Shown here one piece after another: positions 1-64,000 of a DNA stretch of 64,000 nt. A program made the translations under genes and the position numbers. Every line of letters starts with the position of its first letter. The first letter of the stretch is position 1. The notes beneath the pieces are model-generated. The model saw only the letters and a list, made by a program, of their open reading frames with translations, was not told the DNA's origin and searched no databases. Source of the DNA: an uncultured Planctomycetia bacterium (GTDB taxonomy: Bacteria; Omnitrophota; Gorgyraeia; 2-02-FULL-51-18); NCBI GenBank assembly GCA_964373505.1, contig CAYJVC010000004.1, forward strand, positions 5,916-69,915. Direction: 5' to 3'.

Positions 1-57
1 AGACACAGCGCGGCCCACTTTTTAAGGTTTTTTCTGACACAGGCAGGGAAGGCGATG

Positions 58-1140
58 TTATTCGATCTCGACGACGGAGTCGAGCCCGCCGTAAGGATTG
101 GGTTCCAAGTGATCGTTGAAAGGGTCGGTGGTCCACTGGCCATCCACAACAAATTTATAGCGGTATTTTCCGGGGTCCAGGAAAACTCTCTTTTGCCACA
201 ACCCTTCCTCCGTTCTCCAGAGGAGGGATTCTTGGGATACCCGCCAGTGGTTGAAGTCGCCTACCAGGTGCACTTCCTTGGCGTCCACCGCTTTCACGAC
301 AAAGTCTTTGATGCGGTTCGAAGCCAGATCGAACCGCGCGCCATCGACCTTAATGTCCAAAGATGCTTCACCCGCGATGCGTTCCAAAAGTTCTTGCGTA
401 AGCGCAAGGTAATCCTGAGCGCCTTTGGAACGGAGGTTGTATTTTAATACCGACCGGCCCTTGGCCTGGGACTCCCGGACGGAAACGGTCTGACGGATCG
501 GGCGGGACAGGATGTGTTCGCCGAAGGAATCGCCGATCTCGCTGAGCATATGCTTCGCGAATTTCGTGCGCATGTCCACCAGGGTCGGCAACGCCCAAAC
601 GCGCGGCGTGTGCTGGAGTTTTACGCGGATAAGCTCGACCATGCTGAGGAGCTTGCTCACTCCCATCAAAGAGAATGAGCCCAGCTCAATGGGCACGACG
701 AGGGTCTGCGAGGCTCTGAGCGCATTGAACGTCAGAAAACCCAAACTGGGCGGGCAATCGATCACCACGTACTCGTAGGGAAATGAAAGCGTCCGGAGGA
801 GGCTGTAAAGCTTGGAGACCGACTCGTCCTTGTTCGTGAATTCCTGCTCGATCGTGCTTAGCAGGAGGTGCGACGGGGCCAGATCCAGCTGAGCATCGAT
901 CGGGAGTATGACGTCTTCCAAAAAATGCTTCCGCCGTTCGGGCTGCTCGGTCAGGACGTTGTAGATGGAGTTTTCCAGTTTATCGCTGCGAACGCCGAGC
1001 CCGAACGTCGCGTGCGCCTGGGGATCGAGGTCGATCAAAAGGCTCTTTTTGCCGAGGTGCGCCAGACTCGCCGCGATGTTGATCGCGGACGTTGTCTTGC
1101 CGCACCCCCCTTTTTGATTGGATAGGGCGATGACGTGCAT
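58..1140 (-). CDS. ParA/MinD-family P-loop ATPase fused to a C-terminal CBM48/AMPK-beta-type glycogen-binding domain
   Basis: 360-aa ORF with deviant Walker A KGGCGKTT at the N-terminus. The C-terminal ~75 aa (VHLVGDFNHWR...YRYKFVVDGQWTTDP...) matches the AMPK-beta GBD / CBM48 fold. Confidence 0.8.
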   Translation of the reverse strand: MHVIALSNQKGGCGKTTSAINIAASLAHLGKKSLLIDLDPQAHATFGLGVRSDKLENSIYNVLTEQPERRKHFLEDVILPIDAQLDLAPSHLLLSTIEQEFTNKDESVSKLYSLLRTLSFPYEYVVIDCPPSLGFLTFNALRASQTLVVPIELGSFSLMGVSKLLSMVELIRVKLQHTPRVWALPTLVDMRTKFAKHMLSEIGDSFGEHILSRPIRQTVSVRESQAKGRSVLKYNLRSKGAQDYLALTQELLERIAGEASLDIKVDGARFDLASNRIKDFVVKAVDAKEVHLVGDFNHWRVSQESLLWRTEEGLWQKRVFLDPGKYRYKFVVDGQWTTDPFNDHLEPNPYGGLDSVVEIE

Positions 1141-1965
1141 TTAGATAGGGGTTATTTGCAGGTCCCGGATAAAGACCATATCCCCGGGTTTATTTTCGGT
1201 GTCTTTCGAGCCGATGTCAAAACGCAGCGCCGCGACATTTTGCTCGTCGAATCTCCCCTCCGTGTTGAAGATAGGAATTTCCGCGCGCTGCCAGTCCGTA
1301 GAAAGCCCGTTGGGGAACGGCAAAAAGCGGCCCTTCTTGAACGCGGTCAGATTGTCCCTGTCCTTGATCGAAAATGTGACATGCTCTCCGCCCCGCGCGC
1401 CTTTGGCGTGGAACACGATCTTGGAGCTGCGGAGATTCATCGGCGATCTGAGGTAAAGGCTCGCCCTCGCAAACGGCGCCACAGAGCTGTTGACGAGCGT
1501 CAGGCCGGATTTGTCTTTTGAGCTTTGAAGTTTTGCGGCACCCTCAAACACGAACTCTTGGATCGGCAGCTTGTCCCCATACCGTATGTCGTCCTTGTTC
1601 GCTTGGGAGCCGGAAGGCGTTGAGTGCGAGGCCGCGGCGGGATCAGCCGGCAGCGTCGAGTTAAGCGCCGGATACTTATCGTCGACCACCTTGATATCGA
1701 CGAAGACCCGTTTTGTGGAAAAAAGACTCAGAGCCAGCAGCAAAAATGCGATGGAGGTGATGACCCAAGGTGTGACGGCTGCGGCCCGGGGTTTTTCGAT
1801 GACCTTGATCACCAGAGGCTGGTCGGATTTCCTCAGCTTTTCCGAGCCTGAGAAGTAGATGTCCGCCAGCTCCTGCTGCGTCATTTCCTGGTCGCTCTTC
1901 CGGACTGAGGAGGCGGAGACGCCCGCCTTCAGGGACTCGATCAGCTTACTCATTAAGAAGGCCAT
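1141..1965 (-). CDS. hypothetical membrane-anchored protein with an extracytoplasmic C-terminal domain, immediately upstream of the ParA-CBM48 gene
   Basis: 274-aa ORF with one hydrophobic helix (WVITSIAFLLLALSLF). Its stop abuts the parA start. I do not recognise a family. Confidence 0.5.
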   Translation of the reverse strand: MAFLMSKLIESLKAGVSASSVRKSDQEMTQQELADIYFSGSEKLRKSDQPLVIKVIEKPRAAAVTPWVITSIAFLLLALSLFSTKRVFVDIKVVDDKYPALNSTLPADPAAASHSTPSGSQANKDDIRYGDKLPIQEFVFEGAAKLQSSKDKSGLTLVNSSVAPFARASLYLRSPMNLRSSKIVFHAKGARGGEHVTFSIKDRDNLTAFKKGRFLPFPNGLSTDWQRAEIPIFNTEGRFDEQNVAALRFDIGSKDTENKPGDMVFIRDLQITPI

Positions 1966-2185
1966 TTTCCCTTAGCACGGCCTCGGTTTTTAAGATCGCG
2001 TTCTTCAGTTCCAGGAAATGGGTCACATTGATCGAAAGGCCTTTGCCGGTCGGAATTTTTTCTTCCCCTTCTTTCAGGGTCGTGTACACGCGAAGGTCCA
2101 CGAGATCATACCCCTTGAATTCGTTGATCTGCACTCTCACTTCTTCAAATTTGTTCTTTTGAAAACTGGTGACGAGAAGATTCAT
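1946..2185 (-). CDS. small PC4/YdbC-like (transcriptional coactivator p15 fold) putative ssDNA-binding protein
   Basis: 79-aa ORF whose composition and length resemble bacterial PC4-like proteins. Assignment is by pattern memory only. Confidence 0.4.
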   Translation of the reverse strand: MNLLVTSFQKNKFEEVRVQINEFKGYDLVDLRVYTTLKEGEEKIPTGKGLSINVTHFLELKNAILKTEAVLRENGLLNE

Positions 2186-2231
2186 GGCGCGGGAGCCTCC
2201 ACCTGAAATTCACTATAACAATTTTACGCGG

Positions 2232-3383
2232 TCACTGCAAAATAAATTCTTCTCCGCGGCTCAGTTCAACCGTCGGGGCGCTTTCCCGCCCCTTCCGGAA
2301 ATCCTCAAGCTTTCGGATCCGCAGGTCCAGTTTCTTAAAGCTCTTGTCGCTGACCTCGGCATATTTATCTCTGGTTTTATCGAGGGACTCGCCGAGGTCC
2401 GCGAAGCGTTTTTTGAAATTTTCGTAGTCGGCCAGGAACTGCGTGACAAGCTTCAGAATCTCATTGGCCGATTTTTCGAACGAAAAATTGTCATAAGCCT
2501 GCCGGATGATGGATAGAATACCGTAAAGCGAGTAAGGCGAGGCCAAGAGAACCTTCTGCTCGAGCGCTTCGTCCATGAGCTCAGGGGCGTGCCGGTGGAT
2601 GAAACCGAATATTTGCTCGTTCGGGATGAAAAGGATCACGTAGTCCAGCGTCTGCTCTTCCGGGTTGATATACTCTCTTTTTTTGAGTTCTCGCATCCTG
2701 TTTTTGACGTCTTTTATAAAATCATTGAGGCAGCGTTCCTTTTCGTTCCGGTCCTCCGCGTTCATGAACGCTAGGTAATTGTTCAGCGGGAATTTCACGT
2801 CCATATGGACTTTGTGGTGATCGGGGAGCGGAAAAGTGAAATCCGGGCGGGTTGAGAGGGTGTCCTGGGATTTTTCCTTGAAATAGTGAATGCCTTCGCT
2901 GAGATTGGCCGCCGTGAGAATATCCTCGGCCAACTTCGTCCCGAGGGCGCCGCGCAGCTGATTGTTGCCCATGACGGAGCTGAGCTTTTGGGTCGTCTCC
3001 GAAAGGTTGCGGGTCGCGAGCGCTGATTGCGCGAGTTTTTCATCGAGAGTGGCAAATTTATTGATCCGGTCATTTTCGAAATCGTGGATGAGCTTTGTGA
3101 TGCGCTCCAGCTCCTTGGAGAGGCTGTCCACGTGGTGCTCGATCGCATTCCTATTCTGCTCGAGCACGGCCTTGGATTTGAACTGCTCGTGGGTGAAGCG
3201 CTCATTGGCGGTCTGGATGAATCTTTCCGATTCCTGCCTGAGGCGGTTCTCGATCTCGGCGAATTGGCTGCGGATCCCCGATTCGACGGCTCGCGTCTGT
3301 GATCTCAGAAAAAAGCGCAGCGTCAAGAAAAGCGCAAGGCCCCCCAGCGAAACGGCCAACACGAGGAGGAAGGGGCTATCCAT
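2232..3383 (-). CDS. rmuC: DNA recombination protein RmuC
   Basis: 383 aa with an N-terminal TM segment, a long coiled-coil and a C-terminal RmuC nuclease-like region (YVILFIPNEQIF...LASPYSLYGIL). Confidence 0.8.
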   Translation of the reverse strand: MDSPFLLVLAVSLGGLALFLTLRFFLRSQTRAVESGIRSQFAEIENRLRQESERFIQTANERFTHEQFKSKAVLEQNRNAIEHHVDSLSKELERITKLIHDFENDRINKFATLDEKLAQSALATRNLSETTQKLSSVMGNNQLRGALGTKLAEDILTAANLSEGIHYFKEKSQDTLSTRPDFTFPLPDHHKVHMDVKFPLNNYLAFMNAEDRNEKERCLNDFIKDVKNRMRELKKREYINPEEQTLDYVILFIPNEQIFGFIHRHAPELMDEALEQKVLLASPYSLYGILSIIRQAYDNFSFEKSANEILKLVTQFLADYENFKKRFADLGESLDKTRDKYAEVSDKSFKKLDLRIRKLEDFRKGRESAPTVELSRGEEFILQ

Positions 3384-3395
3384 TTTTTCTGGAAC

Positions 3396-3572
3396 CTAAA
3401 ATTTTTTGCGGTTGCGGCTGCTGCGGGCCTTGCGACGCTTTATTTCGCTGGGTTTTTCGTAGTGTTTACGCGCCTTCAATGTTTTGAGAATGCCTTCGCG
3501 CTCTATTTTTTTCTTAAAGCGACGAAGCGCTTTCTCCAGCGGTTCGTTGGGACCCACCTCAACTCTGGACAT
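3396..3572 (-). CDS. rpsU: 30S ribosomal protein S21
   Basis: 58-aa ORF absent from the track because it is under 60 aa. It translates to MSRVEVGPNEPLEKALRRFKKKIEREGILKTLKARKHYEKPSEIKRRKARSSRNRKKF, typical of S21. Confidence 0.85.
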   Translation of the reverse strand: MSRVEVGPNEPLEKALRRFKKKIEREGILKTLKARKHYEKPSEIKRRKARSSRNRKKF

Positions 3573-3635
3573 TAATAAAAAATCCTTTCTACTTTGCCAT
3601 CAATGAGTTACGTAAATTATGGAAGAATTATAATC

Positions 3636-4658
3636 TTATTTGAAGCGGCTGTCAATGATGAGGCGGTTGTTTCTTAGCCGGATGCAGACAAAGCCGGGAA
3701 GATGCGTCTCAAGCAAGGGCTTATGCCCTGGCCGCAACATGTCAGCGACGGCCGCAAGGTGGGAAAACCCCACGCGCCGAGTGTCCCCTTTCACTTGGGT
3801 GAGCGCGCGGAGGATCACCTCTCTTTGAATAGCCGGGTGATAGCGTTGGAGCTTTTTTACGTGAAGGGTAGCCCGGCGTTTTGATCTTGTGCGGATCCGG
3901 CAAGCTTGAAGGGCGATACTTGAAATTCCGTCCAAACAATCCTGGATTTCCTGGCTGACCCGTTGGAGACTTGCCAAAGCGCTTTTGATGTTGGGGTTGA
4001 ATTCATGTTCAAGAACATGGAGCAAGCGGCGCCGAACGCGATTTCTTAAAAATGTCGTGTCGCGATTCGTTCTGTCGATGCAGAAGCGCAGTCCGTTTTT
4101 TCTTAAAAAACGGACCAGGGCACTTTTTTCAACATCCAGAAGAGGCCTCACCACCGCGAACCGGCCCTGGGCGCGTTTGTAGGGAATTCCCGACAGCCCT
4201 TTGATGCCCGAGCCTCGGATGATGCGCAAGAGCACGGTTTCGGCCTGGTCGTCGCGCGTGTGGGCGGTCGCGATGCTTTGGCAGCCGAAACGGCCGGCGA
4301 TTTTCTCAAAAAAACGGTAGCGTTCGATGCGGCCCGCTTCTTCGAGAGAGCGCCCGAGGCGCTTGGCGATCTCCTTAAGCTTAATTCTTTTGATCCGGAA
4401 CGGCAAACCGAGCTTTTCACAGCTCTGCCGGACAAGCGCTTCATGGCGTTTCGCCTGTTGAGGCCAAAGGCCGTGATTCACATGGGCCACGACGAGTTTC
4501 AGTGAGTATTTTTTCTGAAGCGCCAGGAGGATCCTCAAAAGCGCGATCGAATCAGGCCCGCCGGAAACGGCCAATACGATCGCGTCGTTTTTGTGGAACA
4601 GCGCGTGACGCTTACGGGTGAGCTCGACGGTTTCGAGTATTTTCTTGATGGACTTCAA
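3636..4658 (-). CDS. tilS: tRNA(Ile)-lysidine synthetase
   Basis: PP-loop SGGPDS (LAVSGGPDSIALL) and a TilS-like length of 340 aa. Confidence 0.85.
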   Translation of the reverse strand: MKSIKKILETVELTRKRHALFHKNDAIVLAVSGGPDSIALLRILLALQKKYSLKLVVAHVNHGLWPQQAKRHEALVRQSCEKLGLPFRIKRIKLKEIAKRLGRSLEEAGRIERYRFFEKIAGRFGCQSIATAHTRDDQAETVLLRIIRGSGIKGLSGIPYKRAQGRFAVVRPLLDVEKSALVRFLRKNGLRFCIDRTNRDTTFLRNRVRRRLLHVLEHEFNPNIKSALASLQRVSQEIQDCLDGISSIALQACRIRTRSKRRATLHVKKLQRYHPAIQREVILRALTQVKGDTRRVGFSHLAAVADMLRPGHKPLLETHLPGFVCIRLRNNRLIIDSRFK

Positions 4659-4675
4659 GGCCGGAAACCGGCGCT

Positions 4676-5143
4676 TCAGTATACGAAAATATACGTCGCC
4701 TTGTTCGAGGCGGGGTCGTATTCCACGTCCACCTCTGTTCCCGTCGCCAGCGACTTCACATCCCTGTCTTTTTCGCCGTCCGTGATGTCCGTGGTCTCAT
4801 CGACGTGGACGACGAGGCTTTTCGGGTTCGTGTCGGCCTCTGTTTCTCCGTAGAGTTTAACCGTGAGAGCCCCGGCGACTTCATCCAGCCCCGTGACCTC
4901 TCCGGAAATGAATTCCAGATTTTCCGCGTTCGCGATCTCGGCGTTTGGGGGCGTCGTTTCCGCCGGGGCCTGAGGCTCGGCCGGCTCCGTCACCTCCGTG
5001 GTCTCCGCGGTGGCTGCGGGAAGCGCTTGCGCGACCGGTGAGGCGGTTGTTTCGGTCGCGGCGCCGGCGCCTTCTTCAGCATGAGCGTTGTAACCGGCAA
5101 AACTGAAAGAACATAGAACGGCAACCAACAATAACTTTTTCAT
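4676..5143 (-). CDS. hypothetical secreted protein (signal peptide, acidic T/E/P/A-rich linker, small C-terminal domain)
   Basis: N-terminal MKKLLLVAVLCSFSFAGYNAHA signal peptide followed by a low-complexity region. Confidence 0.5.
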   Translation of the reverse strand: MKKLLLVAVLCSFSFAGYNAHAEEGAGAATETTASPVAQALPAATAETTEVTEPAEPQAPAETTPPNAEIANAENLEFISGEVTGLDEVAGALTVKLYGETEADTNPKSLVVHVDETTDITDGEKDRDVKSLATGTEVDVEYDPASNKATYIFVY

Positions 5144-5223
5144 GGGGTGCTCCGAGTGGTGATTGAGTTAGAGGGGGATTATACCATGAACCTGCGTCAT
5201 GTCAAAATAAAGGAGTTTACTCC

Positions 5224-6927
5224 CTAGGCGCTTTTTTTGAGAAGTTTTATGAACTCATTTGCGGCAACGGGTTTGCTGATGAGATACCCCTGGGCCTTGT
5301 CGCATCGGTATTTTTTCAGGATCTCCAGTTGTTCCTGCGTCTCAACGCCCTCCGCGATCACCTCCAGGTTCAGGCTGTGGGCCATCGCGATGATCGCGGT
5401 GACGATCGCGGCGTCACCCGGTTTTTTCGTGAGCTTTCTTACGAAGAGGCGATCGATCTTAAGGATGTCGAGCGGAAAGCGCTTCAAGTGGCTCAGCGAG
5501 GAATAACCGGTGCCGAAGTCGTCGATGGCGATGCGCGCGCCCATTCGTTTTAATTCGCGCAGCGTTTTTGAGATCAGCCGCGTTTTTTTCATCAGCACGT
5601 GCTCACTGAGCTCAAGCTGGATGTTTTCAGCATGCCCGCCCATTTTTTTAAGCAGGTCCTTGAGTTGCTGGATCAAGGGTCCTTCCTCCAGCTGGGGACT
5701 TGAGATATTCACCGAGAGCCTTAAGCCTTGGAACCCCTCCCGGTTCCACAACCTCAGCTCCGAAACGGCGGTTTCGAGCACCCATTCGTTGATGGGGACC
5801 ACGAGACCCGTTTCTTCCGCCAGGGGAATGAACTCCGTCGGCGAGATGAGTCCCAGTTCGGGGTGGTTCCAGCGCACCAGCGCTTCCGCGCCCGTGATGC
5901 GGCCCGTCGCCAGGTCCGCCTGTGGCTGGTAATGGATGCTCAATTCGTTTTTTTCCAGCGCGTGCCGGAGATTGTTCTCCAATCCCAGACGCTCAAGCGC
6001 GTGGGAATTCATGGAGGAGGAATAAAGCTGGCAGCTGTTCCGAGGCAAGTCTTTGGAGCGGTGCATCGCAATATCGGCGTTCTTAACGAGGCTTTCGGCG
6101 TCTTCCCCGTCATCCGGGTAGAGGCTGATACCCGTGCTGATCCCCACGACTATTTCCCTTTGATTGATATAAAAGGGGTCCCTGAAGGAATCGGCAATCT
6201 TATCCGCGATCCCCATGGCTTCGCGGGTGTGCTCGACCAAGTTAAGCAAGATCGTAAATCCGGCCCCCCCGATCCGCGCGACACTGTCGGTTTCCGGAAT
6301 GTCTTTGGTGATGCGCCGTGAGGCCATTTTCAAGAGCTCATTCCCGGCCTCGTGGCCCAGCGTGTCGTTGACCCTTTTGAAATTGTCGAGATCGAGCGAA
6401 AGCACGGCGACGAGGTGATTGCTTCCCCGCGCCTGCGCGATGGCCTGATTCAAACGGTCGATAAATAAGACGCGGCTCGGCATTCCCGTGAGCGGGTCAT
6501 AATATTCGAGGTAGTTGATCTGTTGCCGCAGATTTTCCTGGAACTTCTTTCTTTCCACCGCATGGATGAGACAAATGGCCAGCCTTTCATAGCCTTCGTT
6601 CTTCTTCACCAGGTAATCCTGGGCGCCTTTTCGCATCGCCTCCAGCGCGAGCGCTTCGTCGTCGAGGCTCGAAAGAATGACCATAGGGGCATGGGGTGAG
6701 AGGTCCTGAAGCGCCAGGAATGTGTCGAGGCCGTGGCTGTCGGGCAGGTTGAGGTCCACGATCACCGCATCCGCGCCGCCCTTTTTCAGCGCTTCTTCCG
6801 CGGATTTTAAATGTGACGCCACCTCGATGTTGAAAAGAGCCACAGCGCTCTTCTTCAACGCTTGTTTCACTCGCTGGACATCGTAGCTGTTGTCCTCTAT
6901 GAGAAGTACGGTCAAGGACAGTCCCAT
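5224..6927 (-). CDS. response-regulator receiver domain + degenerate GGDEF (GGAGF) + EAL c-di-GMP phosphodiesterase
   Basis: N-terminal REC domain (LLIEDNSYD...DLNLPD). The GGDEF-like A-site reads RIGGAGF. The EAL domain has EALVRW, DDFGTGYSSL and KIDRLFV motifs. Confidence 0.8.
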   Translation of the reverse strand: MGLSLTVLLIEDNSYDVQRVKQALKKSAVALFNIEVASHLKSAEEALKKGGADAVIVDLNLPDSHGLDTFLALQDLSPHAPMVILSSLDDEALALEAMRKGAQDYLVKKNEGYERLAICLIHAVERKKFQENLRQQINYLEYYDPLTGMPSRVLFIDRLNQAIAQARGSNHLVAVLSLDLDNFKRVNDTLGHEAGNELLKMASRRITKDIPETDSVARIGGAGFTILLNLVEHTREAMGIADKIADSFRDPFYINQREIVVGISTGISLYPDDGEDAESLVKNADIAMHRSKDLPRNSCQLYSSSMNSHALERLGLENNLRHALEKNELSIHYQPQADLATGRITGAEALVRWNHPELGLISPTEFIPLAEETGLVVPINEWVLETAVSELRLWNREGFQGLRLSVNISSPQLEEGPLIQQLKDLLKKMGGHAENIQLELSEHVLMKKTRLISKTLRELKRMGARIAIDDFGTGYSSLSHLKRFPLDILKIDRLFVRKLTKKPGDAAIVTAIIAMAHSLNLEVIAEGVETQEQLEILKKYRCDKAQGYLISKPVAANEFIKLLKKSA

Positions 6928-7019
6928 AGAGCAAGTCTACATTACTGGTTAACCCTTATCAAGATTCAGCTGTTCTAACGTGCTGGAGCGGATTCGCCTC
7001 CGGCGAAGAACCAATACAA

Positions 7020-7094
7020 TGGCGGTGAGTGGATTCGAACCACTGACATGCGATTTATGATACCGCTGCTCTAACCAGGCTGAGCTACACCGCC
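7020..7094 (-). tRNA. tRNA with CAU anticodon (elongator Met or lysidine-modified Ile2; not initiator)
   Basis: 75-nt cloverleaf GGCGGTGTAGCTCAGCCTGGTTAGAGCAGCGGTATCATAAATCGCATGTCAGTGGTTCGAATCCACTCACCGCCA. It has a G1:C72 pair, anticodon loop ATCATAA and an encoded 3' CCA. Confidence 0.8.
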
Positions 7095-7116
7095 GCAAAT
7101 TCTAAGCTAATTTTTG

Positions 7117-8202
7117 TTATTCATTTTTCACTGTTTCATGAATCCATCCGCCGCCGAGGACGCGCCGGGCTTCATAGAACACGGCCGCCTGGCCGGGCGT
7201 CACGGCCTTTTGAGGCGAATGGAACGTGACCTCAACCTCTGAATCGGAAATGATCTTGGAAATAGCCGCCGGGGTTTTTTCATGCCGGGACCTGATCTTG
7301 ACGGAGACCTCCCCCAGTCTCGGTCGGAGCTGCCAGTTGACGCGGCGCACGATCATGCGCTCCGCATAAAGGTCCTTTTCCCTTCCGATCACTACTTCGT
7401 TTTTATCGGCGCGGATCTGGGTCACAAAATAAGGGCTCGGATCGGTGATCCGGATACGTTTGCGCTGGCCCACCGTGAATTCGTGGCTTCCCGTATGCTC
7501 TCCCATTATTTTTCCGTCCGTCCCCACAAAAACACCCTTGCCGGGAAGGCGCTCGGGCGCGGCTTGTTTTACGAATTCCGTGTACTTATTTTTTACAAAA
7601 CAAATCTCCTGGCTGTCGGGTTTGTCGTGCACGCGGAGGCCCAGTTTTTCGGCGATCGATCGCACTTGGCTTTTTTGGAGGTCGCCGATCGGCAAAAGCG
7701 TTTTAGAAAGCTGATCTTGGTCCAGGCCGAACAATACGTATGACTGGTCTTTGGAAAGGTCGGCCCCTTCCATGATGAAAAAGCGCTTTTGATCCCCGTC
7801 AAAGCCGATCCTGGCATAGTGGCCCGTCGCCACGGACTGGGCCTCGAGCTCGCGCGCCTTGTCCAAAAGGATCCCGAACTTGACCGTGCGGTTGCATTCG
7901 ATGCAGGGGTTGGGCGTGCGGCCCGCGAGGTACTCCTCCACAAAATAATCCATCACGGACTGCTTGAAGTCAGAGGCAAGGTCCATCACGTAATACGGGA
8001 TGTTGATCTTTCGCGCGACCGAGCGGGCATCGTCGATGTCCCGGAGCGAGCAGCAACCTTTGGATTTTTCGTCGCGGCATTCGTCATTCGCCCAAGTTTT
8101 GATCGTGACGCCGATGACATCCAGGCCCTTCTCTTTAAGCAGGTAGGCGCACACCGAGCTGTCGACGCCTCCGGACATGGCGACAATGACGCGTGGGTTC
8201 AA
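7117..8202 (-). CDS. mnmA: tRNA-specific 2-thiouridylase
   Basis: N-terminal [15 protein letters not shown]-loop and a 361-aa length typical of MnmA. Confidence 0.9.
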
Positions 8203-8384
8203 GGGTTGGGTTTTTTGTCTTCTTTGGGGCCGGAGGAGTCACCGGAGGACTCCTTGAAGGCTTTTTTGAATTCGCGGATCCCCTCGCCGAGGCTCTTCCC
8301 GATCTCGGGCAGGCGGTTGGCCCCGAAAAGGAGCAGGCACACAAGCAATATGACTAAAAGTTCAGGAAAACCGACGCCAAACAT
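8199..8384 (-). CDS. tatA: twin-arginine translocase subunit TatA/E
   Basis: 61 aa reading [42 protein letters not shown], the canonical TatA TM plus amphipathic helix. Confidence 0.9.
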
Positions 8385-8416
8385 GGCCTATAGACTACTC
8401 CGTTTCCCAATGGGTG

Positions 8417-9403
8417 TCAACGGGCTCTCTCCAGGCAATGAAAGGCAAGGTTCCGGAGGCTTTCCCTGTAAGGCGATTCCTTGAAACCCTCCAAGCCGGA
8501 CAGCGCTTCGTCGATAAAGGCCTTCGCCTTTGACATTGCCCGATCCACGGATTTAGTATCAATGGCTAGGTTTTTGATCTCTTCAAAAGTAACGAGAGAA
8601 GTGCCGTCCATTTTTTTCAAAAGCGCGCGGCGGTCCGCTTCCTCGAGCGCCTGGAACAAATACAACGCCGGGAGTGTGACGTCGTTTTTTAAGATATCCA
8701 GACCCGTTGTCTTCCCGAGGTCTTCGGTGTTCCCGACGATGTCCAGGCAATCATCGACGATCTGGAACGCCATGCCGAGAGCGTGGCCGTAACGCCCCAT
8801 TTTTTCAATGGAGCTTCTCGCGACCCCCGAAAAATAGGCGCCGCCCATGCAAGCCGCTTGAAAAAGCGCGGCCGTCTTTTGACGGATGATCCGAAGGTAG
8901 GTGTCTTCGCTCATCCGGAAATCATTTCTTTTCTCGATCTGTTTCATCTCGCCTTCGCACATTAAGCGCGCGCAATCGGCGAATGCCTCATTGAGCCAGA
9001 CGTCTTTGAAACCGGCGAGGACCACGAATGACTTGGCGTAAAGGTAATCGCCCGAAACGATCGATATCTCCCTCCCCCACTTCGAGAAAACAGAAGGTTG
9101 GTTCCGGCGGAGGTCGGAATTGTCGATCACGTCGTCGTGGATCAGCGTGGCCGTGTGCAACAGCTCACTCAGGACCGCGAGCTTGATCACGTCGTCATTG
9201 GCTTTTCCCTCAAGCTTTGAGGAAAGGATCACGAGCGCCGGTCTCAAGTGCTTGCCCGTCATCTGTAGCAGGTGCCCATGGATCTCCTGTATCAGCGGGT
9301 CGCCGGAAGCCAGCTCTTTTTTTAAGGCCTCAGCGAAGATTGAAAGTTCTTTTTCCACCGGCGCGTAGATTTCCTGGAGGCTCGTTTTTTTTAAAAGGGT
9401 CAC
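8417..9403 (-). CDS. polyprenyl diphosphate synthase (IspB/heptaprenyl-type, trans-IPPS)
   Basis: First DDxxD motif (LIHDDVIDNSDLRRNQPS) and a second aspartate-rich region (IVDDCLD). Confidence 0.8.
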   Translation of the reverse strand: MTLLKKTSLQEIYAPVEKELSIFAEALKKELASGDPLIQEIHGHLLQMTGKHLRPALVILSSKLEGKANDDVIKLAVLSELLHTATLIHDDVIDNSDLRRNQPSVFSKWGREISIVSGDYLYAKSFVVLAGFKDVWLNEAFADCARLMCEGEMKQIEKRNDFRMSEDTYLRIIRQKTAALFQAACMGGAYFSGVARSSIEKMGRYGHALGMAFQIVDDCLDIVGNTEDLGKTTGLDILKNDVTLPALYLFQALEEADRRALLKKMDGTSLVTFEEIKNLAIDTKSVDRAMSKAKAFIDEALSGLEGFKESPYRESLRNLAFHCLERAR

Positions 9404-10440
9404 AGATGGATATCCTTCAGGCTGTTGCGGAGGCCCTCGGAACTGGTCAAAAGTAACCGGCCGTTTTTGTTCTCCTCAATAAAGAGCGCTTCGATCCCTT
9501 CCTCTTTATGGCGATCAATGAATTCATAGCTTTTCTCGGGCCCCAGAATGAAGAAAAGGCGGCTTAAAAGGTTTGCGAACGCGATGTTCTCGGCCGTAAC
9601 CGTGACACCTACCACCCCATTCATCGGGGGCTCTCCGGTTTTAGGGTTGATCATAAGTGGAGTTCGCTTTCCCTTGTAGATAAAAAAATCCTCGTAGTCG
9701 CCGGTGCTGGAAGTAGCCTTCTCGACTTGAAGCTCGAGGATCGCCGCGTATTCGTCGATGTTTCGGGGGTGGTCGATGCCGAACCTCCAATGGCGGCTTT
9801 CAGGCGCCAAGCCTATCCAGCGCGTGTTTTCGCCGACTTTGATCATTGCGGAGGCGACTCCCTGGTTCTTTAAGTGCAAGAGCGCCTTATCGGCCGCGTA
9901 GCCCTGCGCCGGCGCGTCGACATTGATCTTGACGCCCGTTTTTTGACGCGTCAACGTCTTGGCGGTTGTGTCGAGATTTAGCCGCTGGTAGCCCGTCAGG
10001 GCCAGCGCTTCCTGTATGGCCTCCGCGGACGGAGGCTCGCTTTTTTCTTTGGCGTTCGCCCAGAGTGTTTTGAGCGGCACGTCCGTGATATCAAAAGCTC
10101 CGTCCGATATCCCGGCAAGTCTCAAGGATTCCCCGACGACGAAAAAAGTGTCATCGTCGAGCGTCACCGGCCGGCCGTCGGCGGAATGGTTGAACCGCCA
10201 GACGAGGCTCTCCTCGTTTTGGCTGTACATTTTGCCCTCAATGTCCTTAATGATCTCGAACGCCTTGTCGAGGAGGGTGGAATTTTTCTCGCGCGTCTGG
10301 CCGGCGCTGAAGATCGTGATCGTGAACGCCGTGCCCATGATATTCCGCGAGCGTTCAAGCTGTTTTTGCCCCAAATAGTCGGCGCCGGTCAGTGCCACGC
10401 AAAGACCGAGCGGCAAAACAAGTTGCAAAATTCTCTTCAC
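9400..10440 (-). CDS. apbE: FAD:protein FMN transferase (ApbE family), likely secreted
   Basis: ApbE-like body. The track ORF overlaps the hemL 3' end, so I place the start at GTG (VKRILQLVLPLGLCVALTGA signal-like N-terminus), 7 nt after the hemL stop. Confidence 0.65.
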   Translation of the reverse strand: MKRILQLVLPLGLCVALTGADYLGQKQLERSRNIMGTAFTITIFSAGQTREKNSTLLDKAFEIIKDIEGKMYSQNEESLVWRFNHSADGRPVTLDDDTFFVVGESLRLAGISDGAFDITDVPLKTLWANAKEKSEPPSAEAIQEALALTGYQRLNLDTTAKTLTRQKTGVKINVDAPAQGYAADKALLHLKNQGVASAMIKVGENTRWIGLAPESRHWRFGIDHPRNIDEYAAILELQVEKATSSTGDYEDFFIYKGKRTPLMINPKTGEPPMNGVVGVTVTAENIAFANLLSRLFFILGPEKSYEFIDRHKEEGIEALFIEENKNGRLLLTSSEGLRNSLKDIHL

Positions 10441-10447
10441 AGCGATC

Positions 10448-11698
10448 TCACCATTTTTCAAGAGCGCGAAGCGTTTTTTCGAATTCGCACGCCGTGTGGG
10501 AACCGGAAATGAAGCTCGTTTCAAACGCCGACGGCGGCACGTAAATCCCATATTCTAGCATCTTATGAAAAAATTTCCTGAATTCTTTTCTATCGGTTTT
10601 CATGACATCGCGAAAATGGACCGGTTGCCGAGCGCTGCAAAAGACCGTGAACATGGAGCCGAGGCTTTGGATCACCGCTTTTTTCTTTCGTCTGCGCAGC
10701 AGGACCCTCGCCTCTTTCAGGAAGGCCTTGGCGCTTTGGCCGAGAGCGGCATAGAAGGGCTTCGAGAGCCTGGAAAGCACCGACCGGCCGGCGACCATGG
10801 AAAGAGGGTTGCCCGAAAGCGTCCCCGCCTGATAAACCGGGCCTGCCGGCGAAAGCGCGTTCATGATCTCTTCCCGGCCGCCAAAGGCGCCGACCGGAAG
10901 CCCGCCGCCGATGATCTTTCCGAGTATCGTCAGATCCGGCTCGATGCCGTAGAGGTGTTGCGCGCCGCCGTAGCCGACGCGAAAGCCCGTGATCACCTCA
11001 TCGAAGATGAGAACCGCCCCCGCTTTTTTTGTTTCGCGTCTCAATCGACTCAAAAATTCTTTTTTAGCCGGGACCAGACCCATATTCGCGGCGACGGGTT
11101 CAACGATGGCACAGGCGATGTCCCGCGCGTTTTTAAAAAAGGCGGAGAGCTGGTCGGAATTATTGTATTCGAGCACCGTGGTCAGGCCGGCCAGTTCCTC
11201 CGGAACGCCGGCCGAATCGGGCGAGCCGAAAGTGGCAAGTCCGCTTCCCGCCTTCACGAGCAGGCTGTCGGCGTGGCCGTGGTAGCAGCCTTCGAATTTC
11301 ACGAGCCGCTTTCGGCCGGTGAATCCGCGCGCGAGCCTCACGGCGCTCATGACGGCCTCCGTGCCGGAACTTGTGAACCTTATTTTTTTGAGCGAGCCGA
11401 AGGCTTTTTGGATCTCTTTGGCCAGCGCCGTTTCGTATTCGGTGGCGGTGCCGAAGCTCGTGCCTCTCGAAGCCTGTTCCCGTATCGCTTTTGAAGTTTC
11501 TTCATCGGCATGGCCGAGAAGGATCGCGCCCCAGGACAGGCAATAATCAATGAGGCGTTTTCCGCCGTTGTCGAAGAGATACGGCCCCAGTCCCTGCCGC
11601 ATAAAAACAGGCTCCCCACCGACGGCCCTGAAGGCACGGACGGGGCTGTTGACGCCGCCGGCGATGCACCGCCGGGCTTGGCTCCAGGCGCGGCTCAC
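10448..11698 (-). CDS. hemL: glutamate-1-semialdehyde 2,1-aminomutase
   Basis: 416 aa with GGVNSPVRAF and LIFDEVITGFRVGYGGAQ motifs. It is class III aminotransferase-like and uses a GTG start. Confidence 0.9.
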   Translation of the reverse strand: MSRAWSQARRCIAGGVNSPVRAFRAVGGEPVFMRQGLGPYLFDNGGKRLIDYCLSWGAILLGHADEETSKAIREQASRGTSFGTATEYETALAKEIQKAFGSLKKIRFTSSGTEAVMSAVRLARGFTGRKRLVKFEGCYHGHADSLLVKAGSGLATFGSPDSAGVPEELAGLTTVLEYNNSDQLSAFFKNARDIACAIVEPVAANMGLVPAKKEFLSRLRRETKKAGAVLIFDEVITGFRVGYGGAQHLYGIEPDLTILGKIIGGGLPVGAFGGREEIMNALSPAGPVYQAGTLSGNPLSMVAGRSVLSRLSKPFYAALGQSAKAFLKEARVLLRRRKKKAVIQSLGSMFTVFCSARQPVHFRDVMKTDRKEFRKFFHKMLEYGIYVPPSAFETSFISGSHTACEFEKTLRALEKW

Positions 11699-11814
11699 CC
11701 CACCCCCTGCTTTCTTCCGCCATCCATAGTTTCAATCCCACGATTGGCGGAATGATTCGTCAAAGACGAATCAAAAAATCCGCGGGATTTTTTAGAAGCA
11801 GGGGGTGGGGTCAT
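11695..11814 (-). repeat. family-A palindromic intergenic element (copy a) with 39-aa linker micro-ORF MTPPPASKK...RKQGVG
   Basis: Arms CCCCACCCCCTGCTT / AAGCAGGGGGTGGGG. The micro-ORF ATG overlaps the hemB TGA (ATGA) and its TGA overlaps the hemL GTG (GTGA). Confidence 0.75.
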
Positions 11815-12788
11815 CGCGCCAGCTTCCACCGCACGAGCGCTTTGGCCCAATAACTGATAATGAAATCGGCGCCGGCCCTTTTCAGGGAAAGATGCGTTTC
11901 GTAAACAGTCTTCTTTTCGTCCAGCCATTTTTGCCGCGCGGCGGCTTTGATCATCGCGTATTCACCGCTGACACTGTAGGCGCCGACAGGGCAGCCGAAT
12001 TTGTCCTTGATCCGCCAGAGGATGTCGCCGAAGGCGAGTGCGGGTTTTACGAGGAGCATGTCTGCGCCCTCCTCGAGGTCGGTCTGCGCTTCCCGGAGCG
12101 CTTCGTGGCTGTTGGCAGTGTTCATTTGATAGCTCGAGCGGTCCCCGAACGCGGGCGCGTTTTCAGCCGCGTTACGGAATGGCGCGTAGAAGGAGGAGGC
12201 ATACTTCACGGCATAGGACAGGATCGGTGTGTGCTGAAAGCTGTTTTTATCCAGAGTGCCGCGGATCGCCAGGACTCGCCCGTCCATCATATCGGAGGGC
12301 GCGAGGACATCGGCCCCGGCCCGGGCGTAAGACAGCGCGATCTTAGCGAGTGTCCCCAGCGTCGCGTCGTTGGCGATCCGGCCGTTTTGCAGGTGCCCGC
12401 AGTGGCCGTGGCTTAAATATTCGCATAGGCAAACGTCCGCGAAGATCAGAAGCTTTGAGCACCTTTTTTTGAGAGCGCTTATCGCGCGCTGTACAACCCC
12501 CCTTTTGGCGAAGGCTTGGCGCCCGGCAGCGTCTTTTTTCGCCGGGATGCCGAAGAGGATGATGGAAGAAACCCCCAGCGACTCGAGCCTTGCGGCCTCT
12601 TCGGTCAGCGTCTTCGGGGAGAACTGAAACTGACCGGGCATCGACGGGATCTCCGCGGTCCCCGATAAACTTTCTTTAACAAAAAGAGGCTGGACGAGGT
12701 CCTTGGTGAGAAGCGAATGCTCTTCTATCAGCGCGCGCAGCTTCGGGTTCTCTCGGAGCCTTCTGAGTCGGACGAGCGGGTATTTCAC
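11811..12788 (-). CDS. hemB: porphobilinogen synthase (delta-aminolevulinic acid dehydratase)
   Basis: 325 aa with a typical HemB N-terminus (LRRLRENPKLRALIEEHSL) and active-site lysine region. Confidence 0.9.
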   Translation of the reverse strand: MKYPLVRLRRLRENPKLRALIEEHSLLTKDLVQPLFVKESLSGTAEIPSMPGQFQFSPKTLTEEAARLESLGVSSIILFGIPAKKDAAGRQAFAKRGVVQRAISALKKRCSKLLIFADVCLCEYLSHGHCGHLQNGRIANDATLGTLAKIALSYARAGADVLAPSDMMDGRVLAIRGTLDKNSFQHTPILSYAVKYASSFYAPFRNAAENAPAFGDRSSYQMNTANSHEALREAQTDLEEGADMLLVKPALAFGDILWRIKDKFGCPVGAYSVSGEYAMIKAAARQKWLDEKKTVYETHLSLKRAGADFIISYWAKALVRWKLAR

Positions 12789-14323
12789 CTAAAGTTTCCT
12801 TTTCCGGCCGATCGGCAAATGGCTTCCACCAGCCCGTCGATCGTGAAAACCTTTGCCTGGCAATGGGGTTTCAAGCCGTATTTTTTCAAAGTATGGGACG
12901 TGACAGGGCCGATGCTCGCGAAACGAATCCGTTTTGAGATCTTTTTCACGCTCGCGGGCGTAAGTATTTTAACAAAATGGTCCACCGTTGACGAGCTTGT
13001 AAATGTCACGGTGTCCACTTCCCCCCGAAGCAGTGCCTGCAACGTCTCGCGTGGGACCTTTTTTGGTATCCGCGTCAAGTAACCCGTGACCCGCGTGACA
13101 TTTGCACCGAGTTTTTTGAGCCCCTCTTCCAGCTCCGGAGGCGCCAGAGAGGCCCTTACGAGCAGGAATTTTTTTCCGTAAACGGGGACCCTCCCCGATT
13201 GAAGGGCCTCCACAATGGCCGAGGTTTCAAAACGCGGCGGCAGAAGGTCAACTTTAAGCCCTTTGGCCTCAAGCGCCTTCTGGGTTTCAGGGCCGACGCA
13301 GGCGATGTGAACACCTTGGAGGGCCCGGGCGTCTTTCCTGTGCCGGTTTCGAAGGCGGTTGAAGAAGGCCTCGACGCCGTAGGTGCTCGTAAACACAAGC
13401 CAGTCATAACGGGCGATCGTTTGGAGAGCATCATCCATTTCCTTGAAGTCGGAAAGCGGAGCTATCTCAAGGACGGGAAGCTCGAGCGCCTCCCCGCCCA
13501 TTTCCCTGATCCGGTCCGCCAGCGTGTTGGCTTTGTCGCGCGTGCGTGTCACCACGATTTTTTTGCCGAAAAGAGGCAGTCGCTCATACCAGCCGAGTTT
13601 TTTTCTTAGGGGCACCACTTCTCCAACAATGAGGATCGCCGGGGCGTTCATTCCCTTCTTTTTCACTTTTTGCGCGATATTGGACAGCACGCCGTCACAG
13701 GAGCGCTGCCGGGGAAGCGTGCCCCATTCGATCACGCAGATGGGAGTGGTCGCGGGCATCCCCGCGTGCATAAGCCGCTGGGCGATCTTGGCTAAATTAT
13801 AGAACCCCATGTAGATCACGATCGTGCCGTTCAGGGCCGCGATCTTGTTCCACGGGACCGAGTCCAGATTTTCGTCATGAGCGCGGTGGCCGGTTAGAAA
13901 AGTGACGGAGGCATTGTGCTTGCGGTGTGTGAGCGGAATACCTGCGTAGGCTGCGCAGGCCGTGGCGCTCGTGACACCGGGAATGACCTCAAAAGGTATT
14001 TTGTGTCGGTGAAGATAAAGCGCTTCTTCCCCCCCGCGTCCGAATAGATACGGGTCACCGCCTTTTAGCCGGACAACCTTTTGTCCTCTTCGGGCGGCCC
14101 GAAGGATCATCCGGTTGATTTTTTTTTGTGAAAAAGGGTGATAACGGAATCGCCTTCCGACGCAAAGACAGAGGCACCCATGCCTGGCGTGCTTTAAATG
14201 TTCGGGATTCGCCAAAGTGTCATAAACAATAAGATCCGCTTCCTGGATGCAATGAGCGGCCTTGAGCGTCAAAAGCCCCGGATCGCCGGGTCCGGAGCCG
14301 ACCAAAGACACCTTGCCGGTCAT
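12785..14323 (-). CDS. fused uroporphyrinogen-III C-methyltransferase (CobA/SUMT) and uroporphyrinogen-III synthase (HemD)
   Basis: N-terminal SUMT domain (VSLVGSGPGDPGLLTLKA) and C-terminal HemD-like domain. I place the start at ATG MTGKV, overlapping the hemC stop as ATGA; the track ORF extends upstream. Confidence 0.8.
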   Translation of the reverse strand: MTGKVSLVGSGPGDPGLLTLKAAHCIQEADLIVYDTLANPEHLKHARHGCLCLCVGRRFRYHPFSQKKINRMILRAARRGQKVVRLKGGDPYLFGRGGEEALYLHRHKIPFEVIPGVTSATACAAYAGIPLTHRKHNASVTFLTGHRAHDENLDSVPWNKIAALNGTIVIYMGFYNLAKIAQRLMHAGMPATTPICVIEWGTLPRQRSCDGVLSNIAQKVKKKGMNAPAILIVGEVVPLRKKLGWYERLPLFGKKIVVTRTRDKANTLADRIREMGGEALELPVLEIAPLSDFKEMDDALQTIARYDWLVFTSTYGVEAFFNRLRNRHRKDARALQGVHIACVGPETQKALEAKGLKVDLLPPRFETSAIVEALQSGRVPVYGKKFLLVRASLAPPELEEGLKKLGANVTRVTGYLTRIPKKVPRETLQALLRGEVDTVTFTSSSTVDHFVKILTPASVKKISKRIRFASIGPVTSHTLKKYGLKPHCQAKVFTIDGLVEAICRSAGKGNFR

Positions 14324-15285
14324 TCCCGGGCCTCCTTCATTAGTTTTCCGGCGCCTTTTTTCAGCATTTTTTTTGCCAGGACCCGCGCGAGCGTCTCGGA
14401 TCGTAGGATGGGTCCTTCGATCTGGCCGGTCACGGCAGCCTCCGTTCGAACGGAAAACACCGCCGCGCGGATCCGGAGCCTCTTCTTTCTCAATTCGGTA
14501 TGTACCCCGACCGGGACGCGGCATCCACCGCTCAGGCTTTTCAGGAGCGCTCTTTCCGCGCCGACCATTTTTTCTGTTTTGGGGTCGTTCAGCGATTTGA
14601 GGATCCGAAGTGCGAAGCGGTCAGCCTTTCGCACCTCAAGGCCGAGCGCCGCCTGCCCCACGGCCGGCAGAACCGTTCGGGGGTCCAAGGGAGAAGCGTA
14701 TCCCAGGTATTTTTTGAGTCGCAAAAGGCCGGCTCTGGCGACGACCACCGCGTCTAACTCTCCGCCGTGAAGCGCTTTTTTTATGCGCGTGTCGAGGTTC
14801 CCGCGGATGTCTACGAAATTTAAATCGGGCCTTGAGAGCTTCAGTTGCCTTTTTCGCCGCGGGCTTCCGGTGCCGACCGTTGCATTCCTGGGAAGTGTCT
14901 TGAGCGTGTAACGGCGCCGTGAAACCAGCACGTCTTTCGGGTCCATGCGTTTCGGGACCGCCGCCAGGCACAGCGCTTTGGGCAGATCCGTCGGAAGGTC
15001 TTTCAGGCTGTGGACCGCCAGGTCCACCTCTTTTTTCAGGAGCGCTTTTTCGATCGCTTTCGTGAATACGCCGACGTTCTTTTTTTTAAAAAGTTCCACG
15101 CTTTGAAATTCATCGCCCCGGGTTTTAATGACGATCAAGGGGAATGAGATACGGGGGAATTTCTTTTTCAGTTTTCTTTGGATCTCGCGCGACTGGGCCA
15201 GCGCCAAGGCGCTCCCGCGGGTGCCGATTCTTAAGACCGAACCGGGAGGCTCGTTTCTCAAGCGAGGCGCTCCTTGGAGAGCCAT
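14320..15285 (-). CDS. hemC: hydroxymethylbilane synthase (porphobilinogen deaminase)
   Basis: LRIGTRGSALALAQS N-terminal motif. The start is ambiguous: ATG at 15285 overlaps hemA by 28 nt, or TTG at 15261 overlaps the hemA stop. Confidence 0.8.
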   Translation of the reverse strand: MALQGAPRLRNEPPGSVLRIGTRGSALALAQSREIQRKLKKKFPRISFPLIVIKTRGDEFQSVELFKKKNVGVFTKAIEKALLKKEVDLAVHSLKDLPTDLPKALCLAAVPKRMDPKDVLVSRRRYTLKTLPRNATVGTGSPRRKRQLKLSRPDLNFVDIRGNLDTRIKKALHGGELDAVVVARAGLLRLKKYLGYASPLDPRTVLPAVGQAALGLEVRKADRFALRILKSLNDPKTEKMVGAERALLKSLSGGCRVPVGVHTELRKKRLRIRAAVFSVRTEAAVTGQIEGPILRSETLARVLAKKMLKKGAGKLMKEARE

Positions 15286-16286
15286 TTCATGAAATGCCCG
15301 GTTTGGGTCCGGATCAGGCGGAAGCATTCCGCGATCTCGCTCTTACGCGCGGCGAGATTTTGGTCGGCAATGGTTTTCAGGTCGTCCACGTTGTACAGGT
15401 AGACGTTGTCGAGTTTTTCAACGGACGGCTCCACGTTGCGGGGGACGGCGATGTCGATCACGAAAAGAGGCCTTTCATGCCGCGCGCGCATCCACGCGCG
15501 GACCTGCTTTTCTCGGACCAGCACGCACGGCGCGAGCGTCGAGGTGATCAAAATATCGATCTCCCGCACACGGTTTTCATACACGTCATGTGAAAGCGCT
15601 TCGCCGCCGAGCTCGGAAGCGAGCTCTTGAGCTCTCGCGATATGCCTGTGCGAGACGATCAGGGAGTGGGCGCCTTTTGCAACCATGGCCTTGGCGACCT
15701 GTGTTGCCATCTCGCCTGTCCCGATCACCATGACACGCGTGTTTCGCAGTTCCTCGAATATTTTTTCGGCCAGATCCACGGCGACAGATGCCACGCTCAC
15801 TTTGCCGGCGCCGATCTGGGTGTGGCTCCTTAAGTTTTTTGCGACTTTGAGCGAGCGCTGAAAAAGCGTGTTCAGCACTTTTCCGGTCTGGCGGATCTTG
15901 TGCGCTTCAAGATACGCTTCCTTCACCTGACCGGTAATTTCCGTCTCTCCCAGCACCATCGAATCGAGGCCGGCCGCCACTGAAAAAAGATGCTCGATGG
16001 AGTCCGGCTGCTTCAGCAGGTAAAGCTTGTCCTCGAAGTCCCCGAGAGCCACCTGTGAGTATTCGCTTAAGAATCTTTTCACGCGCCGCACGGATTCGCC
16101 TGTGTTTTGGCCGACACCGTAGATTTCGGTGCGGTTGCAGGTGGAAAGAAGCACGCGCTCCTCGAAAATGCGCCGTTCCTCCAGAAGCCTTAGGAGTTCC
16201 GGGGTCTTGTGTCTGGGGATATTCAGTTTCTCCCGGATCTCCAGCGGCGCCGTCTTGTGATTCAATCCCAGGACCGTGATCTCCAT
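15258..16286 (-). CDS. hemA: glutamyl-tRNA reductase
   Basis: MEITVLGLNHKTAPLEIREKL N-terminus and an NAD-binding GTGEMA motif. The track ORF carries a spurious 75-aa upstream extension. Confidence 0.9.
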   Translation of the reverse strand: MEITVLGLNHKTAPLEIREKLNIPRHKTPELLRLLEERRIFEERVLLSTCNRTEIYGVGQNTGESVRRVKRFLSEYSQVALGDFEDKLYLLKQPDSIEHLFSVAAGLDSMVLGETEITGQVKEAYLEAHKIRQTGKVLNTLFQRSLKVAKNLRSHTQIGAGKVSVASVAVDLAEKIFEELRNTRVMVIGTGEMATQVAKAMVAKGAHSLIVSHRHIARAQELASELGGEALSHDVYENRVREIDILITSTLAPCVLVREKQVRAWMRARHERPLFVIDIAVPRNVEPSVEKLDNVYLYNVDDLKTIADQNLAARKSEIAECFRLIRTQTGHFMKWLSKERLA

Positions 16287-16288
16287 GA

Positions 16289-17107
16289 TCAATAGCCCCG
16301 GTGAAAGCCGGAGGGAGCGTAGATCGAGCTCATCAGCGTGATGAAGAGAAAAATGAATATGAATACGGTCCCCAGCGCGATCTTTTGGCCGCGCCGCAGC
16401 GCGCTTAGGCGGAAACAGAGCACGGTCCAGTACATCACGCAAGTAAGGAACGAGAGCGAAACCTTCGGGTCTTTCAGGATTTCCCCGAGGCCCCGCATTT
16501 CGCTGGCCCATATAAACCCGCTCGCGATCCCGAGCGAAAAGAGAACGACGCCGGCCGAGAGCGACACAAAATGAAGCCGGTCAAGCGTGTTGAGCGGCGG
16601 CAATTTCATGAGCATCCTTCCCGGGTGTTTGGACTTGAGCTGTGCCGACTGCAGAAGGTACATGACGGCAGCGGAGACCGAAAGGATGAGGCTCGTGAAT
16701 CCGCTTAAGATAAGCCCTGTGTGGATCCAGAGCCACGTGGACCGCTGCAGCGGAACCGCCGCCTCATGGGGGCGCGACAGAAGAACGGCCAAAAGACAGA
16801 ACAAAAGTACGATCGGCAGCGAAAAAAGAAGAAGGAAACGTGTTTTTGACCGCCACTCGATAATGAAGGAGGTCGTGATCATGAGAAACGAAACGCTCTC
16901 AATGGTCTGGGCGAGCGTTGTGATCGGGAAGACAGGGTTTTTCAGGAACCAGAATAAAAGCAGCGCGAAATGAACGAGCAGGCTCGCGAGCACGATCGAC
17001 CGGGCCGGTTTGTACAAAGCTTCGTTTTGCAGCTCGAAGCTTAGAAAGTAAAACACCAGGCCCGCCAGATACCCGAAAAAAACGGCTAGGAGCGCATACG
17101 GGGTCAT
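16289..17107 (-). CDS. hemX: CcsA-family integral membrane protein (HemX-like, as in the Bacillus hemAXCDBL cluster)
   Basis: 272 aa, multi-TM, with a cytochrome c assembly CcsA-like core. It sits directly upstream of hemA. Confidence 0.6.
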   Translation of the reverse strand: MTPYALLAVFFGYLAGLVFYFLSFELQNEALYKPARSIVLASLLVHFALLLFWFLKNPVFPITTLAQTIESVSFLMITTSFIIEWRSKTRFLLLFSLPIVLLFCLLAVLLSRPHEAAVPLQRSTWLWIHTGLILSGFTSLILSVSAAVMYLLQSAQLKSKHPGRMLMKLPPLNTLDRLHFVSLSAGVVLFSLGIASGFIWASEMRGLGEILKDPKVSLSFLTCVMYWTVLCFRLSALRRGQKIALGTVFIFIFLFITLMSSIYAPSGFHRGY

Positions 17108-17934
17108 AGACGTTGCCTGAATTGGTCGAAGGCTTCGGCACTCATATCAAAACCGTGACGAGCATCGGGGAACCTCCCGCTTTTGACTTCCCGTAAAAAG
17201 GAGCGGACGGATTTCTCAAAGACCGCTCGGGCATGGGCATAGCGTTTCACGTGACGCGGCTTGAACTGCGTGAAGAGGCCCACGAGGTCCTGGAACACGA
17301 GCACCTGCCCGTCGCAGAAAGGTCCCGCCCCGATCCCGATGGTCGGAATCTTGAGCGTGTTCGTGATTATCTGGGACACGCGGCTCGGGATGCATTCCAG
17401 CACGACGGAAAACGCACCGCCTTTTTCGAAAAGAAGCGCCTGGTTGAAAATGGCCAGCGCTTCCGCCGCGTTCCGACCGCGCACCTTGAAGCCGGATTTT
17501 TGGTTCACGGTCTGAGGGGTCAGGCCCACATGCCCCATGACCGGGATGCGATGACGGACCAGGGTGTTTAAGATCGCAGGGGTCCGTTTGCCCCACTCCA
17601 GTTTAACCGCGTCAACGCCCGCTTCTTCCATGAATCGCTTAGCCGACCCCAGCGCCTGCGAAACTCCTTGTTCGACGCCGCTTAAGGGCAGGTCGGCGAT
17701 CAGTTTCGCATTTTTCACGCCGCGCCTTACGGCCTTCGCGTGGTGGATCATCTCGTCCATCGTGACGCACCTCGTCGAGGGGTAACCCAAAAGGACCATG
17801 CCCACCGAATCCCCCACCAGCACAAAGTCGACCCCTGCCTTGTCCAGAATTTCGGCTGTCGGAGTGTCGTAGGCGGTTAAGACCACCCATTTTTTATGCT
17901 TTTTTTTTGCCGCTTTGAGTTGTCGAATGATCAA
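17104..17934 (-). CDS. panB: 3-methyl-2-oxobutanoate hydroxymethyltransferase
   Basis: KKWVVLTAYDTPTAEILDKAGVDFVLVGDSVGMVLLGY, typical of PanB. Confidence 0.9.
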   Translation of the reverse strand: MIIRQLKAAKKKHKKWVVLTAYDTPTAEILDKAGVDFVLVGDSVGMVLLGYPSTRCVTMDEMIHHAKAVRRGVKNAKLIADLPLSGVEQGVSQALGSAKRFMEEAGVDAVKLEWGKRTPAILNTLVRHRIPVMGHVGLTPQTVNQKSGFKVRGRNAAEALAIFNQALLFEKGGAFSVVLECIPSRVSQIITNTLKIPTIGIGAGPFCDGQVLVFQDLVGLFTQFKPRHVKRYAHARAVFEKSVRSFLREVKSGRFPDARHGFDMSAEAFDQFRQRL

Positions 17935-18809
17935 CGTTTTTTATTTAAAGAACCGACTATCTCCGGGACGAGTTCTTCCCAGCCGATGGCCATGAGATGG
18001 ATGCCCTGCACGTGCGGTTGGATGGCTTCTATCGTTTCACAGGCGATCGCCGCGCACGCTTTCTTCGCATCCGCCGCGTCCCCAAGCCTTTTTATCATTT
18101 CCTTGGGAATAAAAATTCCCGGGATCTTTTCGTTCATGAAGATGGCCATCTTCGCGGATTTCAGAAGAATAATGCCGGCCAGGATCGGCGTGTTAAATCC
18201 CTCCGAGCGGTAGCGGTCAATGAACTTTTTGAACCGCGCCAGATCGAAGACACCCTGAGTTTGAAAAAAATCTGCGCCGTTTTCTACTTTTTTTTTGGTT
18301 TTCGCGATCTCAACCTCGAGGTTATCCACGCAAGGGTTCATCGCCGCGCCCACCGAAAAACGCGGCGCGCCGTCGAGTTTATGACCCGCCATGTCGAACC
18401 CCGCCCCCATTTTTTTAATGACTGAAATAAAATCGGCCGAGTCCACATCGAAGACGGGTTTCGCTTCCGGGTGGTCGCCGATCGTGATAGGATCGCCGCT
18501 TAAGACCAGTACGTGGGATATCCCCAGCACCGATGCCGACAGAAGATCGGATTGGAGTGCCAACCGGTTTTTGTCGCGGCAGGTCATCTGCATGATCGGC
18601 TCGATGCCGAAATCCTTCAAGAGGTGACAGGCCGCAATGGAACCCAATTTCATCAACGCGCTTTGCTGGTCGGTCACGTTGGCCGCGTGCACGTGGTTCT
18701 TCAAGTAAGCGGCCTGTTTAAAAAACGGGGCAAGGTTTGTGCCCTTGGGAGGGCCGAGCTCCGCCGTTACGACAAACTCTGATTCCTTTAAGTTTTCCAC
18801 TAGCTGCAT
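17931..18809 (-). CDS. metF: 5,10-methylenetetrahydrofolate reductase (MetF family)
   Basis: 292 aa with an MTHFR-like N-terminus (VTAELGPPKGT...) and a TIM-barrel signature. Confidence 0.7.
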   Translation of the reverse strand: MQLVENLKESEFVVTAELGPPKGTNLAPFFKQAAYLKNHVHAANVTDQQSALMKLGSIAACHLLKDFGIEPIMQMTCRDKNRLALQSDLLSASVLGISHVLVLSGDPITIGDHPEAKPVFDVDSADFISVIKKMGAGFDMAGHKLDGAPRFSVGAAMNPCVDNLEVEIAKTKKKVENGADFFQTQGVFDLARFKKFIDRYRSEGFNTPILAGIILLKSAKMAIFMNEKIPGIFIPKEMIKRLGDAADAKKACAAIACETIEAIQPHVQGIHLMAIGWEELVPEIVGSLNKKR

Positions 18810-19661
18810 TTATTTTTCGCTCGCTTTCGCAAGCCGGATCATGTTTCTGACCAGCATGACGTTCGTGACGGGCCCCACACCCCCCGGCACGGGGCTCAAA
18901 TAGGCCGCCCTTTTCCTCGCCGACTCGAACTCCACGTCCCCCACGATCTTTCCGTTCACGACGTTTTCGCCCACGTCGATCACGATCGAACCCGGTTTCA
19001 ACCATTGTCCTTTGATGAGGCCCGGTCTTCCGGCGGCCGCCACGACGATCTCGGCATTTTGTAGATGGCGCTTCAGGTTCTTTGTTTTTGAGTGACAAAC
19101 AGTCACGGTCGCATGTTTGTCCACGAGAAGCACCGCAATGGCTTTGCCGATCAAGTCACTTCGCCCGACCACCACCGCATTTTTTCCGGCGATATTGGGT
19201 TTGACCGATTCGATGAGCATGAGCGCCGCATTGGCGGTGGGCGAAAGAACCCCAAAACGGCCGAGCGTTCCCGTCAGGCGCTTTAAATAGGTCCTTCCCT
19301 CGACGTCCTTTGAAGGGCTCACATGGTCCAAGATGCGGGCGGGATCCAGGTGCGCGGGCAGCGGTGAAAACACGAGGATCCCCGTGATCTGGGGATTGCG
19401 GTTCAGCGCTTCGATCTTGTCCAGGACCATTTTTTCCGATTCGTTCTCCGAAAAGACGCACGGATTCCAACCGATCCCCGTGCGTTTGAGAAGCCGTCCC
19501 AGGTGTTTGGAATAGAGCGCGGCATCTTTGGCTTGGCCGACCTGCACGGTGGCGAGCGTCAGGTCGCAGCCTTTGGCGAGAAGCGTCTTTATTTCGCGAG
19601 CCGCACTCGACAAGTAGTCTTCAGCGATCTTTTTGCCGTTGATCAAGCGGGCCGTCGCCAT
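18810..19661 (-). CDS. folD: bifunctional methylenetetrahydrofolate dehydrogenase/methenyl-THF cyclohydrolase
   Basis: 283 aa with LINGKKIAEDY... and VVGRSDLIGKAIA, typical of FolD. Confidence 0.9.
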   Translation of the reverse strand: MATARLINGKKIAEDYLSSAAREIKTLLAKGCDLTLATVQVGQAKDAALYSKHLGRLLKRTGIGWNPCVFSENESEKMVLDKIEALNRNPQITGILVFSPLPAHLDPARILDHVSPSKDVEGRTYLKRLTGTLGRFGVLSPTANAALMLIESVKPNIAGKNAVVVGRSDLIGKAIAVLLVDKHATVTVCHSKTKNLKRHLQNAEIVVAAAGRPGLIKGQWLKPGSIVIDVGENVVNGKIVGDVEFESARKRAAYLSPVPGGVGPVTNVMLVRNMIRLAKASEK

Positions 19662-20356
19662 TGCCGAGCCTTCCTGATCTTATTCGCTTGTTTGAGCGAG
19701 CTTCTTTCGAGCGACTCGAGGCGAAGCCCCACCTTCGTGGCGTGTTTTTTGTCAAGCAGGCTTTTTAAATTTACTTCCACGTTCCATCGCGCGGCGCGGA
19801 ACGCGGCTTCCAGAAGAAGCGCGGCTTCCGCCAGGTCGCTCGCCAGCCAGCGACTTGTGCGGGAAACCTCCCCCACGGCCATCCGGAGACTTTCATGGCA
19901 AAGCGAGCAGACCTCCAAGGGGATTGCGGCGCACGTTTCGAGCGCCCTTTGATAAAAGGGGCCGGACCTCTTCTTTTTGCCGATCCTCGAAAGCCTTAAG
20001 AATGCCTGCGCGTCTTTTGTGGCAAGCGTCAAGAGGCCCCGTCTTATTTTTCGCAACTTTTTTAAATGCGCGGCCGATTTTTTGCTGAATTTTCTCTTCT
20101 GGTTGATCCCGGCCGTCATTTCAAGCAGTGCGACGCCCAGCGCCGCCGTGACCGAAGCCGCGCTTCCTCCGCCCGGGGTCACGGAGGAGGAAGCCAGCCT
20201 ATTTAGGAATTCATGAAGCGGCTGTTTTGAGAAATGGAGCCCCGCGGGTATGCCCGCAGCACCTTCTACTTTTGCCCGCGGGGCGGAATCCTGAGCAAAG
20301 ACCCCGCTCCTGGGCGGGGTCTGCGTCGAAGGATCAAAGGGGTTGGCGACATTCAA
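19643..20356 (-). CDS. formiminotransferase-cyclodeaminase C-domain-like / methenyl-THF cyclohydrolase (FchA-like)
   Basis: TPGGGSAASVTAALGVALLEMTAG motif characteristic of the FTCD_C cyclodeaminase family. Confidence 0.6.
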   Translation of the reverse strand: MNVANPFDPSTQTPPRSGVFAQDSAPRAKVEGAAGIPAGLHFSKQPLHEFLNRLASSSVTPGGGSAASVTAALGVALLEMTAGINQKRKFSKKSAAHLKKLRKIRRGLLTLATKDAQAFLRLSRIGKKKRSGPFYQRALETCAAIPLEVCSLCHESLRMAVGEVSRTSRWLASDLAEAALLLEAAFRAARWNVEVNLKSLLDKKHATKVGLRLESLERSSLKQANKIRKARQWRRPA

Positions 20357-20357
20357 A

Positions 20358-21518
20358 CTATTTACCCATTCCGACGCGTTGCGCTTGTTGGAATACCTTT
20401 CCCTCGGTGCGAATGGACGGTGCGATGATGAGTTCGGTCAGTTGAAGCTCGCGGATATTGCTCGCGCCGACGTTTCCCATGCAGGTTTGAAGCGCGCCCA
20501 TGAGGTTTTGGCTTCCGTCATCGAGCCTCGCCGGGCCGTAAAGAATTTCTTCCAAGGTTCCCGTGGTGCCCACGTGAATGCGGGTGCCGCGCGGAAGGTT
20601 CGCGTGAGGCGTGGCCATGCCCCAATGAGTGCCGCCGCCCGGCGCTTCCTTGGCCCTCGCGAACGCCGAACCCACCATGACGGCGTCCGAGCCGCAGGCA
20701 AACGCTTTGCAGATATCGCCGCCCGTGCTCATTCCGCCGTCGGCGATGATCGGGACGTATTTTCCGTGTTTTTTATAATAGAAATCGCGCGCGGCCGCCG
20801 CATCGCAAATCGCAGTGACCTGCGGCACGCCCAGTCCTAAGACGCCGCGTGTGGTGCAAGCGGCGCCGGGCCCGATGCCGATGAGAAGGCCCGCGGCTTG
20901 GGTGTCCATAAGTTCGAGTGTGGTCTGGTAGGTCACACAGTTGCCGATGATGACGGGGATCTTTAAGGATCTGCAGAATTTGGCCAGATCAAGAGTCTTG
21001 TATTCCGTTGAAATATGCCGGACCGTCGAGACGGTGGACTGGACGATGAAAATATCGCAGCCGGCGTGCTGCGCAATTTTTCCGAATTCCTGGGCGCGTT
21101 GCGGAATGCTCGATACGCAGGCGACACCGCCCCGTTTTTTGATCTCTTGGATACGTTTTGCGACGAGTTTTTCCCGGACCGGCTGTCGGTAGAGGGACTG
21201 GATGAGGTGGGTAGATTCCTCGAAGTTTGCTCGGGCGATCTTCTTCAAGACTTCGGAAGGATTTTCATACCGCGTTTGCACACCCTCCAGGTTCAGGCAC
21301 GCGACGCCGCCCAGTTTGGACATGCGGACGGCAAAGTTCACATCCACGACGCCGTCCATCGCCGAAGCGATGATCGGCACGCGGAACTTCCTCTTGCCGA
21401 CCTGCCAGGCGGTGTCCACCTCATTGGGGTTGATCGTCACCGAACCGGGCACAAGTGCTATTTCATCAAATCCGTAGCAGCGCCTGGCTTTTCTCCCCCG
21501 TCCCAACCACATCCCCAT
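20358..21518 (-). CDS. IMP dehydrogenase / GMP reductase family protein lacking a CBS pair
   Basis: GFDEIALVPG start and a catalytic loop GIGPGAACTTR; at 386 aa it is too short to contain CBS domains. Confidence 0.7.
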   Translation of the reverse strand: MGMWLGRGRKARRCYGFDEIALVPGSVTINPNEVDTAWQVGKRKFRVPIIASAMDGVVDVNFAVRMSKLGGVACLNLEGVQTRYENPSEVLKKIARANFEESTHLIQSLYRQPVREKLVAKRIQEIKKRGGVACVSSIPQRAQEFGKIAQHAGCDIFIVQSTVSTVRHISTEYKTLDLAKFCRSLKIPVIIGNCVTYQTTLELMDTQAAGLLIGIGPGAACTTRGVLGLGVPQVTAICDAAAARDFYYKKHGKYVPIIADGGMSTGGDICKAFACGSDAVMVGSAFARAKEAPGGGTHWGMATPHANLPRGTRIHVGTTGTLEEILYGPARLDDGSQNLMGALQTCMGNVGASNIRELQLTELIIAPSIRTEGKVFQQAQRVGMGK

Positions 21519-21536
21519 AAATTTTTTCTCCTTATT

Positions 21537-22037
21537 TTAGAATCTCGTTTTGACCTCAGGTTTAGCCTGTTCAAGGATCGGTTCTGTTGTATCCGTCGTA
21601 GCGCCCGCGGCTCCGCTCACCACCTGGCCGACGCCGGGAATGGGTGCGGTGACCGTGCTCGCGGCTTGCCCGGTTTTAACCAATACGTCCTGAACGGCCT
21701 CTCCCAACGGCAGCGAATCACGCTTGGGGGTCGCGACGCCGGTTTTCGTGATTTTCGTGATCCGCACATCGCCTTTTTTGTCTTCGATGGTGAATTCGAC
21801 GAGGTCATGGCGGTTGATCTCTTTCAGGAGCTTTGGCGAGGCGACGACAAACTCGGTCTCATCACCGCCCACGAAGCCTTCGATCGGCTTGTGTTTGAGC
21901 GTTACACGGGAATAAACCGGGTCCGAGCTTACCACTTCTCCGCTGCCTTCAAACTGTTTTGGGGCCGAATCGCCTGAAAATGCGTAAGAGGTTAGGAATA
22001 AAGCGGTAAGAGTAAAAAAGAAAGCTTCTTTTCTCAT
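21537..22037 (-). CDS. hypothetical secreted protein
   Basis: Signal peptide MRKEAFFFTLTALFLTSYAFSG. This is the first gene after the groEL terminator. Confidence 0.5.
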   Translation of the reverse strand: MRKEAFFFTLTALFLTSYAFSGDSAPKQFEGSGEVVSSDPVYSRVTLKHKPIEGFVGGDETEFVVASPKLLKEINRHDLVEFTIEDKKGDVRITKITKTGVATPKRDSLPLGEAVQDVLVKTGQAASTVTAPIPGVGQVVSGAAGATTDTTEPILEQAKPEVKTRF

Positions 22038-22076
22038 GGAAGACTCCGTGATTAATTGGGGTTGAATAAGGGCGTT

Positions 22077-22106
22077 ATTTTATCAGAAGTGGGAGGAAAA
22101 TGACAA
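22077..22106 (-). promoter_or_regulatory. putative sigma70 promoter (TTGTCA-18-TGnTAAAAT) for the 21537-22037 gene
   Basis: Read on the minus strand there is a -35 TTGTCA and an extended -10 TGATAAAAT, followed by ACGGAG 7 nt before the ATG. Confidence 0.4.
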
Positions 22107-22110
22107 TAAA

Positions 22111-22150
22111 AAACCCGGGCTCTTCGAATGAAGAACCCGGGGTTTTTTAT
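22111..22150 (-). terminator. rho-independent terminator after groEL (hairpin flanked by A- and T-tracts, potentially bidirectional)
   Basis: aaaaaaCCCGGGCTCTTCgaatGAAGAACCCGGGgttttttat forms an 11/12-bp stem with a U-tract on the minus-strand transcript. Confidence 0.7.
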
Positions 22151-22211
22151 AAAAACTTAACGGACTTGTTCTCCGAAGCCAAAGACGCGAAAGCGCTTTG
22201 GCGAAGGAGAA

Positions 22212-23846
22212 TCAATACATCCCTCCGCCCATTCCGCCCCCCGGGGGCATGGCGGGCATGGCCGACTTGTTCTCCTCGGGAAGATCGGTGATCAGCGACT
22301 CGGTGGTCAAGAGAAGTGCCGCAATGGAGGCGGCGTTCTGCAGGGCCGTACGGGTCACCTTGGCGGGGTCAATGACACCCGCATCGATGAGGTCCTCGTA
22401 TTTGTCATTATTGACGTTATAGCCGATGTTACCGGACTCGTTCTTTACCCGGTCGACGACCACGTCGCCGACGGCGCCCGCGTTGAACGCGAGCTGGCGC
22501 AAAGGCTCGTCGATGGCGCGCTTGATGATCTGCGCGCCCACCAGTTCGTCGCCTTTAAGGTCCATCCTCTCGAGCGCTTTGCTTGAGCGGATCAGCGCTA
22601 CGCCGCCGCCGGGGACAATTCCCTCTTCCACCGCGGCGCGAGTCGCATGAAGCGCATCCTCGACTCTTGCCTTTTTTTCTTTCATTTCCGTTTCGGTCGC
22701 GGCGCCGACATTGATGACCGCTACACCCCCGGCGAGCTTGGCCAGGCGCTCCTGGAGCTTTTCCTTGTCGTAATCGGAGTCGGAGTCCTCGATCTGCTTT
22801 TTGATCGTCGCGATGCGGCCGTTGATGTCCGCTGTTTTTCCGCCGCCTTGGATGATCGTCGTATCTTCTTTGTCGATCGTGACGCGCTTGGCGCGGCCGA
22901 GATCTTCAACGCGCACATTCTCAAGCTTGATCCCAAGGTCCTCGGTGATGGCCTTGCCGCCGGTCACGACCGCGATATCCCCCAACATTTCCTTGCGGCG
23001 GTCGCCGTACCCGGGCGCCTTGACCGCGCAGACTTGCAGAGTGCCGCGTAATTTGTTGACAACGAGTGTCGCCAGCGCCTCGCCCTCGGTCTCTTCGGAG
23101 ATGATGAGAAGCGGCTTGCCGCCTTTGGCGACCTTTTCGAGGATGGGCAGAAGATCCTTCATTGAAGAAACCTTCTTTTCGTGGATCAGAATGTAGGCAT
23201 CCTCCAGCGTCGCTTCCATGCGATCGGGGTCCGTCACAAAGTACGGTGAGAGGTAGCCCTGGTCAAACTGCATGCCCTCTACGACGTCAAGCGTCGTCGC
23301 CGTCGATTTGGCTTCCTCCACGGTGATCACGCCGTCCTTGCCGACTTTTTCCATCGCTTGGGCGATCAGATCACCGATCTCGCTGTCATTGTTCGCGGCG
23401 ATCGTGGCGACCTGCGCTATTTCTTTCTTGCCTTTGATGGGTTTGGAAAGCTTTTTCAGGTTTTCCACGACCTGCTCGACGGCCTGTTCGATCCCGCGCT
23501 TAAGGGCCATGGGATTTGCGCCGGCCGTGACATTCTTCAAGCCTTCGCGGAATATCGCTTCGGCGAGGACCGTCGCGGTGGTCGTACCGTCGCCGGCGTT
23601 GTCACTGGTTTTTGAAGCGACTTCCTTGACCATTTCAGCGCCCATATTCTCGTACGGGTCCTTCAGCTCGATCTCCTTAGCCACGGTCACGCCGTCCTTG
23701 GTGATCGTAGGTGAGCCGAATTTCTTGTCGATGCAGACGTTGCGACCCTTGGGCCCCAGCGTCACTTTGACCGCGCGGGCCAGTTGCTCAACACCGCGGA
23801 GAACCGAGCGTCTGGCTTCGTCGCTATACAGTAATTGTTTTGCCAT
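22212..23846 (-). CDS. groL: chaperonin GroEL
   Basis: 544 aa with the ATPase motif [10 protein letters not shown] and a C-terminal GGM repeat tail ([10 protein letters not shown]). Confidence 0.95.
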
Positions 23847-23874
23847 GACTTGAACTCCTCCTGTTTCCGTTTAC

Positions 23875-24171
23875 TTAATTAAGGATCGCTAAAATGTCGT
23901 CTTCCTTGATGATGAGGTAGTCACCCACGCCGATCTTGACTTCGGTGCCGGCATACTTTCCGAAAAGCACCTGATCGTTGACTTTCACTTCCAGCGGGGT
24001 CAATTTCCCTTCTTCGCTGACGCGGCCCTTGCCCACCGCGATTACTTTCCCGCGCTGTTGCTTCTCCTTGGCCGTGTCCGGGATCACGATGCCGCCGGAT
24101 GATTTTTCCTCAGCCTCAAGCGGTTCCACCAAAACCCTGTCACCTAAAGGTTGTATCTTCGAGTTTGCCAT
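23875..24171 (-). CDS. groS: co-chaperonin GroES
   Basis: 98 aa reading [32 protein letters not shown]. Confidence 0.95.
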
Positions 24172-24197
24172 TCTACCCTCCTGTTAAACTTGTGTTG

Positions 24198-24224
24198 TTA
24201 GCACTCACCTTTATTGAGTGCCAG
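24198..24224 (-). promoter_or_regulatory. CIRCE operator (HrcA binding site) upstream of groES
   Basis: TTAGCACTC-N9-GAGTGCCAG matches the CIRCE consensus TTAGCACTC-N9-GAGTGCTAA at 16 of 18 positions. Confidence 0.8.
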
Positions 24225-24230
24225 TAGTTG

Positions 24231-24258
24231 ATTCTATGGATTATCGGGATTTTGTCAA
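24231..24258 (-). promoter_or_regulatory. sigma70-type promoter for groESL (TTGACA-16-TAGAAT) immediately upstream of CIRCE
   Basis: Read on the minus strand there is a -35 TTGACA and a -10 TAGAAT separated by 16 nt. Confidence 0.6.
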
Positions 24259-25008
24259 GAACTTTTTTTGATAGCTCAAAAGGATGCCCCGGAGGGTCAA
24301 ATGGGGCTCAATTTTACGGATGGAACGGCAGTAGCGGGACATAAACGGCGCATAACCCCCCGTCGCGATAACTACGGGGTTAAACTGCCTGTATTTTTTA
24401 ATAATTTCGACGATCCGGTCACAGAGCCCCCCTATTCCGAAGCTGCAACCGGCGCGGATACTCTCCACCGTATCGGCCCCGAGGACGCTTCTGGGATGTG
24501 AAAGCCGGATACGGGGTAAGAGCGCCGTTTGCTGGAACAGCGCCTCCAGGCTTATTTCAATACCCGGGGCGATCACGCCGCCGAGGTATTCCCCTTGCCT
24601 TGAAACCACGTCAAATGTGATCGCGGTGCCGAAATCGATCACAATGGCTTCTTTTTTATACTTTTCAAACACCGCCACCGCGTTCATCAAACGGTCCATG
24701 CCGACCTGCCTCGGGTTCCTGTATCGGTTGACGATCGGCGCTTTAAGGTCCCGGCCGATCACCAAGGTCCGGAGGGCAAGTTTCCTCGACAGCTCTTTTT
24801 TTAGGAAACGATCGACGGATGGCACGACGCTTGCGATGACCGCCGAGTCTATGCGCTTAAGCGGGAAATTCCTGCGCGCCGCAGTGCAAATGCGATTTTT
24901 GTATCCGCGGGTGGGGATCCGAGCGGTTTTCACGAGCCGGTTGCCCGAGAAAAAAGCGAGCAGAATGCTCGAATTTCCGACGTCGATCGCAAGAATGTTA
25001 TTTTTCAT
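24241..25008 (-). CDS. coaX: type III pantothenate kinase
   Basis: [20 protein letters not shown] start. The track ORF has a 27-aa upstream extension overlapping the birA 3' end. Confidence 0.85.
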   Translation of the reverse strand: MKNNILAIDVGNSSILLAFFSGNRLVKTARIPTRGYKNRICTAARRNFPLKRIDSAVIASVVPSVDRFLKKELSRKLALRTLVIGRDLKAPIVNRYRNPRQVGMDRLMNAVAVFEKYKKEAIVIDFGTAITFDVVSRQGEYLGGVIAPGIEISLEALFQQTALLPRIRLSHPRSVLGADTVESIRAGCSFGIGGLCDRIVEIIKKYRQFNPVVIATGGYAPFMSRYCRSIRKIEPHLTLRGILLSYQKKFLTKSR

Positions 25009-25960
25009 GATGGACGTCGCCCGCAAGTATTTTTTCCTGAAGACCCGAATCCGTGCGGATCCATAAGGCGCCTTCCTTGTCGATGCCAAGGGCGGTCCCT
25101 TGGATCTTTCGGCCCATCACGGTTGCGGTCACCCGTTTTCCAGAAGTCGACGAAAACTCTTCCCAATTTTTGCCGAGCGTTTCGAAATCCCTCTTCTTGA
25201 GGTGCGTATAATCGGATTCAAGCGTTTCAAGGAGTCTTTGGGCGATCTCGACGCGCGAGTGCGGCATGCCTGTGATCTCTTTCAACGAGGTGGCGCCTTT
25301 CACGAGTTCCCCTGCGCCCGCATTCACATTGATCCCGATCCCCACAACGACGAAATTCACGCGATCAGGCTCCGAGCTCATCTCGGTCAAAATACCACAA
25401 AGCTTCTTTTCTTGGAATAAGACGTCATTTGGCCATTTGATATGAAATCCGCACCCTGTCAGGGTTCTTAGGGTCTTCACGACCGAGACGGCCGCCATCA
25501 GCGTCACCTTCGACACTTCCGTCGGGGACAACTCGGGCCTCAAGAGCACCGAAACCAATATATTCTTGTATTTCGGGGACACCCAGCTCCGGCCGAGACG
25601 CCCGCGGCCTCGGGTCTGGTGTTCGGCGAATACGCACACACCCTCTTTCAAGCCCTCTTCGCCCAGATGGAACACCGCATCATTGGTTGAGCGGGTCTCC
25701 TCGTAAGAAATGATCTGCCGGCCGATAAATTTGGTTCTAAGTCCTGCGGCCAATTCATCCGGAAACAGTCGATCGGGGATCCCGAGGAGCCGGTACCCGA
25801 GATGCGGCTCGGCGCCGATCTCATAACCCAAATGTCGGAGGGTCTGGATCTCCTTCCATACGGCGGAGCGCGACACCTTGAGCCTCTTGGAGATCTCCTC
25901 TCCGGAGAGGAAGCCCGCTTTCTCTTCTCGTAAGAACGCTAAAACCGCATTGTCTTTCAT
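24998..25960 (-). CDS. birA: bifunctional biotin--[acetyl-CoA-carboxylase] ligase and biotin operon repressor
   Basis: N-terminal HTH ([32 protein letters not shown]), a GRGRLGRSW motif, and the usual birA-coaX adjacency. Confidence 0.9.
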
Positions 25961-27954
25961 ACGTTGACGCTTTTTTCTTTCTCCAGCTTTTTTTGAATGG
26001 ATTTGATCTGGTCGCGCAAAAGGATCGCCCGTTCGAACTGGAGGTTGTGCGCCGCCTCCTCCATCTCGGCCTCGAGATCGCTTAAGACCTGCAGGACATC
26101 CCCGACCCCCTCCGGAAGCCCCGCCGCCTCCTTCACGATCTCCCGCGCTTTCTTAATGGCCTCGATCCCCTCCCTTATTTCTTTCCGGATGGTCGTGGGT
26201 GTGATGCGATGCTTTTTGTTGTACTCCGCTTGCAGCTTGCGGCGGCGTGTCGTTTCCTGGATCATCTTTCGCATGGACTCCGTCACCGTGTCGGCGTACA
26301 GGATGACCTGGCCGCGGACGTGCCGCGCCGCTCGGCCCGCGACCTGGATCAGGGAGGTTTGGCTTCTCAAAAAGCCTTCCTTGTCCGCATCGAGCACGAC
26401 GACCAGCGAAACTTCCGGCAGGTCAATGCCTTCCCTTAAAAGATTGATCCCCACGAGGCAATCGAATTTTCGAAGCCGCAGGTCCCGCAGGATCTCAACG
26501 CGCTCGATCGCGTCGATCTCAGAGTGGAGGTATTTTACGCGGATGTCCGCCGTTTTCAGGTAATCCGCAAGTTCCTCGGCCATGCGTTTCGTGAGCGTGG
26601 TGACGATCACACGCTCTTTGTCCCTCGCGCGTTTTTTTACCTCTTCCATGAGATCGTCGATCTGGCCCCGCGTGGGCCGCACCTCCACCGGCGGGTCGAG
26701 GAGCCCCGTCGGCCGGATGAGCTGCTCCACGATGCGGGCCGATCTCCTGAGCTCGTAATCGGACGGTGTCGCGGACATGAACACGAGCTGTTTGGCGAAC
26801 GCTTCAAATTCTTCGAATCTCAAAGGCCGGTTGTCGAGCGCCGACGGAAGCCGGAAACCGTACTCCACGAGCGTTTCTTTGCGGGCACGGTCGCCGAAAT
26901 ACATGCCGCGGATCTGCGGGATCGTGATGTGTGATTCGTCGATCACCGTCAGAAAATCCTCGGGAAAATAATCCATGAGGCAATAGGGGCGCGACCCCGG
27001 CGGGCGCCCCGTGAGGGTGCGGGAATAATTCTCTATCCCTGAGCAAAAACCGAGCTCCCGCATCATTTCCATGTCGTAACGCGTCCTCTGCTCAAGACGT
27101 TGGGCCTCCACGAGCTTATTTTGCGATCCCAGTTCCCTCAAGCGCTCCTCGAGTTCTTTTTCTATGCCCACGAGCGCTTGTTCAAGCCGCGTCTGGGTGG
27201 TCACAAAGTGCTTGGCGGGATAGATTGCGCCGGATTCGAGCGACTGAAGCGCTTTTCCTGTCAGCGGATCGATACGCGAGAGCCTTTTTATTTCCTCCCA
27301 TTCGTATTCGATCCGGATCGCGGTCTCCTCATAGGCGAGAAACACCTCCACCACGTCCCCCCGGACCCGGAAAGCGCCGCGCTTGAAATCCACATCGTTT
27401 CTCTGGTACTGGATATCCACGAGTTTTTTTAAAAGTTCCTCCCGCGGAAGGCGCCGGCCGAGCTTAAGAAAAACAAGCATTTCCGAGTACTCCGCCGGCG
27501 AGCCCAATCCGTAGATCGCGGACACGGACGCGACCACAAGGCAGTCGCGGCGTGACAGGAGCGAACTTGTCGCGCGAAGCCGGAGCCTGTCGATGTCTTC
27601 ATTGATCGAAGAATCTTTTTCAATGTAAGTGTCGGTCGTCGGAATATAAGCCTCCGGCTGATAATAGTCGTAATAACTTACGAAGTACTCCACCGCGTTT
27701 TCGGGGAAGATCTTCTTGAATTCACTGTAAAGCTGAGCGGCCAGAGTCTTGTTGTGGGACAAGACGAGCGTCGGACGGCTTAAGTTCGCGATCACGTGGG
27801 CCATCGTGAAAGTTTTGCCGCTGCCGGTGACGCCCAGAAGCGTCTGGGCACGCTCGCCGGCCAGGAGGCCCTGCGTTAGTTTTTCGATGGCCTGCGGCTG
27901 GTCCCCCTTCGGGGTCATTTTAGACTGTATTTTAAAGTTCATACTCCGCGTCAC
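25957..27954 (-). CDS. uvrB: excinuclease ABC subunit B
   Basis: 665 aa with [14 protein letters not shown] Walker A, GDQPQAI, and a C-terminal UvrB/UvrC interaction region. Confidence 0.95.
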
Positions 27955-27968
27955 CCGCGAATGTCACG

Positions 27969-28820
27969 TCAACCGACGATGTCGAGCGCCACGTCGATGG
28001 AAGGCGCGTGGTGCGTCAGAGCGCCCACGGAGATCCTCTCCACCCCTGTTTGGGCGTAGTCCAGCACATTGTCGAGCGTGATGCTGCCTGAGGCCTCAAA
28101 AAGGATCTTGCCGCCCGTTCTCCTTCTTAGGTTGACCGCTTCACGCACGCTCTCCACGCTCATATTGTCGAGGAGAATATAGTCGACCGGTGTTTTCAGG
28201 GCTTCTTTCAGTTCCATGAGATTTTTTACCTCGACCCCGACAAGGGCGCGCTTCAACACGGACTCTTTTAAACGGGAAACGACGGAGCCAATGGATTCCT
28301 TCCGGAGGATCCTCAGGTGATTGTCCTTGATGAGCGCCTGGTCGTACAGCCCCATGCGGTGGTTCAGGCCGCCGCCCCTTGCGACCGCGTATTTTTCAAA
28401 AAGCCTCAAACCGGGCGTAGTCTTGCGCGTGTCCAGGATGTTGGCCTGCGTATTTTTCACTTTCTCGACGAATTCACGGGTGCGCGTGGCGACCCCTGAA
28501 AGATGGCTTAAGAAATTGAGCGCTGCGCGTTCCGCGATCAAAATGGAGGCGGCTGAACCTTCAATATAAGCCACTTCGCGGTTTTTTTCGATCCTTTCTC
28601 CGTCCCGGGCCACCGGGAGAAAGCGTAGGTCTTCGTCGACCAGGCGGAACACGCGTTCGGCGATCTGGAGGCCGCACAGGATGCCGGCCTCTTTGAATTC
28701 AATATCCGCTTTGATGTGCCGGTCTTTGGGGATGATCGAAGAGGTCGTGATGTCTTTCGACCCCACGTCTTCCCGGATGGCCTGCTTGACGATCGGGTCT
28801 ATCTGGCTTATCTGGAGCAT
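27969..28820 (-). CDS. nadC: nicotinate-nucleotide pyrophosphorylase (carboxylating)
   Basis: QPRTase-like body. I prefer the start at ATG MLQISQ (28820); the track start (TTG at 28871) would read through the family-B hairpin. Confidence 0.75.
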   Translation of the reverse strand: MLQISQIDPIVKQAIREDVGSKDITTSSIIPKDRHIKADIEFKEAGILCGLQIAERVFRLVDEDLRFLPVARDGERIEKNREVAYIEGSAASILIAERAALNFLSHLSGVATRTREFVEKVKNTQANILDTRKTTPGLRLFEKYAVARGGGLNHRMGLYDQALIKDNHLRILRKESIGSVVSRLKESVLKRALVGVEVKNLMELKEALKTPVDYILLDNMSVESVREAVNLRRRTGGKILFEASGSITLDNVLDYAQTGVERISVGALTHHAPSIDVALDIVG

Positions 28821-28833
28821 TGAAGTTCTCTCT

Positions 28834-28871
28834 TGACTTCGACGGGTCCTGCCGCTTCGGCTCGAAGTCAA
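28834..28871 (-). repeat. short family-B hairpin (copy B1) between valS and nadC
   Basis: TTGACTTCGACGGGTCCTGCCGCTTCGGCTCGAAGTCAA shares the core TTCGACGGGTCCTGCCGCT with copies at 50377-50487 and 57685-57828. Confidence 0.6.
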
Positions 28872-28875
28872 ACAG

Positions 28876-31596
28876 TTAATCTGTAAGGACCTTTAAATTT
28901 TCCAGAAGGCGTTTTTTGCGGTTTTCAAGTTCTTCGGCCCTTTTCTGCTCCTTCTCCACGATCTCCTTGGGTGCCTTCTTCAGAAAATCCTCGTTTTGGA
29001 GCCGGCCCTCGAGGCCGCGGATCATGCGCTCGACGTCCTCAAGCGCGGATTCGATGCGCTGGCGTTCTATCTGCGTGTCGATAAGGCCCGAAAGCACCAC
29101 ATAGGTTTCCACGCGGCCGATGTTGGCGACCGCCGATTCTTTGGGTCGCGCGACGTTTTTGCCTATCTGCAGTGACGAAACCTTCGCCATTTGCACGATG
29201 TAGGTGGAGTATTCTTTCAGGATCTTCAATTCGCGGTCGCGTGAAGTCTTGATCGCCACGGCCACAAGCTCCTTCGGATCGATCTGCCAGGCCGAACGCA
29301 CGTTTCGGATGGCCTGGATCTCGCTCGTGATGAGCTCAGCCTCGGCCTCCACTTTCGGGTCGATGCGTTTCTTATCCGGCTTCGGCCAGGAGCTTATCAT
29401 GATGGACTCCCCTTTATGCGGGATCTTCTGCCACACCTCTTCGGTGATGAACGGCATGAAAGGGTGTAAAAGTTTGAGCGATTTATCAAGCACTTCATTG
29501 AGTGTCCACTGGGTGCCTTCGGATTTGAGGTTGGGTTTGGCCAATTCCACGTACCAGTCGCAGAACTGGTGCCAGAAGAAATCGTAAAGCGTGGAAGTCG
29601 CTTCGTTGAAACGCAGCTTTTCCAGGCTTTCCGTGACGCTGAAGATGGTCTGGTTCAGCCGGCTTAGGATCCAGCGGTCGAAGGGGTTGAAAGCCGCAAG
29701 CTTCGGCGCATTGCCGCCTTTCAGGAAGCCGGTGATCCGCTTTTTGTCCAGGTTCATGATCACGAACCGCGAGGCATTCCAAACCTTGTTCGTGAAATTA
29801 CGCCCCACCTCGAATTTTTCTTTGGAGGCGTGAACGTCCTGTCCTTCCGCAGTGATCGATAGGATGCCGTAGCGCAGCGCATCGGCGCCATATTCTTCGA
29901 TGATGTGGATGGGGTCGACGGCATTGCCGAGCGATTTCGACATCTTGGCGCCTGTCTCGTCCCGCACGATGCCATGGATGTAGACCTCCTGGAAAGGTTC
30001 CTTGCCCATGAATTCATGGCCGGCCATGATCATGCGCGCAACCCAGAAGAAGATGATCTCGTAGCCGGTGACAAGGCAAGAGGTCGGGTAAAAGAATTTG
30101 AGATCCTTGTTGGATTCGGGCCAGCCGAGCGTGGAAAATGGCCACAGCCAGGAAGAAAACCAGGTGTCCAGGACGTCGGGGTCCTGCGCGAGGTCCACGA
30201 GGCCGCAATGAGGGCACTGTCGGGGAGTCTCTCGCGAGACAATCATGCCGGGTTCGGTGTATACTTTTTGCTCTTTGGCAGGTTGGACAACGATGCATTT
30301 GGCGCGGCAGGGTTCGCAATACCAAACGGGGATCCGGTGCCCCCACCAGATCTGGCGCGAAATACACCAGTCCCGGACGCTGTTCATCCAGTCAAGATAA
30401 ACCTTGGTCCAGCGCTTCGGAGTGAAGGTCGTCCGGCCCTCTCGGACGGCCGCGATCGCGGGCTTTGCCAGCGGCTTCATGCGCACGAACCACTGAGGAG
30501 AAAGGGTGGGTTCGACGATCGTCTGGCAGCGGTAGCAGTGGCCGACCGCGTGCACATGTTCTTTCATTTCCAAAAGGATCCGCCGGTCCTCGAGTTCGGT
30601 GACAATTTTCTTTCGCGCTTCGAACCGGTCAAGCCCGCGGTAAGGGCCCGCGTTTTCATTGAGCGTGCCGTCGGGGTTCAGGATATTCATGAACTCAAGC
30701 CCGTGCTTTTCGGCAAGCTTAAAATCCACGGGGTCGTGGGCCGGCGTGATCTTGAGGGCACCCGTGCCGAATTGCGGGTCGATCAGGTCGTCCCGGATGA
30801 CCGTAAGGCGCCGGTTGAGAAGAGGCAGGATGACGGTTTTGCCTTCCAGGTGCCGGTAACGCTCATCTTTGGGGTTGAATCCCACGGCCGTGTCGCCCAG
30901 CATCGTCTCGGGACGTGTCGTCGCGATCGTCAAATGCTGATCGGTCCCTTCGATCGCGTATTTCAGATAATAAAGATGGCCCGTGATCTCCTTGTGCTGC
31001 ACCTCTTCGTCGGACAAGGCCGTCTGGCAGCGCGGACACCAGTTGATGATGTATTTGCCGCGATAAATGAGCCCCTTTTCATAAAGGCGCACGAACACTT
31101 CCCGCACGGCCCGCGACAACCCCTCATCCATCGTGAACCGGGTGCGCTCCCAGTCGCACGAAGCGCCCAGGCGATGGAGCTGGCGGATGATCGTGTGGCC
31201 GTATTTCTCTTGCCATTTCCAGACGCGTTTCAGGAATTCCTCGCGGCCCAGCGCTTGCCGTGAGAATCCCTCTTCCTTCAAGGATTTTTCAACGACGTTT
31301 TGCGTCGCAATGCCGGCGTGGTCGGTGCCCGGGACCCAGAGCGCCTCAAATCCTTTCATGCGCTTGTAGCGGATGAGAATGTCCTGAAGGGTGTTGTTCA
31401 GCGCGTGGCCCATGTGGAGAATGCCGGTCACGTTCGGCGGCGGGATCACGATCGTATAAGGTTTTTTTTTCGACCGGGCAGACGCGGTGAAGTAGCGCTT
31501 CGCCAGCCACTCTTGGTACCGGCTCTTCTCGACCTGCTTGGCGTTGTAGACCTTTGGGAGCTCGTGGCTCGGGCTGTGAAGTGTCTGGGGGTTCAT
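28876..31596 (-). CDS. valS: valine--tRNA ligase
   Basis: 906 aa with HMGH and KMSKS motifs and a C-terminal coiled coil. Confidence 0.95.
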   Translation of the reverse strand: MNPQTLHSPSHELPKVYNAKQVEKSRYQEWLAKRYFTASARSKKKPYTIVIPPPNVTGILHMGHALNNTLQDILIRYKRMKGFEALWVPGTDHAGIATQNVVEKSLKEEGFSRQALGREEFLKRVWKWQEKYGHTIIRQLHRLGASCDWERTRFTMDEGLSRAVREVFVRLYEKGLIYRGKYIINWCPRCQTALSDEEVQHKEITGHLYYLKYAIEGTDQHLTIATTRPETMLGDTAVGFNPKDERYRHLEGKTVILPLLNRRLTVIRDDLIDPQFGTGALKITPAHDPVDFKLAEKHGLEFMNILNPDGTLNENAGPYRGLDRFEARKKIVTELEDRRILLEMKEHVHAVGHCYRCQTIVEPTLSPQWFVRMKPLAKPAIAAVREGRTTFTPKRWTKVYLDWMNSVRDWCISRQIWWGHRIPVWYCEPCRAKCIVVQPAKEQKVYTEPGMIVSRETPRQCPHCGLVDLAQDPDVLDTWFSSWLWPFSTLGWPESNKDLKFFYPTSCLVTGYEIIFFWVARMIMAGHEFMGKEPFQEVYIHGIVRDETGAKMSKSLGNAVDPIHIIEEYGADALRYGILSITAEGQDVHASKEKFEVGRNFTNKVWNASRFVIMNLDKKRITGFLKGGNAPKLAAFNPFDRWILSRLNQTIFSVTESLEKLRFNEATSTLYDFFWHQFCDWYVELAKPNLKSEGTQWTLNEVLDKSLKLLHPFMPFITEEVWQKIPHKGESIMISSWPKPDKKRIDPKVEAEAELITSEIQAIRNVRSAWQIDPKELVAVAIKTSRDRELKILKEYSTYIVQMAKVSSLQIGKNVARPKESAVANIGRVETYVVLSGLIDTQIERQRIESALEDVERMIRGLEGRLQNEDFLKKAPKEIVEKEQKRAEELENRKKRLLENLKVLTD

Positions 31597-31618
31597 AACT
31601 TATGTAACTCAGTGACCC

Positions 31619-33181
31619 TTAATTTATGAGCTTGTATTCGATCGCGTCCACGAGCGCCTCCCAACTGGCATCGATGATGTTGCTCGAGACACCGACCGTC
31701 GTCCAGATCTTTTTGTCGTCCCTGGACTCGATGATCACGCGCACCTTGGCGGCGGTGCCGGCTTCGGAATTAACGACGCGTACTTTGTAGTCGTCCAGAT
31801 GGATCTCTTGAACTTGGGGGTAAAACGGCCGCAGCGCTTCCTTGAGCGCTTTGTCGAGCGCATTCACCGGGCCATCCCCTTGCGCCGTGGCAGTGTTTTC
31901 CTCTTTTCCCACGGTGAGCCGGATTTTGGCCGTGGAATCGGGGTTTTTATCGGCGATATTTTCAGCAAGAACCTCAACTTTCTTGAATTCAAAGAATTTT
32001 TTCCTTTTTCCGGTGACTTCCCGGAGCAATAGCTCGAAACTGGCCTCGGCCGATTCGTATTGATAGCCCTCATTTTCCTTTTCCTGCACTTTTTGGAGGA
32101 TCTTACGGGTCTCAGGCGATTCCTTCTTTAACTCGATGTCGAGTTCCTGCGCCCTCAGCATGATGTTCGTCTTTCCTCCGAGCTCCGAAATGAGAAAGCG
32201 CCGCCGGTTGCCCACAAGCGACGGATCAATGTGCTCGTAGGTCTGGGGATTTTTCATGACCGCGTTGATGTGGACGCCGCCTTTGTGCGCGAAAGCGCTC
32301 TGGCCGACATAGGGCTGGTTCTTAGGCAGCGCCATGTTGCCCACTTCGCTCACAAAACGCGCCACTTCCGTGAATTCCTTAAGTTTCTGCGGCGCCACGC
32401 AGGCATAGCCGAGCTTCAACTGAAGATTGGCGGTGATGGCCAAGAGATCGGGATTGCCGCAGCGTTCTCCGAACCCGTTGACGGTCCCCTGAACATGCGT
32501 TGCGCCCGCTTCGACGGCCGCCACCGCGTTCGCGATCCCCACCCCGCAGTCGTTGTGCGTGTGGATCCCGAGGGTTCCGCCGAGTTTCGCGCGCACCTCG
32601 GAGACGATCTGTGAGACCTTGGACGGAAGGCTGCCGCCGTTCGTGTCGCAAAGCACCAGCACCGAGGCGCCGGCCTCAAGCGCAGCCTCAAGGGTTTTCA
32701 ACGCATACGCGGGATTTTGCGTGTAACCGTCAAAAAAATGCTCGGCGTCGTAGACCACTGTTTTTTCTTTGGATCTTAAATACCGCACCGAATCCTGGAT
32801 CATGCGGATATTTTCTTCCAGCTCCGTTTTAAACACTTCTTGGACGTGCATGTCCCAGCTTTTGCCGAAGATCGTAATGACTTGGGTGCCGGCGGCCACG
32901 AGGCCCCTCAGGTTGTCGTCTTCGGCGGCCTTCGTGCGGGCCTTGCGCGTTGAACCGAATGCGACGATCTGGGAATTTTTCAGCTTCACTTTCCGGATCT
33001 GGTCAAAAAACTCAATATCTTTCGGATTGGCACCCGGCCAGCCGCCCTCGATAAAGTGAAGCCCCAGCTCGTCGATCCTTTTGGCGATCAGGATCTTGTC
33101 CTGAACGGAAAAAGAGATCCCCTCACTTTGCGAGCCGTCTCTCAAGGTGGTGTCGTAGATCTGGATCCGCTTGGAGGTCAT
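31619..33181 (-). CDS. (R)-citramalate synthase / 2-isopropylmalate synthase family (CimA-like) with C-terminal LeuA-dimer domain
   Basis: IQIYDTTLRDGSQSEGISFS...IEGGWPGANPKDIEFF. It sits at the head of the lysC-thrB-like-thrC-hom block, suggesting the citramalate route to isoleucine. Confidence 0.65.
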   Translation of the reverse strand: MTSKRIQIYDTTLRDGSQSEGISFSVQDKILIAKRIDELGLHFIEGGWPGANPKDIEFFDQIRKVKLKNSQIVAFGSTRKARTKAAEDDNLRGLVAAGTQVITIFGKSWDMHVQEVFKTELEENIRMIQDSVRYLRSKEKTVVYDAEHFFDGYTQNPAYALKTLEAALEAGASVLVLCDTNGGSLPSKVSQIVSEVRAKLGGTLGIHTHNDCGVGIANAVAAVEAGATHVQGTVNGFGERCGNPDLLAITANLQLKLGYACVAPQKLKEFTEVARFVSEVGNMALPKNQPYVGQSAFAHKGGVHINAVMKNPQTYEHIDPSLVGNRRRFLISELGGKTNIMLRAQELDIELKKESPETRKILQKVQEKENEGYQYESAEASFELLLREVTGKRKKFFEFKKVEVLAENIADKNPDSTAKIRLTVGKEENTATAQGDGPVNALDKALKEALRPFYPQVQEIHLDDYKVRVVNSEAGTAAKVRVIIESRDDKKIWTTVGVSSNIIDASWEALVDAIEYKLIN

Positions 33182-34407
33182 GCCTTGTTTGACCTTTCGA
33201 GTTTGAATTTGTTGTGCAAAAGCCGGACCGCTTTTTCAGCCTCGCTTTTTTTGACGACGCAGGAGATCTTGATCTCGCTGGTGGAGATCATCTCGATATT
33301 GATCCTGTTCTTTCCGAGCGTCTCAAACATCGCGGCCGCAACACCCGCATGGCTTCGCATGCCGATGCCGACCACGGAGACCTTTGCGATATTCGGATCG
33401 AGCAGCACTTCTTTTGCGCCGATCTTCTTCGAGGCGGCTTTGAGCGCGTGCACGGCCCGGAGAGCGTCGCCTTTGGGCACCGTGAACGAGATGTCCGTGT
33501 TGAAGGCGGACTTCCCGATATTCTGGATGATCATGTCCACATGGATCCCCTTGTTCGCAAGGGTCTTAAAAATGCCCGCCGCGATGCCGGGCCGGTTGGG
33601 GACGCCTCGCACAGAAATTTTAGCTTCGTTTTTATTTAAAGTTACGCCGCGGATCAATACGTCTTCCATTGAGCTATCCTCCTTCACGATCCATGTGCCT
33701 TCGTTTTTTGTAAAACTGCTCCTGACATGAAGCGGAATATGGTGCTTACCGGCCAACTCGATAGACCGCGACTGCATGACCTGTGCGCCGCTCGAGGCCA
33801 TTTCCAGCATCTCCTCATAACTGATCTTCCGGATTTTCCTGGCTTTTTTCACAAGGCGCGGGTCCGTGGTGAATATTCCCTCGACATCCGTGTAGATCTC
33901 GCAGGCGTCGGCCTCCAGCGCCTTTGCAAGCGCAACCGCGGTTAGGTCGCTGCCGCCGCGGCCGAGTGTGGTGATGTCATTTTGCGGGTTGACTCCTTGA
34001 AAGCCCGCCACGATCACAACCTTCTTATTCTTAAGCTCCCGTAAAATACGTTGGGTATTGATATGGCGGATGCGCGCGCAGGTGTGCGCGGGGCTTGTGC
34101 GAATGCCCACCTGCCAGCCCGTAAATGAAACAGCCGCGCTCCCGAGCTTCTCGAGCGCCATCGCCAGAAGCGCCATGGAGACCTGCTCCCCCGTGGACAT
34201 CAGAACATCGAGTTCCCGCTCGGAAGGTTTTCGTGTGATCCGGGAAGCGAGCCCCAAAAGTTCGTCCGTCGTGTCGCCCAACGCACTCACCACGACCACG
34301 AGGCGGTGCCCTTTTTTTCGGGTGTCATCGATCCGGCGGGCGACATTTTTGATCCGGTCGGGATTTGCGACGCTTGAGCCGCCGAATTTCTGCACGATCA
34401 GTTTCAT
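33178..34407 (-). CDS. lysC: aspartate kinase
   Basis: MKLIVQKFGGSSVANPDRIKNVA start and C-terminal ACT domains. The track ORF includes a 15-aa extension that is really the family-A element. Confidence 0.9.
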   Translation of the reverse strand: MKLIVQKFGGSSVANPDRIKNVARRIDDTRKKGHRLVVVVSALGDTTDELLGLASRITRKPSERELDVLMSTGEQVSMALLAMALEKLGSAAVSFTGWQVGIRTSPAHTCARIRHINTQRILRELKNKKVVIVAGFQGVNPQNDITTLGRGGSDLTAVALAKALEADACEIYTDVEGIFTTDPRLVKKARKIRKISYEEMLEMASSGAQVMQSRSIELAGKHHIPLHVRSSFTKNEGTWIVKEDSSMEDVLIRGVTLNKNEAKISVRGVPNRPGIAAGIFKTLANKGIHVDMIIQNIGKSAFNTDISFTVPKGDALRAVHALKAASKKIGAKEVLLDPNIAKVSVVGIGMRSHAGVAAAMFETLGKNRINIEMISTSEIKISCVVKKSEAEKAVRLLHNKFKLERSNKA

Positions 34408-34490
34408 CCCACCACCTCTTTTCGAGGCGGCATAGCCGCCTCCGCGTGACAAACTGAAATTGAAAATTTCAAAAGAGGGGGTGGGGTCAT
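34404..34490 (-). repeat. family-A palindromic element (copy b) with 28-aa micro-ORF MTPPPLLKFSISVCHAEAAMPPRKEVVG
   Basis: Arms CCCACCCCCTCTTTT / AAAAGAGGTGGTGGG. Its ATG overlaps the apgM TGA and its TGA overlaps the lysC ATG (ATGA at both ends). Confidence 0.75.
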
Positions 34491-35632
34491 TTCAAAAAAT
34501 GCTCCATGAGCGGGTGTCCTTCAGGGAATTGAAGTTTGCTTTGAGCCGCCGTTTTTTCGTTGAAGCCCGGGTGCTTTTCCGCGGCGAATCCGTGCCCCGC
34601 GATGAGGAACGGCACCGGCCCGTGAGCAGCCGAACGGCTCGCGGAGGATGTCGCCGTGTCCGTGCAAACGAGCAAACGGTGATCCCCCAGGTTTTCCAGG
34701 CACTTCGTGGCAATTCCCACAACCTGCGCATCAAAGCGTTCGATCAGACGAATTTTTGTTTTCCAGGGATCGGTTTCGGGTTGTACCTGGTCTGCGGCCA
34801 TGTACACGAACGTGAGTTCATGGTTTCGGAGCGCCTTTTCAAGGTCGTCGACGACCTTGAAACCCAGGGACAGTCCGAGCCCCTTGGCAAAATCAGCCTG
34901 AGAAAATACGGCGCCGTCCACGCCAAAGCGATCCTTGAAACGGGGAAGCCGGGGCCGGCGGCCCTGCCCCCAGGGCCAGATCATGTTCGCCGGATTTTCC
35001 CCGAGGTCTATCCTGACCCGGTTGATCTCATGGTGCTCCAGAACGGTCTTGGATTTTTCCATGAGACTTGTGATGACCTCGGCGTCTTCCCCCTTCGGGA
35101 GCACCTTGGCCATTTTCTGACCGATCGCCCGTGAAGGCGGAACGCACTCCAGCTCATCGAGACTTTCGGCCTTTTCAGGGTCACGGATCATCAGGATATT
35201 TTTGTAGCCTTCTCTCGGATAGAACTTGATCTGCGGGCTTGAGAGTTTTTTATTGAGTTCCTCGATCAAGAGTGAGGACTCCTCGGGCGGAATGAAGCCT
35301 GCGCTTACATCTGCCAGAAGCCCGTCCGAAACCGTGACAAGGTCGCAGCGGAACGCGATCTCATTGTCGTCCTGGGAGATACCGGCTGCGGCGGCCTCAA
35401 GCGGCGCAACCCCCGTGTAAAATTCTTCCGGAGGGTAACCCAGAATGGCCATCGCCGCGACGTCGCGTGTTAGGGCCAATTTAGGCGACGTGAAGATCGC
35501 CGAACCCACACGGCCTTTTTTTGCCAATTGATGCAAAAATGGGGCTTTTGCCAGTTCCATCGGCGTGCGGCCGCCCAGAGCCTCGACCGGATCGTCCGTG
35601 GCCGCTTCGCAAACCAACACCGCGTATTTCAC
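34487..35632 (-). CDS. cofactor-independent phosphoglycerate mutase (archaeal ApgM type); by context a candidate non-orthologous homoserine kinase
   Basis: 381-aa ApgM-family protein that starts with GTG. It is embedded between lysC and thrC with hom upstream, and no classical thrB is present in the block. Confidence 0.6.
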   Translation of the reverse strand: MKYAVLVCEAATDDPVEALGGRTPMELAKAPFLHQLAKKGRVGSAIFTSPKLALTRDVAAMAILGYPPEEFYTGVAPLEAAAAGISQDDNEIAFRCDLVTVSDGLLADVSAGFIPPEESSLLIEELNKKLSSPQIKFYPREGYKNILMIRDPEKAESLDELECVPPSRAIGQKMAKVLPKGEDAEVITSLMEKSKTVLEHHEINRVRIDLGENPANMIWPWGQGRRPRLPRFKDRFGVDGAVFSQADFAKGLGLSLGFKVVDDLEKALRNHELTFVYMAADQVQPETDPWKTKIRLIERFDAQVVGIATKCLENLGDHRLLVCTDTATSSASRSAAHGPVPFLIAGHGFAAEKHPGFNEKTAAQSKLQFPEGHPLMEHFLK

Positions 35633-35715
35633 CCCATCCCCTCTTTCTGAGGCGCCAACGGCGCCTCGGCGTTGTACGCTGAAATTGAAAAATTCAAAAG
35701 AGGGGATGGGGTCAT
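35629..35715 (-). repeat. family-A palindromic element (copy c) with micro-ORF MTPSPLLNFSISAYNAEAPLAPQKEGMG
   Basis: Arms CCCCATCCCCTCTTTT / AAAGAGGGGATGGGG. It makes an ATGA overlap with the thrC stop and a GTGA overlap with the apgM-like start. Confidence 0.75.
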
Positions 35716-36770
35716 AGTTTTATCGTTTCCAGGATCGCCTCAAGTTTGGCGGGCACCGTTTGCGGTTCTCGGACGGCTTTGACCGCGTAGTCGGGGTCCT
35801 TGAGGCCATGTCCCGTCAACACGCAGACGATCGTAGCCTTTTTTTTCCCCGTAAAATAATTCCGCTTCGCCAATTTCAACACACCGGCGACGCTGGCCGC
35901 GCTCGCGGGCTCCACGAATACGCCGTCATTTTTAGCCAAGAATTCATAGGCGTTCAGGATTTCCTCGTCCGTGACCGAATCGATCACGCCGCCGGATTCG
36001 TCGCGCGCGGCCTCGGCCGGTTTCCAACTCGCCGGGTTCCCGATCCGGATCGCGGTCGCGAGGGTCCTGGGCTCGGGCACCACTTTTTTATTCACGATCG
36101 GCGCGGCACCCTCCGCCTGAAACCCGAGCATCACGGGCTTCGCAGGTACGACTTTTTTGTCGAAGTATTCCTTGTAACCCTTCCAGTAGGCCGTGATATT
36201 TCCCGCGTTCCCGACCGGGATCGCGTGGAAGTCCGGCGCTTGATGGTCCAACTGATCGCAAATCTCGAAGGCCCCCGTCTTTTGCCCTTCGATCCGGTGC
36301 GGGTTCAGGGAATTCACGAGTTTTGCCGGATACTTCGAGGAAATTTCTTTGACCATCTGAAACGCGGCGTCAAAATTTCCGTCGAGCGCCAAGACTTGCG
36401 CACCGTGGATCAACGCCTGGCCGAGCTTTCCCAGCGCCACGGCGCCCTTCGGGATCAACACCACGCATTTAAGCCCCGCCTTTGCCGCGTAGGCGGCCGC
36501 CGAGGCGGACGTGTTGCCGGTGGAAGCGCAGATCACGACCTTAGCCCCCTCCTCGCATGCCTTGGAAATGGCCACCGTCATTCCCCGGTCCTTGAAGGAA
36601 CCGGTGGGATTCAGGCCCTCATATTTCAAATAGACCGAGGCTTTCAGGTTTTTCGAGAGCGCTTCGGAAAAGATCAGAGGCGTATTTCCCTCGTTCAGAG
36701 TGACGACAGGGGTCGCGGCGCTCACGGGCAGATACGCCCTGTATTTTTCGATGACCCCGCCCCACCTCAT
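35712..36770 (-). CDS. thrC: threonine synthase
   Basis: 352 aa with a PLP-lysine region GSFKDRG. Confidence 0.9.
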   Translation of the reverse strand: MRWGGVIEKYRAYLPVSAATPVVTLNEGNTPLIFSEALSKNLKASVYLKYEGLNPTGSFKDRGMTVAISKACEEGAKVVICASTGNTSASAAAYAAKAGLKCVVLIPKGAVALGKLGQALIHGAQVLALDGNFDAAFQMVKEISSKYPAKLVNSLNPHRIEGQKTGAFEICDQLDHQAPDFHAIPVGNAGNITAYWKGYKEYFDKKVVPAKPVMLGFQAEGAAPIVNKKVVPEPRTLATAIRIGNPASWKPAEAARDESGGVIDSVTDEEILNAYEFLAKNDGVFVEPASAASVAGVLKLAKRNYFTGKKKATIVCVLTGHGLKDPDYAVKAVREPQTVPAKLEAILETIKL

Positions 36771-38074
36771 GGCTCGACCCGTATCACGACCGTTTTTTCG
36801 CGAACGTCCTTGGCCCGGTCGATCTCGGAAAGCGCCCCTCTCAAGTCCCTTTCCTCCGCCTCATACGTAAGGATGATGACGGGAACCGAGCGGCTTGAGT
36901 GAGATTCCTTCTGGTGCACGCTCAAGATGGAGATCCCGTGTTTCCCTAGGCTTTGGGCGATCCGGCCGAGAACCCCCGGCCGGTCCGCCACCTGAAAACG
37001 CAGATAATATTTTGAGACGAGTTTCCCGATCGGCAGCACTTTCTGCGGCGTCGCGGACCATGACGCGCAGGCTTCTACATCGGCCTCCTGAGAAATTTTT
37101 TTGGCAATGTCGATCACGTCGCTCACGACGGCGGAAGCGGTTGGGAACATTCCCGCGCCGCGGCCGTAAAAAAGAAGATCGCCGGCCTGATTGGCATGAA
37201 CGAACACGGCGTTGTAAACGCCGCGCACATGGGAAAGCGGGTGGTCCATCGGCAGCATCGTCGGATGCACGCGAAGCTCAAGCCCCTCTTTCAGCTTTTT
37301 GCCGATCGCCAGGAGTTTGATCGCGTAGCCAAGCTCCTTCGCATAGGTCACATCCGCGGCGTTGAGCGAACGAATGCCTTCCACGTGGATCGACCGGAAC
37401 GGAAGCTCGGCTCCAAAGGCGAGGCGCGCGAGCAGGGCCAATTTATGCGCGGAGTCGGTCCCGTCGATGTCGAGCGCGGGGTTCTTTTCGGCGTAGCCTT
37501 TCCGCTGAGCCTCTTTTAGAGCTTCGTGGAAGGGGCTTGCGTTCTCGGACATGGCCGACAGAATGCTGTTGCAGGTCCCATTCACGATGCCCAGAAAATG
37601 TGAAATTTTATTGGACGCCAGGCCCTCCGTTAGTGATTTGACGATTGGGATCCCGCCACAGACACTCGCCTCGATCCCCAACTTCCTATGGTGGAGAAAG
37701 GCCTCATTAAAAAGGCTCTTGCCCTGCTCCGCCAACAGCGCCTTGTTGGCCGTCACGACGTGCTTGCCATGGCGAAACGCTCCAAGAATGATGCCTTTTG
37801 CAGGATGGACCCCTCCTATCAACTCGACCACGATGTCGATCGTCGGGTCTTTCCAAAGATCGGAAGGACGACCCGTCAGAAGCGCGCGCGGCACCACGAG
37901 CGGCCTTTTTTTGGAAACGTGCCTTACGCAGACTTTTTTGATCACAAGCCGCAATCCGGTTTTGGCCTCGATTTCTTTGGCGCCGGACCGGAGGATCCGG
38001 TACACACCCCTTCCCACGGTTCCAAGCCCCAGAATTCCTATAGCGATCGTTTTAGCCGGCAGGGATCCGGTCAT
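36767..38074 (-). CDS. hom: homoserine dehydrogenase (with C-terminal ACT domain)
   Basis: IAIGILGLGTVGRGV Rossmann N-terminus, 435 aa. Confidence 0.9.
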   Translation of the reverse strand: MTGSLPAKTIAIGILGLGTVGRGVYRILRSGAKEIEAKTGLRLVIKKVCVRHVSKKRPLVVPRALLTGRPSDLWKDPTIDIVVELIGGVHPAKGIILGAFRHGKHVVTANKALLAEQGKSLFNEAFLHHRKLGIEASVCGGIPIVKSLTEGLASNKISHFLGIVNGTCNSILSAMSENASPFHEALKEAQRKGYAEKNPALDIDGTDSAHKLALLARLAFGAELPFRSIHVEGIRSLNAADVTYAKELGYAIKLLAIGKKLKEGLELRVHPTMLPMDHPLSHVRGVYNAVFVHANQAGDLLFYGRGAGMFPTASAVVSDVIDIAKKISQEADVEACASWSATPQKVLPIGKLVSKYYLRFQVADRPGVLGRIAQSLGKHGISILSVHQKESHSSRSVPVIILTYEAEERDLRGALSEIDRAKDVREKTVVIRVEP

Positions 38075-38093
38075 TTTTCTCTTTCATAAATTG

Positions 38094-38169
38094 TCGGGGT
38101 GGTGAGATTTGAACTCACGATCTCGCGCACCCCAAGCGCGCGCTCTGGACCAAGCTGAGCCACACCCCG
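38094..38169 (-). tRNA. tRNA-Pro (GGG anticodon)
   Basis: Cloverleaf CGGGGTGTGGCTCAGCTTGGTCCAGAGCGCGCGCTTGGGGTGCGCGAGATCGTGAGTTCAAATCTCACCACCCCGA with anticodon loop TTGGGGT. CCA is not encoded. Confidence 0.8.
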
Positions 38170-38177
38170 TATAATTT

Positions 38178-39188
38178 TCATAGGTTTTCCTTGTAAGGCT
38201 CGCGGTGCATCAGCGCTTTCACCACCTGACGCGGCTCCGCGCCTTTGAATAAAATATGATAAACCGCTTCCGAAATAGGCATGGCAATTTTGTGCTTTCT
38301 GGCCAATCGGGTGGCCGCCTCGGCGGTCGCGACACCTTCTACGACCATCTCAGTGCCTTTCAGGACATATTTAAGGCCGACGCCTTTCGCGATCTCTTTG
38401 CCAAGCCAACGGTTGCGGCTTTGGGGACTGAGGCAGGTCGTCGTCAAATCACCCAGGCCGCTTAAACCCATGAATGTCTCGCGCCGGGCGCCCATGGCTG
38501 TCCCGAGTCTGGCCATTTCCGCCAGGCCGCGCGCAAAAAGCACGGCGCGCGTGTTCGCGCCGAACCCGAGGCCCTCCACGATCCCGGAGCAGATCGCGAT
38601 CACATTTTTGATCGACCCCCCGAGCTCGACACCCACCAGGTCGTCGTTTTCAAAAAGGCTAAATGCGGCTGTCTCAAAGATCTTTCTTATTTTTTTCGGG
38701 TCTCCGCGGCGGTTGGAAGCAACGGAAGCGGCCGAGGGCATTTTCAGCGCGACCTCGCGGGCGATGCAGGGGCCTGAGATCACACTGAGCGGAACGCGTC
38801 CGAGCTCATCCGCCACCACTTGGGACATGGTTTTGAGGCTTTTTGTCTCAATGCCTTTTGCGACCGACACAAAGCTCAGATGCCGAAGTCCTGTCTTGCC
38901 GATTTTTTTCAGCACGCCGCGCATGAATTGCGACGGCGCCGCCAACACCGCGATGTCCGCTTGACGGCAGGCCTCATGAATGTCCGGGGTCAGCCGCACC
39001 TTTTCCGGTATCCGAAAGCCGGGTAGAAATTTTACATTCTCCCTTTTTCGCCGGATTTCTTCCACGTATTCGGGAAACGCGCCCCACAGACGGACTTCAT
39101 ATCCTTTTTCCGCCAAAAGCAGCGCCAGCGTCGTGCCCCAGCCGCCGTCGCCTAAAATGCTTATTTTTGTATCTTTATATACCGTCAT
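38178..39188 (-). CDS. gpsA: NAD(P)H-dependent glycerol-3-phosphate dehydrogenase
   Basis: KISILGDGGWGTTLALLLAEKGYEV Rossmann N-terminus, 336 aa. Confidence 0.9.
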   Translation of the reverse strand: MTVYKDTKISILGDGGWGTTLALLLAEKGYEVRLWGAFPEYVEEIRRKRENVKFLPGFRIPEKVRLTPDIHEACRQADIAVLAAPSQFMRGVLKKIGKTGLRHLSFVSVAKGIETKSLKTMSQVVADELGRVPLSVISGPCIAREVALKMPSAASVASNRRGDPKKIRKIFETAAFSLFENDDLVGVELGGSIKNVIAICSGIVEGLGFGANTRAVLFARGLAEMARLGTAMGARRETFMGLSGLGDLTTTCLSPQSRNRWLGKEIAKGVGLKYVLKGTEMVVEGVATAEAATRLARKHKIAMPISEAVYHILFKGAEPRQVVKALMHREPYKENL

Positions 39189-39226
39189 GAGTTAAGAAAA
39201 TTTTTTGACCGTGCAACGAAAGCAGT

Positions 39227-39256
39227 AAGTATAACAAAGCCGTGGAGAACGGTCAA
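39227..39256 (-). promoter_or_regulatory. putative sigma70 promoter (TTGACC-18-TATACT) upstream of gpsA
   Basis: Read on the minus strand in the 89-nt gap between the 39278 gene and gpsA. Confidence 0.45.
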
Positions 39257-39277
39257 TTAAAATGGAATCGAGTGGGC

Positions 39278-39661
39278 TTAACGCGTTTCGGTGGAAAGGT
39301 GCTGGTCGGAAACCATATCGTATTTGATGCTGTGCATGAACACGACGGCAAAGATATGGAGGTCCTGTACGACGTAGAAGCTGCCTATCACACGGTAGAG
39401 CATCTGGCCGATGCCTGTTTTTTGATCGTAGATTTTGCGGATCGTGACGTGGCGGTCTTTTTTCGGGTGGTTTTGAGAATGGTGATTCATCCAATATTTC
39501 AGCTCCTCGGGATCCCGGATCTCATTCTGTTCCGAAACATAGTAAGTGTATTTCTTCTCGGCCTTCGCCACAAAGCCCTCCATATCAATGATCTCTACGA
39601 TAGAGAGATTCTTGCGGTGGTGATTACCCGAGGTTGAAGATTTGATCATTACTTCTCTCAT
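39278..39661 (-). CDS. hypothetical protein (127 aa, Lys/His-rich, no recognised family)
   Basis: ORF immediately downstream of a 128-nt strongly AT-rich island. It is the only gene in the window with its own obviously foreign-looking upstream region. Confidence 0.4.
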   Translation of the reverse strand: MREVMIKSSTSGNHHRKNLSIVEIIDMEGFVAKAEKKYTYYVSEQNEIRDPEELKYWMNHHSQNHPKKDRHVTIRKIYDQKTGIGQMLYRVIGSFYVVQDLHIFAVVFMHSIKYDMVSDQHLSTETR

Positions 39662-39789
39662 TTTTTACATCCAATACTAGATATTAAATATATTAAATAA
39701 GCGATCTAAAAAAAACCACCGATTAAAGTATACATGTAAGCGCTTGGAATTACAAATTATGGATAAGTTATATCTATATATTTATTCTA
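39662..39789 (-). promoter_or_regulatory. AT-rich (~25% GC) intergenic island, probable promoter/regulatory or curved-DNA region
   Basis: The composition is in sharp contrast to the ~57% GC surroundings. It contains a T8 run and several TATA-like hexamers. Confidence 0.4.
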
Positions 39790-40392
39790 TTAATTATCAT
39801 GTTCATCACTCTTATCTTTGAGTCGTGAAATATTAGACCGATGCGTCCATACAGCCAAAATAAAGAGAAAAACAGCATAACTGATGGTAAACCCCGAACA
39901 GTTGAATAAGACGGCAAAGATAACAAAGGAGCCCACGGCCCCCAAAGAACTGATGGATACAGTTTTCCGGGTCACCCGCATGAGGAGGAGCCAGACAGTC
40001 ATCATGAAAGCCAATATCAGAGGGAACCCCGCGCCAATGGCGCCGGCGCCCGTCGCGATCCCTTTACCTCCCCTCCCGCCAAGAAAAGGCGTGAAAATAT
40101 GCCCGAAGACGGCACCGAGGCCAATGAGGAGGGAAAGTTCCGGCAAAGAGAGGTTGAATGAAGGTGCCGTGAATCTGGACAGAATAAGCGCCGGCAGAAA
40201 TCCCTTTAAGAAATCGATCGTAAAAATGAGGGCGCCCATTTTTTTTCCCAAAAGGCGCGCGGCGTTGGTGGCGCCCACATTGCCGCTCCCGTATTTACGG
40301 ATATCGGCGCCCTTGAAGAGCCTCACAAATAGATACGCGGTCGGGATGGCGCCCGTGAAAAAAGCCGCCAAAAATGCGGCGACAAATGGCAT
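39790..40392 (-). CDS. plsY: glycerol-3-phosphate acyltransferase PlsY
   Basis: GSGNVGATNAARLLGKK motif. I place the start at ATG MPFVAAF, making a TAATG overlap with the pgsA stop; the track ORF has a 140-aa spurious extension. Confidence 0.85.
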   Translation of the reverse strand: MPFVAAFLAAFFTGAIPTAYLFVRLFKGADIRKYGSGNVGATNAARLLGKKMGALIFTIDFLKGFLPALILSRFTAPSFNLSLPELSLLIGLGAVFGHIFTPFLGGRGGKGIATGAGAIGAGFPLILAFMMTVWLLLMRVTRKTVSISSLGAVGSFVIFAVLFNCSGFTISYAVFLFILAVWTHRSNISRLKDKSDEHDN

Positions 40393-40940
40393 TAGCGAAG
40401 CAACCTCTCGCCCATCCGGATGTACAGCGCGCCCGACCAGAGGGTCACAATGACCGTTCCCATGAACAAGAGAAACCTCGCGGGCGCGGGCGCAGCCGCA
40501 AGCGAGAGAAAAAGCGTCAACATTTGGAACACGGTCGTGATCTTTCCGATAAAAAGAGGCTCGGCCTTGAGCTCCCCGGTCAAGAGGAAGACGATCGCTG
40601 AGCCGATCAGGATGATCATGTCCCGCGCGATGACGGGGATCGCCACCCAAGCCGGTATCCGCATCGAATCCGGGAGGTTGGGCATGAGCGTCAATGACAG
40701 AAATCCGCTCAAAAGAAGTAATTTGTCCGCGATCGGGTCGAGATAACTTCCCAGAACCGTTTTTTCGTTGAGCCTTCTCGCCAGGTACCCGTCTATGCCG
40801 TCGGTGGTGCACGCGACGAGGAACACGCCGATACTTGCCAGATGAAAAAAGCTCCTCTGGGGTGAATAGTAAGAAAGAAGGGTCACAAATAGCGGCACGA
40901 GGATGATCCTGAAAAGGCTGAGATTATTCGGAAGGTTCAT
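40392..40940 (-). CDS. pgsA: CDP-diacylglycerol--glycerol-3-phosphate 3-phosphatidyltransferase
   Basis: CDP-alcohol phosphatidyltransferase motif DGIDGYLARRLN...GSYLDPIADK. Confidence 0.85.
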   Translation of the reverse strand: MNLPNNLSLFRIILVPLFVTLLSYYSPQRSFFHLASIGVFLVACTTDGIDGYLARRLNEKTVLGSYLDPIADKLLLLSGFLSLTLMPNLPDSMRIPAWVAIPVIARDMIILIGSAIVFLLTGELKAEPLFIGKITTVFQMLTLFLSLAAAPAPARFLLFMGTVIVTLWSGALYIRMGERLLR

Positions 40941-40953
40941 CGGTGTTTTAAGT

Positions 40954-41505
40954 TTATTTTAAGGTCCCGAGTTTGTGGAGCGGCCACCAGCGGAAAAGCG
41001 CTTTGCCGACCATGTTTTTTTTCGGGACAAAGCCCCAAAAGCGGCTGTCCTGCGAATTGGCGCTGTTGTCTCCGAGCACGAAGTAAGAGTCTTTGGGCAC
41101 CCGGATTTTTTCATTCGGGTTCGCATAAGGGTCGTGATTGTAATAATAAAATTTTCCAAAGCTCTCGGGATCATCCAATACCCTGCCGTCGACAGTGATT
41201 TTGCCGTCCTTGATCTCCACGGTCTCGCCTTCGAACGCAACGAGTCTTTTAATGAAATCTTTTTTCTTATCCTGGGGGAATTTGAACACAATGATGTCCC
41301 CCCGCTTCGGGGGTTCGAAGCGGTAAATGTACTTGTTGACGAAGAGCTTGTCCCCCTCCGCGAGCGTCGGTCGCATGGAACCGGAAGGGATCTTGAAGGC
41401 CTGGATCACATAGCTGCGGATGATGAGAGTGAGAACCAGCGCTACGGCGATCGATTGCGCCCACTCCTTCAGTTCCCGCAGAACGACTTCCTTGGAGATC
41501 CGCAC
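40954..41505 (-). CDS. lepB: signal peptidase I
   Basis: IPSGSMRPTL and GDNSANSQDSRFWGFV boxes. Confidence 0.9.
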   Translation of the reverse strand: MRISKEVVLRELKEWAQSIAVALVLTLIIRSYVIQAFKIPSGSMRPTLAEGDKLFVNKYIYRFEPPKRGDIIVFKFPQDKKKDFIKRLVAFEGETVEIKDGKITVDGRVLDDPESFGKFYYYNHDPYANPNEKIRVPKDSYFVLGDNSANSQDSRFWGFVPKKNMVGKALFRWWPLHKLGTLK

Positions 41506-41506
41506 G

Positions 41507-43309
41507 TTAGGACTCGATCTTTAAAGCGGCCAGGAATGCCTCTTGTGGGATCTCCACTTTGCCGAACTGTTTCATGCGCTTCTTGCCCTCTTTCTGCTTT
41601 TCCCACAGCTTGCGTTTTCTCGTGATGTCGCCGCCGTAGCATTTGCTCGTGACGTTTTTTCCCATGGGCCTTACGGATTCGCGCGCGATGATCTTTCCCC
41701 CGATCGCGGCCTGGATGACCACCTCGAACATCTGCCTGGGGATGAGCTCCTTTAGTTTTTCGCAGAGCGCGCGGCCCTTTGTTTGGGCCTTATCGTGATG
41801 CACCATGGAACTGAACGAATCGCAGATCTCCGAGTTGATGAGGATGTCGAGTTTCACGACGTCACTATCCCGGTGCCCCTTCACCTCGTAGTCCAGCGAG
41901 CCGTAACCCTTCGAAATGGATTTGACGCGGTCATAGAAATCAACGATGATCTCGGCCAGCGGAAAGTCATAGATCACTTTGACCCTCTCCTCGTCGATAT
42001 GCTCGGTGGAAATGTACCGACCGCGGCGTTGCTCGCAGAGCTCAAAGATCGCGCCGATGCAATTTTGGGGAATGAGGATGGCGGCATGTACGAACGGCTC
42101 AAGGATTTCCCGGACCTGGCTCGGATCCGGCATCTTGGAAGGATTGTCCACTTCAACGAGGTTTCCGTCTAACTTCCGCACCTTGTAGACGACGCTGGGC
42201 GTGGTGATGACGAGACTCATGCCATATTCGCGCTCCAGTCTTTCCTGCACGATCTCCATATGGAGAAGTCCGAGGAATCCGCACCGGAAGCCAAACCCGA
42301 CGGAAGCCGAGTTTTCTATTTCATAAACGAACGAGGAGTCGCTCAAGGACAGTTTTTCTATCGAGTCCTTCAGCGCCTGGAAATCCGCAGAGTTGACCGG
42401 ATAAATGCCGGCAAACACGAGCGGGCGGATCTTCTTGTAACCCGGGAGCGCTTCCTCCGTCGGACTCAGCGCGTCCGTGACGGTGTCCCCGTTTTCCACC
42501 TCTTTTGCGTTTCGGATGTTGCAAGAGACATAGCCGACTTCGCCGGGCCCGAGGGATTCACAAGCTGTAGGTTTGGGCGTCAGGTTGCCGATGCCCAACA
42601 CATCGTAGGTTTTCCCCGCGGCCAGCATCTTTATTTTCATGCCCTTTTTCAGGACCCCGTTGAACACACGAACGTACACGATCACGCCCTGGTATGCGTC
42701 GTACTGGGAGTCAAAAATAAGCGCCTGAAGCTTTTTAGCCGGGTCCCCTTCCGGCGGCGGGATCACCTCCACCACCCGATCCAGGATTTGGGTGATGCCG
42801 GTCCCCATCTTGGCGCTGGCGAGCAGGATCTCATGCTCGTCGATTCCGAGATATTTGTGGATCTGTTTTTTTACCTTTTCCGGTTCGGCCGTGCCGAGGT
42901 CTATCTTATTGATGACGGGAATGATCTCGAGGTCATTCTCCATCGCCAGGTACAGATTGGCCACGGTTTGCGCCTCGACGCCCTGACCGGCGTCCACAAG
43001 AAGCAGCGCCCCCTCGCAGGCGCGCAGGGACTTGGCGACCTCGAACGTGAAGTCCACGTGGCCCGGCGTGTCGATCAGGTTGAGCGTGTAGTTCTTGCCG
43101 TCTTTTTTGGAATGATAATTGATCTTGACCGCGCTCGCCTTGATCGTGATGCCGCGCTCCTGCTCCAGCGCCATATCGTCCAGGAGCTGGTTGTGGAATG
43201 TGCGGCTGTCAATGGCGCCGGTGTGCTCGAGGATACGGTCGGCTAGCGTGGACTTGCCGTGATCGATATGCGCGATGATCGAAAAATTACGGATATGCGC
43301 CTGCCTCAT
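41507..43309 (-). CDS. lepA: elongation factor 4
   Basis: 600 aa with a GTPase start IRNFSIIAHIDHGKSTLADR and a LepA C-terminal domain. Confidence 0.95.
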   Translation of the reverse strand: MRQAHIRNFSIIAHIDHGKSTLADRILEHTGAIDSRTFHNQLLDDMALEQERGITIKASAVKINYHSKKDGKNYTLNLIDTPGHVDFTFEVAKSLRACEGALLLVDAGQGVEAQTVANLYLAMENDLEIIPVINKIDLGTAEPEKVKKQIHKYLGIDEHEILLASAKMGTGITQILDRVVEVIPPPEGDPAKKLQALIFDSQYDAYQGVIVYVRVFNGVLKKGMKIKMLAAGKTYDVLGIGNLTPKPTACESLGPGEVGYVSCNIRNAKEVENGDTVTDALSPTEEALPGYKKIRPLVFAGIYPVNSADFQALKDSIEKLSLSDSSFVYEIENSASVGFGFRCGFLGLLHMEIVQERLEREYGMSLVITTPSVVYKVRKLDGNLVEVDNPSKMPDPSQVREILEPFVHAAILIPQNCIGAIFELCEQRRGRYISTEHIDEERVKVIYDFPLAEIIVDFYDRVKSISKGYGSLDYEVKGHRDSDVVKLDILINSEICDSFSSMVHHDKAQTKGRALCEKLKELIPRQMFEVVIQAAIGGKIIARESVRPMGKNVTSKCYGGDITRKRKLWEKQKEGKKRMKQFGKVEIPQEAFLAALKIES

Positions 43310-43392
43310 GCGGGTTTCACCCCACCCTCTGATCGGCTCATCTTTGATGAACCGATCGCTCTAAGATCGTTGCGATCAGGCGGTGGGGTCAT
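43306..43392 (-). repeat. family-A palindromic element (divergent copy d) with micro-ORF MTPPPDRNDLRAIGSSKMSRSEGGVKPA
   Basis: Arms CCCCACCGCCTGATCG / CGATCAGAGGGTGGGG. It makes ATGA overlaps with the phosphohexomutase stop and with the lepA ATG. Confidence 0.7.
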
Positions 43393-44819
43393 TTCAGGCT
43401 GAACGCGAGCTCTTTCCCGTCCTTCACGAGCGCTTCCGCCAGTTCCCGGGAAGTTGCCTCGGAATAAATCCTCAAAAGGGGCTCGGTGCCGGAGAGGCGG
43501 AAAAGAAGCCAGCTGTCGTCCTGGAGTATGAACTTCATCCCGTCCCGGCTCTTGATCTCCTTGATGCGTTGATCTTTGAGCTCCTTGGGGGGATGGGTTC
43601 TCAGGTGTTGAAAAAGCTTGGGTTTAAGCTCATTCGGATACGCCAGATCATTGCGGACATAATAGAGTTTTCCATATTCCTTCTCGACGCCGCTCAATAT
43701 TTCCTCGAAACTCTGCTTCCTCATAGCCATCATTTCAATCAGCAAAAGCGCCGACAGCATGCCGTCGCGCTCATACAGATAATCCTGGAAGCCGATCCCG
43801 CCCGATTCCTCCCCGCCGATCAAAACATTCTCGCGGCGCATGATCTCGCAGATGTATTTGAAGCCGATGGGCGTTTCGTGGATCGTGAGGTTCAGTTTCC
43901 TGGCCACTTTATAGATGAGCGCCGTGTTGGAGATGGTCGTGACGACGCTTCCTCTCCTTTTCAGGTCTTCCACAAAATGGATCATGATGAGTGACAGGAG
44001 CGTGCCGGGTGTGACAAACTCCCCGCCGGGACGGACCGCGCCGATGCGGTCCGCATCGCCGTCCGTTACGACCGCCAGATCAAATTCCCTGTTTCTCATG
44101 CGTTCGATCGTCTCCGGAATGTTCCGGGGGATGGGCTCGGGATTAAGGCCGCCGAACGTGATGTCCCGCTCGCCGCGCGTGGTCGTGACCCTGATCTTGC
44201 CGCCGCTCAGGATATTTTCAATATGACCGTCGCCTGCGCCGTGCATGGAGTCGACCAGAATCTTGAACGGCGCTTGCTTTAGCATGTCCATCCGCACATA
44301 TTTTTTGACGAACGCGAGGTACTTTTCGTTGAGATTTTCCACTCTCGGATTTTCGCCGGAAAAAGGCGTTTTTTTGACGGTGTTCTTCCCTAACAGCTTT
44401 TCCACGGCATCCGTGAGGGCCTTGTCGGCAGAGCCGCCGAAGTCCGTTTTGATCTTGATGCCGTTGTAGTCCGGCGGGTTATGGCTGGCCGTCACGGCGA
44501 TCCCCGCATCGCACTTACGGTCGACGATCGTGAAGCTGATGGCCGGCGTCGGGCAAGCTTGATCGGAAAGAAGGACATCAATGTTGTTCGCGATCAACAC
44601 TTCGGTGAAGGTTTTCGCGAAATTTTCTGAATTTTTGCGCGTGTCATAGCCGACCGCGACCTTCGGCCGCAGCGCAACCGACGGGTGCTTCAAGTTTTCG
44701 TTCAAGAAATCGCCGAACGCCTGAGCGACGAGCTCCACATTTTCGAACGTAAATTCTTTGTCCATGAGCGCGCGCCAGCCGTCAGTGCCGAATTTTATAA
44801 CTGAGGCGCCCGCGCTCAT
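43389..44819 (-). CDS. phosphoglucomutase/phosphomannomutase family protein
   Basis: Active-site loop TASHNPPDYNGIK and a metal-binding DGDADR motif. Confidence 0.85.
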   Translation of the reverse strand: MSAGASVIKFGTDGWRALMDKEFTFENVELVAQAFGDFLNENLKHPSVALRPKVAVGYDTRKNSENFAKTFTEVLIANNIDVLLSDQACPTPAISFTIVDRKCDAGIAVTASHNPPDYNGIKIKTDFGGSADKALTDAVEKLLGKNTVKKTPFSGENPRVENLNEKYLAFVKKYVRMDMLKQAPFKILVDSMHGAGDGHIENILSGGKIRVTTTRGERDITFGGLNPEPIPRNIPETIERMRNREFDLAVVTDGDADRIGAVRPGGEFVTPGTLLSLIMIHFVEDLKRRGSVVTTISNTALIYKVARKLNLTIHETPIGFKYICEIMRRENVLIGGEESGGIGFQDYLYERDGMLSALLLIEMMAMRKQSFEEILSGVEKEYGKLYYVRNDLAYPNELKPKLFQHLRTHPPKELKDQRIKEIKSRDGMKFILQDDSWLLFRLSGTEPLLRIYSEATSRELAEALVKDGKELAFSLK

Positions 44820-45463
44820 TTTCTTGGCCTAAGATCCGAGATGGCTTGCGCGGTGTCCGTCCTGCCGAATATGGCGGTGCCGGCCACGAGAATATTGGCT
44901 CCCGCGTCGAGGGCCTGGGGTGCGGTCTCGCGGTTGATGCCCCCATCCACCTGAATGTCCCCGTCAAACACCGTGCGCAGGCGCCTCACCTTCTCCATGA
45001 CTTCCGGCATGAATTTCTGCCCGCCGAACCCCGGATTCACCGTCATGAGGAGAACAAGATTTATGTCCTTCAGGTGCTCTTCGATCCGGTTGAGCGGCGT
45101 CTCGGGTTTTAAGGATACTCCGCAGCCGACGTGGAAGGAATGCACGATCTCGATGCACTCGTGCAGATTTCCAAAACACGCCTCCGCATGAAAAGTAATG
45201 TGGTCCGCGCCCGCCTCGACGAAGCTTTGGATATACCGATCGGGCCGCTCGATCATGAGGTGCACGTCGAGCGGCAGCTTCGTGACCGAACGAACGGCTT
45301 TTACGATCAGGGGGCCCACCGAGAGGTTCGGCACGAAATGACCGTCCATGACGTCGATGTGCAGAAGGTCGCAGCCCGCCTTTTCCACCCGGGTGACCTC
45401 ATCGGCCAGGTGCGCAAAATCCGCCGCCAGGAGCGACGGGGCGATTTTCACAGCCCGTTTCAT
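44816..45463 (-). CDS. rpe: ribulose-phosphate 3-epimerase
   Basis: KIAPSLLAADFAHL...HIDVMDGHFVPNLS. I place the start at ATG MKRAV, overlapping the upstream stop as ATGA. Confidence 0.85.
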   Translation of the reverse strand: MKRAVKIAPSLLAADFAHLADEVTRVEKAGCDLLHIDVMDGHFVPNLSVGPLIVKAVRSVTKLPLDVHLMIERPDRYIQSFVEAGADHITFHAEACFGNLHECIEIVHSFHVGCGVSLKPETPLNRIEEHLKDINLVLLMTVNPGFGGQKFMPEVMEKVRRLRTVFDGDIQVDGGINRETAPQALDAGANILVAGTAIFGRTDTAQAISDLRPRK

Positions 45464-46746
45464 GAACCTTGCCCTAAGCCCGAGAGGAGCTTGGAAAAAT
45501 TCTTCCGCATTTTGTGGACCCCGGGGCCCACCGCCGCTAAATTGCATCGATCGGACCTGAAGATCTCCCGAGCGACACGTCGGACGTCGCCCGGCTTGAC
45601 CTTATTTACGCGCCCCATGACTTCTTTCGGGGTTTTGCAACGGCCCAGGCAAACGAGGCTTTCGCCCACCCACAGCATGTGGTTCATCGTGCTTTCTAGC
45701 CCAAGTTCCATCTGCCCTATCTGAAATTCCTTGGCGCGCGCCAGTTCGTCCTCGGCGGGAGCCTCATCGGCTATTTTCTTAAGCTCCGCCAGAATGGTCC
45801 GAAGCGCTTCCTCGGACTTTTGGTTGTCGACGCCGGCGCTCACCATAAAAGCGCCGGTGTCATGATAACGCCTTATGTGGGAGCCGATGTCATAAGCCAG
45901 GCCTTTTTCTTCCCTTACTTCATTGAAGAGGCGTGAGGACATATTGCCGCCAAGGATCACGCTCAAAAGATCAAGCGCATACTGATCGGAGTGTTCCTTC
46001 GCGGGAGCATGAACACCGAGCACGAGGTGTGTTTGCTCGGTTTTCTTGGGCAGTACTCGGAGGCGGCATCCGCTCTGGCTCGGTTTGAACTTATTCAGGT
46101 GTTTTTTTTGCGATGGACGTGTTCTTGAAAATACGCCGTTCACCAGCTGAACGAGTTTTTGAATCGTGACGGCGCCCGAGGCGGCGACTGTAATGTTCTG
46201 TGGGCCGTAATATTTTTCCCTAAAATCCTGCAGATCCTGCCGGGAGAGTTTTGCCACGGATCGGAGCGTTCCGGCCAGCGGCCGCCCGAGCGCGTGGTCG
46301 GGCCAGATAAGAGCCGAAAATACCTCTTCCACAAGCTCGGAAGGGTGATCCAGGGTCATTTTGACCTCTTCCATAATGACCGTGCGCTCTTTTTTAATGT
46401 CTTGGGGGTCCAGGGATGCGTTTAAGACCATGTCTGACAGGATCTGGAACGCTTCTGCCAGGTATTTCCCCGATGTCTTGGAGAGGTAACACGTGTATTC
46501 CTCGGAGGTGAACGCGTTGAGGCTTCCGCCGACGCCTTCGATCGCTTCTTTGATCTCTTTGGCGGTGCGGTGGGTGGTGCCTTTGAAGACCATGTGCTCC
46601 AGAAAGTGCGCGACACCGTTCAGCTTTTCGGATTCATCACGGCCTCCGGCGTGAACCCAGATCCCCAGGGACACCGATTTTCGTCCGGAAAGCGGCGCGG
46701 CCACTACGCGCACGCCATTGGGCAGTTTCACGGTTTCATAGTTCAT
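45460..46746 (-). CDS. M16-family zinc peptidase (insulinase-like)
   Basis: HFLEHM (HxxEH) motif. I place the start at MNYETVKLPNG; the track ORF has a 93-aa extension overlapping ruvX. Confidence 0.8.
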   Translation of the reverse strand: MNYETVKLPNGVRVVAAPLSGRKSVSLGIWVHAGGRDESEKLNGVAHFLEHMVFKGTTHRTAKEIKEAIEGVGGSLNAFTSEEYTCYLSKTSGKYLAEAFQILSDMVLNASLDPQDIKKERTVIMEEVKMTLDHPSELVEEVFSALIWPDHALGRPLAGTLRSVAKLSRQDLQDFREKYYGPQNITVAASGAVTIQKLVQLVNGVFSRTRPSQKKHLNKFKPSQSGCRLRVLPKKTEQTHLVLGVHAPAKEHSDQYALDLLSVILGGNMSSRLFNEVREEKGLAYDIGSHIRRYHDTGAFMVSAGVDNQKSEEALRTILAELKKIADEAPAEDELARAKEFQIGQMELGLESTMNHMLWVGESLVCLGRCKTPKEVMGRVNKVKPGDVRRVAREIFRSDRCNLAAVGPGVHKMRKNFSKLLSGLGQGS

Positions 46747-47162
46747 GGTTTGGCTCTTTGGGATTCGAGATAACCCTGGAGGATGAGCGTCGCGGCGAGT
46801 CGGTCGCTTTGTGTTTTCTGTTTGGCCCTCGACAGGCCTTCCTCGATCATGAGACGCCCCGCCTGTCGGCTTGAGAGGCGCTCGTCCCAGGTTTTGACGG
46901 GAACCCCGAGCGCCATCTGGAGCTTGGGGACAAGATCCAGGACCTGTTTGGCTCGGGGCCCGAGTGTCCCATTCATGTTCACCGGCAGGCCGATCACGAT
47001 CTGGCGGGCATGGGTTTGTCCGCAAACCTTTTGCAGTGCTTGAAGCACGTTCTCACTCCCTTTGTTTTCGATCGTCTCAAGCCCCTGGGCCGTCAAGCCC
47101 AAGGGGTCCGACACGGCCACTCCGATCCTTTTTTCTCCGAAATCCAACGCCAAGATCCTCAT
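46743..47162 (-). CDS. ruvX: Holliday-junction resolvase-like RNase H-fold nuclease YqgF/RuvX
   Basis: MRILALDFGEKRIGVAVSD start, 139 aa. Confidence 0.85.
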   Translation of the reverse strand: MRILALDFGEKRIGVAVSDPLGLTAQGLETIENKGSENVLQALQKVCGQTHARQIVIGLPVNMNGTLGPRAKQVLDLVPKLQMALGVPVKTWDERLSSRQAGRLMIEEGLSRAKQKTQSDRLAATLILQGYLESQRAKP

Positions 47163-48151
47163 CGCCGCGAAAGAAGCGCCGCCTCCTCGGAAAGACCTTT
47201 TTTACAGATCAGCGTACCCTGTTTTGTCTGTATCACGATCAGGTCCTTGACTCCCAGCGTGATGACAGGCGTTGGGTGGTGATTCAAGATCAAAGAGCCG
47301 TGCGTGTCATCCGTGTGGCAGACCCCTCGGACAAGATTATCGTGTCTGTCACGTTCACCCTTCCGGTGAAACATGTCCCAGCTTCCCATGTCGCACCAGT
47401 CCATTTTGGTTTTGATTACGACGAGGTTCTTCGCTTTTTCGAGAAGCGCGTGATCGATGGAAATTTTGGGTAAGCCGGTGTAACGAAGCCGTCCAAATTC
47501 CGGCGCCTTTTTTTTCATGGCCTCGAGAAATGTGCCGATCCGCCACGTGAAGATCCCCGCATTCCACAGAAAACGCCCTGATCTCAGGTACTGCGCAGCC
47601 TTCGCGTGGCCGGGTTTTTCGGCAAAATGTTTTACCCTATAAGCCGACGGGCAGGCGGACATCGCCGCGCCCGCCTCGATATAGCCGTAACCGACGGCGG
47701 CGAACGTGGGTTTGATCCCCACGGTCACGAGCGATCCTTCTTTTTGGGCGAGGGCGATGGCGTCGCTTAGGGTTTTTTGAAAAAGCTTTTCGTTCCGGAT
47801 GAGATGGTCTGCCGGAAAAAAGGAAACCACGGTTTCGACGCCAAAACGTTCCCCGATCGCGCGGCAGGAGAGATAAATGGCGGCCGCCGTGTTTCTCCTT
47901 GACGGCTCAAGGATGAGGTTTTGTTTTTTTAATCCCGGAAGTTCGGCCTGAATGAGCCCCGCCTGCTTCCGGGTCGTCACCACATAAACGTTATTCTTCG
48001 CATAGACCCGCAGGAGTCTTTGATAAGTTTTCTGCAGGAGAGATTCCTTATTGTCGAGGCGGATGCTGTATTTGGGAAATTTCTTGTGGGTCAGCGGCCA
48101 GAACCGCTCCCCGGGCCCACCCGCTAGGATGACCGCCTTGGCGCTAGTCAT
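47159..48151 (-). CDS. mannose-1-phosphate guanylyltransferase-like nucleotidyltransferase
   Basis: AVILAGGPGERFWPLT sugar-nucleotidyltransferase N-terminus. The start is uncertain between M1 and M10. Confidence 0.65.
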   Translation of the reverse strand: MTSAKAVILAGGPGERFWPLTHKKFPKYSIRLDNKESLLQKTYQRLLRVYAKNNVYVVTTRKQAGLIQAELPGLKKQNLILEPSRRNTAAAIYLSCRAIGERFGVETVVSFFPADHLIRNEKLFQKTLSDAIALAQKEGSLVTVGIKPTFAAVGYGYIEAGAAMSACPSAYRVKHFAEKPGHAKAAQYLRSGRFLWNAGIFTWRIGTFLEAMKKKAPEFGRLRYTGLPKISIDHALLEKAKNLVVIKTKMDWCDMGSWDMFHRKGERDRHDNLVRGVCHTDDTHGSLILNHHPTPVITLGVKDLIVIQTKQGTLICKKGLSEEAALLSRR

Positions 48152-48938
48152 GGATGGCCTTTGCGAACGGGCGCACAAATTTTTTTGCGAACGCCTCGGC
48201 GTTCAAATGAAGATGCGCGGCCAGCGTGTTTACCAGGGCGCTGCCTACGATGACGCCGTCGGCGATCTTTGACACCTGCTTCGCACGGGCAGGATCTGAG
48301 ACGCCGAAACCCACGCACACCGGGAGTGCCGTCATTTTCTTGATAGCGGAAATATTTTTACGGACGCTCTCCGTCACAAGGTGATGGGCGCCGGTTACGC
48401 CGGTCAGGGAAACGTAGTAAATAAAACCCCTCGAGGCTCCTACGATAAGCCGGCGCCGTGCCCCGGTGCTTGTGGGCGCCAAAAGATACACCAGGTCCAC
48501 GCCGTTCCTGCGCATGAGCGCGCGGATGTCTTTTTCCTCGTCCGGCGGTAGGTCCGGCACTATCAAACCGTCCACGCCGGAGTCGCGCGCGGCCTTCGCG
48601 AAATGAGCCGGGCCCATCGCGAGGATCGGATTGAGATAGCTCATGAGGAGGATCGGGGTGCTTGATTTCCTGCGGGCTTTTTTCACAAGCGCTAAAATTT
48701 TACGCAGCGTCGTGTGTCGCTTGAGCGACCGGTTGGAAGCCTCCTGGATGACGGGCCCGTCCGCCAAGGGGTCTGAAAAAGGCACCCCCAGCTCAATGAG
48801 GTCCACCCCCGCCTTCTCCAATGTGCCGATCAACTCCCCGGTCATTTTGAGGCTTGGGTCGCCGGCCGTGATAAAAACGACAAGCGCCTTTTTCCCTTCC
48901 TTTTTCAGCGCTTTGAATTTTTTTTCTATACGATTCAC
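48144..48938 (-). CDS. trpA: tryptophan synthase alpha chain
   Basis: 264 aa that starts with GTG and is typical of TrpA (LVVFITAGDPSL...). Confidence 0.9.
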   Translation of the reverse strand: MNRIEKKFKALKKEGKKALVVFITAGDPSLKMTGELIGTLEKAGVDLIELGVPFSDPLADGPVIQEASNRSLKRHTTLRKILALVKKARRKSSTPILLMSYLNPILAMGPAHFAKAARDSGVDGLIVPDLPPDEEKDIRALMRRNGVDLVYLLAPTSTGARRRLIVGASRGFIYYVSLTGVTGAHHLVTESVRKNISAIKKMTALPVCVGFGVSDPARAKQVSKIADGVIVGSALVNTLAAHLHLNAEAFAKKFVRPFAKAIHD

Positions 48939-49021
48939 CCCACCCCCTCCTTTTGAGACAACGATGTTGTCTCAATGCTATGCATCAAAATTGAAAATTT
49001 TAAAGGAGGGGGTGGGGTCAT
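48935..49021 (-). repeat. family-A palindromic element (copy e) with micro-[31 protein letters not shown]
   Basis: Arms CCCCACCCCCTCCTTT / AAAGGAGGGGGTGGGG. It makes an ATGA overlap with the trpB stop and a GTGA overlap with the trpA start. The AAGGAGG Shine-Dalgarno site lies in the 3' arm. Confidence 0.8.
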
Positions 49022-50223
49022 AGATGCAAAACCTTTGAAACGCTTTCCATGTCTTTGTCGCCCCGTCCCGAGAGGCAAACCACGATCACTTCTTTCTTTT
49101 TAAAGCGTGATTTGTGTTTGGCCAGATACCCGAACACGTGCGCGGTTTCAAGCGCCGGAATGATGCCCTCGGTTTGGCTTAAAATTTTCATCCCCAAGAG
49201 CGCTTCCTTGTCGGTCGCCGATACGTATTCCGCGCGGCGGATCTTTTTCAGGTACGCATGTTCAGGGCCTACGCCGGGATAGTCGAGACCCGCCGAGATC
49301 GAGTGCGCGAGTTTCACCTGTCCGTCCCGGTCCTGCAACACCTCGCTTTTTGACCCGTGCAGGACGCCGATCTTGCCCAAAGACAGTGTCGCCGAATGGC
49401 GGTCCGTGCCCAGGCCATGGCCTGCCGCCTCCACACCGATAAGTTTCGTTCTGCTTTTAAGGAAAGGATAAAAAAGGCCGATGCTGTTCGACCCGCCGCC
49501 CACGCAGGCGATGCAGGTGTCGGGCGAACGAACCCCCAGAGGCCTTAACTGCGCAATCGTCTCTTTTCCGATCACCGATTGAAAATCCCTCACCATCACG
49601 GGGTACGGATGAGGCCCGATCACCGAGCCAATAATGTAATGCGTGTCCTTCACATGAGTGACCCAGTCGCGGATCGCCTCGTTCACGGCGTCTTTCAAGG
49701 TCCGCGAGCCGGATCTTACAGGGATCACGCGCGCGCCGAGGAGTTTCATGCGGAATACGTTGAGCGCCTGCCGCTCGATGTCCACCTGCCCCATGTAAAC
49801 ATCGCAGGGAATACCGAAAAGAGCGCACACGGTCGCGGTCGCAACGCCATGCTGCCCGGCTCCCGTTTCGGCGATCACGCGCTTTTTGCCCATGCGAAGC
49901 GTCAAAAGCGCCTGCCCAATCGTGTTGTTGATCTTGTGGGCGCCGGTGTGGAGAAGGTCCTCCCGCTTAAGATAGACTTTTTTCACGCCGAGATATTCGG
50001 CCAGGTGCCGGGCTTCGGTGAGCGCAGTCGGGCGACCGGCAAAATTCCTCAGGTAATGGCTGACTTCCTTTTTGAATTTCGGATCGAGCCGAGTGCTCCG
50101 GTAAGCTTTCTCAAGCTCTTCCAGCGCGGCCATCAAGGTTTCGGGCACGTACTTCCCTCCGTACGGCCCGAAGTGGCCGCGCGAGTCCGGAACTTTGGTT
50201 CGGCGGTTACGCTGATCTGGCAT
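49018..50223 (-). CDS. trpB: tryptophan synthase beta chain
   Basis: 401 aa with a PLP-binding region HTGAHKINN. Confidence 0.95.
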
Positions 50224-50920
50224 TTTGGATGAATTCTTTCAAAAGTTCATGGTCCTTGATCCCCGGGCGCTTTTCCACGCCGCTCGAGACGTCCACGCCG
50301 TAGGGTGAAAGTGTCTGAATGGCTTTCCGGACGTTGCTGGGACGAAGCCCCCCTGAAATAATCACTGGTTTTAGTCGATCTCGAAGGTCACGGGTCCTGC
50401 CGCTCCGAGAGCCCATTTTTTGCAAGTGTTTCCCTTGCAAAAAATGGGCGCCCCTCTCCGCGTCACCCGTGACCTTCGAGATCTCGGCTGACAACATTTT
50501 CCAATTGAAATTTTGCCCGCTTCCTCCGTATCGGCCTGTTACTTGTGTGTCAAATAAATAGGCGTCCGCGGGAAAGCCGAGAAGATTTTCCAAATGAAAC
50601 CCTTCATCGACGCGAAAAGCCTTTATGACTTTACAACAACGGAGCTTTTTTGTATAGGCCCGGGTTTCGTCCCCGTGAAGCTGCACCGCGCTTAAGCCGC
50701 AGAGCCGGGCTATCATCTCCACTTTCCTGGGGTTTTCGTTCACGAAAACCCCCACCGTCGTGACAAAGGGTCCGAGTTTTCCTATGATCTCTTGTGCCCT
50801 TTTTGGGGTCAGCCGCCGCGGGCTTTTGGCGAATACGAACCCGAGCGCGTCGGCCCCACACCCAAGTGCGGCGCGCGCGTCGGGCAAATTCGTGATCCCG
50901 CAGATCTTAACCCTGACCAT
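50207..50920 (-). CDS. trpF: phosphoribosylanthranilate isomerase carrying an in-frame ~37-aa insertion derived from a family-B palindromic element
   Basis: VKICGIT...[16 protein letters not shown] then an extra [36 protein letters not shown] before the conserved PVIISGGL. Confidence 0.8.
50377..50487 (-). repeat. family-B palindromic element (copy B2) inserted in-frame within trpF
   Basis: CGATCTCGAAGGTCACGGGTCCTGCCGCTCCGAG...CGCGTCACCCGTGACCTTCGAGATCTCG with ~20-bp perfect inverted arms. Length is a multiple of 3. Confidence 0.75.
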
Positions 50921-51698
50921 AGCCTGTTCCGCGAAGTTCCGAAAGCGCCTTTTTGACGTTCTTCTTCGTGAGAAGGCTCTCTCCCACCAGCACGGCCCGG
51001 ACCCCGAGTTTTTTTAAAAACAAGATCTCCCCATGGTTTTGTATCCCGCTTTCCGACACCACGCAGAGAGCTCGAGGAATATTTTTAACTAATTTTTCGG
51101 TCGTGCGAATGTCCACCGTGAAAGTTTTCAGGTTCCGGTTGTTGATGCCGATGAGCTTTGCGTGGATCGCCAGGGTTTTTTTAAGTTCCGCTTGCGTGTG
51201 CACTTCCACGAGCGCGTCGAGCCCGAGCCGTCGGGCCAAATTCCGGAAGCGCCTCAGCTTTTCACGGGTCAAGAGGGCCGCGATGAGTAAGACCGCGTCG
51301 GCGCCGAGGAGCCTTGATTCGTAGATCTGGTACTCATCGATGAGGAAGTCCTTCCTTAGAATGGGGAGCGTGACGGCTCTCCGTACTTTTTTGAGATCGA
51401 CGGCACCCCCGCCGAAAAATTTTTTGTCCGTCAGAACGGAAAGTGCCCGCGCCCCCGCTTCCTTGTAGCTCTGGGCGATCTTTACGGGATCAAAAGCGGT
51501 CCGTAATACCCCTTGGGAGGGCGATCTTCTCTTGATCTCGGCGATCACCGAGATCCCGTTCCCTTTCCGCAGCGCCTGGAGGAAACGAGGTCTCTTTCTT
51601 TTAAGACGTAAGACCTCCTTTTTTAGGACGGCGAGCGGCTTGATCCTTTTAAGCGAGGCAACTTCCTTTTTTTTATTAGCTATGATCTTGCCGAGCAT
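50907..51698 (-). CDS. trpC: indole-3-glycerol phosphate synthase
   Basis: VIAEIKRRSPSQG motif, 263 aa. Confidence 0.9.
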   Translation of the reverse strand: MLGKIIANKKKEVASLKRIKPLAVLKKEVLRLKRKRPRFLQALRKGNGISVIAEIKRRSPSQGVLRTAFDPVKIAQSYKEAGARALSVLTDKKFFGGGAVDLKKVRRAVTLPILRKDFLIDEYQIYESRLLGADAVLLIAALLTREKLRRFRNLARRLGLDALVEVHTQAELKKTLAIHAKLIGINNRNLKTFTVDIRTTEKLVKNIPRALCVVSESGIQNHGEILFLKKLGVRAVLVGESLLTKKNVKKALSELRGTGYGQG

Positions 51699-52717
51699 TA
51701 GGCAACGTCCCGCGTGAACGAAGCGATCCTTTCAAGTGCCCCGTAAGCCGCACCCGACGCTAAGTGTTTTCGAACGGCCTCTACTCCTTCCTTCAGCGAG
51801 GCCGCCTTTCCGGCCACGTAGAGTGCGGCGCCCGTATTCAAAAAAACGATATCGCCGTGCGCGCCGCGCTCGCCTTTTAGGACGCCCATGGCCGCGGCCT
51901 TGCAGTCGTCCAGGGTTAGACACTGAATGTTCTCTAGCCGAGCTTTTTTGATCCCAAGATCGCCGGGTGAAACCGTATAACTTTTGACCCTGCCTTTATC
52001 CAGTTCAGCGACCCGTGTTTCATCGCAGGTGGTTATTTCGTCGAGCCCGTCCTTTCCATGGACTACGAGCGCGCGTTTTGAGCCAAGCTCCAGGAGCGTC
52101 TTAGCGAGCGTTCCCACAAGCCGCTCGTCATACACGCCGATCAACTGGTAAAGCGCGCCGGCCGGATTTGAAAGCGGTCCGAGCAGGTTGAATAGGGTCT
52201 TGCCCCCGATCTTTTTCCGGGCGGGCATCGCGTATTTCGTGGCTTCGTGAAATTTGGGCGCGAAGAAGAAACCAAAATTATTTTGGTCGATGCAGGCCTC
52301 GATGGCCGGAACGGGCAGGTCTATCCTTACCCCCAGCGCTTCGAGAAGGTCCGCGCTGCCGCATTGGCTCGAAACCGAGCGGTTGCCGTGTTTGCCGACC
52401 TTGACGCCCATCGAGGCGGCGGTCAGCGCCGAGAGCGTTGAGATATTGAGCGTATGCTTGGCGTCCCCGCCCGTGCCGCAGGTATCCAGAAGTTCGGCGT
52501 AACGTCGGGTGAGCTTCAGCGCATGTTGGCGCATGACCTTGGCTGCGGCCGCGATCTCTTCGGCCGTTTCACCCTTGTCTCTCAAGAGGAGGAGAAATTC
52601 TTCGATCTCCGGGTCCCTCAAGACGCCTGTCATGATAGCCTCCATCATGTGTGTCATGTCGGCCGGGCTTAAGGGCTCTTTTTTACCTAATTTGAAAAAG
52701 ACGTCGTTGACTATCAT
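51698..52717 (-). CDS. trpD: anthranilate phosphoribosyltransferase
   Basis: CGTGGDAKHTLNISTL...KHGNRSVSS motifs. Confidence 0.9.
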   Translation of the reverse strand: MIVNDVFFKLGKKEPLSPADMTHMMEAIMTGVLRDPEIEEFLLLLRDKGETAEEIAAAAKVMRQHALKLTRRYAELLDTCGTGGDAKHTLNISTLSALTAASMGVKVGKHGNRSVSSQCGSADLLEALGVRIDLPVPAIEACIDQNNFGFFFAPKFHEATKYAMPARKKIGGKTLFNLLGPLSNPAGALYQLIGVYDERLVGTLAKTLLELGSKRALVVHGKDGLDEITTCDETRVAELDKGRVKSYTVSPGDLGIKKARLENIQCLTLDDCKAAAMGVLKGERGAHGDIVFLNTGAALYVAGKAASLKEGVEAVRKHLASGAAYGALERIASFTRDVA

Positions 52718-53286
52718 TATTGGGTCAGACGGAGGAAATTTTTCAGGATCTCTTTGCCGGACTGCGTCAGGATGGATTCAGGATGGAACTGGACTCCGTA
52801 AACCGGGTATCGTTTGTGTTGAAGGCCCATGATCTCCTTTTCCCGGGTCTCGGCCGTGATCTCCAGCTCTTTCGGCAGGCTTTTTCTTTCGACCAAAAGC
52901 GAGTGGTACCTTGTACCGATGAACGGATTATCGATATTTTTGAAGATCCCCTTCCCGGTGTGGTGAATCCGCGAGGTTTTTCCGTGCATGAGCCTGGCCG
53001 CACCCACCACTTTTCCGCCGTAGGCTTCGCCTATGCACTGATGCCCCAGGCAGACGCCGAGGATCGGGACCTTGTCGCCGAGCTTTTGGATGATCTGGAG
53101 GGAAATGCCGGCCTGCTTCGGGTTGCCGGGGCCCGGCGAGATCACGATGCGGCTTGGTTTCATTTTTTTGATCCGGGGTATCGTGATTTCGTCATTCCTG
53201 AAAATTTTAAGTTCCTGCCCCATTTCGCCCAGGTACTGCACGAGGTTATAAGTGAACGAGTCATAATTGTCGATCATCAGGATCAC
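52717..53286 (-). CDS. trpG: anthranilate synthase component II (glutamine amidotransferase)
   Basis: [18 protein letters not shown]...GVCLGHQ. I place the start at GTG, overlapping the micro-ORF TGA; the track ORF reads on into the repeat. Confidence 0.85.
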
Positions 53287-53438
53287 CCCATCCCCTCCTT
53301 TTGAGACGACATTGCCCCATCCCCCGTTTGAATGATTGCTTCGCAATCAGTTCGCGGAGCGAACCAAACAGGGGATGGGGTTGTCGTCCCAATGCTTTGC
53401 ATAAGAATTGAAAATTCTAAAGGAGGGGATGGGGTCAT
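53283..53438 (-). repeat. family-A element (copy f) with nested internal duplicate; 51-aa micro-ORF MTPSPPLEFSILMQSIGTTTPSPVWF...SSQKEGMG
   Basis: Outer arms CCCCATCCCCTCCTTT / AAAGGAGGGGATGGGG plus an inner CCCCATCCCCTGTTTG / CAAACGGGGGATGGGG pair. ATGA overlap with the trpE stop and GTGA overlap with the trpG start. Confidence 0.75.
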
Positions 53439-54931
53439 GGCGCACCTCCGCCTTCGGCGGATTCGATCGCTTTGAGAAGCGCTCGGGCTTTATTGACGGT
53501 CTCCTGATATTCATGCTTGGGGACGGAGTCCGTCACAATGCCCGCCCCCGCCTGCACGGTGGCGACGCCGTTCTTCACCAATAGGGTGCGGATCGCAATG
53601 CAGGAGTCGAGGTTCCCCGAGTAGCTGAAATAACCCACGATGCCGGAATAAAGACCGCGCTTCTGGTTCTCCAGTTCGTCGATGATCTCCATGGCCCTCA
53701 CCTTGGGAGCTCCTGAGACCGTGCCCGCCGGGAATGTCGCGCGCAAAAGGTCGAAAGGCGTCCCGCCTTTTTTCATAAGTCCCTCCACGGTGCTCACGAT
53801 GTGCATGACATGTGAATAACGCTCGATCGTCATAAATTCGGGCACTTTCACGGATTTAAATTCGCAAACACGGCCCAGGTCATTGCGACCGAGGTCCACA
53901 AGCATCAGGTGCTCGGCGCGTTCCTTCGGGTCGTTCAGAAGTTCCTTTTCAAGTTTCAAGTCCTCTCGGGGGCTTTTGCCGCGGCGCCGCGTGCCTGCGA
54001 TCGGCCGGAGAGTCGCCTTTCGGTCCTCACAACGCACATGCATTTCAGGCGACGAGCCGACGATTTGGAAATCTTCGCAATTCAAATAAAACATGTAGGG
54101 CGAGGGGTTGATGGAACGAAGCGCGCGGTAAATATCGAACGCGTCCGAGTGAACGGCCGTGCGGAACGACTGAGACAGCACGACCTGAAAAATATCGCCC
54201 GCCTTGATGTAGCGCTTGGCGGTGAGAACGGCTTTCTCAAAGGCCGCTTTCGTGAAATTAGAATCAACTTTAGGCCCATTAGAGGAAGCGGCTTCCGGGT
54301 GTGAACCCGCGCCTGCCGCGGCGGCCCTCAACTTTCGGATCTGGTGATCTATTTTCTCGCACGCGTGCGCGTAAGCCTCCTCGGCGCTCGTGAATTCGTC
54401 CAAAAAAACATTGGAGACGACTTTGATCTTTTGATTCAACCGGTCAAAAATGAACAGCGTATCGGTAAAAATAAAGATCGAGTCGGGAAGTTGAAGCGTG
54501 TCTTTGTTTTTATCGGGGATCCGCTCGATGAATCGCACCGTGTCGTAACCCAAGTAACCGACCGCGCCTCCGGCGAACGGGGGGAGTCCTTTCACCGGCA
54601 CGGTGCGGTAGCGTTTGAGAAGTTTCTCAAGCTCACCGAGCGGATCGCGCCGTGTCTCGAAGGATTCTTCGACGCCGTTCTTCAGCAACGTGATGCGCCG
54701 TCCCTTGCTCTTAAAGACGAGCGAAGGCTCCCCGCCGAGGAACGAATAGCGCGCGACGCGCTCACCGCCTTCCACGGATTCGAGAAGGTAGGCATAGGGC
54801 CGGTCCCCCATTTTAAGGAACGCGGAAACCGGCGTGTCCAGGTCCGCCAGGATCTCGCGGTAAACGGGGATCAGGTTCCCTTTTCTTGCGAGTTTCAGGA
54901 AGTCGCTTTTACCCGGAAAAAAAGAAGCCAC
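53435..54931 (-). CDS. trpE: anthranilate synthase component I
   Basis: 498 aa with a chorismate-binding C-terminal domain (GAGIVTDS...). Confidence 0.9.
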   Translation of the reverse strand: MASFFPGKSDFLKLARKGNLIPVYREILADLDTPVSAFLKMGDRPYAYLLESVEGGERVARYSFLGGEPSLVFKSKGRRITLLKNGVEESFETRRDPLGELEKLLKRYRTVPVKGLPPFAGGAVGYLGYDTVRFIERIPDKNKDTLQLPDSIFIFTDTLFIFDRLNQKIKVVSNVFLDEFTSAEEAYAHACEKIDHQIRKLRAAAAGAGSHPEAASSNGPKVDSNFTKAAFEKAVLTAKRYIKAGDIFQVVLSQSFRTAVHSDAFDIYRALRSINPSPYMFYLNCEDFQIVGSSPEMHVRCEDRKATLRPIAGTRRRGKSPREDLKLEKELLNDPKERAEHLMLVDLGRNDLGRVCEFKSVKVPEFMTIERYSHVMHIVSTVEGLMKKGGTPFDLLRATFPAGTVSGAPKVRAMEIIDELENQKRGLYSGIVGYFSYSGNLDSCIAIRTLLVKNGVATVQAGAGIVTDSVPKHEYQETVNKARALLKAIESAEGGGAP

Positions 54932-55330
54932 TCAATACACCTTCGCGGGATCGAATACGCGCTCATCCGTGATCTGACGCGAGCCGTCTTTTTCCACCTT
55001 TTCGAAATAACAGCTCAAATACCCCTTGTGGCAGCCGGCGACCTTTTGATCGATGATGAAAAGGAGCGATTTTCCCTCGCAGTCGGCGCGGAATTCCCTA
55101 ACAGCCTGCGTGTGGCCGGAGCTTTCGCCCTTCATCATGAGTTTGTTCTGCGAGCGCCGGAATAGATAAATGAACCCCTTCTCAAGCGTGGCCCTGAGTG
55201 CTGTGTCATTCATGTAACACAGCGTCAAAACTTTTTTGCTGGCCGCGTCCTGGATGATCGCCGGGATCAAGCCGGTTTGCGCGTCAAATTTAAGCATGCT
55301 CTTTATTTTCTGAAAATCCGTTTCAGTCAT
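54932..55330 (-). CDS. hisI: phosphoribosyl-AMP cyclohydrolase
   Basis: HisI-like 132 aa. I prefer the start at the second ATG (MTETDFQ), which has AGGAG 8 nt upstream. Confidence 0.8.
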   Translation of the reverse strand: MTETDFQKIKSMLKFDAQTGLIPAIIQDAASKKVLTLCYMNDTALRATLEKGFIYLFRRSQNKLMMKGESSGHTQAVREFRADCEGKSLLFIIDQKVAGCHKGYLSCYFEKVEKDGSRQITDERVFDPAKVY

Positions 55331-55341
55331 AACCACTCCTA

Positions 55342-55506
55342 TTAACATGTGTCATTTCGAGCGCCCGCCAAAGGCGGGTCCGCCTCAGGCGGAAAGCGAG
55401 ACCAGCCTGTCCCTGCCCGTCCGGCAGGCGGGCGGCAGGCAGGAATCTCATCAAGTCGTGTGATGAGATCTCTCGTCGCTTCGCTCCTCGAGATGACATG
55501 GTTCAT
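55342..55506 (-). repeat. family-C multi-hairpin GC-rich intergenic element between hisF and hisI, spanned by a 54-aa linker ORF
   Basis: Outer inverted repeat GTCATTTCGAGCG / CGCTCCTCGAGATGAC enclosing three further hairpins. The linker ORF MNHVISRSEATRDL... starts 3 nt after the hisF stop. Confidence 0.5.
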
Positions 55507-55509
55507 GTC

Positions 55510-56271
55510 CTACAATCTAACGTGGACTCCTTTTCTACTTAGGTATTGTTTCGCCTGTTTCACCGTGAATTCCCTAGTGTGAAAAATACTCGCCGCCAAG
55601 ACTGCGTCCGCCCGCCCCTTCGTAAGTCCATCGGCCAGGTGCTTCAGATTTCCGGCCCCGCCCGAGGCGATCACGGGAATTCCGACCGCATCCGAAACGG
55701 CGCGCGTAAGCCCAAGGTCATAGCCGCTTTTCGTGCCGTCCCGGTCCATGCTCGTGAGAAGGATCTCACCCGCGCCCAGCGCTTCCGCTTTCCGGGCCCA
55801 CTGAACCGCATCCAGCCCTGTCCTATTGCGGCCGCCGTGCGTGTAGACCTCCCACCCATGGCCGCGGGGCCTGCGTTTCGCGTCAATCGCCGCGACGATG
55901 CACTGCGAACCGAATCGTGAAGCGCTTTTCTTCAAGAACTTCGGATCTTTTACGGCCGCCGTGTTGATGGATACCTTGTCTGCGCCGGCGTTCAGGAGGC
56001 TGCGGATGTCTTGCAGAGTGCTGACGCCGCCTCCAACCGTGAGCGGCATGAACGCTTTCTCGGCCGTCCGCCGCACGAGTTCAAGCAGGATGCCTCTTTT
56101 TTCGTGCGAGGCCGTGATGTCGAGGAACACGAGCTCATCCGCGCGCTGCTTGTCGTAATAGACCGCGCAGGCGACAGGGTCGCCGGCATCACGAAGGTCC
56201 ACAAACCGCGTGCCCTTGACCACGCGGCCGGCCTTCACGTCCAGACAAGGAATTATACGTTTTGCGAGCAT
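55510..56271 (-). CDS. hisF: imidazole glycerol phosphate synthase cyclase subunit
   Basis: 253 aa reading [17 protein letters not shown]... Confidence 0.95.
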
Positions 56272-56984
56272 ACTTGAATAGCTTCTTTTAGCGTGAATTT
56301 GTTCTCATAAAGCGCTTTGCCTATCACGACCCCCCGGATGTTCTTTTTCTTGAGTTTCATCAGCGCTTCGAGGTCCTTCAGCGAACTCACGCCCCCGGAG
56401 GCGATAAGGTCGAGGTTCACGGCTTCACTGGCGTTTTTTATCTCTTTGATGTTCAACCCGGAAAGAGCCCCGTCCTTTGAAATATCCGTGTAGATCACGG
56501 TTTGCCCGCCGAGCTTTTCAAATTCTTTGATGAATTGGACGGCATTTATTTTTGTGACCTTTGTCCAGCCGTCCGTCGCGATGAGCCCGTCCCGTGCATC
56601 GACGCCGATGATCGCCTTCTCCTTAAGCTCGGACACGAGCTCTTTTATGAATCCTCTGTCGAGACACGCCTGGGTGCCGAAAATGACCCACCCGGCGCCC
56701 ATCGCCAGATACCTAGCCGCGGTTTGGAGGCTGCGGATGCCGCCTCCCACCTCGACCGGGGTCCGCACGGCGTTTAAGATCCGCTCGATCGTCTTTATGT
56801 TTTTCGGCTCGCCTTTCAGCGCCCCGTCCAGGTCCACCACGTGGATCCTGGACGCCCCCTCCTCTTCAAAGCGCCTGGCGATATCTTCCGCCTTTTCCGA
56901 ATAGATCTTTTCGGCCTTGAAGTCTCCTTGGAAAAGACGGACAACCTTACCGTCCTTGAGGTCGATCGCGGGGATAGGGATCAC
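56253..56984 (-). CDS. hisA: 1-(5-phosphoribosyl)-5-[(5-phosphoribosylamino)methylideneamino]imidazole-4-carboxamide isomerase
   Basis: Starts with GTG: (M)[16 protein letters not shown]... Confidence 0.9.
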
Positions 56985-57067
56985 CCCGCCCCCTCTTTCC
57001 GAGGCGCCAGCGGCGCCTCGACGTTGCAGGTTGAAATTAAAAATTTTGAAAGAGGGGGTGGGGTCAT
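56981..57067 (-). repeat. family-A palindromic element (copy g) with micro-[31 protein letters not shown]
   Basis: Arms CCCCACCCCCTCTTTC / GAAAGAGGGGGCGGGG. Its ATG lies 6 nt after the hisH TAG stop and its TGA overlaps the hisA GTG. Confidence 0.75.
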
Positions 57068-57073
57068 GCGAGG

Positions 57074-57688
57074 CTACTTAAGACGGACGAAGTTCTTGAC
57101 GATCCGAAGGCCCGCGTTCTGGCTTTTCTCGGGATGGAACTGGGTCGCAAAGATATTATCGCGCCAGACGCTGGAGCAGAATCCAAACCCGTAATCGGTG
57201 GTGGAGGAGACCCAGCTTGTGTCCTGGGGGGCGCCGTAGAACGAATGCACAAAATAGAAAAAATCGCCCGGACGGATCCCCTGGAAAAGCGGACAGTCTT
57301 TTTTTTTGAGGTTCAACGTGTTCCAGCCCATGTGCGGGATCTTGAGTCTTACTCGGAATTTTTTCACCTTTCCGCGGATGATCCCAAACCCGGCGGACTT
57401 GCGCTTGCCTTCATTTTCCTCGCTCTCCTCGAATAAAAGCTGCAGCCCCAAGCACAAGCCAAGATAGGGCGTGCCCCCAAGCACTTTTTTACGGATTACG
57501 TCCACCAGCCTCCGCTTCTCAAGCTCGCGGACAGCCGCCGTAAAGGCACCGACACCGGGCAGCACGATCATTTCGGCGTTGGCGATGTCGGATCGGGACG
57601 ACGTGATCCTGGGTTTGGCCCCGCCCTTCTCGAACGCCTTCTCGACGCTGCGGAGATTGCCCATCCCATAATCCACAATAGCAATCAT
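57074..57688 (-). CDS. hisH: imidazole glycerol phosphate synthase glutamine amidotransferase subunit
   Basis: MIAIVDYGMGNLRSV...GVCLGLQ. Confidence 0.95.
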   Translation of the reverse strand: MIAIVDYGMGNLRSVEKAFEKGGAKPRITSSRSDIANAEMIVLPGVGAFTAAVRELEKRRLVDVIRKKVLGGTPYLGLCLGLQLLFEESEENEGKRKSAGFGIIRGKVKKFRVRLKIPHMGWNTLNLKKKDCPLFQGIRPGDFFYFVHSFYGAPQDTSWVSSTTDYGFGFCSSVWRDNIFATQFHPEKSQNAGLRIVKNFVRLK

Positions 57689-57828
57689 TCGACAAACCAG
57701 TCTGGATTCGACGGGTCCTGCCGCTGCGGCAGCCCCAATGGTTCCCGCGTCACTGCGGAGCGCTGCGAGCGAATGGGGCGCCCCGCCTCCGCGTCACCCG
57801 TCGAATCCAAAATCTCTGCGAAAATCAT
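57685..57828 (-). repeat. family-B palindromic element (copy B3) filling the hisB-hisH gap, spanned by a 47-aa linker ORF MIFAEILDSTGDAEAG...NPDWFVE
   Basis: Arms GATTCGACGGGTCCTGCCGC / CGCGTCACCCGTCGAATC. The linker ATG overlaps the hisB TGA (ATGA) and the linker TGA overlaps the hisH ATG (ATGA). Confidence 0.7.
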
Positions 57829-58451
57829 AATTTCCCTTTTGTTGAAGGGATAAACTTAATGCGTTCGTCGAGCGCCGTGGCCCAATCGAGCGCCTTGGCA
57901 AGCGCTTTAAAGGTCGCTTCGATGATGTGGTGAGACTGCTCGCCCGCGATGAAATCCACGTGCAGCGTAAGCCCTAGGTGTCCGGCGAACGACTCCCAAA
58001 AGTGTTTGGCGTCCGCGAGCGTGTAGTCCCGATCGCCTTTTTTTTCACGAAGCGCCGGGTGATCGATCCATTTTGTTTTCGGGTGAGTGTGCATATGAAA
58101 CGAACCGCGTCCGCTCAAGTCAATGGACACGCGTGTTTGGGTCAGCGCCTCGTCGAGCGGTGCGCGGAAATCCGCGAATCGCCGTATCCCTTTTTTGTCG
58201 CCCAGCGCTTTTTTGAACGCCTCCCCGAGCGCTATGCCGACGTCTTCGTTCGTGTGGTGCTTGTCAATGTGAAGGTCCCCTTTGGCCTTGAGCACAAGAT
58301 CAAACAGCCCGTGCTTGGCCAAAGTTTCGAGCATATGGTCCAAAAAACCGATGCCGGTGCTGACTTTTGCACGGCCCTTGCCGTCGATGTTGAGCTCGAC
58401 GACAACGCTTGTTTCCTTCGTTTTTCTGCTATACTTAACCGCTCGTTTCAT
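57825..58451 (-). CDS. hisB: imidazoleglycerol-phosphate dehydratase
   Basis: 208 aa with IGFLDHML, HHTNEDVGIALG and HIIEATFKALA motifs. Confidence 0.9.
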   Translation of the reverse strand: MKRAVKYSRKTKETSVVVELNIDGKGRAKVSTGIGFLDHMLETLAKHGLFDLVLKAKGDLHIDKHHTNEDVGIALGEAFKKALGDKKGIRRFADFRAPLDEALTQTRVSIDLSGRGSFHMHTHPKTKWIDHPALREKKGDRDYTLADAKHFWESFAGHLGLTLHVDFIAGEQSHHIIEATFKALAKALDWATALDERIKFIPSTKGKL

Positions 58452-58546
58452 GTCAGCCCCGTTTTTTCACCCCATCCCCTATTTCGTGACGCAAAGCGTC
58501 ACCTTTTGATTTGCTTTGCAAATCAAGAAATAGGGGATGGGGTCAT
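58452..58546 (-). repeat. family-A palindromic element (degenerate copy h); micro-ORF truncated to MTPSPIS
   Basis: Arms CCCCATCCCCTATTTC / GAAATAGGGGATGGGG with a different internal loop. ATGA overlap with the hisD stop. hisB uses its own ATG 20 nt downstream. Confidence 0.65.
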
Positions 58547-59772
58547 TTGTTTTTATAAAACCTTATTTTCACGGATTCCACGTGCTTGGTCAACCCTTCC
58601 AGCCCTCCGATGTGTTCGATGGCGGACTTCACTTTTTCCAGCGCCTTGCGGTTATAGGAAATGACATGCGAGCTTTTGAGAAAGTCGCTCACCCCCAGGC
58701 CCGAAAAAAAGCGCGTGGTGCCATTGGTCGGCAGCACATGGCTCGGCCCCGCCAGGTAGTCCCCGACCGCCGTGGGCGTGTAGGGGCCGATAAAAATAGC
58801 GCCCGCGTGCTTCACGTCCTTCAGGATCCTTTGCGGGCTCTTCACGAGGATCTGCAAGTGTTCGGGCGCGATCTGGTTGATGACGTCCACACCCTGTTTC
58901 AGGTTTTTCACAAGAATGATATAGCCTCGGGCCGGAACTTTCCGGATGAGCTTCGCCAGGCGCTTCGAAGGCGTCACTAAGATCGCAGTGCCCATGTGGT
59001 GTTCGCTTTGTGCCAGGAGGTCCGCGGCCACAAAATCCGGGTCGGAATGGTCATTGGCCAGGATCACGACTTCCGAGGGGCCCGCGATCATGTCGATGTC
59101 GCAATAGCCGAATACCTGGCGCTTGGCCTCCGCCACATACGCATTGCCGGGGCCGATAATCTTGTCCACGCGCGGGATCGACTTGGTGCCGAGTGCCATC
59201 GCCGCAATGGCCTGCGCCCCCCCGACCTTAAAAATACCGTCGACTTTGAGGAGGTTCGCGACCGCCAGGATATGCGGATCCACGGACTTGTGTTCATCGG
59301 GAGGCGTCGCCAGATACACCTTTTCCACGCCCGCGATCTTCGCCGGAAGCACCGTCATGTACACGGTCGACGGCAGCGGCACGGTGCCGGCTGGGATGTA
59401 GATCCCGACGGATTCCAAGGGCCTCACCCTCTCGCCGAGGATCGCACCGTCTTCGGTCACCATTTTCCAGGAGCGCTTGGTCTGCTTGCGGTAGAAACGG
59501 TTGACATTCTCGACCGCCAGCTTAAGCGATGACACGAAATCGGGATGGAGGTTCTGGTAGGCGCCGTTTATTTCGCTTTCGGTGACACGGAGCTCCTTCG
59601 CGGAAAGCTTCACTTTATCGAATTTGCGCGTGTAGCGGAGCACGGCCTCATCGCCGTCGTTTTTCACGTCGTCGATGATGCGGCGCACCTTTTCCTCGAT
59701 TCGCCGGTCCCGCCGCACGGACCGTCGGAAAAGCTTCTCGAATTTCTTGCTCCAGGGTTTTATGATCTTCAC
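58543..59772 (-). CDS. hisD: histidinol dehydrogenase
   Basis: 409 aa with a HisD-like C-terminal catalytic region. Confidence 0.85.
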   Translation of the reverse strand: MKIIKPWSKKFEKLFRRSVRRDRRIEEKVRRIIDDVKNDGDEAVLRYTRKFDKVKLSAKELRVTESEINGAYQNLHPDFVSSLKLAVENVNRFYRKQTKRSWKMVTEDGAILGERVRPLESVGIYIPAGTVPLPSTVYMTVLPAKIAGVEKVYLATPPDEHKSVDPHILAVANLLKVDGIFKVGGAQAIAAMALGTKSIPRVDKIIGPGNAYVAEAKRQVFGYCDIDMIAGPSEVVILANDHSDPDFVAADLLAQSEHHMGTAILVTPSKRLAKLIRKVPARGYIILVKNLKQGVDVINQIAPEHLQILVKSPQRILKDVKHAGAIFIGPYTPTAVGDYLAGPSHVLPTNGTTRFFSGLGVSDFLKSSHVISYNRKALEKVKSAIEHIGGLEGLTKHVESVKIRFYKNK

Positions 59773-62351
59773 AGGTTCTGCCTTATGATCTTTTCACCCA
59801 GCGCCAGCGCTTCGCCGATCTTGGCGACATTCTTGCCGCCGCCCACCGCAAACTCGGGCCGGCCGCCGCCGCTTCCTTCCACGAGGGACGATATCTCTTT
59901 GACGATCTTGCCCGCATGGAAGCCTTTTTGCGCGATCCCCCGGCTGCAGCCTACCACGAGGGAAACCTTGCCGCCTGTTTCGCACTCCCAGAGCGCGGCG
60001 AACGGCACTCCGAGCCCTTTGAGATGGTCGAAAGTTTTCTGAAAAAGCTCGGGGTTTGCGTGCCTTTCTTTCCAGACAAAAAACTTCACTCCGTTCACTT
60101 CCGGTGATTTCGACAATGATCTTTCGGCGGAGGCCCTCAGTTTCTTGAGCGCGGCGCCGAGCAGCACGGATCTTGATCTTTCCACATTCTGCGCCAGTTC
60201 CCTAAGGCGCGATAAGAGCGATTCCTTGGCCGCGCCGAAACTCGCGCTTAAATCCTCCAGCTCTTTTTGCGCGGCTTCGAGAAGCTTCGAGGCGCCCCGG
60301 CCCGTCACGGCCTCGAGGCGCCGCACGCCTGCCTGGATCGAGCTTTCCGAAATAATCTTGAAAAAACCGATCTCGCCCGTGAACTCCAGATGTGTGCCGC
60401 CGCAGAGCTCCTTGGAAAAATCGCCGGCGGACACGACGCGCACCCGGTCGCCGTACTTTTCTCCAAAAAACGCTATGGCGCCCGCTTTCAGGGCTTCCTC
60501 TTTTGACATCACTTTTTTATCCAACCGGATATTTTTTTTGATCTCGTAGTTCACGAGATCCTCCACTTCCCTGAGTTTGTCGGCGCTCACGGCGCCAAAA
60601 TAGGTGAAATCAAAACGCAGGCGGTCGGGCGCCACGAGCGAGCCGCTTTGTTTTACCTGGTCACCCAGGACTTTCCGCAGCGCGCTGTGCAAAAGGTGCG
60701 TGGCCGTGTGATTTTTCATGATGTCCGTGCGGCGTTCGGTATCGACTTTGAGCTCGTAAGTTTTTCCGACTTCCGGTCTTCCCTTTTTAACAGCGACTTT
60801 ATGCAGCACAATCTTTTCATGCGCCTGCGTGTCCAACACCTCGACTTCGAGACCGGGTCCGAAGATACGGCCGGTATCGCCGATCTGTCCGCCCGCCTCG
60901 GCATAGAACGGCGTGCGGTCGAATGCCCATAGGTTCTCGCCGATCACACGAAGCAATTTTCCGCTGCCTTCACAGCCGGCATAACCGAAAAACTCCGTCG
61001 GCGGCAGGCCCTCGGTAAGCTCATAAAGATCGTTTTTCTTGAAAATTTCGCTGGATATCTTACTACGCTCGCGAGATCTATTTTTTTGCTGTTGAATTAA
61101 TTTGTCGAATTCCTCAAGTCCTTTATTGAACATAATTCCTTCCGGAACTCTCCTCCTTAATAAATCAATTACAAGATCTTTGGGAACGCCGTGAGTGTCA
61201 TAATATTTAAACATGATCTCTGCCATGCTCCGCAGCCGTTGCTTGCCGCTAGGTACGACGCCCCTGCTAAGATACCGATCCATCTCTTTTTCGCAGTTAG
61301 GAACTTGCGACCTAATGATCTCCATTAAAGAATTCTCTTCGCGTTCAATGGTCCTTGAAATTTCTTCCTGTTTTTTAACAATTTCAGGATAAGCATCACC
61401 CATCATGCGGGCAACCATCCCAACCGTATTTTTGAATTGTCCAGGGTTAGCGCCGGCACTGGTCAAATGATCGCAGCCCAAGCGGATTAATTTACGCACC
61501 ACGTACCCGCGCCCTTCATTCGAGGGCCCTACACCATCCGCGATGCAGAACACAACGGCACGCGCATGATCCATGGCAGCATTTTCATGTTCAGGGGTCT
61601 TTTTGTCGTTCTTCAAAAGCTTCTTGAGCTCCCTGCGAAATTCACGGAACGTGTCGATTTCGAAGTTACTTTCCACGCCCTGCAGCACGGCCGCCGTGCG
61701 TTCGAGTCCCATGCCGGTGTCGATGTTCTTTTGCGGCAGAGGCTTCAGGGAGCCGTCCGACTGCCGGTCGAACTGCGTGAAAACGAGGTTCCATATCTCG
61801 ACGCCTTTGCCGGGCGTCTCGCCGATGTAGATCTCGGAGCAGGGTCCGCAGGGGCCGTTGGGTCCGTCGGCCTTCGCATTGAAGGGCCAGAAATTATCGA
61901 CCGCGCCCATGCGGATGATTTTGGGGTCCGGAAGCCCGATCTTTGTTTTCCAGATATTGAAAGCTTCGTTGTCCTCCTCGAACACGGAAACCCAAAGTTT
62001 GTCTTGAGAAAGTCCAAGCTCCTTCGTGACAAATTCCCAGCCCCAGGCGATCGCTTCTTCCTTAAAATAATCGCCAAACGAGAAATTACCGAGCATTTCA
62101 AAAAAAGTGTGGTGGGTGGTGGTCTTGCCGACGCGCTCAAGGTCTGCGGTGCGCAGGCACTTCTGACAGCTGACAGCGCGTTTCACGTCTTTCTTCAATC
62201 CCAGAAAATAAGGTTTGAACTGGTTCATGCCGGCGCCCGTGAACAAAAGCGAAGCATCGTCCGTCGGCACCAGTGAGTCGCTCGGAAACACCTGGTGCGC
62301 CTTGGATCTAAAAAAATCGAGATACCGTTGTCTCAGTGCGTCTGTTTTCAT
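59769..62351 (-). CDS. alaS: alanine--tRNA ligase
   Basis: 860 aa with an N-terminal class II core (RQRYLDFFRSKAHQVFPSDSLVP) and a C-terminal DHHA1-like region. Confidence 0.95.
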   Translation of the reverse strand: MKTDALRQRYLDFFRSKAHQVFPSDSLVPTDDASLLFTGAGMNQFKPYFLGLKKDVKRAVSCQKCLRTADLERVGKTTTHHTFFEMLGNFSFGDYFKEEAIAWGWEFVTKELGLSQDKLWVSVFEEDNEAFNIWKTKIGLPDPKIIRMGAVDNFWPFNAKADGPNGPCGPCSEIYIGETPGKGVEIWNLVFTQFDRQSDGSLKPLPQKNIDTGMGLERTAAVLQGVESNFEIDTFREFRRELKKLLKNDKKTPEHENAAMDHARAVVFCIADGVGPSNEGRGYVVRKLIRLGCDHLTSAGANPGQFKNTVGMVARMMGDAYPEIVKKQEEISRTIEREENSLMEIIRSQVPNCEKEMDRYLSRGVVPSGKQRLRSMAEIMFKYYDTHGVPKDLVIDLLRRRVPEGIMFNKGLEEFDKLIQQQKNRSRERSKISSEIFKKNDLYELTEGLPPTEFFGYAGCEGSGKLLRVIGENLWAFDRTPFYAEAGGQIGDTGRIFGPGLEVEVLDTQAHEKIVLHKVAVKKGRPEVGKTYELKVDTERRTDIMKNHTATHLLHSALRKVLGDQVKQSGSLVAPDRLRFDFTYFGAVSADKLREVEDLVNYEIKKNIRLDKKVMSKEEALKAGAIAFFGEKYGDRVRVVSAGDFSKELCGGTHLEFTGEIGFFKIISESSIQAGVRRLEAVTGRGASKLLEAAQKELEDLSASFGAAKESLLSRLRELAQNVERSRSVLLGAALKKLRASAERSLSKSPEVNGVKFFVWKERHANPELFQKTFDHLKGLGVPFAALWECETGGKVSLVVGCSRGIAQKGFHAGKIVKEISSLVEGSGGGRPEFAVGGGKNVAKIGEALALGEKIIRQNL

Positions 62352-62845
62352 TCTTCCTTGAATAATTCATCAAACACGCCGAATATGACATCGTCACCGA
62401 AGCCCCGGCGCTTGAGAAGACCGTAAAGTCGCGCCTTCTTTTTCTCGCGCGGAAGACCGGTCATTTTCTGGAAGCGGCCGCGCACGAGATCTTTCGCTAT
62501 CTTCCTCTCGTCGTAATCTTCCAGATTCTTAAGCGTTTCCCCAATGAGCGGACCCGGGACGCCCTTTCGCTTCAGGTCTATTTCCAGCTGCCTCCGGCCC
62601 GAAGGACGCGAGTAAATGCGCGAGGATGCGTACAGCTTTGCGAACTTCACGTCGTCCAAAAGCCCCTGCTTCTTAAACGACTCAATCACCTCATCGACAA
62701 GCGGAACAAGATATTTTTTCTTCATGAGAAGCCGTTTCTTAAGTTCCTCGACGCTCCTCGGGCTGAACGACAAAAGTCTCAAAGCATCGCTTTTAGCTTT
62801 GAGAAGCAAAGCCTCTCTGGTCGCTGCGCCTTCTTTTTCAGGCAT
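62348..62845 (-). CDS. recX: recombination regulator RecX
   Basis: 165 aa, immediately downstream of recA, with a three-helix-repeat composition. Confidence 0.8.
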   Translation of the reverse strand: MPEKEGAATREALLLKAKSDALRLLSFSPRSVEELKKRLLMKKKYLVPLVDEVIESFKKQGLLDDVKFAKLYASSRIYSRPSGRRQLEIDLKRKGVPGPLIGETLKNLEDYDERKIAKDLVRGRFQKMTGLPREKKKARLYGLLKRRGFGDDVIFGVFDELFKEE

Positions 62846-62863
62846 AGGAGTGAACGAATTGAA

Positions 62864-63949
62864 CTATGAAGAATGTGCCGTCGCTAGGGACTTTTCCGCG
62901 ATCTTTTTCTCTATGGCGTGTAAAAGCTTCGGGTTCTCTTTGAGGAATGATTTCGCGTTTTCGCGGCCCTGGCCGAGCTTCTCGCCTTCATAAAGGATCC
63001 AGCTGCCGCTGGGTTTTACGATCTCAAGGGTTTCCGCGACGTCCAGGATGCTTCCCACCGCCGACACCCCCTCGTCGTACATGAGATCGAACTCGGCTTG
63101 CTTGAAGGGTGCGGCGACCTTGTTCTTTACGACCTTCACGCGCACCCGGCCGCCGACGATCTCCTCGCCACGCTTGATCTGCGCGATGCGGCGGATATCG
63201 AGGCGCACGGAGGAGTAAAACTTAAGTGCGCGGCCTCCGGGCGTTGTCTCAGGATTACCGAACATAACCCCCAGCTTTTCACGCAGCTGGTTAATGAAAA
63301 TAACACAGCATTTGGACTTGGAAATGGCTGAGGTGAGTTTTCTCAAAGCCTGGCTCATCAAGCGGGCCTGAAGCCCCATATGAGACTGGCCCATTTCACC
63401 TTCGATCTCAGCTTTTGGCACGAGCGCCGCCACGGAGTCCACGACGACGAGGTCGATCGCGTTGGATCGCACAAGCATCTCGACGATCTCGAGCGCCTGC
63501 TCTCCGGTGTCCGGCTGGGAGATCAAAAGATCGTCCAGGTTTACGCCCAACTTTTTGGCATAAGCCGAATCAAACGCGTGCTCTGCGTCGATAAACGCCG
63601 CCGCGCCCTTTTTCTTCTGAGTTTGAGCAATAATGCTTAACGTAAGCGTGGTTTTACCGCTGGATTCAGGTCCAAAAATTTCAACCACGCGGGCTCTGGG
63701 GACACCTCCGACACCGAGGGCGAGATCAAGCGCAATGGCTCCGGTGGGAATGACCGGTATATCTAATCTTACGTTCTCGCCAAGCGTCATGATGGAGCCC
63801 TTGCCGAACTGCTTCTCAATTTGGCTTACGGCCAGCGTGATGGCTTTCTGCTTGTCGGCGAATTCCTTGTCACGCACCCCTTCTGTCTCTTTGACTCCGG
63901 CCTTTACTTCTGCTTTCTTTTCTTTGACTTCTCTGGCTTGGCGACTCAT
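62864..63949 (-). CDS. recA: recombinase RecA
   Basis: Walker [24 protein letters not shown], and a long Lys/Glu-rich N-terminal extension. Confidence 0.95.
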
Positions 63950-64000
63950 GCGATTCTCTCCATGTTAAGCTGTTGATAGGGCTTAAGAGGCTACCCCGAA

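Follow-up and report, generated by a model that had tools for sequence, protein, structure and literature searches.

How is a palindromic element tolerated between hisD and hisB when it carries none of the continuous reading frame with which its sister copies bridge the genes that they separate? In the window, by which we mean the whole 64-kb stretch of DNA, from an uncultivated Omnitrophota bacterium, that was analyzed, the copy at hisD/hisB is the only one of eight junction copies of a repeat family, here called family A, that is without a bridging ORF. A first, sequence-only reading took it for a decayed copy and proposed it as a natural control for what happens when read-through is lost. 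The explanation that we favor, with somewhat better than even confidence, is that this copy is a structurally intact, probably fairly recent, non-autonomous palindromic insertion of the MITE/REP-like family A, with a Y-shaped core, and that it is tolerated as a non-bridging insertion. The absence of the bridging frame would be explained not by decay but, probably, by an ancestral ribosome site that hisB has retained outside the hairpin. All statements on translation and RNA structure that follow are predictions, and the census of the family is that of the 64-kb window.

All genes of the window lie on the minus strand, and for this reason the orientation of the copies relative to transcription is inseparable from orientation relative to replication. 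The upstream gene of the junction, hisD (58543–59772, minus strand), is an ORF for a histidinol dehydrogenase of 409 aa, whose product was matched in a homologue search to the HisD of Omnitrophica bacterium RIFCSPHIGHO2_02_FULL_51_18 at 91% identity and to >100 further Omnitrophota-type proteins. Because >100 homologues (408–414 aa, with PF00815) end at the same length, the TGA at 58545–58543, which is also the insertion point of the element, is a genuine stop of hisD. The downstream gene, hisB (57825–58451, minus strand), is an ORF for an imidazoleglycerol-phosphate dehydratase of 208 aa that contains PF00475 and whose N-terminus was aligned to those of relatives.

The element and its flanks span 58467–58546 and, read on the minus (gene) strand like all features given here, consist of two arms, two small hairpins, an ATGA overlap and a 7-codon ORF. 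The end of hisD reads ...AAC AAA TGA and is followed directly by the element. As the sequence-only reading had it, the hisD stop overlaps the ATG of a short ORF in an ATGA (58543–58546, read off the sequence), a motif that is found at the 5′ end of all eight junction copies, and the short ORF (58523–58546; ATG ACC CCA TCC CCT ATT TCT TGA, MTPSPIS*) ends after 7 codons, covering the entire 5′ arm and stopping inside hairpin 1. The arm search and the fold agree on a pyrimidine-rich, anti-SD-like 5′ arm (CCCCATCCCCTATTTC; 58527–58542) and a purine-rich, SD-like 3′ arm (GAAATAGGGGATGGGG; 58470–58485). Between them lie core hairpin 1 (TTGATTTGC-AAA-GCAAATCAA; 58506–58526), whose perfect 9-bp stem holds the first in-frame TGA, a linker AAG (between 58506 and 58502), and core hairpin 2 (GTGACGC-TTT-GCGTCAC; 58486–58502), whose perfect 7-bp stem holds the second TGA of the frame that runs from the hisD ATGA to the hisB ATGA. 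The arms are matched at 16/16 positions and the inner hairpins at 9/9 and 7/7 bp, with zero mismatches. The whole element is ~75 nt long (76 nt including the TGA), ends in 16-nt terminal inverted repeats and contains no ORF other than that of 7 codons, and no transposase.

The 3′ arm is followed by a second TGA (58467–58469), which is a putative 3-nt target duplication by analogy with trpE/trpG, trpB/trpA and hisH/hisA, where filled and empty sites can be compared, and which, together with the last G of the arm, forms a GTGA (58470–58467). Only a mini-ORF starts from the GTG at 58470: GTG AAA AAA CGG GGC TGA (MKKRG*; 58453–58470), which runs from the element's GTG to 1 nt before the hisB ATG. 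The start of hisB is instead at 58451; the earlier description of a separate ATG was right, although the distance is 18 nt past the arm and not 20. A spacer (AAAAACGGGGCTGAC; 58452–58466) contains an SD-like GGGG for hisB and lies outside the hairpin. With its TGA, the insert is 76 nt, or 1 mod 3, whereas that of the bridging copies is 2 mod 3, and the stretch from the hisD ATGA to the arm's TGA measures 80 nt, which is not a multiple of three. Because of this register of 1 mod 3, the frame that opens at hisD would be unable to end on the arm's TGA even if it held no stops. Between the hisD ATGA and that of hisB the distance is 99 nt, a multiple of three, with two TGAs inside.

A sequencing-error check, which the sequence-only reading had proposed as the way in which an intact ORF might come to light, revealed none: an independent contig of the Logan assembly, L001 (run ERR4904390), matches 59584–57778 (1.8 kb) at 100% identity, both in-frame TGAs included. 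Moreover, because each TGA is paired with TCA in a perfect hairpin stem, a single sequencing error would be unable to reopen the frame. The RNA of the element is predicted to fold with −51.6 to −53.9 kcal mol−1 (z −9.4 to −10.5) into a Y, that is, a three-way junction of the outer stem and two hairpins with 3-nt loops.

The membership of this element in family A, as first proposed, is borne out by its arms: the family-A arms CCCCAYCCCC/GGGGRTGGGG, in the form of the inverted arms ACCCCAYCCCCTNYTT / AARNAGGGGRYGGGGT, are present at hisD/hisB and are perfect at 16/16 positions. The family-A repeat is not a product of chance, and its arm motif has 14 matches at ≤3 mismatches in the window versus 0.74 expected. 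Eight junction copies and one nested copy make up the family in the window. Aside from the copy at hisD/hisB, junction copies lie at 11695–11814, 35629–35715, 48935–49021 and 56981–57067; at 34404–34490, where the arms are degraded (3′ arm GGTGGTGGGA) and the bridging ORF is open; at 43306–43392, where a diverged copy with degraded arms and a Y core was missed by the arm search and likewise has an open bridging ORF; and at 53283–53438, which contains an inner copy at 53315–53380. The inner copy also has a Y core, is 69 nt long (a multiple of three) with TTG…TTG flanks, and lies in a hairpin loop of its host element, the ORF of which stays open. The copy at hisD/hisB shares with the other seven junction copies the ATGA on the 5′ side and the TGA on the 3′ side, the upstream stop, and the gene orientation. 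One candidate explanation of this orientation bias, namely that the inverted orientation would introduce stops, was rejected, as inversion would leave the frame open in three canonical copies.

A bridging ORF that runs from the ATG of the ATGA to the TGA is found in 7/8 junction copies, with lengths of 87, 87, 87, 87, 87, 120 and 156 nt that are all multiples of three. There are zero stops in the bridging frame of these seven copies, versus 9/35 other frames that are stop-free in the same copies. [quoted passage not shown] The arm-borne starts are genuine, as HisA begins MIPIPAIDL and aspartokinase begins MKLIVQKFGG at the element's GTG/ATG. In annotation, GTG starts within the 3′ arm should accordingly be taken as real, and ORFs of 28 codons are too short for the thresholds of gene callers.

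The cores of the family all consist of short, perfectly paired hairpins whose loops are 3 nt long. In five canonical copies, a cloverleaf is predicted in which the outer stem has 17 bp and encloses three small hairpins (AT-rich, 4-bp, and 9-bp GC), and in this canonical core compensatory changes on both sides are seen in 12/36 pairs. An origin of the cloverleaf from a tRNA was considered and rejected, given that the arm polarity is opposite to that of the tRNA-Pro acceptor stem and that the elements receive no tRNA call. The canonical three-hairpin cloverleaf is absent at hisD/hisB, where a two-hairpin Y core is found instead, and this Y core (the outer stem and two 3-nt-loop hairpins) is common to the copies at hisD/hisB, 53315–53380 and 43306–43392. 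In a multiple alignment the core types align poorly, and the Y-core sequences of the three copies are only loosely alike; the Y-core subfamily is an architectural class and not a sequence-based one, supported by three cases only in the 64-kb window. The sequence-only reading described the loop at hisD/hisB as replaced by two unrelated palindromes. Both palindromes are present, but a replacement is not supported, since all cores of the family consist of 3-nt-loop hairpins and the Y core recurs.

The mode of insertion can be read from a comparison of filled and empty junctions. The his–trp regions of relatives with HisD proteins of 91% (L119–L121), 90% (L123), 85% (L122) and 83–84% (L124–L126) identity were compared with the window, and no family-A arms were found in ~90 kb of their syntenic DNA. 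The junctions of relatives at 85–91% HisD identity are plain (A/G)TGA where the window reads ATGA[CCCC…GGGG]TGA. At trpE/trpG, L119 reads GCC-ATGA-TTTTAATG and L122 reads GCA-ATGA-TCCTCATG, versus GCC-ATGA[CCCC…GGGG-TGA]TCCTGATG in the window; at trpB/trpA, CCT-GTGA-CGCG in L119 corresponds to TCT-ATGA[…GGGGTGA]ATCG; and at hisH/hisA, ATGA-TTGCTATCCCC in L119 corresponds to ATGA[…GGGGTGA]TCCCTATCCCC. The filled and empty sites at these three junctions therefore indicate that family A enters after (A)TGA and duplicates the TGA. The last G of the element and the duplicated TG make a new GTG start, with the purine-rich arm sequence GGAGGGG 7–8 nt upstream as SD. Because the hisH stop lies 6 nt upstream at hisH/hisA, the target is the sequence and not the stop/start overlap. 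At hisD/hisB the flanks are TGA…TGA, and among the relatives L123 has a plain ATGA overlap and L119 a different insert, neither of which is the exact empty site. The insert of L119 at this junction is 49 nt long and has an open 18-codon ORF from ATGA to ATGA. One junction further on, at hisB/hisH, L119 carries a non-bridging hairpin of ~190 nt with the hisH SD and ATG 3′ of it, an arrangement that parallels the copy at hisD/hisB.

Our model of the family starts from the comparison with relatives, which shows that family A inserts at 5′-(A)TGA-3′ gene junctions and duplicates the TGA. [quoted passage not shown] After finishing the upstream gene, or by way of the old start codon, a ribosome would translate the bridging ORF and thereby open the stem; it would then terminate on the UGA and reinitiate on the GUG that overlaps it. 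Such translation is in this model likely to keep the downstream gene expressed, via RNA unfolding and termination-reinitiation. At hisD/hisB, the Y core, which is out of the 3n+2 register and has a TGA in both hairpins, ends the ORF after 7 codons, and the element would have landed on the hisD TGA at a place where the SD and ATG of hisB lay 15 nt further downstream. A non-bridging insert would be tolerable at this junction because the ribosome site of hisB is ancestral and outside the stem.

What is the evidence that the hisB start is older than the insertion? The 18 nt that follow the element (GGGGCTGACATGAAACGA) are 18/18 identical to the native hisD-end/hisB-start of L122 and near-identical to that of L125. 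The native junction of L122 reads …AAA AGG GGC TGA C ATG AAA CGA, with the same arrangement in L125; in both, it comprises the last codons of hisD (…KRG*), a single base and the start codon of hisB, and in the window it persists as the 5-codon mini-ORF, with the C and the hisB ATG after it. At the hisB start the window has AAAAACGGGGCTGACATGAAACGA, versus AAAAGGGGCTGACATGAAACGA in L122 and AAAAGGGGCTGACATGAAAAGA in L125, and because MKRAVKYSRKTKET aligns with MKRAIKLRRKTKET and MKRRAVLKRKTKET of the relatives, the ATG at 58451 is the true start of hisB. Since these 18 nt match the native junction of a relative, the ribosome site of hisB is ancestral and would be located outside the stem. The comparison of junctions thus shows, by sequence match, an ancestral initiation region, and this region is predicted to stay outside the stem. 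By parsimony, the simplest history would be an insertion of the element at a hisD TGA that was already 15 nt upstream of the hisB ATG. Candidates for the origin of the 15-nt spacer are a duplication in the A-rich end of hisD or a deletion in the relatives. The sequence-only reading saw the separate hisB start as a consequence of lost read-through; the match of spacer and ATG to L122 and L125 argues against this, as the independent start predates the insertion.

Accessibility predictions are consistent with a ribosome site outside the stem. The predicted P(unpaired) for the RBS window of −15 to +3 is 0.47 for hisB versus 0.04–0.20 for the six copies with an arm-borne start. The hisB RBS is only moderately open at this predicted value, and its SD, CGGGG, is weak. 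The copy at 43306–43392 also has a spacer and an accessible RBS (P(unpaired) 0.57), yet it has kept its bridging ORF.

One alternative hypothesis, which we consider unlikely but still worth serious weight, is that hisD and hisB remain coupled by a relay. Ribosomes that end on hisD would restart at the overlapping AUG, and their passage over 7 codons would melt the outer stem, as the short ORF (58546–58523) covers the 5′ arm (58542–58527). The SD-like AGGGGAUGGGG of the 3′ arm and the GUG (or AUG GGG UGA, and then GUG) would be exposed, and translation of MKKRG* would hand the ribosome to the hisB AUG. The parts that such a relay needs are in place, with ATGGGGTGA and the GTG mini-ORF at 58475–58453 and a TGA-C-ATG at the hisB start, and it is in this TGA-C-ATG form that hisD and hisB are natively coupled in L122 and L125. 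Furthermore, other genes provide established cases of the RNA-unfolding and reinitiation models (PMC12548453). However, the basis for the relay is purely geometric, the mini-ORF is explained just as well as a relic of the former 3′ end of hisD, and initiation at a GUG beside a refolding stem of −52 kcal mol−1 may be inefficient. If the relay were true, the copy at hisD/hisB would be no loss-of-read-through control at all. Apart from the relay, the proposal of a natural control survives in part: this is the only non-bridging copy in the window, but the control is not a clean one, as the downstream RBS is outside the stem and the 7-codon ORF covers the 5′ arm and may open the stem.

The hypothesis of decay, in which a canonical copy had its core replaced or mutated, lost its read-through and left hisB to fall back on a separate ATG, is in our estimate improbable. 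Its appeal lies in the position of this copy as the single exception among eight junction copies and in the 99-nt frame from the hisD ATGA to the hisB ATGA, which is a multiple of three and is broken by two TGAs only. Nonetheless, the arms and both hairpins are free of mismatches, and each TGA pairs with a TCA in a perfect stem, which would require a compensated double change for each. The prediction of this hypothesis also runs opposite to what is seen in the truly degraded copies, at 34404–34490 and 43306–43392, which retain their ORFs; two further Y-core copies (53315–53380 and 43306–43392) exist; and the hisB ATG and the 15 nt upstream of it are ancestral, which leaves no fallback to be explained. 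The term "decayed" in the sequence-only reading is for these reasons not appropriate to an element whose arms (16/16) and hairpins (9/9 and 7/7) are perfect.

It is far less probable still that the element is a cis-regulatory or mRNA-processing structure of the his operon and not a selfish repeat, be it an attenuator, an RNase III site, a 3′-exonuclease barrier that stabilizes hisD mRNA, or a terminator. A very stable hairpin directly 3′ of a stop codon would suit such a function, and REP-type hairpins of E. coli stabilize upstream mRNA and, when near a stop codon, affect the translation of the upstream gene. However, the junction is empty or otherwise filled in every relative compared, and because the structure is not conserved at hisD/hisB in relatives, it is not a his-specific regulator; the same arms are moreover found at unrelated operon junctions. 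A search of the window against Rfam gave two tRNAs as its only matches at threshold, and the best local match at the element reached 23 bits, versus a threshold of 90 bits, with a generic miRNA hairpin model. An intrinsic terminator on the gene strand was ruled out by the lack of a U-tract 3′ of the stem, where GAAAAAACGGGG is found instead, and by a terminator scan that made no minus-strand call for the stem. Finally, recoding or read-through of the in-frame TGAs, with translation of the 33-codon frame that connects the ATGAs of hisD and hisB, is scarcely credible: the frame is a multiple of three and ends on a TGA that overlaps the hisB ATG, but TGA ends hisD at the length of >100 homologues (408–414 aa) and is a working stop at nearly all −4 junctions in the window.

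Besides family A, the lineage would host two other repeat families, family B and a "GTCATC…GATCTC" family, and the window's copy of family B inside trpF keeps the reading frame open. A broader hypothesis, which we hold tentatively and rate slightly short of an even chance, is that the three families, though unrelated, all specialize in (A/G)TGA junctions and coding sequence by means of a frame-preserving ORF, that family A adds a stem-hidden SD and GTG and is a convergent, palindromic counterpart of the MIRU, and that the copy at hisD/hisB shows the ORF to be selected per site and not to be intrinsic. If so, the bridging ORF would be needed only where the downstream RBS sits inside the stem, and it would be no intrinsic part of the transposing unit.

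Scans for the family outside the window gave the following results. A scan of a genome collection with the loose pattern ACCCCNNCCCCT…AGGGGNNGGGGT returned GC-rich palindromes from many phyla, and ATGA/TGA flanks or family-A cores were found in none among the matches listed. The tight arm pattern gave a single match among metagenome contigs (L118), which was rejected as a kinase fragment on a eukaryotic-looking contig. A scan of viral contigs for family A gave zero matches.

Taken alone, the copy at hisD/hisB is an ordinary repeat insertion. If the reading of the family is true, the wider set amounts to a repeated natural experiment in translational coupling, in which the same cassette of stem, SD and GTG has been placed at many junctions, and hisD/hisB is the contrast case, a perfect copy that has no bridging frame and lies where the downstream gene has an independent RBS. 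The comparison could show, for an uncultivated phylum, to what extent the opening of a structured initiation region depends on an upstream ORF, and how selfish DNA persists in tightly packed operons without polar effects.

Of the known systems that resemble family A, the Rickettsia palindromic elements (RPE) share its palindromic form and keep frames open on insertion, which the family B copy in trpF does as well. However, RPE are located within protein-coding genes and are incorporated into the protein, whereas the copy at hisD/hisB is intergenic and its frame is closed. REP/BIME sequences (RAYT-associated; PMC3733652) are likewise extragenic GC-rich palindromes in operons that fold in the mRNA. 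A REP is an imperfect palindrome of 20–40 nt, one end of which bears a GTAG or CGTC tag (PMC3733652), whereas the element at hisD/hisB is 75 nt long, has CCCC…GGGG ends and no tag, and belongs to a family in which a target duplication is seen in sister copies. Its size and the missing GTAG/CGTC tag led us to reject a REP in the strict sense.

Bacterial MITEs (such as Correia/NEMIS, ERIC and RUP; PMC10969869) are similar in being small and without a transposase, with TIRs, a short target duplication and many copies, and bridging ORFs go without mention in that review. Both MITEs and family A are also co-transcribed with flanking genes, and their presence or absence varies between relatives. Family A differs from them in its target, which is (A)TGA at stop/start junctions and not TA or similar, and in its core of small perfect hairpins. 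We know of no partner IS for family A, and in the 64-kb window neither a transposase nor an autonomous partner IS with the same TIRs was seen.

With regard to mechanism, the coupling of genes VII and IX in phage f1, in the RNA-unfolding model, offers a parallel: a stem hides the downstream initiation site and upstream translation opens the stem, as we infer for the canonical members of family A. The f1-type structures are fixed and gene-specific and are not dispersed repeats, and the RBS of hisB, unlike the hidden site of that model, lies outside the stem.

By analogy, the MIRU is the closest functional counterpart, and family A as a whole follows the same junction-ORF logic. A MIRU unit is reportedly ~46–101 bp in size. 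MIRUs are direct or tandem repeats of Mycobacterium, whereas family A is a palindromic single unit of Omnitrophota and, unlike the MIRU, has a hairpin or cloverleaf, inverted arms of 16–17 nt, and its own SD and GTG buried in the stem. MIRUs are described as short mobile repeats at operon junctions that are oriented with the genes and inserted at start codons (Supply et al. 1997 via PMC12548453), and their internal ORF is coupled to the downstream gene at −4 spacing, which makes the insertion nearly neutral (PMC12548453). In the MIRU this −4 internal ORF overlaps both the stop and the start; the copy at hisD/hisB has the 5′ overlap only, and its sister copies have the full feature. The canonical members of family A are, in this functional comparison, a palindromic analogue of the MIRU.

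All ~53 genes of the window (1-64000) are carried on the minus strand, and repeat insertions occupy approximately half of its (A/G/T)TGA -4 junctions. The usual family-A copies, palindromes with CCCCAYCCCC arms located at operon junctions, contain a bridging ORF that runs from the upstream stop to the downstream start. Two diverged copies at 43306-43392 and 34404-34490 have mismatched arms, and despite these mismatches a 28-codon bridging ORF is open in each; in the copy at 34404-34490, the downstream start is now ATG rather than GTG. Because both copies retain open ORFs while their arms no longer match, we suggest that the bridging ORF of family A persists longer than the palindrome itself. 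A nested insertion is observed at 53283-53438, where a cloverleaf copy (three small hairpins inside an outer stem) hosts a Y-core copy (two small hairpins with 3-nt loops) at 53315-53380. The inner copy lies in the loop of the host's third hairpin, in the orientation opposite to that of the host, and is bordered by TTG…TTG. This insertion is 69 nt long, a multiple of three, and the 51-codon bridging ORF of the host copy is still open.

A third repeat type, with the layout GTCATCYYGAG…GCGAAGCGA…GATCTC, is found in the hisF/hisI spacer at 55348-55510, where its ORF stops 12 nt upstream of the likely hisI ATG. In two contigs from relatives this type is found at the hisD/hisB junction (L119, 11231-11279; L126, after 4988), and the L119 copy has ATGA…ATGA on both sides and an open bridging ORF of 18 codons. 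L119 also carries a near-perfect hairpin of ~190 nt at 11903-12125, inserted at the GTGA junction of hisB and hisH, with a folding energy of -125 kcal/mol. The ORF of this hairpin ends at the hairpin apex, and both the Shine-Dalgarno sequence (AAGAAGGA) and the ATG of hisH are located 3' of the hairpin. Elsewhere in the window, the tRNA-Pro(GGG) gene (38093-38169, within 38071-38181) lies between two ATGA junctions that are linked by a 36-codon stop-free frame crossing the gene, which may be a matter of chance.

Palindromes of the CCTCACCCCAACCCCTCTCCC…GGGAGAGGGGTTGGGGTGAGG type are widespread among the matches listed for a loose arm pattern in genome-collection contigs (L002-L117), with hosts that include Stenotrophomonas, Sphingomonas, Mesorhizobium, Gemmataceae and Anaerolineae, among others. 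The sole feature that these palindromes have in common with family A is the C4-N2-C4 arm motif.

The window also holds a second palindromic family, family B, of which a copy at 57685-57828 occupies the whole hisB/hisH spacer and contains a 47-codon ORF that extends from the ATGA of the hisB stop to the ATGA of the hisH start; in the relatives' contigs L122 and L123 this junction is a plain GTGA overlap. An independent short-read Logan contig (L001, corresponding to window 59584-57778) terminates within the repeat at 57778, as a multi-copy repeat that breaks assembly would be expected to appear. Another family B palindrome, at 50377-50483, is inserted in frame into trpF (50207-50920). The encoded TrpF is 237 aa in length, versus 204-211 aa in relatives, and its surplus residues coincide with the palindrome. 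L119 also has additional sequence at this position, but less of it. As an in-frame palindrome within a coding gene, the trpF copy resembles the Rickettsia palindromic elements, which are palindromic repeats in protein-coding genes that keep the reading frame open.
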